This document shows positions 1 through 64,000 of a DNA stretch of 64,000 nt, piece by piece (position 1 is the first letter of the stretch; every line of letters starts with the position of its first letter). The translations under genes were made by a program, and so were the position numbers. Under the pieces are notes generated by a model, which was not told the origin of the DNA, did not search any database, and was given only the letters and a program-made list of their open reading frames with translations. The stretch comes from Ignavibacteriota bacterium (GTDB lineage Bacteria; Bacteroidota; Ignavibacteria; UBA10030; CAVZMI01): NCBI GenBank assembly GCA_963776275.1, contig CAVZMI010000012.1:9836-73835 (forward strand), written 5' to 3'.

Positions 1-243
1 GCAAAAAGCGTTTCGGGCATTGCCAATGGCGTGGATGATATCAGCTCGTCATGGATTACAAGCTTTCGAAGCACACCGACTGGCGGGACTGTTGTGAATG
101 GATTCTCGGTCTATCGGGCCCGGATTCCACGGATAGTGAGTCTGTTTGGAGAGCAGGCGGTGTTGAGAAAGGTAACGGTTCAAAAAATCCGGGAAAAAAT
201 TGTATACGAATTTGAGATCGAAGTTCCAAAGCCGGCTAAATAA
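1..243 (+). CDS. 3' end of PilN-like type IV pilus assembly protein (partial)
   Basis: ORF tail SSWITSFRST...VVNGFSVYRARIP...YEFEIE upstream of pilO- and pilQ-like genes; call is mainly positional. Confidence 0.5.
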   Translation, partial: AKSVSGIANGVDDISSSWITSFRSTPTGGTVVNGFSVYRARIPRIVSLFGEQAVLRKVTVQKIREKIVYEFEIEVPKPAK

Positions 244-275
244 CAAAGCCAACTCATTTTAGAAGGAGTCCAGCG

Positions 276-1166
276 TTGTCATACGCACTGCGGAACACAT
301 TAGTGTTAGGCGTGATGTTGCTTATCATTCTGGCTGTTGGAATATACTTTATCGGGGTTCCATTATCCCCGGCAGGCATACGGCAATCAGAAAAAGTATG
401 AAACAGCTGGATGTTCAGCTTCAAAACACACCTGATCTCGTCAATCGGTATAATGAAGCATCACTTCAACTGAATGACATGGAAAAACGTTGGAGCGGTC
501 GGAGTAAGGATATTCCGACATACGATGCAACTTCTCAAACATACGCCTATCTCAATCGAATCATGGATTTGAGCGGTTTTGTAAAAATGGACATGGTATA
601 TACAGGCGTTCAAAACAAAACAAACTATGGATTTAATATCTATGGCTTGAAAGGTGAAGGATCGTTTGAAAATCTTTACCGATTCCTCTGGTATATCGAG
701 AATGGCCGGCGGCTGTATAAGATCAATGCGATTACGCTGAAAGGAAATCCGGTAAAGGAAAAGGAAAATGAAGCGGCAACGACGGTCGTGGTCTTTGAAA
801 TTGAACTTTATGCTTATTTTCACATCATTGCCCGAATTAGCATCGTCCATCGGCTGGCGCGATACGATCGCGACTCCTCCCTCAGGGAATCCATTCCTGG
901 CGGCAATCGCGGCAGACCTCCCGCCCAATACGCGGGGTTTGATAGAAGTCGAGCGATCTGATTTGAAAGCTGTTATTCCGGGGAAAGCGTTTGTTCTTGA
1001 TCAGGCTGGTGTCATGCGGTCACTAACTGAAGGGGATGAAGTCTACTTGGGATATGTCTCACGGATTCTCCCCGAGCAAGGGAAAGTCGAATTCACACTG
1101 AATAAGGCAGGTATCGTAGAACAGTTTGAACTTCGTATTCGTTTTGAATCATCCACAACGAAATGA
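276..1166 (+). CDS. PilO-like pilus assembly protein (frameshifted, ORFs 398-961 and 768-1166)
   Basis: TTG start after AGAAGGAG, N-terminal TM helix, motif LKGEGSFENLYRFLWYIENGRRLYKI; frames join near 365 and 820. Confidence 0.6.
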
Positions 1167-1175
1167 GGATACAAA

Positions 1176-2371
1176 ATGAGAACAATTTTGGTTTTGTGCG
1201 TTTTTACTGTAGTGTTCTGGAGCTGGATTCACAGCCCTCGCACAATCACCGACAGAGATGCAGCGTATTTCGAAAGGATATATCTCACCCGATGAGATCG
1301 TGACGATATCGCGTACCATGCCGTTCGATAAAGCGCTTGCCGTGATCTCGGAGGTCAGTAAGAAATTTGCTGGGGAAAATTATAATTGATCCTGAAAAGC
1401 GAACAACCGCCATCGGTGTGGATATCACAGGAATGTACTGGAAAGAAGCATTGGAGTTGATACTCCGGACAAATTCGATCTGGTATGATGAAGCAGCCGA
1501 CTATATCCGCATTCTCTCGACACCAAAGGGGGGAGCGGTAAATGGGGGAAGAAATTCCGACTCTGCGAACTCGTGAAGTCAGTATCTCCGCTGTATTTTT
1601 TGAACTCGATGTTGAAAAACTAAATGAATCGGGTATCAATTGGAGCATTCTACAGGGGGAAAACGTAAACGTCGGCGGTACAATGACAACGAACGACCGG
1701 CTCTCACAACAAGAGGTCTTTGAGATTACAATCGAACCAAAATCTGAAAAGCTCGCGCTCGATCTTAATGCCGCCATTCGATTTTTCGAACAGAATCAAA
1801 CAGGGGAAGTGATTGCCCGTCCGCAAATCGTTGTTCGTTCAGGCCAGGTCGGAAGAATGCAGATTGGAACTGAATTTGGTGTATATCAGAGAGACTTTGC
1901 AGGCAATTTAACGACTCAATTTTTCTCGGCTGGAACGATCATTGAAGTAACCCCGACAATTATTAATCAACAAGGGAATTGATTTCGTCAGCATGGCGAT
2001 CGATGTCCAGACGGAGTGCACTCACATCTATCAGTCCGCCGGTTCTTGATAAAACACAGGCAAAAACCAAAGTTCTTCTTCTCGATGGCGAGGAGACCGT
2101 CATCGGAGGATTATATAATAACGAAGAATCGACGATCCGACTCGGAATTCCGATCTTGAAAGATCTCCCATGGTGGGTGTTCGGCTTGCGGTATCTCTTC
2201 GGGTATGATCGCGTTCTAACAACACGAAAAGAACTCGTCATGATCATCAGTGCTGAACTCGTACCGTCACTTCAGGATCGCGTAACGACAAAAGGAACAA
2301 ATGAAAATTTGATCCAGGAAACACTCAAGGGATACCGGCAGGATGCTAAGAATAAAAAACGCGACCAGTAA
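1176..2371 (+). CDS. pilQ: Type II/IV secretin (PilQ-like), frameshifted
   Basis: Secretin motifs ARPQIVVRSGQ, TKVLLLDGEETVIGGLY, GIPILKDLP...LF, RKELVMII split over ORFs 1367-1576, 1542-1982, 1979-2371. Confidence 0.75.
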
Positions 2372-2410
2372 GTTAAGCATAGGGTGTGAATTATTAAAAG
2401 GAACTTTGCC

Positions 2411-5400
2411 ATGAAAAAGCAGTTCTTTGTTGTTCTATTTCTTGCATTCACAATGTTGTATTTCTTCGGTTGTGAAAAGAAAACCACGCCAACTGAAACC
2501 ACCACGGGACTGAAAGAGAATGAGTTTATCATCACCGGAAAAGTAACACGCTCCGATACAAAAGGAGCCCGTTTCTGATGCGATTGTCTCATTTTATGTC
2601 GAAAATCCGGTTGCGACACGCACGGATACCGCCGGCTATTATGGTTTTAGTATCACGACAACAGTTGTCTACACAGCGAAGATAGTTGCTTCAAAAGAAG
2701 GCGTCGGGACATCGGATACATTGGAGGTTACCGTATATCCCCAACGGCAAATCAGCCAGGATATCACCATTAAAACTACTACCGTACCGGTCAGGAAATC
2801 CGGACCGCAGCAAGCATTGTGTTGCTTTCTACATCAGCGGATAATATCAGCGTCAAAGGAACCGGGTCAAATGAGTCATCACAGCTAGCATTCGAAGTGC
2901 GCGACTCGAGCGCAGTACCGGTTGATCCGGCTCATAAGGTGACGGTCACTTTTGCCATTCAGGGCGGACCCAATGGCGGCGAGTTTGTCTCCCCGCATAG
3001 TCAAGACACTGACAGCTCTGGTCAGGTTAAGGTAACACTCGGTTCGGGAACGAAGCCGGGGGTATTGCAACTGGTCGCCCAGGCGATCGTTGGATCACGG
3101 CAGATTCAATCATCGCCGGTATCGGTCTCGATCGTTGGTGGACTTCCCGATTCGGCGCATTTTACATTATCGTCGAATGTACTAACAAATCTTGTCTGGC
3201 CTTCAACAGGCGATCCTATCGGCCAGATCAATGCTCAGGTTGGTGATAAATTTGGAAATCCTGCCAGACTCGGTACACCTGTCTATTTCTCTGCGAGTGC
3301 AGGAGTTATCGAAGGAACGGCAAAAACTGATGACAAAGGAAAAGTGTCCGTGACGTGGTCGGGTGGGAATCCGACACCTTTATCGGACGGTCGGGCGTAT
3401 GTAACAGCCAGCACGATTGGAGAAAAAGGCGTTATTATTATAGATACATTACGGTTTGAGTTTGGAAAGATCGTATTACCACACCGTCCGGGTGCTGCGA
3501 GCATAAGTCTTGTTTCTATAAGTCGACAACAATTAAGCGTTCGTGGAGCCGGGACAAATGAATCGGCCGATATAATTTTTGAAATCCGTGATTCAACCGG
3601 TGTTCCGGTTGGTCTCAGTAATCAAGTGACAGTGAATTTTTCTATTCAGGGTTCCTTGAATGGCGGTGAGTTCCTTACACCGGTATCGGCAGCGACTGAC
3701 ACCGCCGGGAGAGTTAAAACAATAATCAATGCAGGTACGAAAGCCGGTGTCATTCAAATCAGCGCTCTGGTGCAGGTAGGTACGGCAGTCATTCGTTCGT
3801 CACAGGTCACGGTAACAATCTCCGGCGGAGCGCCCGATCGGTATCACTTCTCGATGACTTCAAATGTTATATCGAATATCGATTGGCCGCAGGCGGGAAC
3901 AGTAATCGGTACGATCAAGGTACAGATCGGCGACATATACAGTAATCCGGTTCAGCAAAATACATCGGTTTATTTTTCAACAACAGCAGGGATTATTCAG
4001 AGTACCGGTTATACCGATGAGACTGGAATTGTGAATGTAAAATGGTATTCTGGAAACCCACCACCACAGAATAATGGCTTGGCAATTGTGAAAGCGGCGG
4101 TTGTCGGTGAGAACGGCGTGGCAATTACTGATTCTCTGATGTTTGTGTTCACCGGATCGGCCCGTAAATCCGAACCAGCGACCAGCATCGTGCTGATTTC
4201 GACCTCTGAGAACAATATCAGCGTGAAAGGAACAGGTGCAAACGAATCTTCCCAGCTGATATTCGAGGTACGCGACTCGAGCGGAGTTCCGGTTAATATA
4301 GAGAATAAAACCACCGTCACGTTCAGCATCCAGGGTGGTCCGAATGGAGGCGAATTCGTTTCCCCGCACAGCAAGGATACCGACAGCTCCGGTCAGGTCA
4401 AAGTGACCCTTGGAGCCGGAACCAAACCGGGAGTGTTACAGGTAATCGCAGAGGCGATCGTCGGAGCGCGTCAGATCAAATCCTCCCCGGTCTCGGTATC
4501 GATCGTCGGTGGATTACCCGATGCAGCGCACTTTACACTGTCGTCGGATATCCCGGTGAATATTGCATGGCCGCAGACGGGAACAGTAATCGGTACGATC
4601 AATGTTCAGGTCGGTGATAAATTTGGAAATCCGGCTAGACCCGGTACACCTGTCTATTTCTCTGCGAGTGCAGGAGTTATCGAAGGAACGGCAAAAACTG
4701 ATGACAAAGGAAAAGTGTCCGTGACGTGGTCGGGTGGAAATCCTCCTCCGTCCGAAGATGGTCAGGCATATATCACGGCGAATACGATCGGCGAGAACGG
4801 CATTCAGATTTCAGATATACTTCATTTTGAATTCGGAAAAATCATAGTGCCGCATCGTCCGGGTGCTGCGAGCATAAGTCTTATTTCTGTTAGTCGACAG
4901 CAATTAAGCGTACGTGGAGCCGGAACGAATGAATCGGCAGATATTATTTTTGAGATCCGGGATTCGGTCGGCGTCCCGGTTGGTCTCAGTAATAAAGTTA
5001 CAGTGAATTTTTCAATTCAGGGCGGTTTGAATGGAGGCGAATATCTTACGCCTGTGTCGGCAGAAACTGATACTTCCGGACGGGTTAAGACAACGGTCAA
5101 TACAGGCTTCAAGGCGGGTGTCATTCAGATAAGCGCAATCGTGCAGGTAGGAACTGCTACGATCCATTCCTCTCAGGTGACCCTGACAATCTCAGGTGGT
5201 CCCCCTGACCAGGATCATTTTGCGTTAACATCGGATATTAAGTCGAATATAGATTGGCCGAAAGCGGGCACGGTACTCGGACAAGTAAAAGTCCAAGTAG
5301 GTGATAAGTTTGGGAACCCGGTTCAAGTAGGGACGGCAGTGTTTTTCTCAGCATCTTGTGGTATTATTCAGGGTGCTGGATATACCGATGCGAGCGGCTT

Positions 5401-6631
5401 TGTCTCCGTTTCATGGAACGCAGGAAACCCAACTCCGAAATCGGATGGAAGTGCATTTATTACGGCCGAAACAATCGGTGAGAATGGAATAACTATCACG
5501 GATACACTTCAATTCATCTTTACAGGCCCATCTATAACGGGCGGGAATGCGAGATATATAAAATTTATTTCAGCTACCACAACATTGCTATCCGTCGATC
5601 AAGCGGCCGGTCCACAGAGCACCGATGTAATCTTCGAAGTCGATGATTCCTTAGGGATGCCTGTCAATAAGAATCATCAGGTAACAGTATCATTCTCATT
5701 TTCGTATGCCCCACCAGGTACGATGATGACTCAACCGACATGCCTTACCGACCCTCAAAATGGACGCGTTCGAACGATAGTAGTTGCAGGAACGGTTGCC
5801 GGTCCTCTCCAGATAAAGGCATCGCTCACAACTGCGGAGGGGGCAACAATTACATCAACACCAGTGAAAATTGATATTTCAGGCGGATTACCCGATTTCG
5901 ATCATTTTACTGTTGCTACTGAGAGGGTGAATTCTCCGGCATGGTGGTGGAAGGGATATGTAACTAAGACCGATGCTCTGGTCGGAGATAAGTATAGTAA
6001 TCCAGTCCAACCGGGTACTGCTGTCTATTTCTCCACTACATGTGGTGTTATTGATAATAATACTGCGTTCACAGATAAGTATGGAGATGCGACGGTTAGT
6101 CAGATCAGTGGCATCCCATTTCCACCTCTGGGACAGGCAACAATTACAGCCACAACAGTAGGTGAAAATGGGGTTCAGATACAAAGAACAATTTCACTAT
6201 TGATCACGGGACATGCGCATATTGCGAATGTTATGGTGTCTCCTAATGGACGTTCCAACTTCACTCCATTTACTATTGATAGTCTCTTTCATGTCCCGGT
6301 TGGTGGAAGAATTTATGTTTCATTCGATGTATTCGACGAGAATGAGAATGTACTGTCTGCAGGAACAACTATAACTGCGGAGATTGGTTTTACACCTCCA
6401 CCCTTGACATCATATATCGTTAAGGTCTCTGGATTACCACGAGATCCTCTAGGAGATACTCAACAGAAAGGGCCAGGGCTGACACATTTCCTTATTTCGA
6501 TTATAGATGGAACTATCGGTGGTACAAACTCTAAGTGGTCTGGGTACATCACGATTGCCGTGAAGGCTCCCTATGCAAGCGGTATTTCTTCGACAGATTA
6601 CTACACTCTTAATGGTGAGCTCGGCCCGTGA
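2411..6631 (+). CDS. Large lipoprotein with tandem bacterial Ig-like (Big_1/invasin-like) repeats; N-terminal part frameshifted
   Basis: MKKQFFVVLFLAFTMLYFFGC lipobox at 2411; 1270-aa ORF with repeated FEVRDSSGVPV..VTF, TDxxGxVKVTL, VGDKFGNP motifs. Confidence 0.75.
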
Positions 6632-6673
6632 TAGCTCGATTTCTCGATAATTACTTTAACGGACACGGTACCT

Positions 6674-7180
6674 ATGGAAACAGCGCGAGAATCTATAAAA
6701 GAACAAACCAGCGTCTTGCTCGTCGATGACGAGGAAGCCCTCCGATCGACCCTTGCGGGTGAGCTTACGAACGAGGGATTCAGAGTGAAGGAGGCTGCCG
6801 ATGGCGATATCGCGATCGACATGGTTAAAAAAGAGAATTTTGATGTCGTCTTGCTCGATATCAAAATGCCTCATGTGGACGGTTTCGAGGTGCTCAAATT
6901 TGTAAAGATGCACCACCCCGAAACGAAGGTCATCATGCTGACCGCGTTCGGTGACATGCAAAATGCGATCCAATCGCTGAAACTCGGCGCAAGCGACTTT
7001 GCAAGCAAACCGTACGATTTCCACGATTTGCTTGCGACAATATCTACGAGCGCTGGCAAAATAAAAGTAAATCAGATTGTTAAAATTACAACGCCATCCC
7101 GATCAATCGAGATGGCGTTCGTATTATGTACAGCGGCCCGTAATTTGTGTACACCTGCTTTGTTACTCAAGCGATTTTGA
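6674..7180 (+). CDS. Single-domain response regulator (true stop probably near 7063)
   Basis: VLLVDDE, LLDIKMP, MLTAFG, FASKPYD receiver motifs. Confidence 0.85.
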
Positions 7181-8443
7181 TGCAGCCTGTATCGTTTTTT
7201 CAATATCCTCTTCTGTGTGTGCGGCTGAAATAAAAGCAGCTTCAAATTGAGAAGGCGCGAGATAGATACCCTGCTCGAGCATTGCATTGAAGAATGATGA
7301 AAATTTCTTCGCATCCGATGTCTTTGCCGATTCGTAATCGACTACTTCATTCGATGTGAAAAATATCGTGAACATTGAGCCAACCCGGTTAAATCTGATC
7401 GGAAGTTCCAGGTTGTCAATAATATGTTGAATTCCTTTACCGAGCGCACAAGACGGTTCTCTAATTGTTGGTAGATCGACGGATCATTCTCGAGTAACGA
7501 AAGCATCGCGTTCCCTGCGGTCATTGCGAGCGGATTGCCCGAAAGCGTTCCCGCCTGATACATCGGGACCGGCAGGTGCAACCATCTGCATAATTTCTGA
7601 TTTTCCGCCATATGCACCGACTGGAAGACCACCGCCAATAATTTTTCCAAGCGTTACAAGGTCTCCATATACGCCGTAAAGTTCTTCGGCTCCACCGAGG
7701 GCGACACGAAATCCGGTCATGACTTCATCGATGATGAATACAATCCCATATCGTGTGCAAATGTTCCTTAGCCCCTGCAGGAAACCCCGGCGCGGGGGAA
7801 CACATCCCATATTCCCTGACAACGGTTCTATAATGACGGCGGCGATTTGATCGTGATTTTGCTGAATGAGTGTTTCTACCGATGCGAGATCATTATATCG
7901 CGCCGTCAATGTACCTGATGCTATTGCAATCGGAACTCCGGGGCTGTCGGGAACACCGAGTGTCATCGCTCCGGAACCCGCCCGAATCAGGAACGAATCT
8001 CCGTGTCCATGATAACATCCCTCGAACTTGACGATTTTATCACGTCCGGTATAGGCACGGGCAAGACGAATCGCGCTCATCGTCGCTTCGGTGCCCGAAT
8101 TTACCATTCGAACCATCTCCACCCACGGCATGCATGTGGTTATTCGTTCGGCAAGCTGTATCTCGAGTTCCGTTGGCGCACCAAAACTGGTCCCTAGCTC
8201 TGCTGCACGTTTTACTGCATCGATGATGGTGGGATGAGCATGACCGAGAATCATTGGCCCCCATGAACAGACGTAGTCGATGTATTCATTTCCGTCGACA
8301 TCCCAGATTTTCGATCCGCGGGCTTTTTGGATGAAGAGAGGATTGCGTCCGACCGATTTGAAGGCCCGCACCGGAGAATTCACGCCGCCCGGAATAAGAT
8401 CCTGTGCCCGGTTAAATAATGCATCAGATGTCTGTGTTTTCAT
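7163..8443 (-). CDS. hemL: Glutamate-1-semialdehyde 2,1-aminomutase (frameshifted)
   Basis: [61 protein letters not shown]. Confidence 0.95.
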
Positions 8444-8454
8444 TCCGCTTCAGA

Positions 8455-9447
8455 TTATTTCTTGAGTATTCGGGATGCATCTTTTGCAAAGTATGTCAGT
8501 ATCAGATCTGCTCCGGCCCGTTTGATTGCGGTCAGCACTTCCATCATTACACGTTCTTCATCAATCCAGCCGAGCTTAGCTGCAGCTTTGATCATTGAAT
8601 ATTCGCCGCTGACATTGTAGGCGGCTGTGGGCATCCGAAATTCATCTTTGACACGGCGGATGATGTCGAGATAAGAAAGCGCGGGTTTCACCATAACGAT
8701 ATCGGCTCCTTCCCGAATGTCGAGTGCAACTTCACGGATTGCCTCATCGCTGTTAGCCGGATCCATCTGGTGCGACCGCCTATCGCCGAATTTCGGGGTG
8801 CTCTCGGCGGCTTCGCGAAACGGTCCGTAAAAACCCGATGCGTATTTTGCCGAATACGCCATAATCGGTAGGTTGAGGAATCCATTCTCGTCGAGGATTT
8901 TCCTGATCGCGGCCACCCGTCCGTCCATCATATCCGATGGGGCAACCATATCGGCGCCGGCCTGGACGTGACTGAGCGATTGCTTTGCAAGAAGAGATAG
9001 GGTTTCATCGTTAACAATTTCGTCACCGCGGACAATACCGCAGTGTCCATGCGAAGTATATTCGCAGAGGCAGACATCGGTAATGATATACATATCAGGA
9101 ACATCGTGTTTGATTGCTCGGATGGCTTGTTGGATGATGCCGCGGTCATCATAGGCTTCCGATCCCACCTCATCCTTTTTTTCCGGGATACCAAAGAGGA
9201 TAACGGCAGGGATTCCGAGAGATTGAACCTCGGCGCATTCGCGTACGATTGTATCGACCGACATCTGATAGACACCGGGCATTGAGCCGACTTCTCTTTT
9301 TACCTTTGTTCCCGGGCAGACGAATAGGGGATAGATAAAATCTGAAGGAGAGATTTCGGTCTCGCGTATCATCGTACGGATTACCGGGGACATGCGCAAG
9401 CGGCGTAGTCGCGTTGTTGGATATCCGGTGTGAAATCCAGTTTTCAT
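8455..9447 (-). CDS. hemB: Porphobilinogen synthase
   Basis: [39 protein letters not shown]. Confidence 0.97.
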
Positions 9448-9553
9448 CGGAATCATTCCTTTTAAAAGACCAACATCATGAACCACCGCTGAATATCAGG
9501 GCATTGCAGCTTACAGCATAATTAATAGTGATGCAATCAGCACTTGAATTTTT

Positions 9554-10843
9554 CTACCCCCGTTTTTGTATAGGGATATACTCGCGTTTGTCTATTCCGA
9601 GATAGAGCTGACGCGGACGCGCAATTTTTTGCTCAGGATCATGCAGCATTTCAAGCCACTGGGCGACCCATCCCGATGTACGGCTGATTGCAAACAGCAC
9701 TGTGAACATCGATGCCGGCAATCCCATCGACTGATAAATCAGGCCTGAGTAGAAGTCAATATTGGGGTAGAGTTTTCGTTTGATGAAGTAATCGTCTTCG
9801 AGGCCGATCCGTTCCAGCTCGAGTGCAATGTCGAGCAATGGATTTTTTCCCGTTACTTCAAAAACTTCATAAGCAAGTTTTTTAATTATTTTCGCGCGCG
9901 GATCGTAATTCTTATATACCCGATGGCCGAAGCCCATCAGTTTTCCTTTTCCCTCTTTCACTTCTTTAATAAAAGCGGGTACTTTTTCTTTCGAGCCGAT
10001 TCCATTGAGCATTTTGATCACTTCTTCATTGGCGCCACCGTGGACAGGTCCGGAGAGGGCTGCGGTTGCAGATGCGATCGCAGAGTACGGATCGACACGC
10101 GAGCTTCCGATATTGCGCATTGCATTCGTGCTGCAATTCTGTTCGTGGTCAGCATGCAAAATGAAAAGGGTATCGAGTACTTTTACAAGAACTGGATTTG
10201 GTTCATATTTAAGTTCCGTCATCCTGAAAAGCATGTTCAGGAAATTCTCAATATAATTAAGATCGTCATCAGGATATGAATAATGGAATCCGCGTAAGTG
10301 CCGATAAGCGAACGCGGAGACAGTCGGAACCTTTGCAATGAGGCGATGTGTGGAGAGTCTGAGAACTTCGGGATCGTTAATATTTTTCGCGTCGGGGTAA
10401 AACGTCGAAAGAGCAGCAAGTGTGCTGATAAGCATTCCCATCGGGTGAGCATCGTAGTGGAAACCGTCAAGGAATTTCTTCACATTCTCGTTCATGAGCG
10501 TATGATGTTTGATGTTCTTAGCCCATTCATCCAGCTGTGACGCTGTTGGAAGCTCTCCGTAGATGAGTAGGTATGCAGTTTCAAGATATGTGCTTTTCTC
10601 TGCAAGTTGCTCAATTGGATAACCGCGATAACGAAGTATCCCTTTTTCCCCATCGATGAATGTGATGCTGCTCTTGCAGGCAGCCGTATTCATGAACGCA
10701 GGGTCATATACCAACAGTCCAAAATCGTCTTCAGAGATCTTGATCTGGCGGAGATCGATTGCACGGATGGCTCCATCCTGGACTGGAATCTCATATTGCT
10801 TCCCGTTTCGATTGTCAATAATCTTTAGTGTATCTGCGCTCAT
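9554..10843 (-). CDS. gltA: Citrate synthase
   Basis: LRYRGYPIEQLA, LHADHEQNCST, GPVHGGANE, MGFGHRVYKNYDPR, YPNIDFYSG. Confidence 0.97.
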   Translation of the reverse strand: MSADTLKIIDNRNGKQYEIPVQDGAIRAIDLRQIKISEDDFGLLVYDPAFMNTAACKSSITFIDGEKGILRYRGYPIEQLAEKSTYLETAYLLIYGELPTASQLDEWAKNIKHHTLMNENVKKFLDGFHYDAHPMGMLISTLAALSTFYPDAKNINDPEVLRLSTHRLIAKVPTVSAFAYRHLRGFHYSYPDDDLNYIENFLNMLFRMTELKYEPNPVLVKVLDTLFILHADHEQNCSTNAMRNIGSSRVDPYSAIASATAALSGPVHGGANEEVIKMLNGIGSKEKVPAFIKEVKEGKGKLMGFGHRVYKNYDPRAKIIKKLAYEVFEVTGKNPLLDIALELERIGLEDDYFIKRKLYPNIDFYSGLIYQSMGLPASMFTVLFAISRTSGWVAQWLEMLHDPEQKIARPRQLYLGIDKREYIPIQKRG

Positions 10844-10924
10844 GAAAAATTTCCTTTCCAAAATTATTCAGACTGGAATTTATTGTTCAAAAAAGAATAG
10901 AATACGCGCCGGTCGTTTCTCCTC

Positions 10925-12451
10925 TTAGAATGCAGATTGTGCATACTTGCTCAATTCTATTGCAGAAGCCTGTTCCACGTCCGCATGAAGACTGTTTCCA
11001 TGGGCGTCCATTGTGACAATGGCGGCAAAATCCTTCACCGTCATATGCCACATGGCCTCGGGGATTCCGAATTCAAGGAAATCAACCCCTTCGACACTGG
11101 GAATGCACTCGGCATAATACTGTGCTGCACCTCCAATCGCATTCAGATAGACAGCTCCGTACTCTTTCATAGCCGCCAGGGTTTTCGCTCCCATTCCGCC
11201 TTTCCCGATCACTGCCCGAATGCCGAACTTACGAATCACATCAGCCTGATATGGTTCTTCACGGCTGCTGGTCGTCGGTCCCGCCGCCTTTATCGTCCAT
11301 TTTCCCGCTGCATCTTTGAGTGCGACCGGTCCGCAATGGTACAATGCAGCTCCGTGCAAATCAACCGGAGAATCGTGCTCTACGAGATACGAATGAAGTG
11401 CATCACGGCCAGTGTGGACAGCGCCGTTCAGAAGAATGATGTCGCCGACTTTGAGTGAGCGTACGGTCTCTTCTGTTAACGGCGTGGTGATCACGATTTC
11501 CCGTCCTGTCAGAGGAATCCCTTTTTGTCGTGCCATTATTTTAATCGGGGCTTCCTCGCGATAGAGCCAGCGTTTAATTGCACCGGTATGAACATCGAGT
11601 ACGACTCCGAGTCTCCGGAACGCCCAGCAATCATATACAATAGAGACGAAGAAACTTGCCGGAAGCCGATGAATCGACGCCACCTTACAGCCTATGATCG
11701 TCACTGAACCGCCAAATCCCATAGTCCCGATTCCGAGCTTGTTGGCCTCAGTCATCACGTAATCTTCCAGCCTGGCCAGTTCAGGATCGGGATTAATATC
11801 GTCGAGCGTACGGAAGAGCTGCTGTTTTGCTATTTCGTAACCGGTGACACGGTCGCCTCCGATACTTGCGCCGATGACGCCGATACTGCATCCATGTCCT
11901 TGAGCCTGCCATACCGCATGCATAAGGCATTTCCGTATGCCGTCAAGATTACGGCCGGCCTTTCCAAGGTTCGGTAGTTCCGTCGGGAGTGAGTACTGGA
12001 TGCTTTTATTTTCGCAGCCACCGCCTTTCAAAAGAAGTTTTACTTCAATCTCGTTTTTATTTTCCCACTGGTCGAAATGAAATGTGGGTGTTCCGGGACC
12101 AAGATTATCTCCGCTGTTTTTTCCCGTGAGCGAATCGACGGCGTTTTGACGGAGTTTTCCCTGTGTTGTAGCCTCGGCGACCGCCTCTCGTGTCAGGCTC
12201 TTCATCTGGATGAAATTGGCACCAACGGGTGCCTGTATATAAAAAGTGGGCCAGCCGGTATCCTGACAAATAGGACTGATATTCTCACAGGCCATATCAA
12301 TATTTACGGCAATGGTTCCGAGCGCCATGGAAGAACGTGTATTGGGGATTTCCGAATCAATCGCCCTGGCGATGGCACGGCGGACATCAGCTGGTAAGTT
12401 CGTCGAAGTCTCGGTTATCAACTGCAGCATGCTGTCTTTGAAATGTTCCAT
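10925..12451 (-). CDS. Class I Fe-S fumarate hydratase (fused alpha/beta)
   Basis: ICQDTG, KGGGCENKS, TGRDA, GPTTSSRE, IGKGGM. Confidence 0.92.
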   Translation of the reverse strand: MEHFKDSMLQLITETSTNLPADVRRAIARAIDSEIPNTRSSMALGTIAVNIDMACENISPICQDTGWPTFYIQAPVGANFIQMKSLTREAVAEATTQGKLRQNAVDSLTGKNSGDNLGPGTPTFHFDQWENKNEIEVKLLLKGGGCENKSIQYSLPTELPNLGKAGRNLDGIRKCLMHAVWQAQGHGCSIGVIGASIGGDRVTGYEIAKQQLFRTLDDINPDPELARLEDYVMTEANKLGIGTMGFGGSVTIIGCKVASIHRLPASFFVSIVYDCWAFRRLGVVLDVHTGAIKRWLYREEAPIKIMARQKGIPLTGREIVITTPLTEETVRSLKVGDIILLNGAVHTGRDALHSYLVEHDSPVDLHGAALYHCGPVALKDAAGKWTIKAAGPTTSSREEPYQADVIRKFGIRAVIGKGGMGAKTLAAMKEYGAVYLNAIGGAAQYYAECIPSVEGVDFLEFGIPEAMWHMTVKDFAAIVTMDAHGNSLHADVEQASAIELSKYAQSAF

Positions 12452-12551
12452 TCGAACTTCCTATTTACGGAATCAATAACTAAATAATAAATATATATAA
12501 AAAATCTCTATCGAACAATAACTTTCTGCGCGACTATTCCCGGGGACGGAC

Positions 12552-13949
12552 TCAGGTCGATGTCGTAATGGATAGCGCAACACGTGCCGAAGTGCGGTCT
12601 GCATTGATGACGCAGTCGCTTACTGAAATTCCACCCCGGTAATTACTGCAAATGAATAAACCAGGAACGTTTCTTTCTAGAACATCAATCGCGTCGAGAA
12701 CGTTCTGATATCCCAGATTGTACTGAGGAATTGCATGTTTCCATTGATGGACCCGTATAAATGCCGGTGCTACTTCTATGTCCATGATGGAGTGTAATTC
12801 ATCCCGGACAATCCCGAGAAGTGTGGAATCGTCAACGTCGAGAATGTCGGGCTGTCGTGAACCGCCTGCAAAAGTTGTGAGAGCCTCAAACCCTTCAGGT
12901 GTACGGCCGGGAAAAATCGCCGAGGTCCAGATTGTGCCAAGGATCTTCCGCTCTTCTTTTGCCGGGACAAGAAATCCAAACCCATCAAGGATTCGCGGAA
13001 TATGTTCTTTCCGATATCCCAGAAAAATCTCGGCGACCGGCGGATAGTAAATAGTATACAGGAGCTGCGCTGTTTCCGGAGAGATTTCTCTCAGCAATTC
13101 TGCAGCGGCGCTAGATGGTACTGCAAGAATAACTGCGAGGCATTGAATATTCCCGACTCCTCCATCATAGGTTTGATACTCGACATGGAAGCGGGGCACG
13201 GCATCAACTGATGCAGCCGAGACTTTCTGCACATGACTCTGAAACATGAAGCGGCTCCCAAGTCTTTGTGCGATTGTGCTCGGCAGAGTTTCCATGCCTC
13301 TTTTGAATGAAAACATGCGTGCACGGTCTTTTGATATTTCGGCTCTCAACCTCCGTTCCTTCCGGCCCCGGATCATTCCTTTGATTAATCCCCCGTAATT
13401 TTCTTCGAGAGCATAGAGTTTCGGCAACGCGGTACGGACACTCAATTGTTCGGGATTGCCCGCAAAGACACCTGCGATAAATGGATTGATTGCATATTCT
13501 AGGAATTCCCGGCCTAAACGGCGTTCGACGAATTCCGCTATCGTTTCTTCATCCGCCGCTCTGCCGATGAACGGTTCTTTGAAGACTCGCAGCTTTCCTT
13601 GAAGTGAGAATAAATCTGTTTTTATGAACGCCATCGGTGACATCGGAAGAGAGTGAAGTTTGCCGTCGCGAAGGATGTAACGATTGTCCGCTTCAGGATT
13701 TGCATACAAAATTTCGGACTCGATGCCGAGTTCGCTAAAAAGCTTTGCAAAAAGCGGAGTTGTCTCTAGCGCACTGTTCGGTCCTGTTTCCACCATCCAT
13801 CCGTTTTCAGCGACCGTTTGCATGGTGCCGCCCGGTGTAGAATTCTTTTCAAGCACAACCACATCGATTCCCTGCTTATGAAGCCACCAGGCTGTCGCAA
13901 GCCCTGAAATTCCTCCGCCGATAACCACAACATCATGAAAAGTACTCAT
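12552..13949 (-). CDS. hemG: Protoporphyrinogen oxidase (HemY-type)
   Basis: GGGISGL FAD motif, ETGPNS, AIPQY, GISVSDC; in hem cluster. Confidence 0.9.
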   Translation of the reverse strand: MSTFHDVVVIGGGISGLATAWWLHKQGIDVVVLEKNSTPGGTMQTVAENGWMVETGPNSALETTPLFAKLFSELGIESEILYANPEADNRYILRDGKLHSLPMSPMAFIKTDLFSLQGKLRVFKEPFIGRAADEETIAEFVERRLGREFLEYAINPFIAGVFAGNPEQLSVRTALPKLYALEENYGGLIKGMIRGRKERRLRAEISKDRARMFSFKRGMETLPSTIAQRLGSRFMFQSHVQKVSAASVDAVPRFHVEYQTYDGGVGNIQCLAVILAVPSSAAAELLREISPETAQLLYTIYYPPVAEIFLGYRKEHIPRILDGFGFLVPAKEERKILGTIWTSAIFPGRTPEGFEALTTFAGGSRQPDILDVDDSTLLGIVRDELHSIMDIEVAPAFIRVHQWKHAIPQYNLGYQNVLDAIDVLERNVPGLFICSNYRGGISVSDCVINADRTSARVALSITTST

Positions 13950-13955
13950 CGACTA

Positions 13956-14960
13956 TTATTGGAATAGTTTTGATGGTTGTTCTATATGAGATCTGACAAG
14001 TTCCGCAAGTGCTTCGATGAAAGCTGGAGAAGTGTTGAGTCCTTCGGTGACTTCAAATTGTTCGATCCCATTTTTCCTTCCGATCTCTCGCACTTCAATA
14101 TTCAGCTCGTAGAGCGTTTCAATGTGATCCGATACGAAGGCAACGGGAATTATGAGAAGATTTTTCACACCTTCATTCCCTCGCTGCCGGACCACGTCGG
14201 CGGTAAAAGGAGAAATCCATTCCTGCGGGCCGACGCGGCTCTGAAAACTCAGGTCATATTTCAAATCGTATTTCCCCATTGTCATTACAGCGGTAACTGT
14301 CTTTTCTATCTGCTCTTTATATGGATCGCCCTGTTTCACAAGTTTGAGTGGCGTTCCATGTGCACTAAATATCAGGTGGACCCTCGATCGTGATTTCTCT
14401 GGAAACCGGAGGAGTGCCTCGTTGATTCTTTCGACCATACTCCGGATATATATCGGGTGTTGAAAATAATCTTGAATTATTTCCGTTTCGAAAAAAGTTC
14501 CTGATGCATGGACGATTCTATTCCATTCATTGACGCTTGATCCCGTTGTCGATGCAGAATATTGAGGATAGAGAGGAAGAAGCAATACTCGCCGGATATT
14601 CTCACGGTTGAGGGCGTCGACGGCTTCACTTGTTGACGGTTTCCAGTAACGCATTGCGATGTACACTCGTGCAGGAAAAGTCTTATTGAGAATATTCTCG
14701 AGAGCTGCGGCCTGCCGTATCGTTATTTCATTGATCGGCGACCGGCCGCCGATTTTCTGATAATGTCCGGCAATGAGAGGAGCACGTTTTTTTGAAATTA
14801 AACGTGCAAGCGGTTTTCGGAGAAGGGAACCGAGGGGAAAATTGATGATATCCGGATCGCTGAAGAGATTGAACAGGAAAGGTTCAACTGCCTGGAGTGA
14901 ATCCGGCCCGCCAAGTTGAAGCAAGACGACTCCGATTCGCGTTGTGGGTTCTATTTTCAC
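13956..14960 (-). CDS. hemH: Ferrochelatase
   Basis: LLQLGGP, PLYPQYS, FSAHG, FQSRVGP, FVSDHIETLYE. Confidence 0.96.
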   Translation of the reverse strand: MKIEPTTRIGVVLLQLGGPDSLQAVEPFLFNLFSDPDIINFPLGSLLRKPLARLISKKRAPLIAGHYQKIGGRSPINEITIRQAAALENILNKTFPARVYIAMRYWKPSTSEAVDALNRENIRRVLLLPLYPQYSASTTGSSVNEWNRIVHASGTFFETEIIQDYFQHPIYIRSMVERINEALLRFPEKSRSRVHLIFSAHGTPLKLVKQGDPYKEQIEKTVTAVMTMGKYDLKYDLSFQSRVGPQEWISPFTADVVRQRGNEGVKNLLIIPVAFVSDHIETLYELNIEVREIGRKNGIEQFEVTEGLNTSPAFIEALAELVRSHIEQPSKLFQ

Positions 14961-14962
14961 AA

Positions 14963-16354
14963 TTACACTGTTCGTGAAAAGAGTGGATGTTCTTTCGTTA
15001 TTTTTTCAAGGTATGCATCAAAACACATTGCGATGTTTCGAATAATAAACCGGCCCATATCATGGACAGTAATGGTATCGGGACTATTCGTGACGCATCC
15101 CTCGACGAGAAAATCGGTAAGTTGATCGATTCCGTCTGCAAAATATGAATCGAACTTGATGTCGAACCGGCGCTCGACATCCCCTTTATCGATTTCAAAG
15201 TCGCACATCAATCGGTTGATAACATATTTCCGAATATGATCGTCCGAAGACATGCGGTAACCGACATGTGTTGCAAGCATTCCACTGGAGATCCTGCGAT
15301 AATATTCAGGGAGCGTCTTGGCATTCTGTGCATAGATATCGGTAAATTGGGAAATCGACGACATGCCGAAGGCGTACACGTCTGTCCCCGCTTTGGTCGA
15401 ATATCCCTGAAAATTTCTGTAGAGAGTCTTATTCTTCTGTGCAACAGAGAGCTCATCGCTCGGTTTCGCGAAATGATCCATTCCTATATACCGGTATCCC
15501 GCATCGGTGAGTTTCTCGATGGTCATTTTTAGTATTTGTAATTTCGTCTCCGGTGCCGGGAGATCCTCCGGATGTATCAATTTCATGTGCGGCTTCAACC
15601 ATGGGACATAAGCATAGTTAAACACAGCAATCCGGTCGGGTGAAATATCGATGATTTTATTGATGGTTTTCTCGAACGACCGGAGTGTCTGGAAGGGGAG
15701 TCCGTAGATCAGATCAAGATTGATACTCGAGAATCCGAGTTTCCGGCACCATTCGATTGTTGTCCGTGTCATTTTTTCGGGTTGAATTCGATTAACCGCC
15801 TGCTGGACTTTTTCATTAAAATCCTGTACGCCCATGCTTACACGGTTGAATCCGCCATCACGCAATAACTTCATGTGCTCGAAGGTGAGTCCCCGCGGAT
15901 CGATTTCAACACATGCTTCAATATCATCCGTAAAAATAAAATTTTTCCGTATAAACGAGCTCATATCGATGATGTCATCGGGATCGAGGTAGGACGGGGT
16001 TCCGCCTCCCCAGTGAAGTTGAGTAACACGGCGTTTGGACGATATCAGAGGCCGAACCAGCGATATTTCTTTTTTCACCTGCTCGTTGTATTCTTTAATA
16101 CGCTCACGGCTGTGTGTCACCAGCATTGTGCAGCCGCAAAAATAACAGAGTGTATCACAGAAGGGAAAGTGTATATAGAGCGATATATCGGAATGTATTC
16201 CATCGGCGTTTGTCCGAACAATTTCCTTTTGAAATTTGTCGGGACCAAAATCGTTGCTGAAAACCGGTGCCGTAGGATAACTTGTATAGCGCGGACCCGG
16301 TCGATCGTACTTCCGGAGTACTCCGATATCAATTGATTGAAATTGCCGCCCCAT
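14963..16354 (-). CDS. hemN: Oxygen-independent coproporphyrinogen III oxidase
   Basis: GPRYTSYPT, HFPFCDTLCYFCGC radical-SAM motif, RNFQGYS. Confidence 0.96.
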   Translation of the reverse strand: MGRQFQSIDIGVLRKYDRPGPRYTSYPTAPVFSNDFGPDKFQKEIVRTNADGIHSDISLYIHFPFCDTLCYFCGCTMLVTHSRERIKEYNEQVKKEISLVRPLISSKRRVTQLHWGGGTPSYLDPDDIIDMSSFIRKNFIFTDDIEACVEIDPRGLTFEHMKLLRDGGFNRVSMGVQDFNEKVQQAVNRIQPEKMTRTTIEWCRKLGFSSINLDLIYGLPFQTLRSFEKTINKIIDISPDRIAVFNYAYVPWLKPHMKLIHPEDLPAPETKLQILKMTIEKLTDAGYRYIGMDHFAKPSDELSVAQKNKTLYRNFQGYSTKAGTDVYAFGMSSISQFTDIYAQNAKTLPEYYRRISSGMLATHVGYRMSSDDHIRKYVINRLMCDFEIDKGDVERRFDIKFDSYFADGIDQLTDFLVEGCVTNSPDTITVHDMGRFIIRNIAMCFDAYLEKITKEHPLFSRTV

Positions 16355-16371
16355 TGGTTTTTGTCTTCCCC

Positions 16372-16771
16372 TTATTCGTTCAGTATTTTTTGAACGGCGC
16401 GTAGTAATTCTTCGATTCTATACGGTTTCTGAACGACACCCTGAACTCCCAGTGCAATGATTTCCTGGGCAGTCTCATCCTTGCTGTGTCCTGTCGAAAG
16501 TATAATGTTCACATCTCTATTGATTTTTCTGAGCTTAAGAAATGTCTCTCGTCCGCTCATACGGGGCATCGTCAAATCGAGAATAATGCAATCTATTTTT
16601 TCCTTGCTATCCTTGAAAATAGAAATTCCTTCAATTCCATCCTGTGCGCACACGATTTTATATCCCTCCATCTCAAGTATTTCGCGTGCGAGTTCTCGGA
16701 TCAATCTCTTCATCATCAATAATCAGGATCGTATGCGATGACAACGGTGCACTGGTATTTGATCCTTGCAT
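16372..16771 (-). CDS. Single-domain response regulator inside hem operon (frameshift near 16705)
   Basis: TILIIDDEE / LIRELAREIL, ILDLTMP, VQKPY. Confidence 0.8.
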
Positions 16772-16788
16772 TTAAATACCCCATGGAT

Positions 16789-17838
16789 TTAGTATGAATG
16801 ATATGGAACGCTTTCTTCTTTCACGGCCAGAACAAATGCTTTTACGTGTTCGACTGGCGTGTCAGGATAAATACCATGCCCCAGGTTACAAATGTGTCCT
16901 TCACCTTTCCCGTATTTTGCCAGGATATTTTTTACTCCTTCCCGGATCTTTTCGGGTGGCGCGTAGAGCAATGCCGGATCCAGATTTCCCTGAAGAGCGA
17001 CTTTCCCCTCCACTATCGTCCGTGCATCCCCGATATCGATATCCAATCGAGTCCGACAACATCGGTACCAATTTCCGCAATGTCTCTTAAGTGAATAATC
17101 CCGCCCCTTTGCAGAACACGATGACCGGCACGTCCGGCTGTTTTAATGGATCTGACGATATGTTCAATATATCGCAATGAAAATTCCTTGAAATCATCCG
17201 GGGTGAGAATTCCACCCCACGTATCGAAAATCTGAATTGCCTGTGCGCCGGCTTGAATTTGCGCTTCACAAAATTGAATCACCGAATGCGCGATTTTGTC
17301 GAGGAGTGCATGAAGTATCGATGGCTGAGAATACATCATCATTTTGATCGATAGGAAATCCTTCGTACCTCTTCCTTCGATCATATAGTTAGCCAGTGTC
17401 CATGGTGATCCGACAAAACCGATCAGGGGTACCCGGCCGTTAAGCTCTTTCCGTGCAAGGCGAATGGTGTCCATGACATATCCGAGTTTTTGGCAAGGAT
17501 CAGGAATGATTAATTTTTGGATATCCGCTGCAGTACTTGATAGGTTCCGGAAATCGAGGTCCACCTTTCCCTTCTTCGACGATAAGTTCCATTCCCATTG
17601 CCTGCGGGAGAACGAGAATATCGGAAAATATTATTGCTGCATCGACCCCAAGGATATCGACAGGCTGGAGAGTGACTTCCGCTGCAAGCTCAGGTGTCGT
17701 GCACATCGTCAGGAAATTCACTTTCGAGCGAATCGCACGGTATTCCGGAAGATATCGGCCGGCCTGGCGCATGATCCAGACCGGTGTACGGTGGACATGA
17801 AGTCGACAACATGCCTGAAGAAAAATATCGTTTTGCAT
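16789..17838 (-). CDS. hemE: Uroporphyrinogen decarboxylase (frameshifted)
   Basis: [39 protein letters not shown]. Confidence 0.93.
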
Positions 17839-17839
17839 T

Positions 17840-18675
17840 TTATTTTCTGATATTATGATGGTATAAGCGTACGATCGAATCTATAAGAGCCTCACTGGTC
17901 GAGCGTGCCGGAATAATTGTCGGTCGATATTCCCTCCATCTGAAGGGCTTCAGCCGTTACTGTTCCAATGACGGCTGTCTGGATTCCCCGAAAAACCGCG
18001 GATAGAGATTCATTCTCCGGAAATGCCTCCGCATCGAATGAAAAAAGCCCTCGACACTCGACGGACTAAAAAATGTAATCAGATGAATATGCCGGTTCTC
18101 CAGCATATCAAATAGAACCAGGGCTGCTGATGGATCGGCGTATTCAGTTTTATAACAATACATTCTTCAACAAGTGCACCGAATTTGTCAGACCATCGTG
18201 AACATATCTCGACCCCTGTTGCCTCTGGGTGAAAGATATCGTTTTCCCTCGATGTTAATCGGTTTCAGCGCAGCGACAAGTTCTTCTGCTGTGAAATGTT
18301 CCGGGATTATCGTCACGGTGCAATGCCGGAAGTCCGCAAAGCTTCCTGTGTCTTTATCCCGATAGCACAAAGTATTTTTTCCTTAAGATCGAACAGCGTA
18401 TTGGCATCAACACGCTGGAAGAATTTCTCGACTGCATTTACACTCGTGAAAATAATTCCATGATATCCGGCGATCTTTTTGATGCATCGATCCAGATCAT
18501 CCCACGAGTCGGGATCGCATATCCGGATTGTAGGAAATTCCAAAACATCTGCCCCCAGTGAACGGAGTGCGGTGCTGAATTCCTCTGCCTGATGAACAGC
18601 ACGTGTGACCAGAATTGTTTTTCCCCGCAAAGGGGATGTTTGTGTGATATCCGATATTTCGTGCGCGATTCCCAT
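17840..18675 (-). CDS. hemD: Uroporphyrinogen-III synthase (frameshifted; 3' end approximate)
   Basis: [23 protein letters not shown]; between hemC and hemE. Confidence 0.85.
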
Positions 18676-18681
18676 AAATGA

Positions 18682-19634
18682 TCACAATGTCGCACCACCG
18701 GTACGAATATCCCGTAGAATTACGTCAGCTCCCTCGCGAAGAAGTCTCTCTGCAAGCTGGCGGCCGAGAGTTTCAGGATCATCAGCGGTTCCCGATACAG
18801 AATCACGAATGAGCTTTGTGCCATCCAGTGAACCGACCATTGCATTAAGGGTAAGAATATCGTCTCGAACCAGACCGAAGGCACCGATAGGAATCTGACA
18901 ACCTCCTTCCAGATGCCGCAGAAGGGCTCGCTCACTCAAAGCGGCCTGAGCCGTGGGAATATGATTTAACGTTTCGACATACCGCTGTGTTTGTTCATCT
19001 CCCGTCCGTATCTCGATACCCAGCGTTCCCTGTCCGGGGGCGGGAAGGATTTCATCCGACTCAAGGAGAAAGCCGATAGCAGCATCCATCCCAAGGCGGT
19101 GGATGCCCGCATAGGCGAGCAGCATGCCATCCCAGGTGGTGATTGTGCAAGTTTATTGAAACGAGTCTGAATATTTCCCCGGATGTCGATTATCTGAAGA
19201 TCTGCGCGACGATGGAGAAGCTGGCACTTTCGTCGAAGGCTACCTGTGGCAATCGTTGCACCGTGCGGCAGATCATTGAACGATCGATAGTGTTTTGCAG
19301 GATGTGGAATGAACGAATCCCTTACGTCTTCCCGTTCCGTTATGGCGCCGATTGATAATCCATCCGGTGTTTGTGTCGGCATATCTTTGAGACTATGTAC
19401 GGCAATATCAATTCGTTTTTCAAGTAATGCCTGTTCTATTTCCCGGGTGAAGAGTCCTTTGTCTCCGATTTTCGATAGAGGTGAATCGAGAATTTTATCG
19501 CCGGTTGTCTTGATGATGCTAAGTTCGACCGCCAATGAAGTAAAATGCCTGCGGAGTTCGCCCTGGACCCATTGTGCCTGCCAGAGGGCCAGATCGCTTC
19601 CACGGGTTCCGATGACAAGTCGATCAGGTATCAT
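18682..19634 (-). CDS. hemC: Hydroxymethylbilane synthase (frameshifted)
   Basis: [39 protein letters not shown]. Confidence 0.95.
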
Positions 19635-20898
19635 GCGATTTATGTTCCAATCCGAAAAGATGCCTTATCGTGCTGATTTTTTTCAGGATTTCCTCGTCGG
19701 AGGCACCGTTTCCGTTCTTCAAATTGATGACAGGTGTATGGAGTATTTTATTGACAATTCGCTTTGTCAGTAGTTCAACCAGTTCTCTGTCCGACTCGGC
19801 GAAGCGGTTTATATGTCTTTGCACTTCGTCGCTTCTTATCGATTCGATCACCTCGCGAAGTTGTTGAATTGTCGGACTTACTTGCAGTGAATCAAACCAC
19901 TTATGAAACGACGATAACTCTTCGAGAATAATCCGGTTGACTTTTGGAATTTCTGATTTTCGTTTCTCGAGATTTTGATCTATCATTCGATTCAACGTGT
20001 CGATATCGTACAGGAATACATTCTCGATCTTTTTCGCTGCCGGATCTATATTACGGGGCATGCCGATATCGATGATGAAAAGCGGATCATTAAAGCGTTC
20101 TCTCATTACACGGCGGAGATCTGCTTCACGCATAACGAAGCCGGGTGTCGAAATACTACTGATGATAATATCGATGTTTGTAAGCTCGCTCGAGATCGAC
20201 TCAAAATCCACAACGCTTCCACCGAGTTGCGATACAATTTCCTCGGCTTTGCTCCGGGTTCGATTCACCACGACAAGTCTGCCGATGCCTCGTCCGATGA
20301 GATGTTTAGCGGTAAGTTCTCCGGTTTCGCCGGCGCCGATTAAAAGTGCCCGTTTTTTCCCGAGATCGTCAAAAATTTTTCCTGCAAGCTCGACTGCCGC
20401 ATAGCTGATTGAAACCGCCCCTTCGCAGAGTTCTGTTTCAGTCCGTACGCGTTTTCCGACATGGAATGCGTTTTCGAATAATTTGTGAGTAATGATACCG
20501 GTCGTTTGCGTCTTTCTGGCGAGGGCATATGCGTCTTTAACCTGGCCGAGAATCTGTATATCACCGATGACCATAGAGTCTGCTCCAGAAGTCATTTTGA
20601 ATAGATGATATACTGCTCCGCAGGAAAAAAAGGTATAGAAATGTTCGGGGAATGCGGCGTCGGATGCATTTTTGGTTCGTATGAGGTACTCTACAATTGT
20701 GTCGCCACTTAAAACATCTTCGCCGGTCAGCCCGTAAAGTTCGGTTCGATTACACGTAGAAAAGAGGACGGCTTCATTGAGCATGGATTCTGTCAACTCC
20801 GCCAACGATTTTTGTATTTCATCGTCCGTGAAAAACAGCCGTTCCCGAATCTCAATCGGTGCTGTTCGGTGATTGAGGCCGACTGCTATGAGGTTCAT
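19624..20898 (-). CDS. hemA: Glutamyl-tRNA reductase
   Basis: [28 protein letters not shown]. Confidence 0.96.
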
Positions 20899-20920
20899 TG
20901 AGAGTATTTAAGCCCTTATT

Positions 20921-21745
20921 TCAATAGAAATTATGAAAGCTGCTAAAGAACATATTGATAATTGTCATTGAAAAAAAAGCAATCACAAACCCTGTAATTG
21001 CCAGGATCACCAACCGCCTTCCATGCAACCCGCCGATTTTTTTTGCGAGCAGACCGATTCCATAAAGTGCCCATATCAGAAAAGTTCCGATTAGTTTCGG
21101 ATCGGTGTATGAAAAACTCTGAAAGGCTCTTGGCAACCATACGAAACCGATGGTTATTGCAGTCGACAGGAAAATAAAACCAAAAATTGTCGATTTAAAA
21201 CTAAGTGTCGCAAGAATTTCAAGACTCGGAAGGCGTTTATAGATTACACCGAACCGGTTCGCTTTAATATCGTGATACAGCATTAAATAAAGCGATCCAT
21301 ATACAGCTGAAATTGCAAAAGCTGTAAGACCAAGTAACGCGGTTGACACATGAAAACCAAGTAGGGTACTGCGTAACACAGGTTTCACTTCATAAAGATC
21401 TTTGATGAAAATCGATGAGACAACTTGAAAAAACAACGCTAGAACGATGATGAAGGTTCCGGTTCCCCGTACCCGCGTCCGCATTTCAAGATACAGATAT
21501 GCTGCAGAAATCGAAAACGAGATTACCGACATGATTTCGAATACAGTAGTGATCGGAGGATGCTCAAAAACAACTGTACGCAGCAGAAGGTATGCCAGAT
21601 GAATACAAAGAGTGATCAGAAGAAAACCTCTTTTTGCAGGCTCGAGTGATGTGTTATTTGTGAAAAAAGCCCGTGCATATATCCAGACTGTGAACGTGTA
21701 CAGGAGAGGGAGCAGGATAGTCGTGCCGTCGATAAGATTCTTCAT
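20921..21745 (-). CDS. Cytochrome c assembly protein (CcsA/HemX-like)
   Basis: Polytopic membrane protein, RLPSLE and DPKL motifs, immediately upstream of hemA. Confidence 0.8.
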   Translation of the reverse strand: MKNLIDGTTILLPLLYTFTVWIYARAFFTNNTSLEPAKRGFLLITLCIHLAYLLLRTVVFEHPPITTVFEIMSVISFSISAAYLYLEMRTRVRGTGTFIIVLALFFQVVSSIFIKDLYEVKPVLRSTLLGFHVSTALLGLTAFAISAVYGSLYLMLYHDIKANRFGVIYKRLPSLEILATLSFKSTIFGFIFLSTAITIGFVWLPRAFQSFSYTDPKLIGTFLIWALYGIGLLAKKIGGLHGRRLVILAITGFVIAFFSMTIINMFFSSFHNFY

Positions 21746-21948
21746 GAATTCATTTTTCCTCTGGATTTTGCCATAATTAGTAAAAGGTAAACAAAAAGGG
21801 TACCACAATCAAGCAATGGAAATTCACAGGGTGAAGAGCTTTTCCATTTAGAGAAATGCTCTTTCTTGCAAATAGGGGAGTGGTTTCTTATATTTTGAAA
21901 TCAAATCATACTAGTATTTTATTTCGAGAGAGATGAGGAGTGTGTGGT

Positions 21949-23355
21949 ATGAATCCCTTCCTTGAGTTCATCGAAGCCAATAAGAATCGATATATGGATG
22001 AGCTGAAAGAGCTCATTGCTATTCCAAGTATCAGTACGAATCCCGAAAATACCGGTGACATCCAGCGGTGTGCGCAGTGGTTAGCCGATCATCTGCGAGG
22101 TCTGGGTATAGAACATGTCCAGGTCATCCCGACGGAAAAACATCCCATCGTGTATGGCGATTGGCTGCATGCAGATGGGAAACCGACAGTTCTGATTTAC
22201 GGACATTATGACGTTCAACCGGTCGATCCGATCGAGCTGTGGACGAGTCCTCCCTTTGAAGCCACGGTTCGGGAAGGAAATCTTTATGCACGCGGTACTG
22301 CGGATGATAAAGGCCAGATATTTATCCATCTCAAAGTCAATCGAGGCATACTTCAAAAATACAGGCAGTCTTCCGATCAATATAAAGTTTCTAATCGAAG
22401 GAGAAGAGGAAATTGGAAGTCCGAATCTTGAAATTTTTGTGAAAGGGAATAGCGATTACTTGCCGCCGATCTTGTATTGATTTCCGATTCTGCAATGTTT
22501 GCCAAAGGTGTTCCTTCGATATGCTATGGTTTACGGGGTCTGACTTATATGGAGGTTCAACTGACCGGTCCGAATCGGGATCTTCATTCCGGGATCATTC
22601 GGCGGATCGGTTCATAATCCAATTCAAGCGTTATGCGGAGATGATTGCTTCGCTGCATAATAAGAACGGGCGCGTCACTATTCCTGAATTTTACGATGAT
22701 GTCCGTCCACTTTCGAAGAAAGAACGCGAAGCATTTAAAAAATTACCATTTAAGGAAAAAGAGTTATGCTAAAGATCTCGGAGTGAAACAACTATACGGA
22801 GAGAAAGGGTATACAACTCTCGAACGTTTATGGGCGCGTCCTACACTCGAATGTAACGGTATTTGGGGAGGGTTCACCGGGGACGGAGCAAAGACGGTAA
22901 TTCCATCAAAGGCAGCAGCAAAGATCAGCATGCGGCTGGTACCCGACCAGGATCCCGATAGAATAGCAAAGCTATTTGAGAAACATATAAAAAAGATCGC
23001 ACCGAAACCCACTGCGGTTTTTATCGAATCTCTCCATGGTGGAAAACCTGCGATCACGCCGATTGAAAGTCCCGGAGTCCGGGCTGCAATAATAGCTCTC
23101 AAGAAGGCATTTGGAAAGACCCCGTTATATCAGCGTGAAGGCGGGTCGATTCCGATTGTCGTACAATTTGAAGAAATTCTAGGGATCTCGACGGTTTTAC
23201 TTGGTTTTGGGTTACCGGATGAAAATTCACACTCTCCGAATGAATTCCTTAATCTTGAGAATTTTTACGGTGGTATTAAAACCTCCCTGTTTTTCATGGA
23301 AGAGCTCTCTCACTTGCAGGCGGGATTCGGAAAAAAGAAGAGGAAGGGAAAATAG
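21949..23355 (+). CDS. M20 family dipeptidase (frameshifted)
   Basis: [39 protein letters not shown]. Confidence 0.9.
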
Positions 23356-23360
23356 CCCTT

Positions 23361-23915
23361 ATGGCCACGAAAATCTATACAAAAACCGGAGACAAGGGGG
23401 AGACATCGCTGTTCGGCGGAGAACGCGTTCCGAAAGACGCACTTCGAGTCGAGGCGTTTGGGACCATCGACGAGCTTAATTCACTCCTTGGGATTATACG
23501 GTCTCAGGAACTTCCGGAAAAGATTGAAGAAATTATCGGGAATATTCAGAATGACCTTTTCGTAATAGGAGCCGATCTGGCTGCTCGATATCAAAAAGGG
23601 AAAAAGCCGGGTGTTCCACGACTTAAGGCGCGTCGCACGGAAGTGCTTGAAAAATATATCGATACGATGGGAGAACATCTTGTCGAATTGCGATCATTCA
23701 TTCTTCCGGAAGGCGTACGGCCTGCCGCGGAGCTTCATTTTGCTCGAACGGTGTGCCGCCGCGCAGAACGGCTTATTGTCCGGCTCTCCCGAAGTGAAAA
23801 AATAACAACTACAATCATCCCATATATGAATCGGTTATCGGATCTTTTATTCATTCTGGCACGGCGTGTGAATGACATTAAAGATCATCATGAGAGAGTG
23901 TGGCCGCAAAAATAA
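23361..23915 (+). CDS. ATP:cob(I)alamin adenosyltransferase, PduO type
   Basis: KIYTKTGDKGET, GTIDELNS, RTVCRRAER, NRLSDLLF. Confidence 0.93.
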   Translation: MATKIYTKTGDKGETSLFGGERVPKDALRVEAFGTIDELNSLLGIIRSQELPEKIEEIIGNIQNDLFVIGADLAARYQKGKKPGVPRLKARRTEVLEKYIDTMGEHLVELRSFILPEGVRPAAELHFARTVCRRAERLIVRLSRSEKITTTIIPYMNRLSDLLFILARRVNDIKDHHERVWPQK

Positions 23916-24168
23916 TTTTTTCTTGCATTCGATAACTATTCTTTGTACACTTCGCCGAAATCGAATTGCCTTCCTTTCAAGAATATTTTTCACGATTTTT
24001 TTGGAGGAATGGTCGTGTCCAGATTATATTGTAATAGACATTTCATCACTTCTTCTATTAATTTCAATCCGAAATTTTTTTTAGAGCCGCATGGTGTCGG
24101 GTGTTATTTTGGAATAAGAGTCAATTCTAATCAACCTCGTCGTACAAACTTAATGTGAGGAGGTCTCT

Positions 24169-27100
24169 ATGAAGTCAACCATTTACAAATTGGTTGTATT
24201 TCTGGTGATGACAGCCGTACTCTTCACCTCTGGTGTGGCACTCATTCTTTTATGTATGACGAATGAGTCTTTTGCTCAAGGCGTTACGACTGCAGCTGTC
24301 AATGGAGCGGTGATCGATAAGTCGGGAAATCCTGTTGCAGGAGCAACCATTATAGGAATTCATGAACCGTCGGGTTCAACGTACGGCACAAGCAGTCGCG
24401 AGGATGGAAGATACAACCTGCAGAATCTTCGTGTCGGCGGTCCGTATAGTATAACTGTTACGCTGATTGGATACAAAGAACAAAAGAAGGATGGGATTAC
24501 CCTCGAGTTGAGTCAAAATCTTCGCATAGATTTTTCGATGGTAGAGGAAGCTGTTGTTCTTTCAGGGATGGAGGTTATCGGCGAACGAAATGCATTGATG
24601 AGCGCTTCACGGACCGGTGCAGAGACGCATGTATCGGAATTTCAAATCGAATCGTTTCCGACGATCGCAAGAAGCTTTACCGATTTTATGAAATTCACAC
24701 CGCAGTTTATCGGTAACAGTGCAGCGAACCGCCCCAATCGCTATAATAACATCCAGATCGACGGTGCGGTGAACAACGATTTGTTCGGTCTTGCGTCGAG
24801 CGGGACTCCGGGCGGTCAGGCAGGAACGACGCCGATAAGTCTCGATGCAATCCAGGAATTCCAGGTCGTCATCGCGCCATATGATGTACGCCAGGCGGGA
24901 TTCACGGGCGGCGGCGTGAACGCGATTACACGCAGTGGAACCAATACCATAACCGGTTCGGTGTTCTTCACCGGACGGAATCAGAATTGGGTCGGGACGA
25001 GTCCTGATGCAAATAAAACAAAATACGGTACATTCAGCGAGTATCAGGGTGCAATTCGTCTCGGTGGACCGATTCTGGAGAATCGGCTGTTCTTCTTTCT
25101 AAATGGTGAGATCACGCGTAAAAATCAGCCGGTCGATGTCGTTCTCGGCGGGCCGGGTATCAGCGGTTCAAATGTTTCCGCGATACCGGCCGACTCTGTG
25201 GCGAAGCTTTATAACTTTTTAATGACGAAGTATGGCTATAATGCCGGCGGTTATGATCAGTTTGCGGCAAAGCAGGAAAGCAATAAAATTTTCATTCGCA
25301 TGGATTGCAACATTTCCGATCAACATCGTCTGACGGTACGTCATAATTACGTCGATGCCTGGAACGATAATATGTCTCGTACCCTTACCGGCTTTTTCCT
25401 TGGAAACAGCGACTATGTCTTCAAGAGCACCACGAACCAGACGGTTGCTCAGCTGACAAGCTCCTTTGGTAATACGATGTCGAATGAGTTGATCCTCGGA
25501 TATACAAGTATCCGGGATCGTCGAACGACTCCAGGTTCAGCGTTCCCATCGGTTCAGATTACAATCGTCGGCAGTTCATCGATCACAATCGGTTCTGAAG
25601 AGTACTCCCCGGCCAATAAGCTGGATCAGAACATCTTCGAGCTGACGGACAACTTCACATACTTTGTGGGCGATCATGTGTTTACCGTTGGCACTCACAA
25701 TGAGTTATTCAGTTTTACCAACCTTTACATTCGTGATTTCTATGGCAGATATGTCTTTAATTCATTAAATGATTTCATCATGGGGAACAATCCATCACGC
25801 TATCAATACAGTTACTCCATAAAGCCCGGGGTTCAACAACCTGCCGCACAATTCGGCATTAATCAATTTGGTTTCTATGCACAGGATGAATGGACGGTCA
25901 TTCCGAACCTGAAACTTAACATCGGTCTCCGTATCGATATTCCGACATTCCCCGATAAACCATCGTACAATCACACTGTTGATTCTACCTTCAGCAGTCT
26001 CGGTGTGAGCACCGATAAAGTGCCGAGCGGCAAAATTCTTCTTTCACCGCGGTTGGGTTTTAACTGGGATGCTATGGGAGACCGCACAACGCAGGTACGC
26101 GGCGGCATCGGAGTTTTCTCAGGGCGAACGCCATATGTCTGGATCTCGAACCAGTATGGAAATACAGGTGTTGATTTCGGACGTTTGGATGTGTCCGGTA
26201 CAACAAAGACTCCGTTTTTTGTAGCGGATCCGCTGAATCAGCCAAAGCCCGGTTCGAGTCCTTATCTCGTTCCACAATCGACGACCGAGGTTGATTTGAC
26301 CGATCCTAATTATAAGATGCCGCAGCTCCTTCGCTATGATGTGGCCATTGACCGGCAACTTCCGTATGGTTTCACCGGAACGCTGGAAGGAATCTATTCG
26401 AATGTTTTGAATGATGTAATGTATCAGGATATCAATCTCGGCCCACAGCTCGGTACCCTGGCTGGTGATGGACGTCCTATTTATGGCGACCTTCACCGGC
26501 CGTAATACGACCGCCGGTCAGATCAACAAATCGTTCACAAACGTCATTTATATGAAGAATACGAACAGGGGATACCAGTATAATCTCACGGCACATATTC
26601 AGCGCCAGTTCTCCGATGGTTTGTTCTTCGATGCTGCCTACACTTATAATAAGGCTGAAGACGAAAACAGTGTTGTTTCAAGCCAGGCAATTTCGCAGTG
26701 GCGTTACAATCCGACGGCAGGAAATCCGAACGATCCGGGTCTCGCCCCTTCGAACTATGATGTACGTCATCACATTATTGCATCGCTTTCTTATCGGTTT
26801 GAGTACCTGGAAAAATTCGCAACAACCGTTGGATTGTTCTTCAATGCCCAATCCGGTGATCCATTCTCATACTGTGTTGATGGCGATGTCAATGCGGATG
26901 GTCAGACCAGCAACGATCTTTTTTATATACCGAAAGATAAGAACGATATCATCCTGGTAAAAAGCGGCTCGAGCGATACCCGCACGACCGATCAAATCTG
27001 GGATCAGCTTGATTCATACATAAATAACGATGATTATCTGAAAGACCATCGCGGTCAGATCATGCAGCGCAACGGCGCGCGTACATCATGGTCGAAATAT

Positions 27101-27373
27101 CTTGACCTGCGTATCACACAGGATATCCCGACCATCGAAAAGCACAATCTGCAGATCACTCTTGATATTTTAAATGTCTTGAATCTTCTGAACCATGATT
27201 GGGGGTACATCAGGTATGTGCCGAATCAAAGTGATCTCCTTGTACGATTCGAAGGCCTTGATGCGGCCAACCAAAAGGCGACTTATAGTTTTAAACATGC
27301 TCCGGATCCGTACCAGACATCGCAATTGAGCTCACGCTGGCAAATGCAGCTCGGTGTTCGATATTCGTTCTAG
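24169..27373 (+). CDS. TonB-dependent receptor, Oar-like (frameshift near 26490)
   Basis: LRVGGPY, IDGAVNNDLFGL, APYDVRQAGFTGGGVNAITRSG, C-terminal QLGVRYSF. Confidence 0.9.
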
Positions 27374-27393
27374 CCCTCAATATATATTCTTTC

Positions 27394-27429
27394 AAAAAGC
27401 CGATCTCCCCTTCAGAGGTCGGTTTTTTT
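27394..27429 (+). terminator. Rho-independent terminator
   Basis: AAAAAGCCGATCTC-loop-GAGGTCGGTTTTTTT. Confidence 0.75.
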
Positions 27430-27504
27430 GCGTCTTGACCCCCTCGACTCGTTCACTGCGTTCACTCGCTCCACGAAGTGGTACTTTAGTGCGGGGTAAA
27501 CTCA

Positions 27505-27652
27505 ACCTTTACCTTTACCTTTTCCTCTACCTTTTCCTCTACCTTTACCTTTTACTTTACCTTTTACTTTACCTTTTACTTTACCTTTTACTTTACCTTT
27601 TACTTTACCTTTTACTTTACCTTTTACTTTACCTTTTACTTTACCTTTACTC
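27505..27652. repeat. Pyrimidine-rich tandem repeat (12-bp unit ACCTTTTACTTT and variants)
   Basis: Visible tandem array; gives spurious LLYL ORF. Confidence 0.95.
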
Positions 27653-27767
27653 TTCCTCATTGACTTTTGATCGTTTTTTTAATAACTTTTTAGAAGTATT
27701 TTATTGCATGGTTGATATGTGGTGCAACCTTGAATACTAAATCGTTGTTGGGAGAGTAGAGGCACGA

Positions 27768-28124
27768 ATGCTTGAGAGTTATATTCCCATTATGATTATG
27801 CTCGGTGTTGGAGTACTGATGGCGCTTATCTTCTCCAATGCAAGCACGCTTTTCGGACCGAAGCGCCCGACCGAAGAAAAATATTCCACATACGAAAGCG
27901 GAATGGAACCGGTCGGAACAACGAAGGAACGAATATCGGTGAAGTATTACATGGTCGCCATGCTCTTCATCGTTTTTGATATTGAAGTAATCTTTCTCTA
28001 TCCATGGGCAGTAAATTTCAGGCTTCTAGGTCTTTTTGGTTTTGTTGAAATGTTCATTTTTATACTGATCCTTCTTGTGGGGTATTATTATATATTGAAG
28101 AAAGGTGCGTTGCGATGGGATTAG
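27768..28124 (+). CDS. nuoA: NADH-quinone oxidoreductase subunit A
   Basis: [28 protein letters not shown]. Confidence 0.95.
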
Positions 28125-28612
28125 AAGGACACGATCCGTTGAAGAATGGATTTCTTACAACCCGTCTGGATGCACTGCTCGCCTGGGCGCGAAAGAATTC
28201 GCTATGGCCGATGCCGATGGGTATCTCCTGCTGTGCCATCGAAATGATGGCGGTGGTCGATCCGCGGTTCGACCTGTCACGATTCGGATCGGAAGTGATG
28301 CGTTTTTCACCCAGACAGTGCGATGTGATGATTGTTGCGGGAACCGTCACATACAAAATGGCCAGGGTTGTAAAAAAGATTTACGATCAGATGCCCGATC
28401 CGAAATGGGTAATCTCGATGGGAGCGTGCGCGTCATCGGGCGGAATGTTCCGATCATACGCGGTTGTCCAGGGGATCGATCAGTTTCTTCCTGTTGACGT
28501 GTACGTCGCCGGCTGCCCGCCGCGTCCTGAGAATTTGATGAATGCCTTATTGATGCTGCAGAAAAAAATTGCGGAAGGGGAAGGCCGGATCCCGAAAACC
28601 GGTGTATATTGA
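28115..28612 (+). CDS. nuoB: NADH-quinone oxidoreductase subunit B
   Basis: [29 protein letters not shown]. Confidence 0.96.
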
Positions 28613-28628
28613 TGAGAAGGTCGGTTAA

Positions 28629-29108
28629 ATGACATACGACGAAATACTTACGGGGGTTACTGCGAAGTTTCCATCATCGGTCATCTCCTCGAATGTATAT
28701 CGGGGCGAGCTGACGATGGTGATCCGCAAAAGCGACATCATTCAAGTATGCGAGTTTTTAAAAAATGAATGTTCGTTCGATGCATTACGTGACCTGTTCG
28801 GACTCGATATGAACACGCCCGTTGATCGGTTTTTTGTTGTGTACAATCTGTATTCTCTGGCGACACGACGCCGGATAAGGTTGAAAATCCCGGTTGACGA
28901 AAAAGATCTGAATGTCCCGACGGTCACCGGCATCTGGTCTGCGGCAAATTTTCATGAGCGGGAAGCGTATGATATGTTCGGCATAAACTTTACGGGTCAT
29001 CCTGATTTGCGCCGCATATATATGCCAGAGGATTTTGAATATTTCCCGCTGCGGAAGGATTTCCCTCTGATGGGCATTCCCGATTCGATTCCTCTTCCTA
29101 AGAAATAA
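28629..29108 (+). CDS. nuoC: NADH-quinone oxidoreductase subunit C
   Basis: EREAYDMFGI.F.GHPDLRRI, PLRKDFPL. Confidence 0.95.
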   Translation: MTYDEILTGVTAKFPSSVISSNVYRGELTMVIRKSDIIQVCEFLKNECSFDALRDLFGLDMNTPVDRFFVVYNLYSLATRRRIRLKIPVDEKDLNVPTVTGIWSAANFHEREAYDMFGINFTGHPDLRRIYMPEDFEYFPLRKDFPLMGIPDSIPLPKK

Positions 29109-29114
29109 TTCCGT

Positions 29115-30365
29115 ATGGAACAACAAAGTACGTACCGTAGTAAAATTCTCGCTGCCCTTGAAAATCAGGATACCAGCGTCATCTTCGATGATACACTCGA
29201 AAATGCCATGGTATTGAATATGGGGCCGCAACATCCGGCAACGCACGGCGTCTTACGTCTGCTCCTGCGGCTGGACGGGGAAACGGTGATAAAGGCTGTG
29301 CCAGATCTGGGGTATCTTCATCGCGGATACGAAAAGATTGCCGAGAACTCGACATATCACGAATTCATTCCGCATACCGACCGTCTTGATTATCTCTCGC
29401 CTTTATCTAATAACGTTGCCTATACACTGGCTGTCGAAAAGTTAGCCGGTATCGAAGCTCCGCCCCGTGCACAATATATCCGCGTTATCGTATCGGAAAT
29501 GGCCCGTATCGCATCGCATCTGGTTGCAGTCGGATCCATGGGTCTGGATGTCGGGGCAGTAACTATTTTGCTCTGGACATTCCGTGAGCGCGAAAAGCTC
29601 CTGGATATCCTTGACATACTAACCGGCGCCCGATTCACGAGCAGCTACGCCCGTATCGGCGGCGTGATGCAGGATCTGACGGATGAATGTATCGCAGCTT
29701 TACGATCGTTCCTCGATCAATTTCCGGCGAAACTTGATGAATGTACAGGCCTGTTGAATAAAAATAGAATTTTTGTCGATCGCTGTGATGGTATCGGAGT
29801 GATTTCGAAGGAAGATGCAATTGCGATCGGATTAACCGGACCAAATCTACGCGGTGCCGGTGTGGCTAATGATGTGCGGCGTGATGAGCCTTATCTCGTC
29901 TATGATCAACTCGATTTTGACGTGATAACGGTCGAAGGAGGAGACGCACTTGCACGATACCACGTCCGCGTTCGCGAGATGAAAGAGAGCGTCCGGATTC
30001 TCTATCAGGCGCTCGATAAACTGCCGAAAGGACCTATCCTGGCCCACGACAAGCCGAAGCGCGTTCTTCCACAGAAAGAACGCGTTTACACAAAGATGGA
30101 AGAGCTGATCCATGATTTCATGCTGGTGAATTTCGGTATCAATCCGCCGGTCGGTGAAATCTATCAGCCGTTTGAAGCGCCGAAAGGCGAACTTGGTTTC
30201 TATATCTATAGTAATGGAAGCGGATATCCATGGCGAATGAAAATTCGTTCGCCGTCGTTCGTGAATATCCAGTCGATTCCGATTGTTCTCAAAGGGGCAA
30301 TGATATCGGATATCGTTGCAGTTATAGGCAGTCTCGATCCGGTGATGGGAGATGCGGATAAGTAG
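29115..30365 (+). CDS. nuoD: NADH-quinone oxidoreductase subunit D
   Basis: NMGPQHPATHGVLRL, GYLHRG, DRLDY, EAPKGELG. Confidence 0.96.
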   Translation: MEQQSTYRSKILAALENQDTSVIFDDTLENAMVLNMGPQHPATHGVLRLLLRLDGETVIKAVPDLGYLHRGYEKIAENSTYHEFIPHTDRLDYLSPLSNNVAYTLAVEKLAGIEAPPRAQYIRVIVSEMARIASHLVAVGSMGLDVGAVTILLWTFREREKLLDILDILTGARFTSSYARIGGVMQDLTDECIAALRSFLDQFPAKLDECTGLLNKNRIFVDRCDGIGVISKEDAIAIGLTGPNLRGAGVANDVRRDEPYLVYDQLDFDVITVEGGDALARYHVRVREMKESVRILYQALDKLPKGPILAHDKPKRVLPQKERVYTKMEELIHDFMLVNFGINPPVGEIYQPFEAPKGELGFYIYSNGSGYPWRMKIRSPSFVNIQSIPIVLKGAMISDIVAVIGSLDPVMGDADK

Positions 30366-30641
30366 GTTTAAGGTTGAAGGTTTAAGGTTGAAGGTTTAAG
30401 GTTGATGTAAACTCTTCGACTCTCCACCTACGCTCCGCTGGTGCAGAGCGTCGAAGGATCGTTGAGGGCGAGAATGAAAAATTAAAAAGTAATTTATATT
30501 ATTAAGCACCAAACTCTGTGTCCTTTGTAGGCTGCCACCGTATCAGACTTTGTGTACTCTGTGGTTAAATTTTAGAATCAGCTATTTCAAATTAATAAGA
30601 CCACTAAGATCGACATGGATTTATCAAATATAATACGATAA

Positions 30642-31106
30642 ATGCTCACACAAGAAAATCTTAATAAAGTTGAAAAGATCCGGAAGCGCTACCCAACGGC
30701 GCAGGCTGCGCTTCTGCCTGTACTTTGGATAGCACATGAGCAGGAGGGATGGATCTCGGAAGAAACGATGAGATATGTAGGAGAACTCCTCGGACTTCCA
30801 TTGGCCCATATTCTCGGCGTCGTCACATTCTATACGATGTTTAATACAAAGAAGATAGGCAAATATCATATACAAGTCTGTACAAATATTTCCTGTCAGC
30901 TTCTCGGCAGTGAAACGATCATGGAATACGTTTCGAAGAAAACAGGATGCAAGAAGGGCGAGACAAGTCCTGATGGACTTTTCACACTCAGCGAAGTTGA
31001 ATGCCTCGGTTCATGCGGTACTGCACCGATGATGCAGGTCAATGATGATTATTATGAGGATTTAACGTTCGATAAAATCGATGCAATAATTGCATCGATG
31101 AAATAA
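30642..31106 (+). CDS. nuoE: NADH-quinone oxidoreductase subunit E
   Basis: VVTFYTMF, CTNISC, ECLGSCGTAPMMQVN. Confidence 0.95.
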   Translation: MLTQENLNKVEKIRKRYPTAQAALLPVLWIAHEQEGWISEETMRYVGELLGLPLAHILGVVTFYTMFNTKKIGKYHIQVCTNISCQLLGSETIMEYVSKKTGCKKGETSPDGLFTLSEVECLGSCGTAPMMQVNDDYYEDLTFDKIDAIIASMK

Positions 31107-31258
31107 GGTAGTCCCGTAGGTCTACGATCCCGACGAGTCGTAAGACCGTCGGGGGACGGAATATTTATAGACAACAATAGAAACAACGTATGAGCTCCGT
31201 CAGGAGCGACATATCAGTGCTTCATTGATTTTTTTCATTTCAATCACAGCAGGTAATC

Positions 31259-32497
31259 GTGGAAAAACTGATATTACCGGACATACCGAATCTCCATCAG
31301 ATTGATATCTATGAAGAACATGGAGGCTATTCGGCACTCCGCAAGGCATTGACCATGAAGCCCGAGGATGTGACGGAGGAGGTTAAAAAATCGAACCTCC
31401 GCGGTCGGGGAGGTGCATGCTTCCCTACGGGGTTGAAATGGACTTTCATGCCGAAGAATTCCATGAAACCGAAATATCTCTGTGTCAACGGCGACGAGAG
31501 CGAGCCGGGTACTTTCAAAGACCGGCAGATATTCGAATTCAATCCGCATTTGTTGATCGAAGGAACAATCATAGCATGCTACGCGATGGGGGTTGCCATG
31601 GCATATCTCTATATCCGCGGAGAGTATGTCAAATGGATTAAGCTGATGGAGAAAGCCATCGCCGATGCATATGCGAAAGGATACATAGGGAAAAATATTC
31701 TGGGAGGTAATTTCAGTACAGATTTTTATGTACATAGAGGAGCCGGAGCGTACATCTGCGGTGAAGAGTCTGCATTGATGAATTCGATCGAGGGAGACCG
31801 GGGATACCCGAGAGTGAAGCCGCCTTTCCCGGCTCAGAACGGATTATGGGGATGTTCCACGACGATCAATAACGTCGAGACGATTGCGAATGTGCCGATC
31901 ATTATCAACCGAGGCGCTGAATGGTACTCGGCAATCGGCGCGCCGAAACATCCGGGCCCGCTTCTATATGGTATCAGCGGACATGTGAACAAACCGGGCG
32001 TGTACGAGCTTCCGACAGGCGAACTGTTGACCGAATTGATTTACACTGTGGCCGGAGGCGTACGAGGGAATAAAAGGATTAAAGCGGTGATTCCGGGCGG
32101 TTCATCGACAATGGTTCTTCGCGGCGATCAGATCGAGGGTGTTCGGATGGATGCCGACTCCCTGAAAGCCGCGGGCTCGTCAATTGGGACAGCCGGTGTG
32201 ATCGTGATGGACGAAGATACCGATATCGTGAAGGCACTCACGCGCATTACGAAATTTTATTATCATGAGTCGTGCGGACAATGCACGCCCTGCCGCGAAG
32301 GAACCGGATGGATGCTGAAAATACTAAAACGCATTGAAGTCGGAGACGCGACTACAACCGATATCGACCTTCTTGTCGATGTTGCGAATAATATCGAGGG
32401 AAACACCATCTGTGCACTTGGAGATGCAGCCGCATGGCCGGTACAGAGCTTTGTGAAGCGGTTTAGAGAAGATTTTGAGAAAAAGGTAAAGAATTAG
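31259..32497 (+). CDS. nuoF: NADH-quinone oxidoreductase subunit F
   Basis: [41 protein letters not shown]. Confidence 0.96.
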
Positions 32498-32621
32498 GTT
32501 GAGGTAGAAGAAAAGGTAAAGGTAGAGGTAGAGTTAAAGGATTTCTCTACTTTGTGTCCTCCTGATGGGATATCTTCAACGTTCTTAGTGTCCTCCGTGG
32601 TTCATCTTTATGGCAATTTCC

Positions 32622-32648
32622 GGAACATTTTAGCCGCTCATTCGTCTA
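32622..32648 (+). promoter_or_regulatory. Putative ECF-sigma (autoregulatory) promoter
   Basis: GGAAC-N16-CGTCTA upstream of the ECF sigma gene. Confidence 0.6.
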
Positions 32649-32701
32649 TTACATTGTACCATTGCAGCTAATTAGTTTGCAATAAACAAGTTAAAGTCTG
32701 G

Positions 32702-33340
32702 ATGCACTCATTACAGAATCCAATGACTGAATCCCCCGGAGAAACGCGTGGTACACAGGCCAAAGCGGCGCGGGGGGAGAACGACGCTAAGATCGACGAG
32801 CGCCTGATCCGCGATTTCCTCGATGGAAAATCCGACGCTTTCATGCATCTGGTCCAGCGTCATCAGGAACGTGTGCGCAATCTGATCTATTCGATTCTGG
32901 GATATACGCAGATCGTCGACGATCTTGCACAGGATGTGTTCATCAAAGTATATCAATCGCTCCCGAATTTTCGTTATCAGTCCTCTTTCGCCACCTGGCT
33001 CTATCGCGTCACCGTGAATCGCTGCCGGGACGAAATCAGGCGCAGCAAAGTACGCAGAATGTTCAGGCTTGAGTCGCTGCAGGAAAGGGATCATCCTGTG
33101 GAATCGGAATCGACGGATCGGACGGAGCGTATACTCGTCAATGAAGCTTTAAATGCGGCATTACGACAATTATCAGAATCTCACCGTACAATTGTTCTCT
33201 TGAAAGAAGTCGAAGGATTGCGATACGAAGAGATCGCGGAAGTATTACAGTGCGGAGTCGGGACGGTCAAGTCGCGGCTCGCACGAGCCCGCATTCGGCT
33301 GAAGCAACTTTTACAACCGTATGTGGAGGAGGAGGTATGA
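32702..33340 (+). CDS. ECF RNA polymerase sigma factor
   Basis: DDLAQDVFIK, FATWLYRVTVNRC, GLRYEEIAEVL, GTVKSRLARAR. Confidence 0.95.
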   Translation: MHSLQNPMTESPGETRGTQAKAARGENDAKIDERLIRDFLDGKSDAFMHLVQRHQERVRNLIYSILGYTQIVDDLAQDVFIKVYQSLPNFRYQSSFATWLYRVTVNRCRDEIRRSKVRRMFRLESLQERDHPVESESTDRTERILVNEALNAALRQLSESHRTIVLLKEVEGLRYEEIAEVLQCGVGTVKSRLARARIRLKQLLQPYVEEEV

Positions 33341-34998
33341 AATCGCATATTGATAAAAAAACAGAGCGGCTTCTCTCTGCCTATATCGACAATGAAATAA
33401 CGCCGGAAGAGCGCCGAATTGTTGAAGAGCAGATTCAACATAACCCGGCATGGAAGCGCGAGCTGCTACGCATGCGCCGAGTGCAGGGAATCGTCGCGGC
33501 AAAAGAACCGGTCGGACAGTCGCAATATTTCTGGACAAAGCTTTCGGCACGGATCGAGGATGAACAGCTTCATCCGAAGGAATCGTTTTTTCCGTTCCAG
33601 CGGAAGTGGCTGCCTGTGACATTAGGTGCCGGTATTGCCGCCCTACTCATCATCATTTTCACTCTTGTATACCAAAAAGAGTCGATCGTGCAGTACGTCG
33701 ATACGCAAACGTCGCAGATACGCGATTGGTACGAACAGAATATGTTAAGCGGAAAAGTAAGCACGCTTGCCAGCATGCTCTCGAACGACGATGTCTTCAA
33801 TTTCGCGATGACCGGATCGCTGCCGGTAGACAAAGCGAATGGGAAGATGCTGCAGTTCGGCGATCAGCCGTCGAACGGACATTTTGTCGAAGCCGAGAAT
33901 TCAACGCCGCAGCAGGCGAATATGACCACGGCAGCTCTTGTAAAGCGGCTCGGGCTTGACAGGTCGCAGTCGATTGCAATCGATTCGCTCCTGCAAACCT
34001 ATCGCAGTCGTCTCGAAAACAGCATGCTCGTATCGCAGGAAGCCGATTCACAGTTCATGGCAATCAACGCTGATGTATGGACGATGAATAAAGTGCTGAT
34101 GGTTGATATTGCTAAAACACTCACACATCCGCAGAGGAAGCATTTTGCAGGGATGCTCGCTTCTGCGAATGCACCTGTGAAATTAAATCTGGAAGCGCTC
34201 GATTCACCGATGACCGATACGGTGATTATTAATTTTGGGAAGAAAAGACCATCGCGCCAGTTTGTCATTATCACGCCCGATACTTTGTTTGTTAAAAACG
34301 TGACAAAACAGTTTTCAGATAGTTTTGCGGTTCGCTGCGAACAGGTGAACAATGAAGTGCGGAGACACTATGAATTGTTAGCGAAACATTCACCCGAACG
34401 CGCAGCAGATATAATTGAGAATCTGAAACGTCATCAGGCATTTCGTGATAAGGTATTTGAGAAACGAGTAGATTCATCGATTCGGCAGTATTATGCTGAT
34501 AGTCGAAGTCTCGATGATAAGATGAAAAGATCGGAAGGTGAATATCAGGATTACAATGCAGCCGTCCAACAAGCCGAGCGAATGCTGAAATCTCTTCCCG
34601 ATTCCATGACGCTGCGCATCGAGATCAACAGGCAGCTTGGTGTCATGCCGGATAGAATGACGGTCATGATGAATAATATTGTAATGACGCAGTCTCTTTC
34701 GGCGCCGCATCCGTCTGGAAATGCAAGAATGTTAAAGCCGCACCCGGTAGATTCCGGTATGATATGGCACATCCAGATGCCCGATTCGATCCGGATGGTG
34801 ATGATGCCGCGGCAGCGGGGAGTTGTTCTCGCCGGCGATCAATCGGTACAGGTCGACAGCTTTATGAAAGACGGCTATCGAAAAGTGGCGGAAATAAAAT
34901 CTATACGGTCGCGGCAGGACCTCGAAAAGCGTTTACGCCAGCTCGAAAAAGAACTACAGGAAATGAGAAAACAAATGGAGAAACTTGAGGAGCCGTAA
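33337..34998 (+). CDS. Large anti-sigma factor-like membrane protein
   Basis: Overlaps sigma stop (ATGA); LLSAYIDNEI anti-sigma-like N-terminus, single TM, long C-terminal region. Confidence 0.7.
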   Translation: MKSHIDKKTERLLSAYIDNEITPEERRIVEEQIQHNPAWKRELLRMRRVQGIVAAKEPVGQSQYFWTKLSARIEDEQLHPKESFFPFQRKWLPVTLGAGIAALLIIIFTLVYQKESIVQYVDTQTSQIRDWYEQNMLSGKVSTLASMLSNDDVFNFAMTGSLPVDKANGKMLQFGDQPSNGHFVEAENSTPQQANMTTAALVKRLGLDRSQSIAIDSLLQTYRSRLENSMLVSQEADSQFMAINADVWTMNKVLMVDIAKTLTHPQRKHFAGMLASANAPVKLNLEALDSPMTDTVIINFGKKRPSRQFVIITPDTLFVKNVTKQFSDSFAVRCEQVNNEVRRHYELLAKHSPERAADIIENLKRHQAFRDKVFEKRVDSSIRQYYADSRSLDDKMKRSEGEYQDYNAAVQQAERMLKSLPDSMTLRIEINRQLGVMPDRMTVMMNNIVMTQSLSAPHPSGNARMLKPHPVDSGMIWHIQMPDSIRMVMMPRQRGVVLAGDQSVQVDSFMKDGYRKVAEIKSIRSRQDLEKRLRQLEKELQEMRKQMEKLEEP

Positions 34999-35031
34999 CA
35001 GCTCGACCACGGCATTTCTCAAGGGGGAAAG

Positions 35032-35068
35032 GGCGCCCTAGCTGTCTATCAGGCTAGGGCGTCTTTTT
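35032..35068 (+). terminator. Rho-independent terminator
   Basis: GGCGCCCTAGC-loop-GCTAGGGCGTC followed by T run. Confidence 0.8.
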
Positions 35069-35135
35069 AAATTGTGAATTGTGAGTTGTGAATTGTGAAT
35101 GTTGATCAAAGCCTGTTAAAGGAAAATCGTTCGGG

Positions 35136-35405
35136 TTGAAATGCGATGCAATTGTTTTTCCTTAGATTGTTCCCCTTCCCGTCCTGCTTATTGCAGGACG
35201 GGACTCGGGGAACGGGCTCTTTCAACAGCCAGGTTGCCGAGCGGATTGAAGGAGCATTTTATAGAGCTAGTCGAGGCAACCATAGAAGAATCCGATTGAA
35301 ATGCGATGCAATTGTTTTTCCTTAGGATGTTCCCCTCGGCTAGCAACCGAGATGGCTTGTTATATCCGCTCGGGGGGTGGCTCTTTCAACAGCTAGGTTC
35401 CCGAG
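35136..35405. repeat. Tandem ~100-bp direct repeat pair (possible MITE ends)
   Basis: 30-bp identity 35136-35165 / 35296-35325, then GGCTCTTTCAACAGC at 35215 and 35379. Confidence 0.75.
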
Positions 35406-35609
35406 TCCAATCCTGACGATCTATACTAAATACGCTATGACACGGCTTAGAGATAAGCGAGACGGAAGTCGAGGATCCGGTATTCACCAAGGGGGTGTTG
35501 TATTTGTACGGGAAACTTTTATCTTCATAGCGTATCCTCTTTATAAATAAGGCATTCTCCAATTTATCATGGATAGGTATCGGCATTCTGAACTTCTTAC
35601 AGGGGATCT

Positions 35610-36407
35610 ATGAATATTCACAGAGCAGATCGTGGAATTTTATTTATCCTTATTTTAATGATAAACTGTGTAGAGTGCGGAGAACAAAAGAGCGTTCATC
35701 CGGTCATTGCATTCATCAGGACTGGAGTATGGTCAATCTATAAGGGGCCGGAAATAGTTGTCTATGATGATGGAATGGTGTTGCTCCAAAAGAATACTCG
35801 ACATTGGCCGATCGAATATTCTTCCTTCACACTCAAGAAGCATGAGATGGATGTTCTTCTGACCTCTTTGAGATTATTCGATACCGAAAGGGTGAAAGAT
35901 ACTCTGTATAATTTAATTGATGCTTATGATCTCGATGAACAATGGTTGGTAGTCTCACTACCATACAAGGTAGCTATCGGGATCTATGGCGATATTCCGG
36001 CATACGACAGTTCTGAAAACCGTGTCAGCATCCCGAAAAATATTCTACATCTGTTTCATTCAATTCTTGCGTTGAAAGGCAGGCAATCCACACAGTGGTC
36101 TGCAGAAGTCTTTGAAGTGTCTGTATATTCACGTACCGGGAAAAGCGAAGGGGAACCGGTCATTGAATGGCCCCGGGATTGGCCGCATCTGAATGATCCG
36201 AGGGTGATGAAGCTGGGAGATTTCGGCTATCGATTCCTTCTACAAGGTGTATCGGCCGATACTTTACAGGCGATGTATCCTGAAATTGGTAAAGCGAAGC
36301 CGGTGAGAATCGACGGTCAACTTTATCATATTAATTATCGGCCCCTGGTACCGGAAGAAGGATCGATCCTTCAAGAAGTGAAACGGGCAAAAATACGTTT
36401 ATGGTGA
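35610..36407 (+). CDS. Hypothetical exported protein
   Basis: 265-aa ORF, RBS-like AGGGG, hydrophobic N-terminus. Confidence 0.65.
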   Translation: MNIHRADRGILFILILMINCVECGEQKSVHPVIAFIRTGVWSIYKGPEIVVYDDGMVLLQKNTRHWPIEYSSFTLKKHEMDVLLTSLRLFDTERVKDTLYNLIDAYDLDEQWLVVSLPYKVAIGIYGDIPAYDSSENRVSIPKNILHLFHSILALKGRQSTQWSAEVFEVSVYSRTGKSEGEPVIEWPRDWPHLNDPRVMKLGDFGYRFLLQGVSADTLQAMYPEIGKAKPVRIDGQLYHINYRPLVPEEGSILQEVKRAKIRLW

Positions 36408-36743
36408 TCGGTTTTTTCCGCTTGCATCCGGATCATCCAAAAAATCTGAGGGGCGGCTTGTAAATTGTGAATTGCGACCTGTCCGCCGATTTATCCGCCG
36501 GAGCGAAGCGAAGGCGGACGAAGGTGGAGTTGTGAATTGTGAATGGTGAGTGTTTATCAAAGCCTATTAAGGGAAAACCGAGCACTACATATTGCATTAT
36601 AATACGCGGTGTTGTTTTATTTTTATACATGACAAAAAGAAAATACCTTAATATGATCAACGGAACAATCATTCTTATGCTATTGTTTTATACTATACAG
36701 AGGATACTTCAATTATCGTAGACATTTCTTGAGGTCAGATACA

Positions 36744-37940
36744 ATGCCTGACTACCAGTATCTTATTGTAGGTGGTGGAATGACGGCAGATGCGGCAATC
36801 CGTGGAATACGGCAAACAGATCGCTCAAATCCAATCGGAATTCTCTCCAATGAAAAGCATCTTCCGTACAAACGCCCTCCTCTTTCAAAAGCGCTCTGGA
36901 AAGAAGAGCCCATAGAAAAAATCTGGCTCAGGACTCCGAAAGAGAATGTGGATATTTTTACGTCAAGGACAGTGACAAAAATCGACCCGAAGAGTCATAC
37001 CGCCGTTGACGATCTGGGATTAATCTATTCATACAAGAAACTTCTCCTGGCGACCGGAGGAACGGTGCGCCGTTTACCATGGAACATCGATGGGATAATC
37101 TATTTCCGGACACTCGATGATTATTACTCGCTGAGAGAACTGGCGGCTGAAAGAAAGGACTTTGCCGTCATCGGTGGAGGATTTATCGGCTCGGAAATAG
37201 CTGCTGCTCTCACAATGAACGATCGATCGGTCACAATGATATTTCCGGAGGAGGGAATAGGATTCCGTCTCTTCCCGCCCGCGCTGTCCCGGTACCTGAA
37301 CACACTCTATGAAACAAAAAACAATAAAGTACTTGCCAGCGACGGCGTCGTTAAAATCGGGAAAGAACATAATAAGTATGTTCTCACGACGACAAGTGGG
37401 AAGATTATCAAAGCCGACGGAGTCGTCGCAGGAATCGGTATCCAACCGAATATCGAACTGGCGCAAGCCGCCGGATTGGCTGTGGGGAATGGAATCATCG
37501 TCAACGAATTTCTGCAGACCAGTCAGCCCGATATTTATGCCGCGGGTGACGTTGCCAATTTCTATAATCCCGCACTGGATAAACATATCCGACTCGAGCA
37601 CGAAGACAACGCAATTATCATGGGCGAATATGCAGGAAGGAATATGGCCGGTGATATCGTCCGGTATCACCATCTTCCGTTTTTTTATTCCGATCTATTT
37701 GAATTGGGGTACGAAGCGGTCGGCGAGCTCGATTCGCGATATGAGATGGTTGAGGATTGGAAAGAACCGTACCGCGAAGGAGTCGTTTATTATCTGAATG
37801 AACAGCGTATCCGCGGAGTGCTCCTGTGGAACACATGGGGACAGGTAGACGCCGCGCGCAGTTTGATAGCCGAAAAAGTGCCCGTTCACCCCGATCAATG
37901 TAATAGGGAGGTTGCCTGCATAAAACAGTCCCCCCTCTGA
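36744..37940 (+). CDS. FAD/NAD(P)-dependent oxidoreductase (ferredoxin reductase-like)
   Basis: GGGMTA, YKRPPLSK, IGGGFIGSE, IYAAGDVA, PFFYSD; the downstream duplicate suggests the true C-terminus is EKGPFTPINVIGRLPA (stop ~37923). Confidence 0.9.
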   Translation: MPDYQYLIVGGGMTADAAIRGIRQTDRSNPIGILSNEKHLPYKRPPLSKALWKEEPIEKIWLRTPKENVDIFTSRTVTKIDPKSHTAVDDLGLIYSYKKLLLATGGTVRRLPWNIDGIIYFRTLDDYYSLRELAAERKDFAVIGGGFIGSEIAAALTMNDRSVTMIFPEEGIGFRLFPPALSRYLNTLYETKNNKVLASDGVVKIGKEHNKYVLTTTSGKIIKADGVVAGIGIQPNIELAQAAGLAVGNGIIVNEFLQTSQPDIYAAGDVANFYNPALDKHIRLEHEDNAIIMGEYAGRNMAGDIVRYHHLPFFYSDLFELGYEAVGELDSRYEMVEDWKEPYREGVVYYLNEQRIRGVLLWNTWGQVDAARSLIAEKVPVHPDQCNREVACIKQSPL

Positions 37941-38049
37941 GGGGGGCTTGACCTGAGTGAGTCCCGACGTTTTGTGTCGGGGCGAGTCGAAGGATGGACG
38001 ACCGAAGGTCGGCTGGGGTGTGTAAGATAGCGCATTACTACCACCTTAC

Positions 38050-38239
38050 TTGCTTTTTACCCGCCCTCTTCTTATACTCTTCGCAGTACCTCTCGAGATG
38101 CGATAAAGATATACGATTGGATATGCTTAACCGGTCATAGTTAAAAGAAATAAAAACGCTACCCCGATTTAAGGGGACTAATTCGTTGTACGGTAAAACT
38201 GTACCGCTACGCGGTATTGCGTTGTTATACGAATTAGCT
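38050..38239 (+). promoter_or_regulatory. Repeated platform copy 1: sigma70 promoter + structured leader + attI-like site
   Basis: TTGCTT 38050-55, N17, TATACT 38073-78; ends GTTGTTATACGA-ATTAGCT. Confidence 0.65.
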
Positions 38240-38300
38240 GCCATTGCCCTTTGAACTTACTTAAAAATAACCGACTAAATATTTCTTAAAAGGTAAGACT

Positions 38301-40109
38301 ATAAAAAGGAACTTAATAATCACTATAGTAATATATTTACTTGTTCTTATACCTTCAAGAGCAAGCGAATCCACTAACATGCTTAATCTGTATGACATTC
38401 GAGGTAGGTTCGTCGGCAGTATTGGTAATCCCAATTCGTTTACCACAATTCAAGCTCTTGTGACGCCGTCTCCTATCAAGGTTATGTACAACAACCAAAT
38501 TCTTAACATTGCCACCGGTTTTTACTATGCAATTCCTTCAAAACTTGATACGATGTCGGTAAAATCATTTTTGAGTAAGGGATTTGGTTTTGAAGACGTA
38601 ACCTCGTCTTTTCTCCCTTCTCAACAGTGGGATGCCGTGGACATTGCGACCTTCAACGTCAATCGTGACGGGAAGGAAGATATCATATTTTCATTGAACA
38701 GAGTCTACTGTGATAGTATTACCGATAAGCGTCCTCGTGTTTGGGTGCAAACCGATCAAGGACAGTTTGTCGACGAAACCGAAATGAGAATTCCCCCGGG
38801 TCGATACGCAGCAGATCAAATTATCCTTTTCGATTGCGACAACGATAGCGATATCGATATCTTCTTGACAGGCTGGGGCTGTAACGATGGATTTCCTTCG
38901 GCCACCCTGCTCATAAACAACGGTGCGGGGGTCTTTACAGATGAATCCATTACTCGACTTCCATCATCTCATTTGATATACTCGGCGGCCGTAGGACAAA
39001 TCGATAACAATATATCACCTGATCTTCTAGTGGTCGATTGGACTCCGACTGAGCCGACAACTCGCCAATTTGCTCATCCATTGGTATGGCTTAATAATGG
39101 GAATGGTGTTTTCACTCTTGACACCCTGGGTAGATTTAAAGAAAGCGACTATGGTTACTTCATTCCCATAATAGTCGACGTTAATAAAGATACACACAAT
39201 GACGTCGCTTTTGCAAATATGAAAGTGTACATTACCCAAAACGACCCTACTCCGAGAGACTCGCTCAGTGGTCAAACTGCTCTTTATATTAACAATGGTG
39301 AAGGGTTCTTCGAAGACGAAACAGCGGAACGTATTCCTTCCGAGCTCACGTCAAGTACACGTAAGTTGGCCAACGCGGATATAGATCGAGACAACGACGA
39401 AGATTTAGTCCAGATTATATACCAATCGAACCCCGAGAGTTCTTATTGCAGACTTCTTTTGAATGATGGTACCGGACACTTTTCAGTTGCACCTAACGCC
39501 TTCGGGGAGAATATCGCCGGCTGGTTCAACGATGTCGTCATTGGTACGTTGAACGACGATCAGTATCCGGATATGTTTTTACCCAGAGTAATACCTGGCC
39601 AGGTTTACTACGATGTTCTTCTGATCAACAATGGAAATGGTTCATTCTCCGATTCCAGCTCTCTTCTTCCATCAGGCGCGGATTTCAGTACTGCCGCTGC
39701 CTTCTTTGATCATGAAAATGACGGCGATGAGGATATAATTATCGCCAATTGTGGTCCTCGCGTTGACACGACAGGTCAAAATGTTTTATACCATAACACA
39801 TTATATACTAGTGTAAGTGTCCATAATGATGAACCGGCGGCCCCAAAAGAATTCCGATTATGGCAGTGTTATCCCAACCCGTTCAATCCAACTACTAATA
39901 TTTCATTTAGTATCCCCCAAAATTCTCTCGTTTCATTAAACATTTTTGATCTTTTGGGAAGCGAAGTTGCAAAATTGATCAACGAAGAAATGTCGACTGG
40001 AAGCTACTCTAAGCAATGGAATGCGGAAGGATTGCCAAGCGGCGTGTATTTTTGTCGATTGCAGGCAGGTTCCTTTGTGGCTTCAAAGAAATTAGTTTTA
40101 TTACGATGA
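38301..40109 (+). CDS. FG-GAP/VCBS-repeat protein with T9SS-type C-terminal domain (cassette)
   Basis: DxDxDxDxD and LxINNGxGxFxD repeats; YPNPFNP...KKLVLLR; in-frame signal peptide begins at ATA 38301. Confidence 0.85.
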   Translation: MKRNLIITIVIYLLVLIPSRASESTNMLNLYDIRGRFVGSIGNPNSFTTIQALVTPSPIKVMYNNQILNIATGFYYAIPSKLDTMSVKSFLSKGFGFEDVTSSFLPSQQWDAVDIATFNVNRDGKEDIIFSLNRVYCDSITDKRPRVWVQTDQGQFVDETEMRIPPGRYAADQIILFDCDNDSDIDIFLTGWGCNDGFPSATLLINNGAGVFTDESITRLPSSHLIYSAAVGQIDNNISPDLLVVDWTPTEPTTRQFAHPLVWLNNGNGVFTLDTLGRFKESDYGYFIPIIVDVNKDTHNDVAFANMKVYITQNDPTPRDSLSGQTALYINNGEGFFEDETAERIPSELTSSTRKLANADIDRDNDEDLVQIIYQSNPESSYCRLLLNDGTGHFSVAPNAFGENIAGWFNDVVIGTLNDDQYPDMFLPRVIPGQVYYDVLLINNGNGSFSDSSSLLPSGADFSTAAAFFDHENDGDEDIIIANCGPRVDTTGQNVLYHNTLYTSVSVHNDEPAAPKEFRLWQCYPNPFNPTTNISFSIPQNSLVSLNIFDLLGSEVAKLINEEMSTGSYSKQWNAEGLPSGVYFCRLQAGSFVASKKLVLLR

Positions 40110-40121
40110 ACGTGCAACTGC

Positions 40122-40224
40122 ACATAATAGATAGCGGGCACTACGACGTGAAGAACACTCAAGCCCGCAGTCATTTACAAAAGTTTTGGTATACGGGACT
40201 GCGTAGTGCCCGCACACGTTAATT
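40122..40224 (+). other. attC-like site
   Basis: ACATAAT..GCGGGCACTACG (40134-45) ... CGTAGTGCCCGC (40202-13) ACAC GTTAATT. Confidence 0.75.
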
Positions 40225-40302
40225 TTAAATTTGCCAGCCCATCGAGTAAACCAGCTATGTCCAAAGTTGTCTAAACGTGTTTGATGCGTAGAAAAGAATG
40301 TT

Positions 40303-42502
40303 TTGAACAGAGGAGGCTTCTTTATCATGAGACCTTGTTTTTGCTTTTTTGTCTCCTTGCTCGTTTCAACCTCCGCCATCTGGGGGCAAAGCCAGTTTAC
40401 CGCGTTTGTCGTGGATAGCACGAGCGGAGAACCGATTGCGGGTGCAAACGTGTTGGTGACTGGCACTAATTTGGGCGCAATGACGGACACAATTGGTAAA
40501 GTGACGATTGCGGGGATTCCAAATGGCCCGCAGAAAATAATTATTTCCTGCGTCGGTTACAAAACTCGTGCGCTCGTGATTGATTTCCCTTTAGCCGAAG
40601 CAACACAAACCATCCAGGTGACGCTGAGCCAGACAAATATTGAGCTTGAAGAAGTGACCGTGACCACCGCGAGGACGAGTTACCATCTTTACGACGCGCC
40701 TGTGCGCATTGAAGTCAAGGGAGAAGAAGACATCGGCGAGACAATGATCGACCATCCTTCAAGCATCTCGGAACTTTTTCTAGAATCAACAGGGATACAG
40801 GTTCTGCAAACGTCGGCGGTATCGAACTATGTCAGCATCAAACTTCAGGGACTTGACGGAAGTTACACTCAAATACTTAAGGACGGTTTTCCACTATACG
40901 GAGGACTTTCAGCTGGATTAAGCGTAACACAAATTCCACCACTTGACCTGAATCGAGTTGAGGTAGTGAAAGGCTCCATCATCCTCACTCTATGGTGGTG
41001 GCGCGATTGCGGGAATCATCAATCTAATCTCGAAGAAGCCAGCCGAAAATGGACAACTCACGTTCCTTCTTAACGGAACCAGCTCGCTCGGAATTGATGC
41101 CGGCGCATTTTACTCGAAACAAGGGGACAATACAGGTTTTACTATGCTTCTTAATGGGAACGTAAACGCTGCATACGATGCTGATCAAACCGGTTTTTCT
41201 GACATTCCAAACAGGAAGCTCTTAACCATCAATCCAAAAATCTTCTATAATCTCAATGACGACACAAAAATTATGTTTGGGCTTTCCACGACCTATGAGA
41301 ATCTAACGGGCGGTGATATGACAGCGCTGAGAGATGGGGCAAGCACTTTTCATCCATACATCGAGAAGAGCAAGTCAAATCGGTCATATACGCAATTGGA
41401 ATTGACCTCCCTCCTGGGTGGTGCTTCGATCAGTTTCAAGAACAGCATCGGCTATTTCTATTTGAGCAGGTCGCTGAAGTCGGACCGTTTTGAAGGAACA
41501 CAGTGGACCAGTTATACTGAATTCTCAGCACAGATGAAATTGGGTAAGCATACTTTGACCGGCGGACTGAATTTGACTACAGAGAGTTTCTCTGATAATC
41601 CGGTGTACAGCGGCGTGGACAGAAGCTTCGGTCGATGAACCGCAGGTCTGTTCGGACAAGACGATTGGCAGATCGCTTTGCCATTCACTTTGGAAACGGG
41701 TTTGAGAGTCGATCGGGAAAATCTCTATGGTTTTCAGTTGGTGCCACGGATTGCGGGAATATACCGTCTCAGCGATGAAGTCGGACTCAGGGCAAGTGCT
41801 GGACTGGGATACAAAGTGCCGACAATCTTCTCCGACCAGTCGGATCCAGACGTAATCTATAAACTCAATCCGGTCGGAAGCAATGTTACAGTAGAGAAAT
41901 CTATAGGTGGGGAGTTTGATTTTACTTACAAGGTCATAGCTTTCGGAGAAATGTCCCTCATTCTCAATCAGGCATTTTTCTACACGCGGGTTAACAATCC
42001 CATCCTGCTGACTGCCGAATCAACACCTGCCAGCTTGTCTCTGGCAAATGCGAATGGATACCTCTTTAGTAGGGGAGCCGAAACGGATATTAAAATCGCT
42101 TACGGTGACTTGGAGGCGTTTATCGGCTACACATTCACGGATGCCCAAAAAAGATTTTCCGAATCACACGGTGAGCTTTTCTTAGCGCCCCCTCATAAAT
42201 TTGTGATGGACGTTTTGGTCGACCTGGAAGAGTTCGGCGAGGGTGGCATCGAACTTCGTTATATTGGTCGCCAGCTTCTTCATGATGGAACGAAGTCGCC
42301 TGAATTTTGGGTGCTTGATATCTTGTTTCAAAAGAAATTCTCGCATTTCACATTTTTTGTTGCAGTCGAAAACCTGTTGAGTTACAAGGAGGCAAACTAT
42401 GCTCCAGTTGTTACAGGCGGCAGCGTGAACCCGCAATTCAACGATGTGTGGGCACCGCTCGAAGGACGTGTCGTGAATGCAGGGTTGAAATTTCAGATGT
42501 GA
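40303..42502 (+). pseudogene. TonB-dependent receptor cassette (frameshift near 40980, in-frame TGA at 41636)
   Basis: CarboxypepD-like N-terminus, IPPLDLNRVEVVKG plug motif, C-terminal WAPLEGRVVNAGLKF. Confidence 0.8.
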
Positions 42503-42779
42503 AACTGAAGCTCAGGGATTGAATAAATAACCAATGGGCCGGCAAACTTCAGCTAACGACACAAACCACGATCCCGATAAAGAACATCGGGACAGGCACT
42601 CGCTTTGTTGAGAAGGAGTATGGTTCGACAAGTGATATTTTAGAAAGATATGTCGGGACATATATGAGGTCAGATATTAACAGATTTAATATTTATGTCA
42701 CATGAGAAATAATATTTTAGCACGAAATTATCGAAGAAGTGCAATAGCACCTTTTTTTATAATACAGGTTTTATTTTTC

Positions 42780-43231
42780 TGGGGACAAGTAGACGCCGCG
42801 CGCAGTCTGATAGCCGAAAAGGGTCCGTTCACCCCGATCAATGTTGTCGGGATGTTACCTGCATAAAACAGTCCCCTCTCTGAGGGGGGCTTGACCTGAG
42901 TGAGTCCCGACGTTTTGTGTCGGGGCGAGTCGAAGGATGGACGACCGAAGGTCGGCCGGGGTGTGTAAGATAGCGCATTACCACCACCTTACTTGCTTTT
43001 TACCCTCGCTCTTCTTAAACTCTTCGCAGTACCTCTCGAGATACGATAAAGATATACGATTGGATATACTTAACCGGTCATAGTTAAAAGAAATAAAAAC
43101 GCTGTTCAGATTTATCGCGACTACTTCGTGGTACGGTGAAACAGTCCCGCTTCGCCGTCCTAAAGGACTGCTACGCTGAGCTCAGCGAGGCGAGACCGTT
43201 TCACGGTATTGCGTTGTTACATGAGTTAGTT
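42780..43231 (+). repeat. Platform copy 2 (duplicate of 37836-38239 including oxidoreductase 3' end)
   Basis: Near-identical to copy 1; TTGCTT 42993, TAAACT 43016; ends ATGA-GTTAGTT 43225. Confidence 0.9.
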
Positions 43232-43265
43232 GCCATGCTTCTGAAGAAAAGGAGGAGTGATTACT

Positions 43266-44150
43266 ATGAACATGAAATTCCACATCCACTGTGCGCTTTT
43301 ATTCTTGCTAGTCATCCCCTGCTATGCTTCTTGTCAACAGAAAGATATGGCAAAAGCGCGCATTGTACTTCAGACAAATTCAATGAACAATGTCATCATC
43401 AAACGGGGCGTTGTATATCGTACCGCTGGAAAAGTTTCACTTTCAATGGACTTATATTACCCAGCGAGTATAGATCGCTCTGCCAACTATCCCCTCGTAG
43501 TCTTTGTATTCGGCTTTCCCGATACCGTTATGTACAAGATGATCGGCACGAAGATGAAGGATATGGGTCAGTATGTTTCTTGGGCGCAACTCATAGCTTC
43601 ATCTGGACTTGCTGCGCTGACATACGAAACACTCGATCCTGCATCAGATATTAAGAACGTCATTCAATATGTTCGAGCCAACGCTTCCGCTTTGCAAATC
43701 GACGCAAGTAGAATCGCACTCTGGTCTTGTTCAGGCAATGTTCCAACGGCGTTGTCTTTCCTGACTAAGCAATCGAATGACTACCTCAGGTGTGTGGTTT
43801 TCTACTATGGGATCACACTGGAACTCCCGGGTTCGACCAAGGTTTCTGAATTAGTAACCAAGCGTGGATCAACATTTCCAGCAATCCTGAACACACCTGA
43901 CACGTTGAGGTGGGATGTCCCGACCTTCTTAGTAAGAGCAGGGCTCGACAACGTCCCATATCTCAATGAGGCGCTCACTCGCTTCATTACTCTCGCGATA
44001 TCCAAGAATGCACCACTGCACCTTCACAATTTGCCTAACGCTCAGCACGGTTTCGATGTCTGGGATAACAACGATAACTCGCGTGACACCATCGAACGTA
44101 CAGTGGAATTTGTTAAGTATTATCTTCTATCACAGAAGCATGGCAACTAA
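43266..44150 (+). CDS. Alpha/beta hydrolase (cassette)
   Basis: MDLYYP, IALWSCSGN nucleophile elbow, HGFD; stop TAA lies in AACTAAC. Confidence 0.8.
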   Translation: MNMKFHIHCALLFLLVIPCYASCQQKDMAKARIVLQTNSMNNVIIKRGVVYRTAGKVSLSMDLYYPASIDRSANYPLVVFVFGFPDTVMYKMIGTKMKDMGQYVSWAQLIASSGLAALTYETLDPASDIKNVIQYVRANASALQIDASRIALWSCSGNVPTALSFLTKQSNDYLRCVVFYYGITLELPGSTKVSELVTKRGSTFPAILNTPDTLRWDVPTFLVRAGLDNVPYLNEALTRFITLAISKNAPLHLHNLPNAQHGFDVWDNNDNSRDTIERTVEFVKYYLLSQKHGN

Positions 44151-44276
44151 CAAGCGTGTTTACGATGCTCACTTTTTATAGAAGTAATATTGTGTTCGCT
44201 CCATCCCGTTTGCCGCAAAATGAATTTGTTTATCATAGCGGTAAACGGGACGGCGTAAACACGCTAAACGCTAGTT
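44145..44276 (+). other. attC-like site
   Basis: AACTAAC, AGCGTGTTTACG (44153-64) / CGTAAACACGCT (44254-65) perfect IR, inner TCCCGTTTGCCGC/GCGGTAAACGGGA, core GCTAGTT. Confidence 0.85.
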
Positions 44277-44438
44277 GCAATTTCCTCATACTCTTTATAA
44301 AAAGAGCACAAATTATGCGTGGGTTATTGTGCTTAATTTATTATGCATTTTTATTTCTTCAATACTGACTGCCCAATGGATCCAAACCAACGGCTCCTAT
44401 GGCGCGATTATTAACTGCCTCGTCGAAAGGAGAGCGCT

Positions 44439-45950
44439 ATGAACGTTCGATCTGTCTGCAGAGTCATTGTGCTGCCTGCTTTACTGCTTTTCTCCAAGTC
44501 GGAGTCATTCGCACAGGACGCGATTGCGCACGCGGGACAACAACTCATCAACCGTATTTACCGAGGTTTTCAACAACCGAGCTACGATGGCTCTTTTGAC
44601 TTCACGATTACTGAAATCGTGCATTGTTTCGAGATAGGCTACCTCAATGTCGCAATTGACTTGAATGGAGATAGCACAATTGACAGCTACTCAATTATGG
44701 GTGGTGGGACTCAAAATGAGTGGATCATCCGGAATATTCCTATTTCAATGACGACCGAGATATTTTCTGAACCGACCATAAGCGTCTGGTTTGATTTCAG
44801 TGACAACATCCCGATTCCCAGTACGGCAGATTACGCAATGATCATTACTGAGCAACCGGTGTCTATCACTATGCCAATACAAATTGAGAAACTTTCAACG
44901 TGGGATCGATCTACAGCGGACATTGTCGGCGCGGACTGGGGAACACTCGACACTATGGGTCAGAATCTGATCGAGTTCGCGCCGGTAACACCGCCCACCA
45001 TTGGTGCTGGTCCAGTCATGTTGGAAAATCCTGGTCCGGGAGATAGCCTCGGTGTTCCCGACATAGCCCAGAAACTGAATGAGTGCGGCCCGACTTCAGC
45101 GGCCAACTCTTTGATTTGGTTGGCAAAAAAAAACAAATTCACCGACAAGCTACCCAAAAAGCAAGACGGTTCCCTGGACACCAACCAGGTGATTCTGGAC
45201 CTGATGAAAGCAATGACAGGATCTAACGCTCGCCCCTTTGGAGGAATACAGGAGAATCAGTTGTTTACAGGGAAGGAACAGTACATTCAGAATAAATCGC
45301 TGCCGTTATCAGTTGAGGGCGGCAAGTTGGACACGAATGCGCGAGGTGCAAAGACCTATGATTTCATGGTGAAGCAGCTCACGAAGGGACAGGATGTCGA
45401 ACTCCTAATTTTGTGGCCTGGTGGTGGTGGACACTGTGTTACTGTGACAGGTTATGCAATTGCTCTTGGAAGGGCATTTGTTTTCGTGCACGACCCAGAC
45501 GACAAGAAAACCGCGAAAGTGGTCTGGGAATTCGCCGTCGATGGTACTGGCAGGGTCACCGGAGACATTACTGCACCAAGGGCGTGCAAAGCGGCGTGGG
45601 CTGTCGCTGAATCGCCTAGTCCTGACGTAGGCATTGAAGCGCTGCCAAGTTTGCCGAAAGGGTTCGCGCTTTATGACAACTATCCGAACCCGTTCAATCC
45701 ATCAACAATAATTTCTTTTGATCTACCGACACGATCATTTATATCGTTGAAGGTATTTGATTTGATAGGAAGAGATGTGGCAACAATTGTCTCTGAAGAA
45801 TTACCGGAAGGCAAATACACACAGCAATGGAATGCGGCAGGATTTCCAAGCGGAGTATATTTTTACCGTTTATCCGCCTATCCTCTGGAAAGTCGAGACA
45901 GGCAGGCAGGTAAATTCACCGAGACGAAGAAACTTATTTTACTCAGATAG
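44439..45950 (+). CDS. Secreted papain-fold (C39-like) cysteine peptidase with T9SS-type CTD (cassette)
   Basis: QKLNECGPTSAAN, GGHCVTVTGY, VHDPD; YPNPFNP CTD; signal peptide. Confidence 0.7.
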   Translation: MNVRSVCRVIVLPALLLFSKSESFAQDAIAHAGQQLINRIYRGFQQPSYDGSFDFTITEIVHCFEIGYLNVAIDLNGDSTIDSYSIMGGGTQNEWIIRNIPISMTTEIFSEPTISVWFDFSDNIPIPSTADYAMIITEQPVSITMPIQIEKLSTWDRSTADIVGADWGTLDTMGQNLIEFAPVTPPTIGAGPVMLENPGPGDSLGVPDIAQKLNECGPTSAANSLIWLAKKNKFTDKLPKKQDGSLDTNQVILDLMKAMTGSNARPFGGIQENQLFTGKEQYIQNKSLPLSVEGGKLDTNARGAKTYDFMVKQLTKGQDVELLILWPGGGGHCVTVTGYAIALGRAFVFVHDPDDKKTAKVVWEFAVDGTGRVTGDITAPRACKAAWAVAESPSPDVGIEALPSLPKGFALYDNYPNPFNPSTIISFDLPTRSFISLKVFDLIGRDVATIVSEELPEGKYTQQWNAAGFPSGVYFYRLSAYPLESRDRQAGKFTETKKLILLR

Positions 45951-45985
45951 GGCAACTGAAACTAACAGTTGTAATTTCGCCAACG

Positions 45986-46302
45986 TTGGAAAGAACCGTA
46001 TCGCGAAGGAATCGTTTATTATCTGAATGATCAGCATGTTTGCGGAGTGCTCCTGTGGAATACATGGGGACAGGTAGACGCCGCGTGCAGTCTGATAGTT
46101 GAAAAATGTCCGTTCAACCCAATCAATGTTGTTGGGAGATTACCTGAAAAAAAAGTCCCCTCTCTTATAGAGAGGGGTGGACGACAGAAGGTCGGCCGGG
46201 GTGTGTAAGATAGCGCATTACACTCCCACCCCCATACTTGCTTTTTACCCCCGCCCTTCTTATACTCTTCGCAGTACCTCTTGAGATGCAATAAAGATAT
46301 AC
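45986..46302 (+). repeat. Platform copy 3 (duplicate of 37757-38115, truncated before attI-like end)
   Basis: Oxidoreductase 3' end plus TTGCTT 46238-N17-TATACT 46261. Confidence 0.9.
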
Positions 46303-46357
46303 AAACAATTGTTTTGAACAATAGATGTTGCTGGGAAAATAATAATAAGGTATTAAA

Positions 46358-46639
46358 ATGTATGACCGCATTCTTCACCGAATGAAAGAAAAAATTCGCA
46401 CCCGGCAATATGTCATGACGATTCACGCCGAGGAGGAGAAGGATGCAGATGGATTGGGTATTTTGGATGTTGAAAACTGTATCCTGACGGGACAGATTGT
46501 GGGGCGATAGAAAGATAAAGTTACCTCAGAATGGAAGTACCGCATCACGGGTAAAAGTATGTCCGGGCATAGAATGGAGTTAATTGTTAAAATTAGTCCA
46601 ACTGGAAAATTGGTAATAATTACAGTATATTTATCTTAA
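46358..46639 (+). pseudogene. DUF4258-type putative toxin with internal TAG (46508)
   Basis: My translation: YVMTIHAEEE..DVENCILTG..*..KYRITG..LVIITVY. Confidence 0.75.
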
Positions 46640-46661
46640 TAGACAAAAGCAGAAATATATT

Positions 46662-46889
46662 ATGAAATGTGACATTTGCGGCAAAGACGGTGCGAAAGTA
46701 AGACGGGTGGCTCGCACCTACGGCAAAGGGAAACGATTGTTAGTCATCGAGAATGTGCCTGTAGTGTCGTGTCCTAACTGTGGTGAAAGCTACTTGACTG
46801 CTGAGACCCTTCATGAAATAGAGCGACTCAAGGCACATCAGAAAAGTCTGGCCTCAGAACGACGGGTACGGACTTTAGCATATGCCTAG
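46662..46889 (+). CDS. YgiT-type zinc finger / MqsA-family antitoxin
   Basis: CDIC...VIENVPVVSCPNCGESY. Confidence 0.85.
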   Translation: MKCDICGKDGAKVRRVARTYGKGKRLLVIENVPVVSCPNCGESYLTAETLHEIERLKAHQKSLASERRVRTLAYA

Positions 46890-47384
46890 GACCCGCGTTG
46901 ACTGAGCGTAGCACGCTGTACTTCAATCCCGCTTCCCGTTCATGGGAAGCGGGACTTTCTGTCACTTTCTTTTTCTAAAAGAAAGTGACACTTGTGTCGA
47001 GCATCAGTCGAGACACTAGTGCCTTGGCAACCATTAAATTTTACAAATGAGTTTGTTTTTGTGGAGGAGATGCTTCTATATTGTTTTTTCCATAGTAAAA
47101 AAATCCTCGAGGACAAAATCGCTGGAGCGCGGCGGGAAGAAGGGGGGGCGTGTGTAGGCGCCATTTTGTGCGTTTCGATCGAGGCATATGGAAAGACATA
47201 TAATAAGGCCGAGATCGACGGATTCGCGATTGCCATTTTAATAGCGTGTGAAGGAGGCCACTTCACGCGGGTTGCGATTTTGTCAGCGCATATTAACGAA
47301 CTTAGAATTTATTACCAGTGCGCAGTACCTTTAGGTGCAGGCTTTCTTTCTGTCACTTTCTTTTCCTAAAAGAAAGTGACCCCC

Positions 47385-47646
47385 TACCCCCATACTTGCT
47401 TTTCACCCCCGCTCTTCTTATACTCTTCGCAATACCTCTCAAGATACTATGAAGATGTACAATTGTATATACTTAACCGGTTACAGTCAAAAGAAATGAA
47501 AACGCTATCCCGATTTATGGGGACTACTTTGTGGTACGGTGAAACAGTCCCGCTTCGCCGTCCTAAAGGACTGCTACGCTGAGCTCAGCGAGGCGAGACC
47601 GTTTCACGGTATTGCGTTGCTTGCGGTGTTTAGGAGATCGTTAAGG
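47385..47646 (+). repeat. Platform copy 4
   Basis: TTGCTT 47396-N17-TATACT 47419; same leader as copy 2 including its insert; diverges at ~47619 before GTTAAGG 47640. Confidence 0.88.
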
Positions 47647-47648
47647 AC

Positions 47649-48476
47649 ATGATCGCATACCTCATCTTGGTGCATCGGTATCCCGGCCAGTTCAAAAGAC
47701 TCTTTAGGGCAATTTACCATCCCGCCAACTACTACTTGGTACATGTGGATAAGAGATCAGGCATTGGATTACAGACGGAGATACAAGATTTCTTGTCAAG
47801 CTTTGCCAACGCATCCTTGCTGAAAAGCCAAAGCACTCTTTGGGGGGGATACAGCCTGGTAGATGTTGAATTACGAGGCATCGAGGAGTTATTGAAGATC
47901 GGCTCGGAATGGGAATTCTTCATAAACCTTAGCGGACAGGATTTCCCACTAAAGTCGCAGACGCACATCCAAGACTTTCTTAGTCGCAATATAGGAAACG
48001 ATTTCATCAGGGTGGCTAACCAGAGCAAGATACGCCCTGATACACTATCTCGAATCGAGAACTACTGTATCGAATTTAGCAACAGGATACTACGCACTTT
48101 TATCAAGCGACCGTATCTTCGAGGCGTGACGCCTTATATCGGAAATCAGTGGATGATCTTTAGTAGGAAGTTCTGTGAATATATATGCTGCAGCCCTGAG
48201 CTCGAAAGGTTCAAGAGATTCTATCGGCACACCTTCATATCTGATGAAGGATTCTTTCAGACGGTAATAATGAACACTAGCTACAAGGCAACTATCGTGA
48301 ACGACGATAAAAGGACAATTGTGTGGGTGCCGATGGGAACAATAAAGTTACGTCCGAGAGACTTCACATCCAAAGACGCCGAATTCTTGCTAGCAAGTCA
48401 AGGCTTGTTTGCCCGCAAATTCGACGAAACCGTTGATGCAGGAATCTTGAGTATATTGGAGTCGAATCTATCGTAG
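47649..48476 (+). CDS. Core-2/I-branching (GT14) beta-1,6-N-acetylglucosaminyltransferase-like protein
   Basis: IAYLILVH, HVDK, WGGYSLV, INLSGQDFPLK, GNQW, DEGFFQT, FARKFD. Confidence 0.85.
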   Translation: MIAYLILVHRYPGQFKRLFRAIYHPANYYLVHVDKRSGIGLQTEIQDFLSSFANASLLKSQSTLWGGYSLVDVELRGIEELLKIGSEWEFFINLSGQDFPLKSQTHIQDFLSRNIGNDFIRVANQSKIRPDTLSRIENYCIEFSNRILRTFIKRPYLRGVTPYIGNQWMIFSRKFCEYICCSPELERFKRFYRHTFISDEGFFQTVIMNTSYKATIVNDDKRTIVWVPMGTIKLRPRDFTSKDAEFLLASQGLFARKFDETVDAGILSILESNLS

Positions 48477-48692
48477 CCATTTTAACTTATCACGAAGGGC
48501 GGGCTAACACGCGGCTGGAGCCGACCGCCGGAGCGTACGGGTTTAGAGACTTTGGTGCATTCTTCACCGCAACGCAACGAACACATAACAACCAAAACAC
48601 CGACGCTCAATCTTCCCGCCAGAAAGCGGCGGGACACAGAAAACGTGTTTGATATGAATTTGCGCCACTAGAAGGTATGAGTGACGGGTGGA

Positions 48693-49001
48693 TTATGCCA
48701 TCATACGGGAGAGTGTTCTTCGCGATGCTCCAAGAGTCAACAATGAACGAATAAGCAAATCCAATGAAACCGATGGATCGCCCGATTCCATTTTCGCTAC
48801 TCTTGACTGGCTGGATTTTATCATCTTCGCGAGTTTTTCTTGTGTTATTTTTTTCTGTCGACGGGTATTCTGAAGATTCTTACCCAACAATAATTTCAAC
48901 TCGACATAAGCAACTTCTTCCGGTGAAAGGTTCAAGAATTCTTTTGCATCTCCAATCACCCAGCCTTTATTTTCGAGACGTTTTTTCTTATTATTATTCA
49001 T
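48693..49001 (-). CDS. XRE-family HTH antitoxin
   Basis: GWVIGDAKEFL, TQEKLAKMIKSSQSRVAKME, SLDLLIRSL. Confidence 0.85.
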   Translation of the reverse strand: MNNNKKKRLENKGWVIGDAKEFLNLSPEEVAYVELKLLLGKNLQNTRRQKKITQEKLAKMIKSSQSRVAKMESGDPSVSLDLLIRSLLTLGASRRTLSRMMA

Positions 49002-49016
49002 GGTTATACTCCATTT

Positions 49017-49346
49017 TTAGTTATCATACACTCGCATTCTACGCTTACAATTATCAATAACGCTTTTCGGAGTGCGCTGTGCTTTCTTCTCAAATACTTC
49101 CAATATCACAATTGCATCCGGATCAATTCGATATACAATGCGCCAGATTTTTTCTCGATCATTTATTCGTAGTTCATGACACCGTACACCTATTCCAGGC
49201 ATCGGTCGCGAATGGGGTAATGTCAGATGAATACCCATTTGGAGCTGTCGTAATAAATACCCAGCATCAATACGAGCAGCGCTAGATAACGGCGGAGTTT
49301 TTATCTCGCCGTGTAACCAAACGATCGGTTTATCATGACTTTTCAT
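49017..49346 (-). CDS. RelE/ParE (HigB/Gp49-like) toxin
   Basis: PHSRPMP, CHELRI, WRIVY, ILEVFEKK..TP; upstream of HTH gene. Confidence 0.85.
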   Translation of the reverse strand: MKSHDKPIVWLHGEIKTPPLSSAARIDAGYLLRQLQMGIHLTLPHSRPMPGIGVRCHELRINDREKIWRIVYRIDPDAIVILEVFEKKAQRTPKSVIDNCKRRMRVYDN

Positions 49347-49619
49347 GCATGTTCAATATATGTCATTTTTGACATAATGTCAAATAAGTAGTGCGTTATT
49401 TTGCGACACATATAATAAGGCCGAGATCGATGGATTCGCGGTTGCCATCGCAACAGCGCGTGAAGGAAGCCACATCAAGAAGCGGGTTGCTGGGCCAGAG
49501 GCCCATCCGCCTTTGGCGGAGATTTTGTCTCCCGATTCCCGTTCATGGGAAGCGGGACTTTCTGTCACTTTCTTTTTTTAAAAGAAAGTGACACTTGTGT
49601 CGAGCATCAGTCGAGACAC

Positions 49620-49773
49620 CACCCCCATACTTGCTTTTTACCCCCGCTCTGCTTATACTTTTCGCAGTACCTCTCGAGATACGATGAAGATGTACGATAG
49701 TCAAAAGAAATAAAAACGCTATCCTGATTTATAGGGGCTACTTCGTGGTATTGAGTTGTTACGTGAGTTAGCC
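49620..49773 (+). repeat. Platform copy 5 (internally deleted)
   Basis: TTGCTT 49631-N17-TATACT 49654; ends GTTGTTACGTGA-GTTAGCC 49767. Confidence 0.88.
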
Positions 49774-49804
49774 ACCATTGGTCACTTTGGAAGGGATAAT
49801 CTCG

Positions 49805-50302
49805 ATGGAAACTATACAGAGCCAGTCATCAACCCTGATATCAGGATGGAGTATTTCTATTCCTGTTTCAACATACCTTCTTTATTGTGCAATGGTATCT
49901 GTTGCAGTAAGGATAGTTCTGTCTACTTTCAAGGCCCTCGCAATCTCCGGCGGTGAGCACTTGGACGCAAGTGATATGACTCCTTCCAAAGCCGGGGACA
50001 ATTCTATTATTGATGCATCTTTTGGCAAACGGTGGTTGACTGCTTTCTGGGGATTCTCAAGTCATAGGAATATCCGGGACTATTGGCTACCTGCGATCAT
50101 CGGGTTCTGCGAAATGGCTGCATACCCTGTGTTGCTTTTCACGAACGAAGCTGCTGTGATAGGCGGTTGGCTTGCCATCAAAACAGCTGGACAGTGGGGC
50201 GTATGGGAGAGATCACGCACTGCTTTCAATAGGTTCCTCGTCGGAAACCTGGTGGTGCTTGCCATTTCGTTCTTCTGGTTACTTCGATACATTTCACGGT
50301 GA
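49805..50302 (+). CDS. Hypothetical membrane protein (cassette)
   Basis: Several TM segments; bounded by complementary ends 49767-85 / 50309-27. Confidence 0.7.
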   Translation: METIQSQSSTLISGWSISIPVSTYLLYCAMVSVAVRIVLSTFKALAISGGEHLDASDMTPSKAGDNSIIDASFGKRWLTAFWGFSSHRNIRDYWLPAIIGFCEMAAYPVLLFTNEAAVIGGWLAIKTAGQWGVWERSRTAFNRFLVGNLVVLAISFFWLLRYISR

Positions 50303-50320
50303 TTGAACGTGACCAACGGC

Positions 50321-50452
50321 AGCTAACACCGAAAAACTACGACATTCACTTTGTCGATAGTATTGAGTTGAGTTCACTCCACACTTTTGCTCACATCGAA
50401 TGAATCATTAATAGTTCGCAAAAGTACGGCGTAGTGCTTACACACATTGTGC
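50321..50452 (+). other. Degenerate attC-like site
   Basis: AGCTAAC..ACTACG ... CGTAGT..ACAC ATTGTGC. Confidence 0.6.
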
Positions 50453-50509
50453 GCAATGCCTGCATTAAGAAAAAGAGTTAGAGTTCAATGTAGAAATAAC
50501 GAGATTACC

Positions 50510-53500
50510 ATGAAAATAAATCTGGCCATTTTTATTGCCTCAATATTTTTATTATTGTTTCCAAAGCTTTTGTTTGCACAATCCCTGGTTGACCCTGTAA
50601 CAGAGGAAGAAATCAATCTTGTGAAAAGTTTTGCTAATGAAATATGTCCTAGCCTTTCTTATCCTTGGTGCCAGCTTCTCACAATTACTGACCATCTTGA
50701 GGATATAAAAGATATAATTGAAAATGCCGTGAAAATTAAAGAGATTGCCCAAATACAACGTGAGACAAATTCTGGTGAAAGGTTTGAAAATTGTAACAGA
50801 TACAATAGAGGTGTTCAATTAATTTTTTACCTCTGGCAAACGTCAGTCAAATCTGTTCCACAACTATTTCCTCTAATAGGAATAGAAGCTTCTGAATTGG
50901 CTTCGGCAACTCTTTCTGCATCAATTTTTCAGGTTTCAATGGTGTGGGAGGTACAGCGTACAGTATTATCTCATGGGATTAATAATTTAAAAGGTGGTTT
51001 ACAACTATATGATTTCGCTATTTATGAAACAAATATACTTTTTGAGGATGTAAGTAATGGTGGATTTGATATTGCAGAGCAGGCATTGATCAATGACTTT
51101 GAGTTGCATGCATGGCCTCATCAAGCGAATGCGGGTAACGTTTCGTACCCGGGAGTGGATACCCACAGCGTCTATGAATGGCAGCATGGTTCGGCTTCAA
51201 TACGATATAGTCGAATTATAACTTTCAACGGCATGATAGATAATGTAGCACAATTTGTATTCTCATTATATTTTTACAACTCAAGCAGTAGTGATCTTAA
51301 TGATAGTGTTTTTATTGCATTGGTCGATGACAATGGCAATATAATAACCGGATTGAAAGAGAGACTCCCCATATGGCAGTTTACTGCGAAATCCTTCGGA
51401 AACGATGCTAATTTTCAGAAAATATCTCTCCCTTTTTATATTCCGATGATTGAAATGGCGAAATTTTCTAATAATGGAAGAGTGAAAATTGATTTTGGAT
51501 ATAATGGTATTGAGGATAATAGTGTGTCTCTTGCTTTGCCTAAGATTCAATCGAATATGGTTGGGCTGACGATTCATGCAACGAAAGGTCGGCAAGCGAG
51601 TGTAACATTTAATATATCTTGCGGTGGAAGTAAAAACGCAGGAGATATAAGATCCTATCCATTCAACGTTAGAAAAAATAACTCGTTACTTGCTGATAGC
51701 TGGTTTGCACAATCATCACCACTTAAGGATTTAAAATTGGGTGAAACAAGATGGGTAACGATTTTTATCAATGTTCCAAGTGATGCGGAAACAGGTAGCT
51801 ATCAAGGTGAATATATAGCAGAGGCTTCTGGAGGAGGAATTCTTTTCCTGCCAACCAATATAACAATATCACAAGATAATGTAGAACCAGGGACGATTAC
51901 AAATCTCCAGGCACAAACTGGAGGAAAGGGAGAAATAAAACTTTCTTGGACTGCATCGGGAGATGATGGATACTTGGGTAAAACAACTTCCTATACATTA
52001 AAATATTCAACGAACTTTTTAAACGAATCAACTTGGAATAGTGCGATAGAAGTATCAGCACCTCCCACACCTCAATCAGCTGGTAGCAGTGAATCATTCT
52101 CTATAAGTAACTTAACACCGGCTCAACTTTATTATATTGGCATCAAAGCAAAAGATGCTGCTGGCAACTTTTCTAGTCTGTCCAATATCACGAGTGCAAA
52201 CGCTGGAATAAATCCCGCTGAAGATACTGTGCATGTAATTATTCCTACTGGCGGTGATAGCAGCTCGTATACTCTAAAATTTGATTGCGTTGATCTCAAT
52301 CAAGTTTCCTATTTTACGCTTGGATACGATAATGACACAAACAGTTCAACTTACCATAACATCGTACAATGGCAAACACAAAGTGCAACTGTCTGTAGTT
52401 ATTCTTGGGATGTAGGTTCTGTGCCAGAGGGAAATTATTATATTCTTTCGATAATATCAAAGCCTGCGTCTCCGCAAGCTATTGTAAAGTACAGTCAGAC
52501 GAAGATAACGATAAGCCATGGCAACGATAGCAGTTATGAACCGAATGACGACATAGAGCATGCCTGGGGGCCTATCGTAAGTGGAGAGAATATTTATTCC
52601 ATGTTATCGATCGTGAATGATAGGGATTACTTCTATTTTTGGCCAGGATCAAATACCCACATAAGTGGCTTACTCTTTATTCCAGTTGGAAGTCAATACG
52701 ATGCTAGTATTATGAATACAGGTACTACAATTAACAATACCTCAACTTACCATAATAATGGTAATTACGTAGACTTTAGTGCCGATGTTGTAAATAATGT
52801 CTCAGGACCTGTCTATGTGGGAATAAGTCCGATCCTCCCATTTGGTCCAACATCCCAGTACAGAATAATAGTAAATTGTACTTCAAGAGTTTTTCAACCA
52901 TCTTGTTATGCAATAGTAAATATAACAAGTCCGACCCATTGGCAAAAAACATTACCATTTACTATAGACATCCATTCTTTAAATAACGATGCTGTGAAGT
53001 TCGATATTCAATATCGAGATGATTTAGATAATGATTGGCATTTCCTTTATACAAGATTAGACCCAATATCAGCCCAAAGAAAGCCATTCCTTTTTGCACT
53101 TGATGGACACAATTATCATTTTCGAGCGCGGGGGATTGATCCGATTGGTGGCGAAGGCCCGTTTACCGAGTCACCTTTTGGAGTTGTCACAATTGATCTG
53201 ACTCCTCCAACTTCTGCCGTCGATCCATTAAAAGAATTTCAAACACAACCAAATTTTCCTGTGTCGTGGAAAGGCTCGGATGCAACATCTGGTATTATGA
53301 GTTACAAAGTTCAATATCGAAAGAATGATGGAGGCTGGGTAGATTGGATAATATCAACTTCTGATACTGTGAGAACTTTCGGGATTTCTGTTGATGCATC
53401 TATGAAATACAATGACAAATATGATTTTCGTTCAATAGCAGCGGATTCTGCTGGCTGGGCTGAGACAGATGTACCACAAGGTGGCGATGCTTCTACTACT

Positions 53501-54427
53501 ATAATGGCAGATCTCATTTCTCCTCACAACATCACTGATTTACACGCATCCTCAGGTCAAGATACGGGGAGTGTAATGCTGAAATGGAACGCTGTCGGTA
53601 ACGATGGAGATTCTGGAGTTTGTTCATTCTATGTTTTTAAATATTCCCTGTATTCAATAACGGACTCTAATTGGGATATGGCTAAGTTTATTCCTAATTC
53701 GCCTACGCCCGTACCACCAGGTCAGCCACAAAATCTTATTGTTCAAGGTCTTACTCAAGGTGAGCATTTGTATTTTGCAGTAAGAGTGGTTGACGACGCT
53801 GGCAATATTTCTATTACATCAAATAGTGCAGACACGATTGTTACAACGAAAGATACAATACCGCCATCAATTATTCTGGGCCCAAGAGTTTTCAATAATG
53901 ATTACCATTCAGCCATATTATTCTGGGCTACAAATGAATTAAGTCGAGGTGATGTTGAATATGGATCCGACACCAGCTATGGATACTCTGTTTTTGATTC
54001 TGTTTTATCGACAGGTCATAATGCTGTCTTGAATGGCTTAGATTCAGGAAGAATTTATCATTTCAAAATTCAAATAATAGATCGTTGGGGAAATAATAAA
54101 GTTACCAAAGACTCCATCTTTTTTTTGATTACTAGCATTAATACTGAAGAAGTGGGTGTACCTGATAGATATGAGTTGTACCAGAATTATCCAAACCCAT
54201 TTAATCCAAACACCAAGATTGAATTTGATCTGCCCAAAGAATCATTTGTCATACTTAGGGTTTACAATATTCTTGGACAAGAGGTGGCAACCTTAGTGAG
54301 TGAGAAGCTTTCCGCAGGAAGGTATGCGATTCAGTTAAATGGATCGATTCTTGCAAGTGGTATCTATTTCTATCGTCTCACTGCTGCCGATTTCATTAAA
54401 ACAAAGAAGCTCTTGTTGCTGAAATGA
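50510..54427 (+). CDS. Large secreted fibronectin-III multidomain protein with T9SS-type CTD (cassette)
   Basis: Signal peptide, LSWTASGDDG / LKWNAVGNDG Fn3 motifs, YEPND, YPNPFNP CTD. Confidence 0.85.
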   Translation: MKINLAIFIASIFLLLFPKLLFAQSLVDPVTEEEINLVKSFANEICPSLSYPWCQLLTITDHLEDIKDIIENAVKIKEIAQIQRETNSGERFENCNRYNRGVQLIFYLWQTSVKSVPQLFPLIGIEASELASATLSASIFQVSMVWEVQRTVLSHGINNLKGGLQLYDFAIYETNILFEDVSNGGFDIAEQALINDFELHAWPHQANAGNVSYPGVDTHSVYEWQHGSASIRYSRIITFNGMIDNVAQFVFSLYFYNSSSSDLNDSVFIALVDDNGNIITGLKERLPIWQFTAKSFGNDANFQKISLPFYIPMIEMAKFSNNGRVKIDFGYNGIEDNSVSLALPKIQSNMVGLTIHATKGRQASVTFNISCGGSKNAGDIRSYPFNVRKNNSLLADSWFAQSSPLKDLKLGETRWVTIFINVPSDAETGSYQGEYIAEASGGGILFLPTNITISQDNVEPGTITNLQAQTGGKGEIKLSWTASGDDGYLGKTTSYTLKYSTNFLNESTWNSAIEVSAPPTPQSAGSSESFSISNLTPAQLYYIGIKAKDAAGNFSSLSNITSANAGINPAEDTVHVIIPTGGDSSSYTLKFDCVDLNQVSYFTLGYDNDTNSSTYHNIVQWQTQSATVCSYSWDVGSVPEGNYYILSIISKPASPQAIVKYSQTKITISHGNDSSYEPNDDIEHAWGPIVSGENIYSMLSIVNDRDYFYFWPGSNTHISGLLFIPVGSQYDASIMNTGTTINNTSTYHNNGNYVDFSADVVNNVSGPVYVGISPILPFGPTSQYRIIVNCTSRVFQPSCYAIVNITSPTHWQKTLPFTIDIHSLNNDAVKFDIQYRDDLDNDWHFLYTRLDPISAQRKPFLFALDGHNYHFRARGIDPIGGEGPFTESPFGVVTIDLTPPTSAVDPLKEFQTQPNFPVSWKGSDATSGIMSYKVQYRKNDGGWVDWIISTSDTVRTFGISVDASMKYNDKYDFRSIAADSAGWAETDVPQGGDASTTIMADLISPHNITDLHASSGQDTGSVMLKWNAVGNDGDSGVCSFYVFKYSLYSITDSNWDMAKFIPNSPTPVPPGQPQNLIVQGLTQGEHLYFAVRVVDDAGNISITSNSADTIVTTKDTIPPSIILGPRVFNNDYHSAILFWATNELSRGDVEYGSDTSYGYSVFDSVLSTGHNAVLNGLDSGRIYHFKIQIIDRWGNNKVTKDSIFFLITSINTEEVGVPDRYELYQNYPNPFNPNTKIEFDLPKESFVILRVYNILGQEVATLVSEKLSAGRYAIQLNGSILASGIYFYRLTAADFIKTKKLLLLK

Positions 54428-54677
54428 ATTCTAATGATTGGGCACTGCGCACAACAACAGCAAAAACTGTTCGCCCCGCAATCCTTCGACAAGCTCAGGA
54501 TCACGCGGGAGTTTGGGTTCTTACACTCTATCACTGAAATGGTTCGCTTACGCTAAAGCTCCGGCAAAAAGGCTCGCCTCGTTCCGCTCGGCGGAGCGGG
54601 TTGGCTCTTGAATTTGTACAGAGCAGTTGCCATGGGTGCATAATTTAATTTTAACATCAATAGGAAGATTCATCCTT

Positions 54678-55214
54678 ATGAAAATCACTGATACCGTTAG
54701 TTGGCATGCCTTCACCTACACTCAACTTTATCCAGCAGTATTGGGATCGATGTTATACGATATTCTTCATTTTCCATCAAAGTGGCATCCTATTAACATC
54801 GTGAAATGGTCACTCACTATCTTCTATTGTATTGACTACTTCAACCTGCATTCTAATCTTAAATCCGACAAGCCTGAAAATGCGAATGCAATTGATATCC
54901 TAATAGATACAGTGGTCGCAATTCTATTTGGTGTCGCTTATTGGCTAGCATATGACGGTGAAACGGCTTTATCGTACTTATTTTTCTTATTGATCACAAT
55001 TCTCTTTATTCTTTATTATTGCCGTTCACCAAGACGAATATATAGAAATCTAGTCTCGATATCTTATTTATCAATACTTGCAGCAGTAGCAACCATTTAT
55101 CATTTTTGTGGTGGACAATTATTATTGCTAATTTGGATGCTGGCTTTGATGCCTGTAATTGTTTATGCTATTTTTGTTTTTCACCTGTCCAATTTCCCTG
55201 TTAAAACGAAATGA
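54678..55214 (+). CDS. Hypothetical membrane protein (cassette)
   Basis: AT-rich polytopic ORF followed by GCAGCTAAT and a hairpin. Confidence 0.65.
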   Translation: MKITDTVSWHAFTYTQLYPAVLGSMLYDILHFPSKWHPINIVKWSLTIFYCIDYFNLHSNLKSDKPENANAIDILIDTVVAILFGVAYWLAYDGETALSYLFFLLITILFILYYCRSPRRIYRNLVSISYLSILAAVATIYHFCGGQLLLLIWMLALMPVIVYAIFVFHLSNFPVKTK

Positions 55215-55258
55215 GTATGACGAGGCAGACAATTGTGATATATCAAAAAGCACACGGC

Positions 55259-55376
55259 AGCTAATGGGCGCAAAAATGTTGGCTATCTAAATTCCAAACG
55301 AACGTTGGGTCGCTCATCCCGTCCCGAGAATCGGGACGGGACGCCCCAACGTCATTTTTGTGCTGCACTTTATGCC
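55259..55376 (+). other. Degenerate attC-like site
   Basis: AGCTAAT, GCAAAAATG ... CATTTTTGTGC, core-like TTTATGCC. Confidence 0.6.
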
Positions 55377-56016
55377 GAAAGGCAGCCCAAAGCACTCTTC
55401 TTGCCCACCCGGAGGATTAGAAATGATCAAGGCAACACAGAGAAAAAAAGTAGAAATTTTAACGTACAAACGGCAGGCTGTTGTGAGAGCAAAGGTATAT
55501 ATTGATACACTGAAAGAGCTGGATCGAGAGATCGACCAACTGTGTTCAAGCTGTACTGGTTGACGGAGGAGGAGATACAAATGGTGGAGGGGGCGAGTGC
55601 GCGTTGTCATGGCGGCTAATGCCGCGATGGTGTTGCTTTACCGGGATATCGGCCGCGTGGGATCAAGGTTCTCGATCATCTTATTATCGCGGATTCTCAG
55701 TGTTTTAGTTTTGCCGATGCGGGATTGCTCGATGAACCCAGATTGAATGCAATCGCGCACCAAACTTAACTATAGAATACTGTAGTTCAGTTTACAACGG
55801 TAAACTTAACTATCGACCGTGAAGTACGGCCAACCTTTTTCGCCTAACAGCAGTTTTCTTTTTCACCCGGAGGATTAGAAATGATCATTGCAACAGATAG
55901 GAAAAAAGCAGAAATTTTAACATACAAAATGGAAGAGACTGTCGTGAGAGCAAAGGCATATATTGATACACTGAAAGCGCTGGATCGAGAGATCGACCAA
56001 CTGTGTTCAAGCTGTA
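55372..56016 (+). pseudogene. Gene scraps: two deleted copies of the ICL/PEP-mutase cassette plus R-M, DUF1016-like and RadC-like fragments
   Basis: Identity to 57320-57980; motifs DREIDQL.FKLY.LTEEEIQMVEG, AANAAMVLLYRDIGR, GIKVLDHLII...SFADAGLL. Confidence 0.65.
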
Positions 56017-56021
56017 AAATT

Positions 56022-56768
56022 ATGAACAGCCTTAAAAAAATAAGTATTATAGTTTGTATGTTTGTGGTTGCCGCAGTAGTGTTTAATGGATGTAAAAATG
56101 GCGGTGATGACACCAACGGTAAAACTACCGCAGCATTTAACCCAGGCAAAACCTACGTAACCATGACCGACCAGGACGGAAATGAGTATGAAACCATCAC
56201 CATTGGTACGCAAACATGGATGGCGGAAAACTTGCGTACCACGCACTACCGCAATGGCGAAGACATACCCGAAGTAACCGACAATACGGCATGGACAAGA
56301 TTAAGCACGGGGGCATATTGTAATTATAATAACACCCGAAACAGCGATACTATTGCAACGTATGGCAGATTGTATAATTGGTATGCGGTTTCTGACAGTA
56401 GAAATATATGTCCCAAAGGGTGGCACGTACCTACCAATGAAGATTGGATAACATTAACAACTTATCTTGGTGGAGATAGTGTAGCAGGCGGAAAAATGAA
56501 AGAAACCAGAACAGCACATTGGAAAAACCCAAATACAGGTGCAAGCAATGAAAGTGGTTTCACAGCCCTTCCGGGTGGCGGCCGTAACGAAAATGGAGTG
56601 TTGAGCGGCATTGGAAGCGACGGTTACTGGTGGAGCTCTATCGGGCTTAGTACGATCTTTGTGGACTATGTCTGGTACTGGTCCATACACTACAATGACA
56701 GCTATGTGAGCAGCAGAAACATCGACAGTGGGAAAAAAGGGTATTCTGTTCGCTGCGTAAAGAATTAG
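56022..56768 (+). CDS. FISUMP (Fibrobacter succinogenes major paralogous) domain lipoprotein
   Basis: VFNGC lipobox, IGTQTWMAENL, YGRLYNW, CPKGWHVP, GFTALPGG, SVRCVK. Confidence 0.92.
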   Translation: MNSLKKISIIVCMFVVAAVVFNGCKNGGDDTNGKTTAAFNPGKTYVTMTDQDGNEYETITIGTQTWMAENLRTTHYRNGEDIPEVTDNTAWTRLSTGAYCNYNNTRNSDTIATYGRLYNWYAVSDSRNICPKGWHVPTNEDWITLTTYLGGDSVAGGKMKETRTAHWKNPNTGASNESGFTALPGGGRNENGVLSGIGSDGYWWSSIGLSTIFVDYVWYWSIHYNDSYVSSRNIDSGKKGYSVRCVKN

Positions 56769-56903
56769 GTTATTTGATTATTGACGACTTTGGAAAATGA
56801 TAATAACAATAAAATGGAAACAGTTGCTAACAAGCAGTATATGCAATTGCAAAAATTTTTTAATATATTATGACGTTATTATTTTAATTTAAAGGAGGAA
56901 TGC

Positions 56904-57179
56904 ATGATTATTTTTAAACATGTGGAATATAAGATTAAAGATAAAAATGAATTAGATAACATAATAAATCATCTTAAAAATACTACTTCTAAAATAGGTG
57001 GAATAGATTTCAAAAATATTTATTTTGTGAAAGGCAAAAGTGAATTTATTATTATATTAGATTGTAGTAATGAAGAAAAGTATTTAGAATGGAGAAACAT
57101 TTGTCCTCCTCCACCAGGTGCAAATGATTGGTATGATATTTTATTAACTAAAGAGGAATATTTGTTAGAAACGATTTGA
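56904..57179 (+). CDS. Hypothetical protein (very AT-rich)
   Basis: 91-aa ORF with strong RBS AAAGGAGG. Confidence 0.65.
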   Translation: MIIFKHVEYKIKDKNELDNIINHLKNTTSKIGGIDFKNIYFVKGKSEFIIILDCSNEEKYLEWRNICPPPPGANDWYDILLTKEEYLLETI

Positions 57180-57370
57180 TTTTTAGGAGCATATAAAAGA
57201 TGGATATAATTAATATCTGCCCAAAATGTGGAAATCAGGTTATAGAATTCGGGGAAATTACTTTAGGAAATATGATTAATGAAAATATAAAAAAATAACT
57301 TCGTCAACTTGCAAAACATTAGCCGAAAAGCAGCCTAAAGCACTCTTCTTACTCACCCGGAGGATTAGAA

Positions 57371-58219
57371 ATGATCAATGCAACACAGAGGAAAAAGGCA
57401 GAAATTTTACTCTCATTACATACAAACGGCAGGCTGTTGATTCTGCCTAACATTTGGGACCCGATCGGAGCCAGGATTCTCGAGACTAAAGGATACCCGG
57501 CTGTCGCGACGGCAAGCTCGGCTATCTCAGCCTCTATGGGCTATGAAGACGGAGAAAAGATCAAGCTTTCGACACTCATCTATATTATTTCACGCATTGC
57601 AAGCAGTGTCGATATTCCAGTCACGGCTGACATTGAGTCCGGTTATGCGAAAACCATTTCACAGTTGGAGGAAACCATACTACAAGTGATCGACTCAGGT
57701 GTTGTCGGTGTAAACATAGAGGACAGTCTTGAAGAAAGTGGTGCTCTACGATCAATTGAAGAACAATCTGGACGAATAGCGAAAATCAGAGAAGTCTGCG
57801 CCCATCAAGGCCTGCATTTGGTGATCAATGCAAGAGTTGATAGTTTTATATCAGACTTTTTTCCTACGCGGGAGTCCAAAATAGAAGAGGCTGTAGTGAG
57901 GGCAAAGTCATATTCTGAAGTTGGAGCGGACTGTATTTACCCCATGGGCCCGGGGGATATTGATACACTGAAAGAGCTGCGAGATCGTATCTATTCTCCT
58001 ATAAACGTCCTTGCTACACCCAATGCTGCGCCGCTTCCAGTCCTGCAGGAAATTGGCATCAATCGAGTCAGCTTTGGCCCATTTATCTTCAGGTCATGCT
58101 TGAAGAAGTTTGAAAACATTATTGATGCTTTACACGATTTAAAAAGCTATGAGTGCTTTGGTGAAAATATGATGTCCAGAACTGATGCGAATAGCTATCT
58201 AATTCATAAGCACGAATAG
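57371..58219 (+). CDS. Isocitrate lyase/PEP mutase family protein (cassette)
   Basis: LPNIWD, ATASSA, VTADIESGY, GVNIED, INARVD, GADCIY. Confidence 0.9.
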   Translation: MINATQRKKAEILLSLHTNGRLLILPNIWDPIGARILETKGYPAVATASSAISASMGYEDGEKIKLSTLIYIISRIASSVDIPVTADIESGYAKTISQLEETILQVIDSGVVGVNIEDSLEESGALRSIEEQSGRIAKIREVCAHQGLHLVINARVDSFISDFFPTRESKIEEAVVRAKSYSEVGADCIYPMGPGDIDTLKELRDRIYSPINVLATPNAAPLPVLQEIGINRVSFGPFIFRSCLKKFENIIDALHDLKSYECFGENMMSRTDANSYLIHKHE

Positions 58220-58299
58220 CCTCGGGACAATCGGGATAATACAATGGCGCTTCCGCTCAAAGATAAAGCATGGCGGAAAGGCGTACGCCACATTTTAAA

Positions 58300-59670
58300 A
58301 AAGGAGCAGTCTAAAAAGATCGGGAGCAAAGCTCCCGCTTTTTAAATTTGTTCGGGAGTCCACGTTGTTCGTGGCTCCCTCACAGCAACTTGCTCCGAGG
58401 AAGTTCCGCCTGCGCTCCGCTCCGGCGGACAGGTGCACTCCTGAGGCATGTGAAAAAGCAACAATATACAAAGATGGGGAGCACAGCTCCCCCTTCTTAC
58501 AGATGTTCGGGAGTACTCGCCTCGCCCCGCCTGAAAAAATTCTTTAACACTCGGCGGAGCGGACAACTCCCTCATAGCAGCTTGCTCCGAGGGAGTCAGC
58601 CGCGTGCTCCGAAGGAGTTCCGCCAACGAACAGCGGACAGGTGCACTCCTGAGGCATGCGAGAACGGTGGAGTTCCACCAAAAAGAATGGCGGACAGGTG
58701 TACTCCACATCTCTATAGAAAGTGAAAGACTATGAGTCAATGGAAAATTCTGGGATCGGGAGGTATATACTACATCACGACAACAATTGTGAATTGGAAT
58801 AATATTTTTACATCAGAACCGTACTTAGAAATTATAATAAAATCGTTAAAATATTGTATGCAATACAAAGAACTGCATTTACAAGGTTTTGTTATTATGC
58901 CGAATCATGTACATTTTATTCTTTCGGTCGGTGAGAAAATAAATCTCTCAGACGTGATAAGGGATTTTAAAAGACATACCTCAAAAGAGATAACGGATTT
59001 ATTAAAAAACGAAAAAAAACGGGGTATCCTGAGAGAATTCTATAAAACGGCAGACTTTGAGGGTCGTGGGAATGTCTATAAAGTCTGGCAGGAGGGTTTT
59101 CATCCAATTACAATCGAATCCGAAAACTTTTTCTATGAAAAATTGACCTACATTCATGAGAATCCTGTTAGAAAAGGATTTATCGAAAAACCGGAATATT
59201 GGAAGTATTCAAGTGCAAGGAATTACATCAATGATGACCATTCAATCATCAGGGTAGAATGCCTTTAACAAGTTAAAAAGATCGGGAGTAAAACTCCCGC
59301 ATTCTATAGTAGTTCGGGAGTACAACTCCCTCACAGCAGCCTGCTACGAGGGAGTTGGACTCCCGAGGATATCTAGAGTGGTGGAGCTTGGCTCCACATC
59401 TTTTTAGAAAACGTACAGAAGCAGTCTAAAAAGATCGGGAGTAGACCTGTTCGCCTCTGGCGAAACTTTCGCATATTCGAGTAGTTCGGGAGTCCACGTT
59501 GTTCATGGCTCCCTTACAGCAGCTTAGCAGCCTGCTCCGAGGGAGTTCCGCCTGCGCTCCGCTCCGGCGGACAGGTGGACTCCCGAGGATGATGAGGAAG
59601 GCGGAGTTTCACTCCGCATCTTTTTAGAAACAAATGGCATCGATCTAAAAAGATGGAGAGCTCCCCCTTA
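58300..59670. mobile_element. REPtron: RAYT gene flanked by REP clusters
   Basis: Repeated GTTCGGGAGT..CTCCCT..GCTCCGAGGGAG..ACTCC(C/T)GAGG palindromes on both sides of the transposase. Confidence 0.8.
58732..59268 (+). CDS. REP-associated tyrosine transposase (Y1 HUH, IS200/IS605-related)
   Basis: FVIMPNHVH, VWQEGFH, YIHENPVRKG, WKYSSA. Confidence 0.92.
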   Translation: MSQWKILGSGGIYYITTTIVNWNNIFTSEPYLEIIIKSLKYCMQYKELHLQGFVIMPNHVHFILSVGEKINLSDVIRDFKRHTSKEITDLLKNEKKRGILREFYKTADFEGRGNVYKVWQEGFHPITIESENFFYEKLTYIHENPVRKGFIEKPEYWKYSSARNYINDDHSIIRVECL

Positions 59671-59746
59671 TTAAGGATGATAGCCTCGGGACAATCGGGA
59701 TAATATAATTTCAGCCACAATTCTACACAGGAGGTAGAAATTCTTC

Positions 59747-60349
59747 ATGGTCAATGACCGAAAAAAGACAGGATGGATCTTAGGCGCGGCATCAATTATA
59801 ATGTTCAGCCCACTGGCGATGGTCTTACTGGGATACAATATCCCCGTACTTCAGAACCTCGGTTTTGCCAGAGATTCATTTGCCCCTCTAGCAATTTGGA
59901 TGCTGGCGATCATTGTAGCAGTCGGATATATAGTTTACACCTTCAGAGTGATTCCATTTGTTGCGAGCATGCAGCGCGAGATTTCTCTGTTCAAACTTTT
60001 GGGTATCGTATCTGCAATCGTCGGCGGTATTGTCGAAGAAGCTGTGTTCCGACGTTGGCTCATGGATAGTCTGATGTATGGTGGCTTCGGGCCGGTAATC
60101 CAAATTTTATCGTCTGGAGTCCTGTTCGGCATGGCTCATGCCGCCTGGTTACTCGCAAGACGCGAGTTCAAGTTTGCAATTCCAGCGATGTCCTCAACTG
60201 CAGTTCTTGGCGCTTTACTGGCAGCGATATACCTATTGGGCGGAAGGAATCTAGGACCATGTATATTTGCCCACGTTCTGATTAATATTGTGATTGAACC
60301 CTGGCTGATGCTATCTTCAGTATCCGGGAAATGGAAAACACTGCAGTAG
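59747..60349 (+). CDS. CPBP (CAAX/Abi) intramembrane protease
   Basis: EEAVFRR, FGMAH, CIFAH..IN. Confidence 0.88.
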   Translation: MVNDRKKTGWILGAASIIMFSPLAMVLLGYNIPVLQNLGFARDSFAPLAIWMLAIIVAVGYIVYTFRVIPFVASMQREISLFKLLGIVSAIVGGIVEEAVFRRWLMDSLMYGGFGPVIQILSSGVLFGMAHAAWLLARREFKFAIPAMSSTAVLGALLAAIYLLGGRNLGPCIFAHVLINIVIEPWLMLSSVSGKWKTLQ

Positions 60350-60496
60350 CGCAGTTAAACGAAGGAACAACGACGCGCTCACAAAACGATTTACGCAATG
60401 TCCGCAGGAATTTAAAAGTTACGGACAATTCTATAAACAATATTTAGCAAAAATATCGAGAAACTACACGGCATGTAATTTACCGAGGATGCTAAT

Positions 60497-61162
60497 ATGT
60501 CGATGATTCAAAGCAAAAATCTGATAATCTCATACTTAACGATGCGAAGATTAATAGGTATTCTGGGAACAGCGCTGCCTATTATAGTCGTGGTAGGAGG
60601 ATTTCTACAAAATGGACTTGGTGTACAAGGATCGATAAGTGGTTATTATTATACCAACATGCATGATGTTTTTGTTGGAATACTCTGTGGGGTTTCCCTA
60701 TTTCTAATATCATATAAGGGTTATGAAAAAATTGATGATGTTGTTGCAAACATGAGTGGAATATTTGCGCTGGGAATAATATTTTTCCCGACTTCAATGT
60801 ATTGCGGGAAAGTTGTTAAGGTAGGAATGTTTCTTATCGATGATAATATATCCGAGTATATCCATTTGACTTTTGGCGCATTATTTTTTCTTTCATTGTC
60901 ATTTAATTCGATGTACCTCTTCACAAAGCGTGAACCGGGTGGTCTTAGTAAGGAAAAAAGGCGAAGAAATATTATATACCGTTTTTGCGGTTTCATTATG
61001 ATCCTGACAATACTCTGTATGATTATGTATACACTATTCTTGAGGGACACACCAATATCGAAAATATACCCGGTATTAATACTCGAATCTATTGCATTAT
61101 TAGCGTTCGGTATTTCATGGCTGGTAAAAGGAAATACATTATTTAAAGATAAAAAGAATTAA
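60497..61162 (+). CDS. Conserved membrane protein (DUF998-like)
   Basis: RRLIGILG, SISGYYYT, E.IAL.AFGISWLVKG. Confidence 0.7.
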   Translation: MSMIQSKNLIISYLTMRRLIGILGTALPIIVVVGGFLQNGLGVQGSISGYYYTNMHDVFVGILCGVSLFLISYKGYEKIDDVVANMSGIFALGIIFFPTSMYCGKVVKVGMFLIDDNISEYIHLTFGALFFLSLSFNSMYLFTKREPGGLSKEKRRRNIIYRFCGFIMILTILCMIMYTLFLRDTPISKIYPVLILESIALLAFGISWLVKGNTLFKDKKN

Positions 61163-61168
61163 TATGGT

Positions 61169-63771
61169 TTGTTAAAGAAATGGGCACTGCATTTAACGGC
61201 ACACGAGATCGAGGAACTTGCATCACGAATCGCAGATGCAAGGGACAACAATCGCGACCGGGGCGAGGCCGGGGCATTTGGCTCCGTTCGGTTGTACCGC
61301 GAGGCGAGCGGCAATTTCAGAGTCATCTTTTGGCTCGATTCACTCCGCGCAGACTTGCGTTTGGCCTGGCGGCGACTGCGCAAGAGCAAGGTGACCTCCG
61401 CTGCGGCGGTTTTGTCACTGGCTCTTGGCATCGGCGCATGCCTCGCCGCTTTCCAATCTCGTCGACGCACTCCTGCTGCGACCGTTACCGATAGCTGCTC
61501 CGGATCGCCTCTACGCTCTCTCTCGCCAAGAATTTCCGATGAACGGCCAGTCCACTACGCACGACACTTGGGAATACCCGCTATTCCGGGAGATGCGCGC
61601 GGCCGTAGCGAGTCAGGCCACCCTGATCGCCATCTCTAATGCCGAACGTGTCGAAATCTCCTTGCGCTCCGATAGGGGAATGGAAAGAGCGCACGTGCAA
61701 TACGTTTCGGGAGACATGTTCGACACCTTCGGACTCCATGCCGCCTCAGGTCGCCTGCTCTCGCAAAACGACGACCTCCAGCTCGGCGCCCATCCGGTTG
61801 CCGTCGTGTCTCACGATTACTGGTCGCGACGTTTTGCACAAGATCCGCAAGTCATCGGGCGAATTTTCCGCATCACCAATAACCTTACCGGCACTCGGAT
61901 CTACCAGATCGTGGGTGTGGCGGGAGTGGGCTTCACCGGCACCGAGCCGGGCAAGATGGTCGACATCTTCCTCCCCGCAATGATGCATTGGGGGATGTCT
62001 TTTCCGGAGTGGTCGTTGTTCAGAACTTTTGTGCACTTGCAACCGGGTATATCGGCCTCGCCGGTGCGCGACCACCTCAGCGCGATCGTTCGTGCATTCA
62101 ACGATTCGAAGGCAAATCGCGTGAAACAGGTGCTGGAAATAGACTCCGCGCCCGCGGGAGTCTCCGCGATGCAGAAGAATTATCGTACTTCGCTCGCCGC
62201 CCTCGGCGTACTCGTCGTGCTGGTGCTGCTGATTGCCTGTGCGAACGTAGCGAACCTGATGACCGCGCAAGCAGCGGCCAGAACCCGTGAAATGGCGCTC
62301 CGTGTCTCCATCGGCGCAGGACGATGGCGCCTCGGGCGACTGGTCCTGGTTGAGGCTGCAATCATCGGACTGTTTGCCTCCGCCGTCGGCTGGTGCTTCG
62401 CGCAATGGTCCGCGCCGCTCGTACTCGCAAGAGTCAATCCGCCCGACAACCCGGCCCGCCTCTCCCTGGCAACGGACTGGCGCGCGCTCGCATTCGCCGT
62501 CGTCCTGACTCTATTCGTGAGTTTGCTCTTCGGCGTCGCGCCGGCGCTGCGAGCCTCCGCGATCCGGCCGGTCGAGGCGCTCAAAGGTGGCGATAGCTCA
62601 CACTCGCGACGCCGCTGGATGCGGCTTCATCGCCCTGCAAACCGCGTTCTGTTTCGTCGTCCTGTTCGTCGCCGGACTGTTCGTCGCTACCTTCGACCGT
62701 TTGCATAGCCAGCCCAACGGTTTTTCATCCGAACGGATAGTCAATATCGATATCGTCAATCCACGGAATGAACCCAGTACCTTATGGGACCAGGTGGCGG
62801 ACCATTTGCGCACGATGCCCGGCATCCAAGCCGTCGCCTATGCCGACTGGCCGCTCCTTGACGGATACGGTTTCAAAACGGACGCCATCTCGATCAACAG
62901 CGGACCTCCCTCGGAAGTTCCGGCCTGGTTCATGAACGTCTCTCCGGGCTGGCTCGACACCATGAAGATCCCCTTCATTACCGGCAGGGACTTCCGCCCC
63001 ACCGACCTGTCGCCCGGCGTCGCCATCGTCAACGAGGCGTTCGCCCGGCAATTCTTCGAACATGAGAATCTCCTGGGTAAGTGGTTCGAGGGAACCTCGG
63101 GATGGATGCGCGGCCAAAAGTTTCAAATCGTTGGTCTGGTACACGACGCCCGTTACCGCTATCTGCGTCAGACCGTTCTGCCCGTAGCCTACACGCCCTT
63201 TCGAAGGACAGACGCAAAAGGCACTATGCAAGGCGGAACGCTCGTCGTCCGCACCTCCACCTCAAACCCGCTCGCCCTCGCCTCCACTCTGCGCAACGAA
63301 ATTACCCGTACCCGCCCTGAATTCCGTGTCACCAATATGCGTACGCAGCAGGAACTGATCGACTCGCAAACCGTCCGCGAGCGCCTGCTGGCCATGCTCG
63401 CGCGCTTCTTCGGAGTTGTCGCGCTCCTGCTCGCAGGCGTCGGCCTCTACGGCGTCCTCGACTACTCCGTATTGCAGCGCCGGCGCGAGATCGGCATTCG
63501 CATGGCCTTGGGAGCTCAACCGCGAGACCTGGCTGTCCAGGTGACCGCGCGCGTCTTCTCGATGGTTCTCCTGGGAGCGCTCACGGGACTCGCGCTCGGT
63601 CTGGCATCCGTGCGGTACATCGAACCGCTCTTGTACCAGGTGCGGTCCACCGAATTACCAGTGCTCGTCATTCCCTCCCTTGCCATCCTCGGAGCAGCGG
63701 TCCTGGCGGCGTTACCGGCCGTGATTCACGCCGTAGAGATCGACCCTGCTACGCTGCTGCGGGCCGAATAG
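61169..63771 (+). CDS. ADOP-type duplicated ABC/MacB-like permease (frameshifted)
   Basis: LSLALGIGA, LLIACANVANL, REMALRVSIGAGR, GLYGVLDYSV.QRRREIGIRMALGA. Confidence 0.88.
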
Positions 63772-64000
63772 TGCCGGCCTGCACATCATGACCTGCATCG
63801 TCGGCCACACGGAAGTAAGCCACTTGGCTGGTTTGTCGCCTACCCGTACAAGTGTCGAACCGTTCAAACCCCGAGATACGGCCTTGTGGCAAGGCATCCG
63901 TATCCGTCCGGTGAACCCATCTTCCGCGTTTTGAGATCACGGCTCATACTGTTCTTGAGTTGCCAGCAATACGCAACGGTGCCGAAGTGTACGCGACATA

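Follow-up and report, generated by a model that had tools for sequence, protein, structure and literature searches.

A run of gene cassettes interspersed with five copies of a likely promoter and cassette docking site in an uncultured Ignavibacteria-type bacterium

Introduction

Why should a single run of gene cassettes, approximately 17 kb in length, be interspersed with five copies of a likely promoter and cassette docking site? The run lies within a 64 kb stretch of DNA (the window) of an uncultured Ignavibacteria-type bacterium, represented by a metagenome-assembled genome (MAG) of 3.7 Mb with 5.3% contamination, G000. An original prediction, made from the sequence alone, viewed the locus as a multi-platform integron. 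The five-copy pattern on which it was based, in all the features described, is confirmed here; the interpretation is partly supported.

Materials and methods

The locus was compared with that of a sister genome, G001, which was independently assembled, belongs to another species of the same genus and is approximately 94% identical to G000. The covariance model R2 was trained only on sites adjoining the stop codon of an IntI-like recombinase gene in 10 other genomes, using 10 of the 14 loci fetched. In the cognate test a cassette start was compared with the following 6–8 kb, with significance derived from 200 shuffles.

Results and discussion

Table 1. Features of the cassette array, from the resident chromosomal gene to the right edge. 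The arrow marks the crossover.
Feature	Position	Strand	Details and basis
FAD/NAD oxidoreductase, resident, 403 aa	36729..37940	+	Pfam Pyr_redox_2 1.2e-49, AIF_C
Alpha-type upstream context of copy 1	37943..38036	+	Terminator-like hairpin 37943–37965; conserved stretch ending GTGTGTAAGATAGCGCATTAC
Head 1	38037..38249	+	TTGCTT 38050–38055, TATACT 38073–38078; leader; attI-type hairpin site 38129–38249
Cassette: FG-GAP repeat protein (38379–40109), T9SS sorting tail	38234..40218	+	Pfam, fold; attC-like palindrome ~115 nt, ending CACACG↓TT at 40219
Cassette: TonB-dependent receptor and own attC	40219..42607	+	Pfam; split into three ORFs, 40303–41073, 41144–41638, 41678–42502
Cassette 5′ piece: RBS and 7-codon ORF, AT-rich	42608..42779	+	Abrupt end at oxidoreductase fragment
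Oxidoreductase 3′ fragment of head 2, 89 nt	42780..42868	+	Last 29 codons; unshifted frame and stop kept
Head 2	42980..43241	+	TTGCTT 42993–42998, TAAACT 43016–43021; leader; attI-type site 43072–43241
Cassette: alpha/beta hydrolase (43257–44150)	43226..44274	+	Pfam; own attC 44133–44274
Cassette: 503-aa T9SS-tailed protein (44439–45950)	44275..45985	+	Pfam, fold
Oxidoreductase 3′ fragment of head 3, 169 nt	45986..46154	+	Repeat alignment
Head 3, truncated	46225..46305	+	TTGCTT 46238–46243, TATACT 46261–46266; ~40 nt leader
DUF4258 toxin (46358–46636) and MqsA-like antitoxin (46662–46889)	46358..46897	+	Pfam; in-frame TAG at toxin codon 51; attC-like palindrome ~50 nt overlapping antitoxin 3′ end, ending CCCGCG↓TT at 46898
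Beta-type upstream context of head 4	46898..47382	+	Hairpins 46927–46954, 46961–46993; terminator-like hairpin 47352–47380
Head 4	47383..47648	+	TTGCTT 47396–47401, TATACT 47419–47424; leader; 5′ arm 47483–47505
Cassette: Core-2/I-branching-type glycosyltransferase (47649–48476)	47649..48658	+	Pfam 5.3e-39, fold; attC-like palindrome ~48500 to 48648
Gp49-like toxin (49017–49346) and HTH antitoxin (48693–49001)	48659..49617	-	Pfam
Head 5	49618..49783	+	TTGCTT 49631–49636, TATACT 49654–49659; attI-type site 49689–49783
Cassette: 174-aa membrane-like ORF (49778–50302)	49768..50367	+	Cognate match; no Pfam family
Two further cassettes, absent from G001	50447..55374	+	Pfam, cognate test, synteny; 1326-aa Fn3/T9SS protein 50447–54427, 195-aa ORF 54627–55214

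The five copies and their flanks

The 81-nt core of the repeat, which starts at the first position of each head in Table 1, displays 84–94% identity with copy 2 as reference. Alignment verified all five units, with a spacer of 17 nt throughout; the second hexamer reads TATACT except in copy 2, where it is TAAACT, and a conserved leader follows in every case. Copies 1, 2 and 5 terminate GTTGTTA(T/C)nnGA(A/G)↓TTAG, exactly where a cassette begins as had been claimed, the first T being at 38234, 43226 and 49768, respectively. The divergence of copy 4 and truncation of copy 3 were also correctly noted. The former retains a 5′ arm but loses the 3′ arm past 47619 to leave a degenerate site with candidate junctions at 47629 or 47641, the latter stops at approximately 46305 without a recombination site and continues directly into a toxin-antitoxin pair. 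Only three of the five heads therefore possess an intact site. The combined motif TTGCTT-N16–18-TAnAnT-N1–4-TCGCA occurs five times in the 3.7 Mb genome, each time at this locus, which is not a matter of chance.

The loop of the head 2 site, approximately 105 nt, is enlarged by a GC-rich hairpin repeat itself dispersed in the genome, and the same insert is found in the loop of head 4. Head 5 has a leader 18 nt shorter than the other copies and a site loop of 33 nt. The alpha-type upstream context is common to copies 1, 2 and 3 and to the G001 copy g2. Head 5, like head 4, is preceded by a beta-type context (hairpins 49537–49557 and 49564–49596), and a repeat at 47196–47265 in the head 4 context recurs in the head 5 region.

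The array is bordered on its left, chromosomal side by the oxidoreductase gene; synteny to G001 extends up to 37925. One additional base shifts the reading frame of the final 20 or so codons of this gene, as judged against copies 2 and 3 and the G001 ortholog. The 3′ end of this gene was indeed found upstream of copies 2 and 3, at 88.9% and 86.4% identity, respectively, to the resident gene. The alignment of these fragments traces both copies to an array head beside the oxidoreductase gene, in accord with the chromosomal derivation proposed originally, and for this reason the heads appear to have multiplied together with chromosomal flank and not as cassettes. Two adjoining pieces look like scars. 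The segment at 42608..42779 would be the product of deletion or illegitimate joining, and after the 503-aa ORF there is a very short palindrome (45952–45972) followed, before 45986, by 17 nt resembling the start of the same cassette.

A promoter-like element

The units carry what is probably a promoter of the lineage's own type, CTTGCTT-N17-TATACT. The pattern CTTGnnn-N17-TAnAnT is present in 7 of 46 tRNA upstream windows as opposed to 45 of 20,000 random windows, and TTGCTT-N17-TATACT occurs 13 times in the genome compared to an expectation of 0.44. The recombinase gene on contig C23, discussed below, is preceded by TTGCTTTTTA...TTATACTC, with hexamers and spacing identical to those of the units. 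These observations favour the proposal of a promoter-like element upstream of the site, and a + strand gene lies 30–150 nt downstream of the unit in five of five cases. A generic sigma-70 scan did not list the unit promoters, which agree with only 8 of 12 consensus positions. The whole 80-nt core is conserved, not only the hexamers, so conservation alone does not single out a promoter.

Class and use of the recombination site

Is the site at the end of a head an ordinary cassette site, or that which adjoins a recombinase? In the window R2 produces three matches below E 0.01, to heads 2 (3.1e-5), 1 (4.7e-5) and 5 (1.2e-3), all full length (1–68); the sole further match has E 0.15. It misses all ordinary cassette sites tested (40219, 42608, 44275, 48648, 50368 and 54441), yet recovers the site adjacent to the C23 recombinase, which is outside the training set (E 1.6e-6). 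R1 detects heads 1, 2 and 5 with E values of 2e-8, 7e-6 and 1.1e-6, respectively, and neither model matches heads 3 or 4. Moreover, the unit 5′ arm, CAGTCAAAAGAAATAAAAACGC, can be aligned to the coding sequence at the 3′ end of the C23 recombinase gene. The results support the assignment, as predicted, of heads 1, 2 and 5 to a recombinase-proximal (attI-like) class of insertion site unlike the ordinary cassette attC. R1 found no relatives in arrays beside the true IntI genes of three genomes (G002, G047 and G077).

That cassettes begin exactly at the G↓TT of the unit is borne out by the junctions and by cognate matches at heads 2 and 5. The cassette start at head 2, GTTAGTTGCCATGCTTCTG, is complementary at 19/19 positions to 44133–44151 of its own attC (score 19, shuffle maximum 13), and that at head 5 matches its 3′ arm, 50306–50327, at 18/22 (score 14, shuffle maximum 13). 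Values for G001 head g3 are 17/19 (score 15, shuffle maximum 14) and for the complete C23 head, a positive control, 17/18 (score 16, shuffle maximum 15). Within the array, the start of the 1326-aa Fn3/T9SS cassette matches 54441–54454 at 13/14; that of the TonB-receptor cassette matches a 3′-arm partner at 42534 at 14/16, where the score of 12 equals the 95th percentile of shuffles. For the first cassette behind head 1 (38234..40218) the 200-shuffle test revealed no cognate match of start and 3′ arm. On this pattern the attI-type sites were, in all likelihood, used for cassette insertion. The cargo differs from copy to copy as described originally, with an FG-GAP protein, hydrolase, toxin-antitoxin pair, glycosyltransferase and membrane protein (Pfam).

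Recombinases and heads elsewhere

There is neither an integrase nor an integrase relic at the window locus, and a genome-wide check of G000 identified no IntI scoring above the NCBIfam cut-off. Candidate enzymes are confined to contigs C23 and C22, and both lack the IntI-specific insertion; the two loci are 98% identical, and C22 possibly represents a strain variant of C23. The notion of a classical platform thus fails, and we have instead an integrase-less array with orphan heads. Of the predicted multi-platform integron, the attI-type sites, cassettes at G↓TT and varied cargo stand.

In a complete head, on C23 and in relatives, the order is promoter, gene for an IntI-like tyrosine recombinase without the IntI-specific insertion, small hairpin site and cassettes. 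The site overlaps the recombinase stop codon and ends ...G↓TTAG. Of 121 genomes of the order, 48, among them G000, contain a match to this recombinase family (E ≤ 1e-60), and a G↓TTA(G/T)nnG(C/T) junction is positioned −4 to +64 nt from the recombinase stop codon at all 10 loci used of the 14 fetched. Homologues of the C23 promoter and 5′ leader are fused on contig C18 directly to a site, with the recombinase missing between; judged by this layout the C18 head is a deletion derivative of a complete head, and its first cassette shows a 15/16 cognate match. The genome contains at least eight further orphan heads, single ones occurring on at least five other contigs, hence the architecture is not unique to the window locus.

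The site half represents a family with further members on other contigs. On contig C15 the promoter and leader half is found by itself as three diverged relatives (nhmmer E 7e-6, 3e-5 and 3e-3), which stand before large genes with no site seen there. Because of these the two halves may be independent modules.

The syntenic locus of G001 holds three copies of the unit. Orthologous pairs are head 1 with g2 (92%) and head 5 with g3; these and the Gp49/HTH pair (94% identity) are shared, the cassettes directly behind the shared heads differ, and synteny restarts at 55375. Though heads and cassette differences are present in G001, a recombinase of either kind was not found there, which weakens the case for activity in trans. 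Cassette turnover could stem from homologous exchange.

Interpretation of the locus

The class of site together with cassette starts at G↓TT leads us to regard the units as orphan heads belonging to an integron-like system of gene capture, an orphan head in this sense combining promoter and attI-type site and having no recombinase in cis. We assign this a probability of about 0.6. Among the results that count against it, the hairpin arms in eight copies show two uncompensated changes and zero compensated, leaving the pairing without covariation support. A window head would then consist of a terminator-like hairpin, promoter, leader of 60–80 nt and hairpin site with an enlarged loop, the recombinase gene being missing. 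Transcription might start a few bases past TATACT and read across the site into the cassettes behind, each block being re-started by its own head and insulated from the preceding block. A recombinase supplied in trans (C23/C22 in G000, none in G001) could insert circular cassettes at G↓TT. The array head with its flank may have been duplicated, perhaps in place, or imported from relatives, in either case by non-site-specific joining; copy 3, together with the left ends of both copies 2 and 3, would have been shortened by later deletions. If the heads act as promoters, captured genes may be expressed in several blocks, each from a start of its own.

Could the units be gene-less promoter cassettes, mobile, with their own attC and shuffled by site-specific recombination? 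Such elements are experimentally established elsewhere, according to the available text of two reports (PMC11014356, PMC6557892). At this locus the head 4 5′ arm CAGTCAA is perfectly complementary to TTGACTG at 46898, which directly follows the attC-like palindrome of the toxin-antitoxin cassette, and in G001 GTGTG↓TTAGATAGCGC is found 30 nt upstream of the head g2 −35, behind an apparent cassette-site 3′ arm. The match at 46898 is only 7 nt, however, and the starts at 42608, 45969/45986, 46898 and 48648/48659 give no significant cognate match to unit 5′ arms, none of the scores exceeding the 95th percentile of shuffles. The DNA left of heads 1–3 is chromosomal and non-cassette (the oxidoreductase 3′ end). 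In true cassette sites of the array the 5′ arm is cognate to the start of the respective cassette, whereas the unit sites fit the recombinase-adjacent model R2 and have a 5′ arm of fixed sequence common to the heads. We judge this explanation unlikely.

It is improbable that the conserved part is a regulatory promoter/5′-leader module of a regulon of secreted and accessory proteins, with adjacency to sites secondary and the repeats retained for regulation instead of gene capture. The C15 copies, before large ORFs and with no site seen, fit such a module, the leader is conserved to the same degree as the promoter hexamers, and a direct repeat in it, GATACGAT-AAA-GATATACGAT, is a candidate binding site for a regulator. 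Against this, no Rfam match was obtained in the window at gathering scores, the functions encoded behind the copies are unrelated, and the site half, exact cassette junctions and oxidoreductase fragments are left unexplained.

That the copies arose in MAG assembly, by chimeric fusion of strain variants across a repeat, is hardly credible, for despite the contamination level and the near-identical C22 and C23 loci, which imply that strain mixtures are present, the copies are 6–16% different with flanks unique to each, the G001 assembly has three syntenic copies with two orthologous pairs, and a metagenome contig identical to that assembly carries the same three.

Comparison with known systems

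An integron platform, in class 1 and sedentary chromosomal integrons, comprises attI and the Pc cassette promoter adjoining intI. A search of the literature found no description of several heads laid out within one integron array. As in a platform, the putative promoter of the units reads into the site, cassettes are inserted at G↓TT and each has its own folded 3′ site with a 5′ arm complementary to the cassette start. The differences are that the window units have no adjoining integrase gene, the candidate enzyme lacks the IntI-specific insertion, the recombinase of a complete head is co-oriented with the cassettes and has the site overlapping its stop codon, the head site is itself a hairpin, and five heads, three intact, occupy one array with others elsewhere in the genome.

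Two kinds of promoter cassette, the gene-less ones of Vibrio superintegrons (Blanco et al. 2024, PMC11014356) and those without an ORF in Treponema-type integrons (Tansirichaiya et al. 2019, PMC6557892), are, in the available text, non-coding array modules with a sense-strand promoter, which would re-start downstream expression much as we propose for the units. They are true cassettes between attC junctions; the units have no cognate left junction, carry chromosomal flank and have a site of the recombinase-proximal type at their end. The delta-attI-type gene cassettes and internal attI copies of mobile integron arrays (Gonzales Machuca et al. 2026, PMC12901181) resemble the units as attI-derived, recombination-competent sites in the variable region of an array. 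There, as far as the available text describes, partial attI1/attI2 bound single resistance cassettes of class 1/2 with IntI present, and no promoter module or chromosomal flank is mentioned. Finally, complete integrons are reported in Ignavibacteriae/Chlorobi, and CALIN, clusters of attC without an integron integrase, are described as degraded integrons (IntegronFinder, PMC9024848, in its available text). The window locus is likewise a cassette array with no integrase nearby, but where the CALIN definition given there involves attC sites and no promoter-equipped attI-type heads inside, this array has such heads.

Heads and their terminal sites

The array holds five copies of a unit made up of a putative promoter, a leader and, where complete, a hairpin recombination site; we refer to these units as heads. 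The repeat finder places an 81-nt core in each (Table), with 84-94% identity to copy 2, and in all five the spacing from TTGCTT to TA(T/A)ACT is 17 nt. Copies 1, 2 and 5 share the terminus GTTGTTA(T/C)nnGA(A/G)|TTAG. In copy 4 only the beginning half of this end is retained, the sequence diverging past 47619, whilst copy 3 stops approximately 40 nt beyond the second hexamer and has no hairpin-site end. Repeat finder and alignments therefore bear out the original prediction as regards the number of copies, the fixed spacing, the shared end of three copies, the divergence of the fourth and the truncation of the third.

Table. Repeat units, related loci on other contigs and array cargo.
Feature	Location	Description
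Copy 1	38037	81-nt core
Copy 2	42980	81-nt core
Copy 3	46225	81-nt core
Copy 4	47383	81-nt core
Copy 5	49618	81-nt core
Promoter and leader copies	C15:57450-64140	each behind conserved hairpin AAAGGTTTCCGTCA...TGACGGAAACCTTT
Complete head	C23:233500-236900	promoter motif, 311-aa insertion-less IntI-like recombinase, hairpin site and at least two cassettes, in one direction
C22 head variant	C22:9512-12950	98% identity to C23 head
FG-GAP/T9SS protein		array cargo
TonB-dependent receptor, broken		array cargo
Hydrolase		array cargo
503-aa T9SS-tailed protein		array cargo
1326-aa Fn3/T9SS protein		array cargo
DUF4258/MqsA-like pair		array cargo
Branching-type glycosyltransferase		array cargo
Gp49/HTH pair		array cargo, common to source and sister genomes
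Small ORFs of unknown kind		array cargo

The terminal site comprises a 5′ arm CAGT(C/T)AAAAGAA-ATAAAAACGC, a loop of 33-109 nt and a 3′ arm GCGTTGTTA(C/T)-nnGA(G/A)|TTAGnnGCCAT. Sites with these arms recur elsewhere, on C8, C20 and C34 as well as in a sister genome of the same genus (G001). A reading of the unit end as an attC site with the inner stem GGGGCTAC.../...GAGTTAGCC was dropped in favour of an outer L''/L' pairing after the family sites were aligned. The covariance model R1, trained on five family sites (among those on C8, C20, C34 and in G001), recognises six of the seven full-unit ends across the source and sister genomes with E values of 1.8e-11 to 7e-6, and misses head 4.

A second model, R2, was trained on ten recombinase-adjacent sites from ten other genomes, none of them the source or sister genome. 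Below an E value of 0.01 it finds heads 2, 1 and 5 in the 64-kb window (3.1e-5, 4.7e-5 and 1.2e-3, respectively), all at full length, and the next-best match in the window stands at 0.15; heads 3 and 4 are not matched, nor is any ordinary cassette site in the window. The recombinase-adjacent site on contig C23, which lay outside the training set, is recovered at 1.6e-6, together with sites on C20, C34 and C8 that have no recombinase gene adjoining (orphan sites). In the sister genome heads g1 and g2 score approximately 0.01 and g3 is not significant (0.29). Scoring 150 of about 1300 first-look candidates per genome, a run in which head 2 was missed, R2 gives at least ten matches at E ≤0.05 in the source genome, at least five in the sister and at least one in G002, a relative from the next genus. 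Because R2 matches heads and no cassette sites, the unit end belongs to the recombinase-proximal class: it is an attI-like site with an enlarged loop, not a cassette attC.

The loops of heads 2 (43139-43181) and 4 (47542-47584) hold a GC-rich hairpin of approximately 30-45 nt, with 13 short BLAST matches dispersed over C8, C18, C20, C23, C26 and C34 and a single occurrence in the sister genome, near 53085. We read it as a small dispersed hairpin repeat, apparently one with insertions into the loops of sites. One further short match, on C15, is to a different part of the query. Rfam at gathering scores gave no matches in the whole window.

Promoter and leader

The units are not picked up by a generic sigma-70 scan, agreeing with only 8 of 12 consensus positions. 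The form CTTGnnT-N17-TAnAnT is present in 7 of 46 windows upstream of tRNA genes in the source genome compared with 45 of 20,000 random windows, and is shared by all five units. For TTGCTT-N17-TATACT the genome has 13 occurrences where 0.44 would be expected; four of these are in units, three on C15, three before the C23 recombinase gene or the orphan sites on C18 and C20, and three elsewhere. The longer pattern TTGCTT-N16-18-TAnAnT-N1-4-TCGCA has five occurrences in the 3.7-Mb genome, all in this array. The promoter motifs suggest that the units carry a putative promoter of the genome's own type. Immediately upstream of the window heads there are terminator-like hairpins, with candidates at 37943-37965, 47352-47380 and 49564-49596.

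The sequence upstream of the C23 recombinase gene, TTGCTTTTTA...TTATACTC, has the hexamers and spacing of the units, and its alignment with the unit is borderline, the score of 26 being equal to the maximum of 100 shuffles. A likeness of the unit promoter to the region before the true intI of G002 (CTTGCTTTTT ... TTCGCAGTA) was left aside as possibly due to chance. On C15 there are three diverged copies of promoter and leader (nhmmer E values of 7e-6 to 3e-3) with a large ORF, resembling those of secreted proteins, approximately 200 nt downstream of each; no recombination site was seen near them. The leaders of the other orphan sites differ from that of the window units, and the pairing of window-unit leader with window-unit site is confined to the array and its counterpart in the sister genome.

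An insertion-less recombinase on other contigs

The window encodes no integron integrase, and no relic of a classical intI was found there or at the sister locus; tblastn with the true IntI of G002 gave nothing in the window below an E value of 3. The original prediction, an integron, had called for an integrase model to be run on the whole genome, and TIGR02249 returned nine matches, none above the 265-bit cut-off. True IntI genes are present in three other relatives (G002, G047 and G077) and absent from the sister genome. R1 matches nothing in the arrays beside those IntI genes and a motif search of them yielded nothing convincing, so that these searches gave no link between the site family and canonical IntI.

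The best candidates in the source genome are proteins of 311 aa on C23 and 274 aa on C22, which reach 238 and 221 bits with the integron-integrase model; their XerC/XerD scores, 167-179 bits, are well below these values. Both have a gap of approximately 40 aa at the IntI-specific insertion. The C23 protein aligns end-to-end with a true IntI at 34% identity, that region being gapped. Directly 3′ of its gene is a hairpin with the stop codon in the loop, AACAACGC-TATATA-GCGTTGTT-GCAAATG|TTAG. The first cassette that follows has a 3′ site cognate to its own start at 17 of 18 positions, a second comes after it, and cassettes with cognate 3′ sites number at least two at this locus. In the C22 variant a GIY-YIG nuclease ORF (127 aa) lies within the C-terminal tail region of the recombinase and an IS-type transposase (333 aa) breaks the first cassette; this head may be a strain variant within the assembly. 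Contig C18 has a promoter and 5′ leader homologous with their C23 counterparts and fused directly to a site, with no recombinase between. This C18 head derives from a complete one by simple deletion, and the first cassette behind it is cognate at 15 of 16 positions.

At E ≤1e-60 the recombinase family occurs in 48 of 121 genomes of the order, the source genome counted, and many of the genes are at contig ends. Fourteen loci were fetched, and the source locus, two with less than 45 nt downstream and one lacking the junction motif were left out. All of the remaining ten have a G|TTA(G/T)nnG(C/T) junction at -4 to +64 nt from the recombinase stop codon, preceded at most of the ten by a short hairpin like that on C23. 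The window sites do not lie directly behind a recombinase gene; as the window has none and the nearest are on C22 and C23, we call its heads orphan.

Nine heads outside the window were examined for the promoter element and for a cognate match of the first cassette. Seven of the nine have a TTG...N17...TA...T element 126-322 nt ahead of the junction. The cassette match lies above all shuffles at four heads, at the 95th percentile at two and is lacking at two; the ninth is too near a contig end for the comparison.

Cassettes

Folding reveals imperfect palindromes ending in GTT in several intergenic stretches. The hallmark of a circularisable cassette is complementarity between its first bases and the 5′ arm of the site that closes the cassette, the cognate match. 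For every one of 16 candidate window junctions, a 25-nt sequence was compared with the following 6 kb, using 200 shuffles per junction. Two junctions lie above all 200 shuffles, three at the 95th percentile and 11 below. The first two belong to the hydrolase cassette behind head 2 (19/19, score 19 against a shuffle maximum of 13) and the cassette with a 174-aa ORF behind head 5 (18/22, score 14 against 13). The TonB (14/16) and 1326-aa (13/14) cassettes are at the 95th percentile, both matching just past the ORF stop codon. In the sister genome one of eight candidate junctions is above all shuffles, that of the cassette behind the third head (17/19). The matches behind heads 2 and 5 and the third sister head place the cassette start exactly at the unit-terminal G|TT, where it had been predicted for copies 1, 2 and 5; the cassette behind head 1 has no cognate match (6-kb search, 200 shuffles). 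The window thus holds cassettes with starts complementary to their own 3′ sites and joined at G|TT. By our own folds and cognate tests, and not by IntegronFinder, it has the at least two cassette sites with no integrase nearby that define a CALIN.

Several further features of the array deserve mention. The DUF4258 toxin gene (46358-46636) has an in-frame TAG at codon 51, adjoins an intact MqsA-like antitoxin gene and has the truncated head 3 directly upstream. An ORF-less element of approximately 80 nt (50368-50446; C9:62293-62372 in G001) has GTT/ATT junctions at both ends and different neighbours in the two genomes, and could be a tiny gene-less cassette. A stretch of 88 nt, comprising a ribosome-binding site and the first 13 or so codons (MIKATQRKK...), is present in three copies (55374-55461, 55832-55919 and 57322-57409) at the head of three different ORFs, among them those of a Fib_succ_major protein and a member of the PEP-mutase family; all are common to the sister genome. 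There a GCACACG|TT junction precedes the first copy, which makes it probable that the array of cassettes continues past 55375.

The sister locus and the multiplication of heads

The source genome is a 38-contig MAG, 96% complete with 5.3% contamination. The sister genome is approximately 94% identical to it; synteny holds as far as the oxidoreductase gene and resumes at 55375. The interval between these flanks, 17.4 kb (15.6 kb in the sister), is largely different, with three unit copies and different cargo in the sister. Head 1 is nearest to the second sister copy (92%), and head 5 with its flank matches the third. Orthologous heads and the common Gp49/HTH pair point to a common backbone, while the cassettes directly behind shared heads differ. 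In G002 the oxidoreductase ortholog (57% identity) is followed by ordinary genes, and the locus has neither unit nor array. BLAST of head 1 against 81 genomes gave matches in the source and sister genomes only. Exact-pattern scans of two public contig collections, one of genomes and one of metagenomes, returned only the sister contig and an identical metagenome contig.

Two segments near the array also distinguish the genomes. At 35084-36744 the source genome has 1.66 kb that include a 46-nt direct repeat (35131 and 35291) and an ORF of 265 aa without a known family, where the sister has 0.65 kb. At 58295-59630 an IS200-like Y1 transposase ORF (58732-59268) has GC-rich hairpin repeat families on both sides (D7, D10 and D14-16) and resembles a REP-associated tyrosine transposase accompanied by its REPs; the sister lacks the segment 58245-59680 altogether.

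As had been noted, copies 2 and 3 follow pieces from the 3′ terminus of the oxidoreductase gene (36729-37940); these measure 89 and 169 nt. Heads 1-3 have chromosomal sequence in common on the left. Both fragments keep the frame and stop of the sister and G002 orthologs. In the resident gene an additional base changes the frame of the final 20 or so codons (37870-37940); this may be a genuine mutation or an error in the MAG consensus. Identity to the resident gene is 86-89% for the fragments and 90.5% for the sister ortholog; one position only clearly shares its state with the G002 outgroup. A short stretch from the 5′ part of a cassette precedes each fragment and measures 172 nt at copy 2 and 17 nt at copy 3. 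Duplication of an array head together with its flank, or import of both from a relative, may have been followed by illegitimate joining inside a resident cassette; the cassette pieces are what such copying and joining would be expected to leave. Relaxed selection on the fragments precludes a firm order of events, and both an old duplication in place and an import of heads would fit the data.

The unit has no conserved ATG-initiated frame on either strand of its alignment, and the alternative originally offered was an ORF-less promoter cassette. Such an element would have site-specific junctions on both sides and a self-cognate site, and these are not seen. None of the putative cassette starts at 42608, 45969/45986, 46898 and 48648/48659 has a significant cognate match to the unit 5′ arms, the left junction of head 4 shows a 7-nt match only, and heads 1-3 have the chromosomal flank. 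The heads appear, from these junctions, not to have spread as cassettes. An ordinary genome-wide MITE or REP-type repeat, for which terminal inverted repeats, target duplications and many copies scattered irrespective of gene context would be expected, does not fit: the full unit occurs at this locus only, its five long BLAST matches all being on C12, the contig of the array, and nhmmer adds three matches on C15.

Assessment and comparison with known systems

Integron theory has one attI and one Pc per array, with new cassettes entering at the front, where they are expressed. Distal cassettes are largely silent unless they bring their own promoter. If an array carried several heads, each with promoter and docking site, every block would have its own entry point and transcription start. 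Predictions about cassette expression, the landing place of new genes and the growth of arrays would change accordingly.

How far does the locus conform to the multi-platform integron originally proposed? The units are heads, with R2 sites and cassettes at G|TT, and that part of the proposal stands. The heads are nevertheless orphan and non-canonical, three of five are intact, and there is no integrase in cis. The data give partial support to the original interpretation, and the units are best described as orphan heads, three of them intact, of a non-canonical integron-like system with putative expression and putative recombination in trans. A wider reading, to which we assign a probability of roughly one in three, is that the genus runs a decentralised form of capture. 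One insertion-less IntI-type recombinase, encoded elsewhere or borrowed, would serve many promoter-equipped docking sites, at least ten of them in the source genome and four or five stacked in the 17-kb array; capture and expression would take place at many independent heads in place of a single attI/Pc, and new heads would arise by copying of head and flank.

Can recombinases that lack the IntI-specific insertion run integron-type cassette capture? Are CALINs dead relics or are they served in trans? The array offers a concrete case for both questions, and a natural series for experiments is available in the orphan heads together with the complete C23 head and the C18 deletion derivative.

Arrays of Vibrio and Treponema are known to include promoter cassettes (PMC11014356, PMC6557892), and attI-derived sites occur internally in mobile integrons (PMC12901181). 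Arrays without an integrase are termed CALINs, and complete integrons have been reported from Ignavibacteriae (PMC9024848). In full-text literature, supplementary files apart, we found no description of stacked promoter-plus-attI-type heads or of integron-type capture by recombinases without the IntI insertion. The stacked arrangement and the evidence from the chromosomal flank are the new points here. The latter, with the lack of a significant cognate left junction, sets the units apart from gene-less promoter cassettes. The array differs from a classical integron in the absence of IntI beside it and is like one in its cassettes with cognate G|TT junctions.
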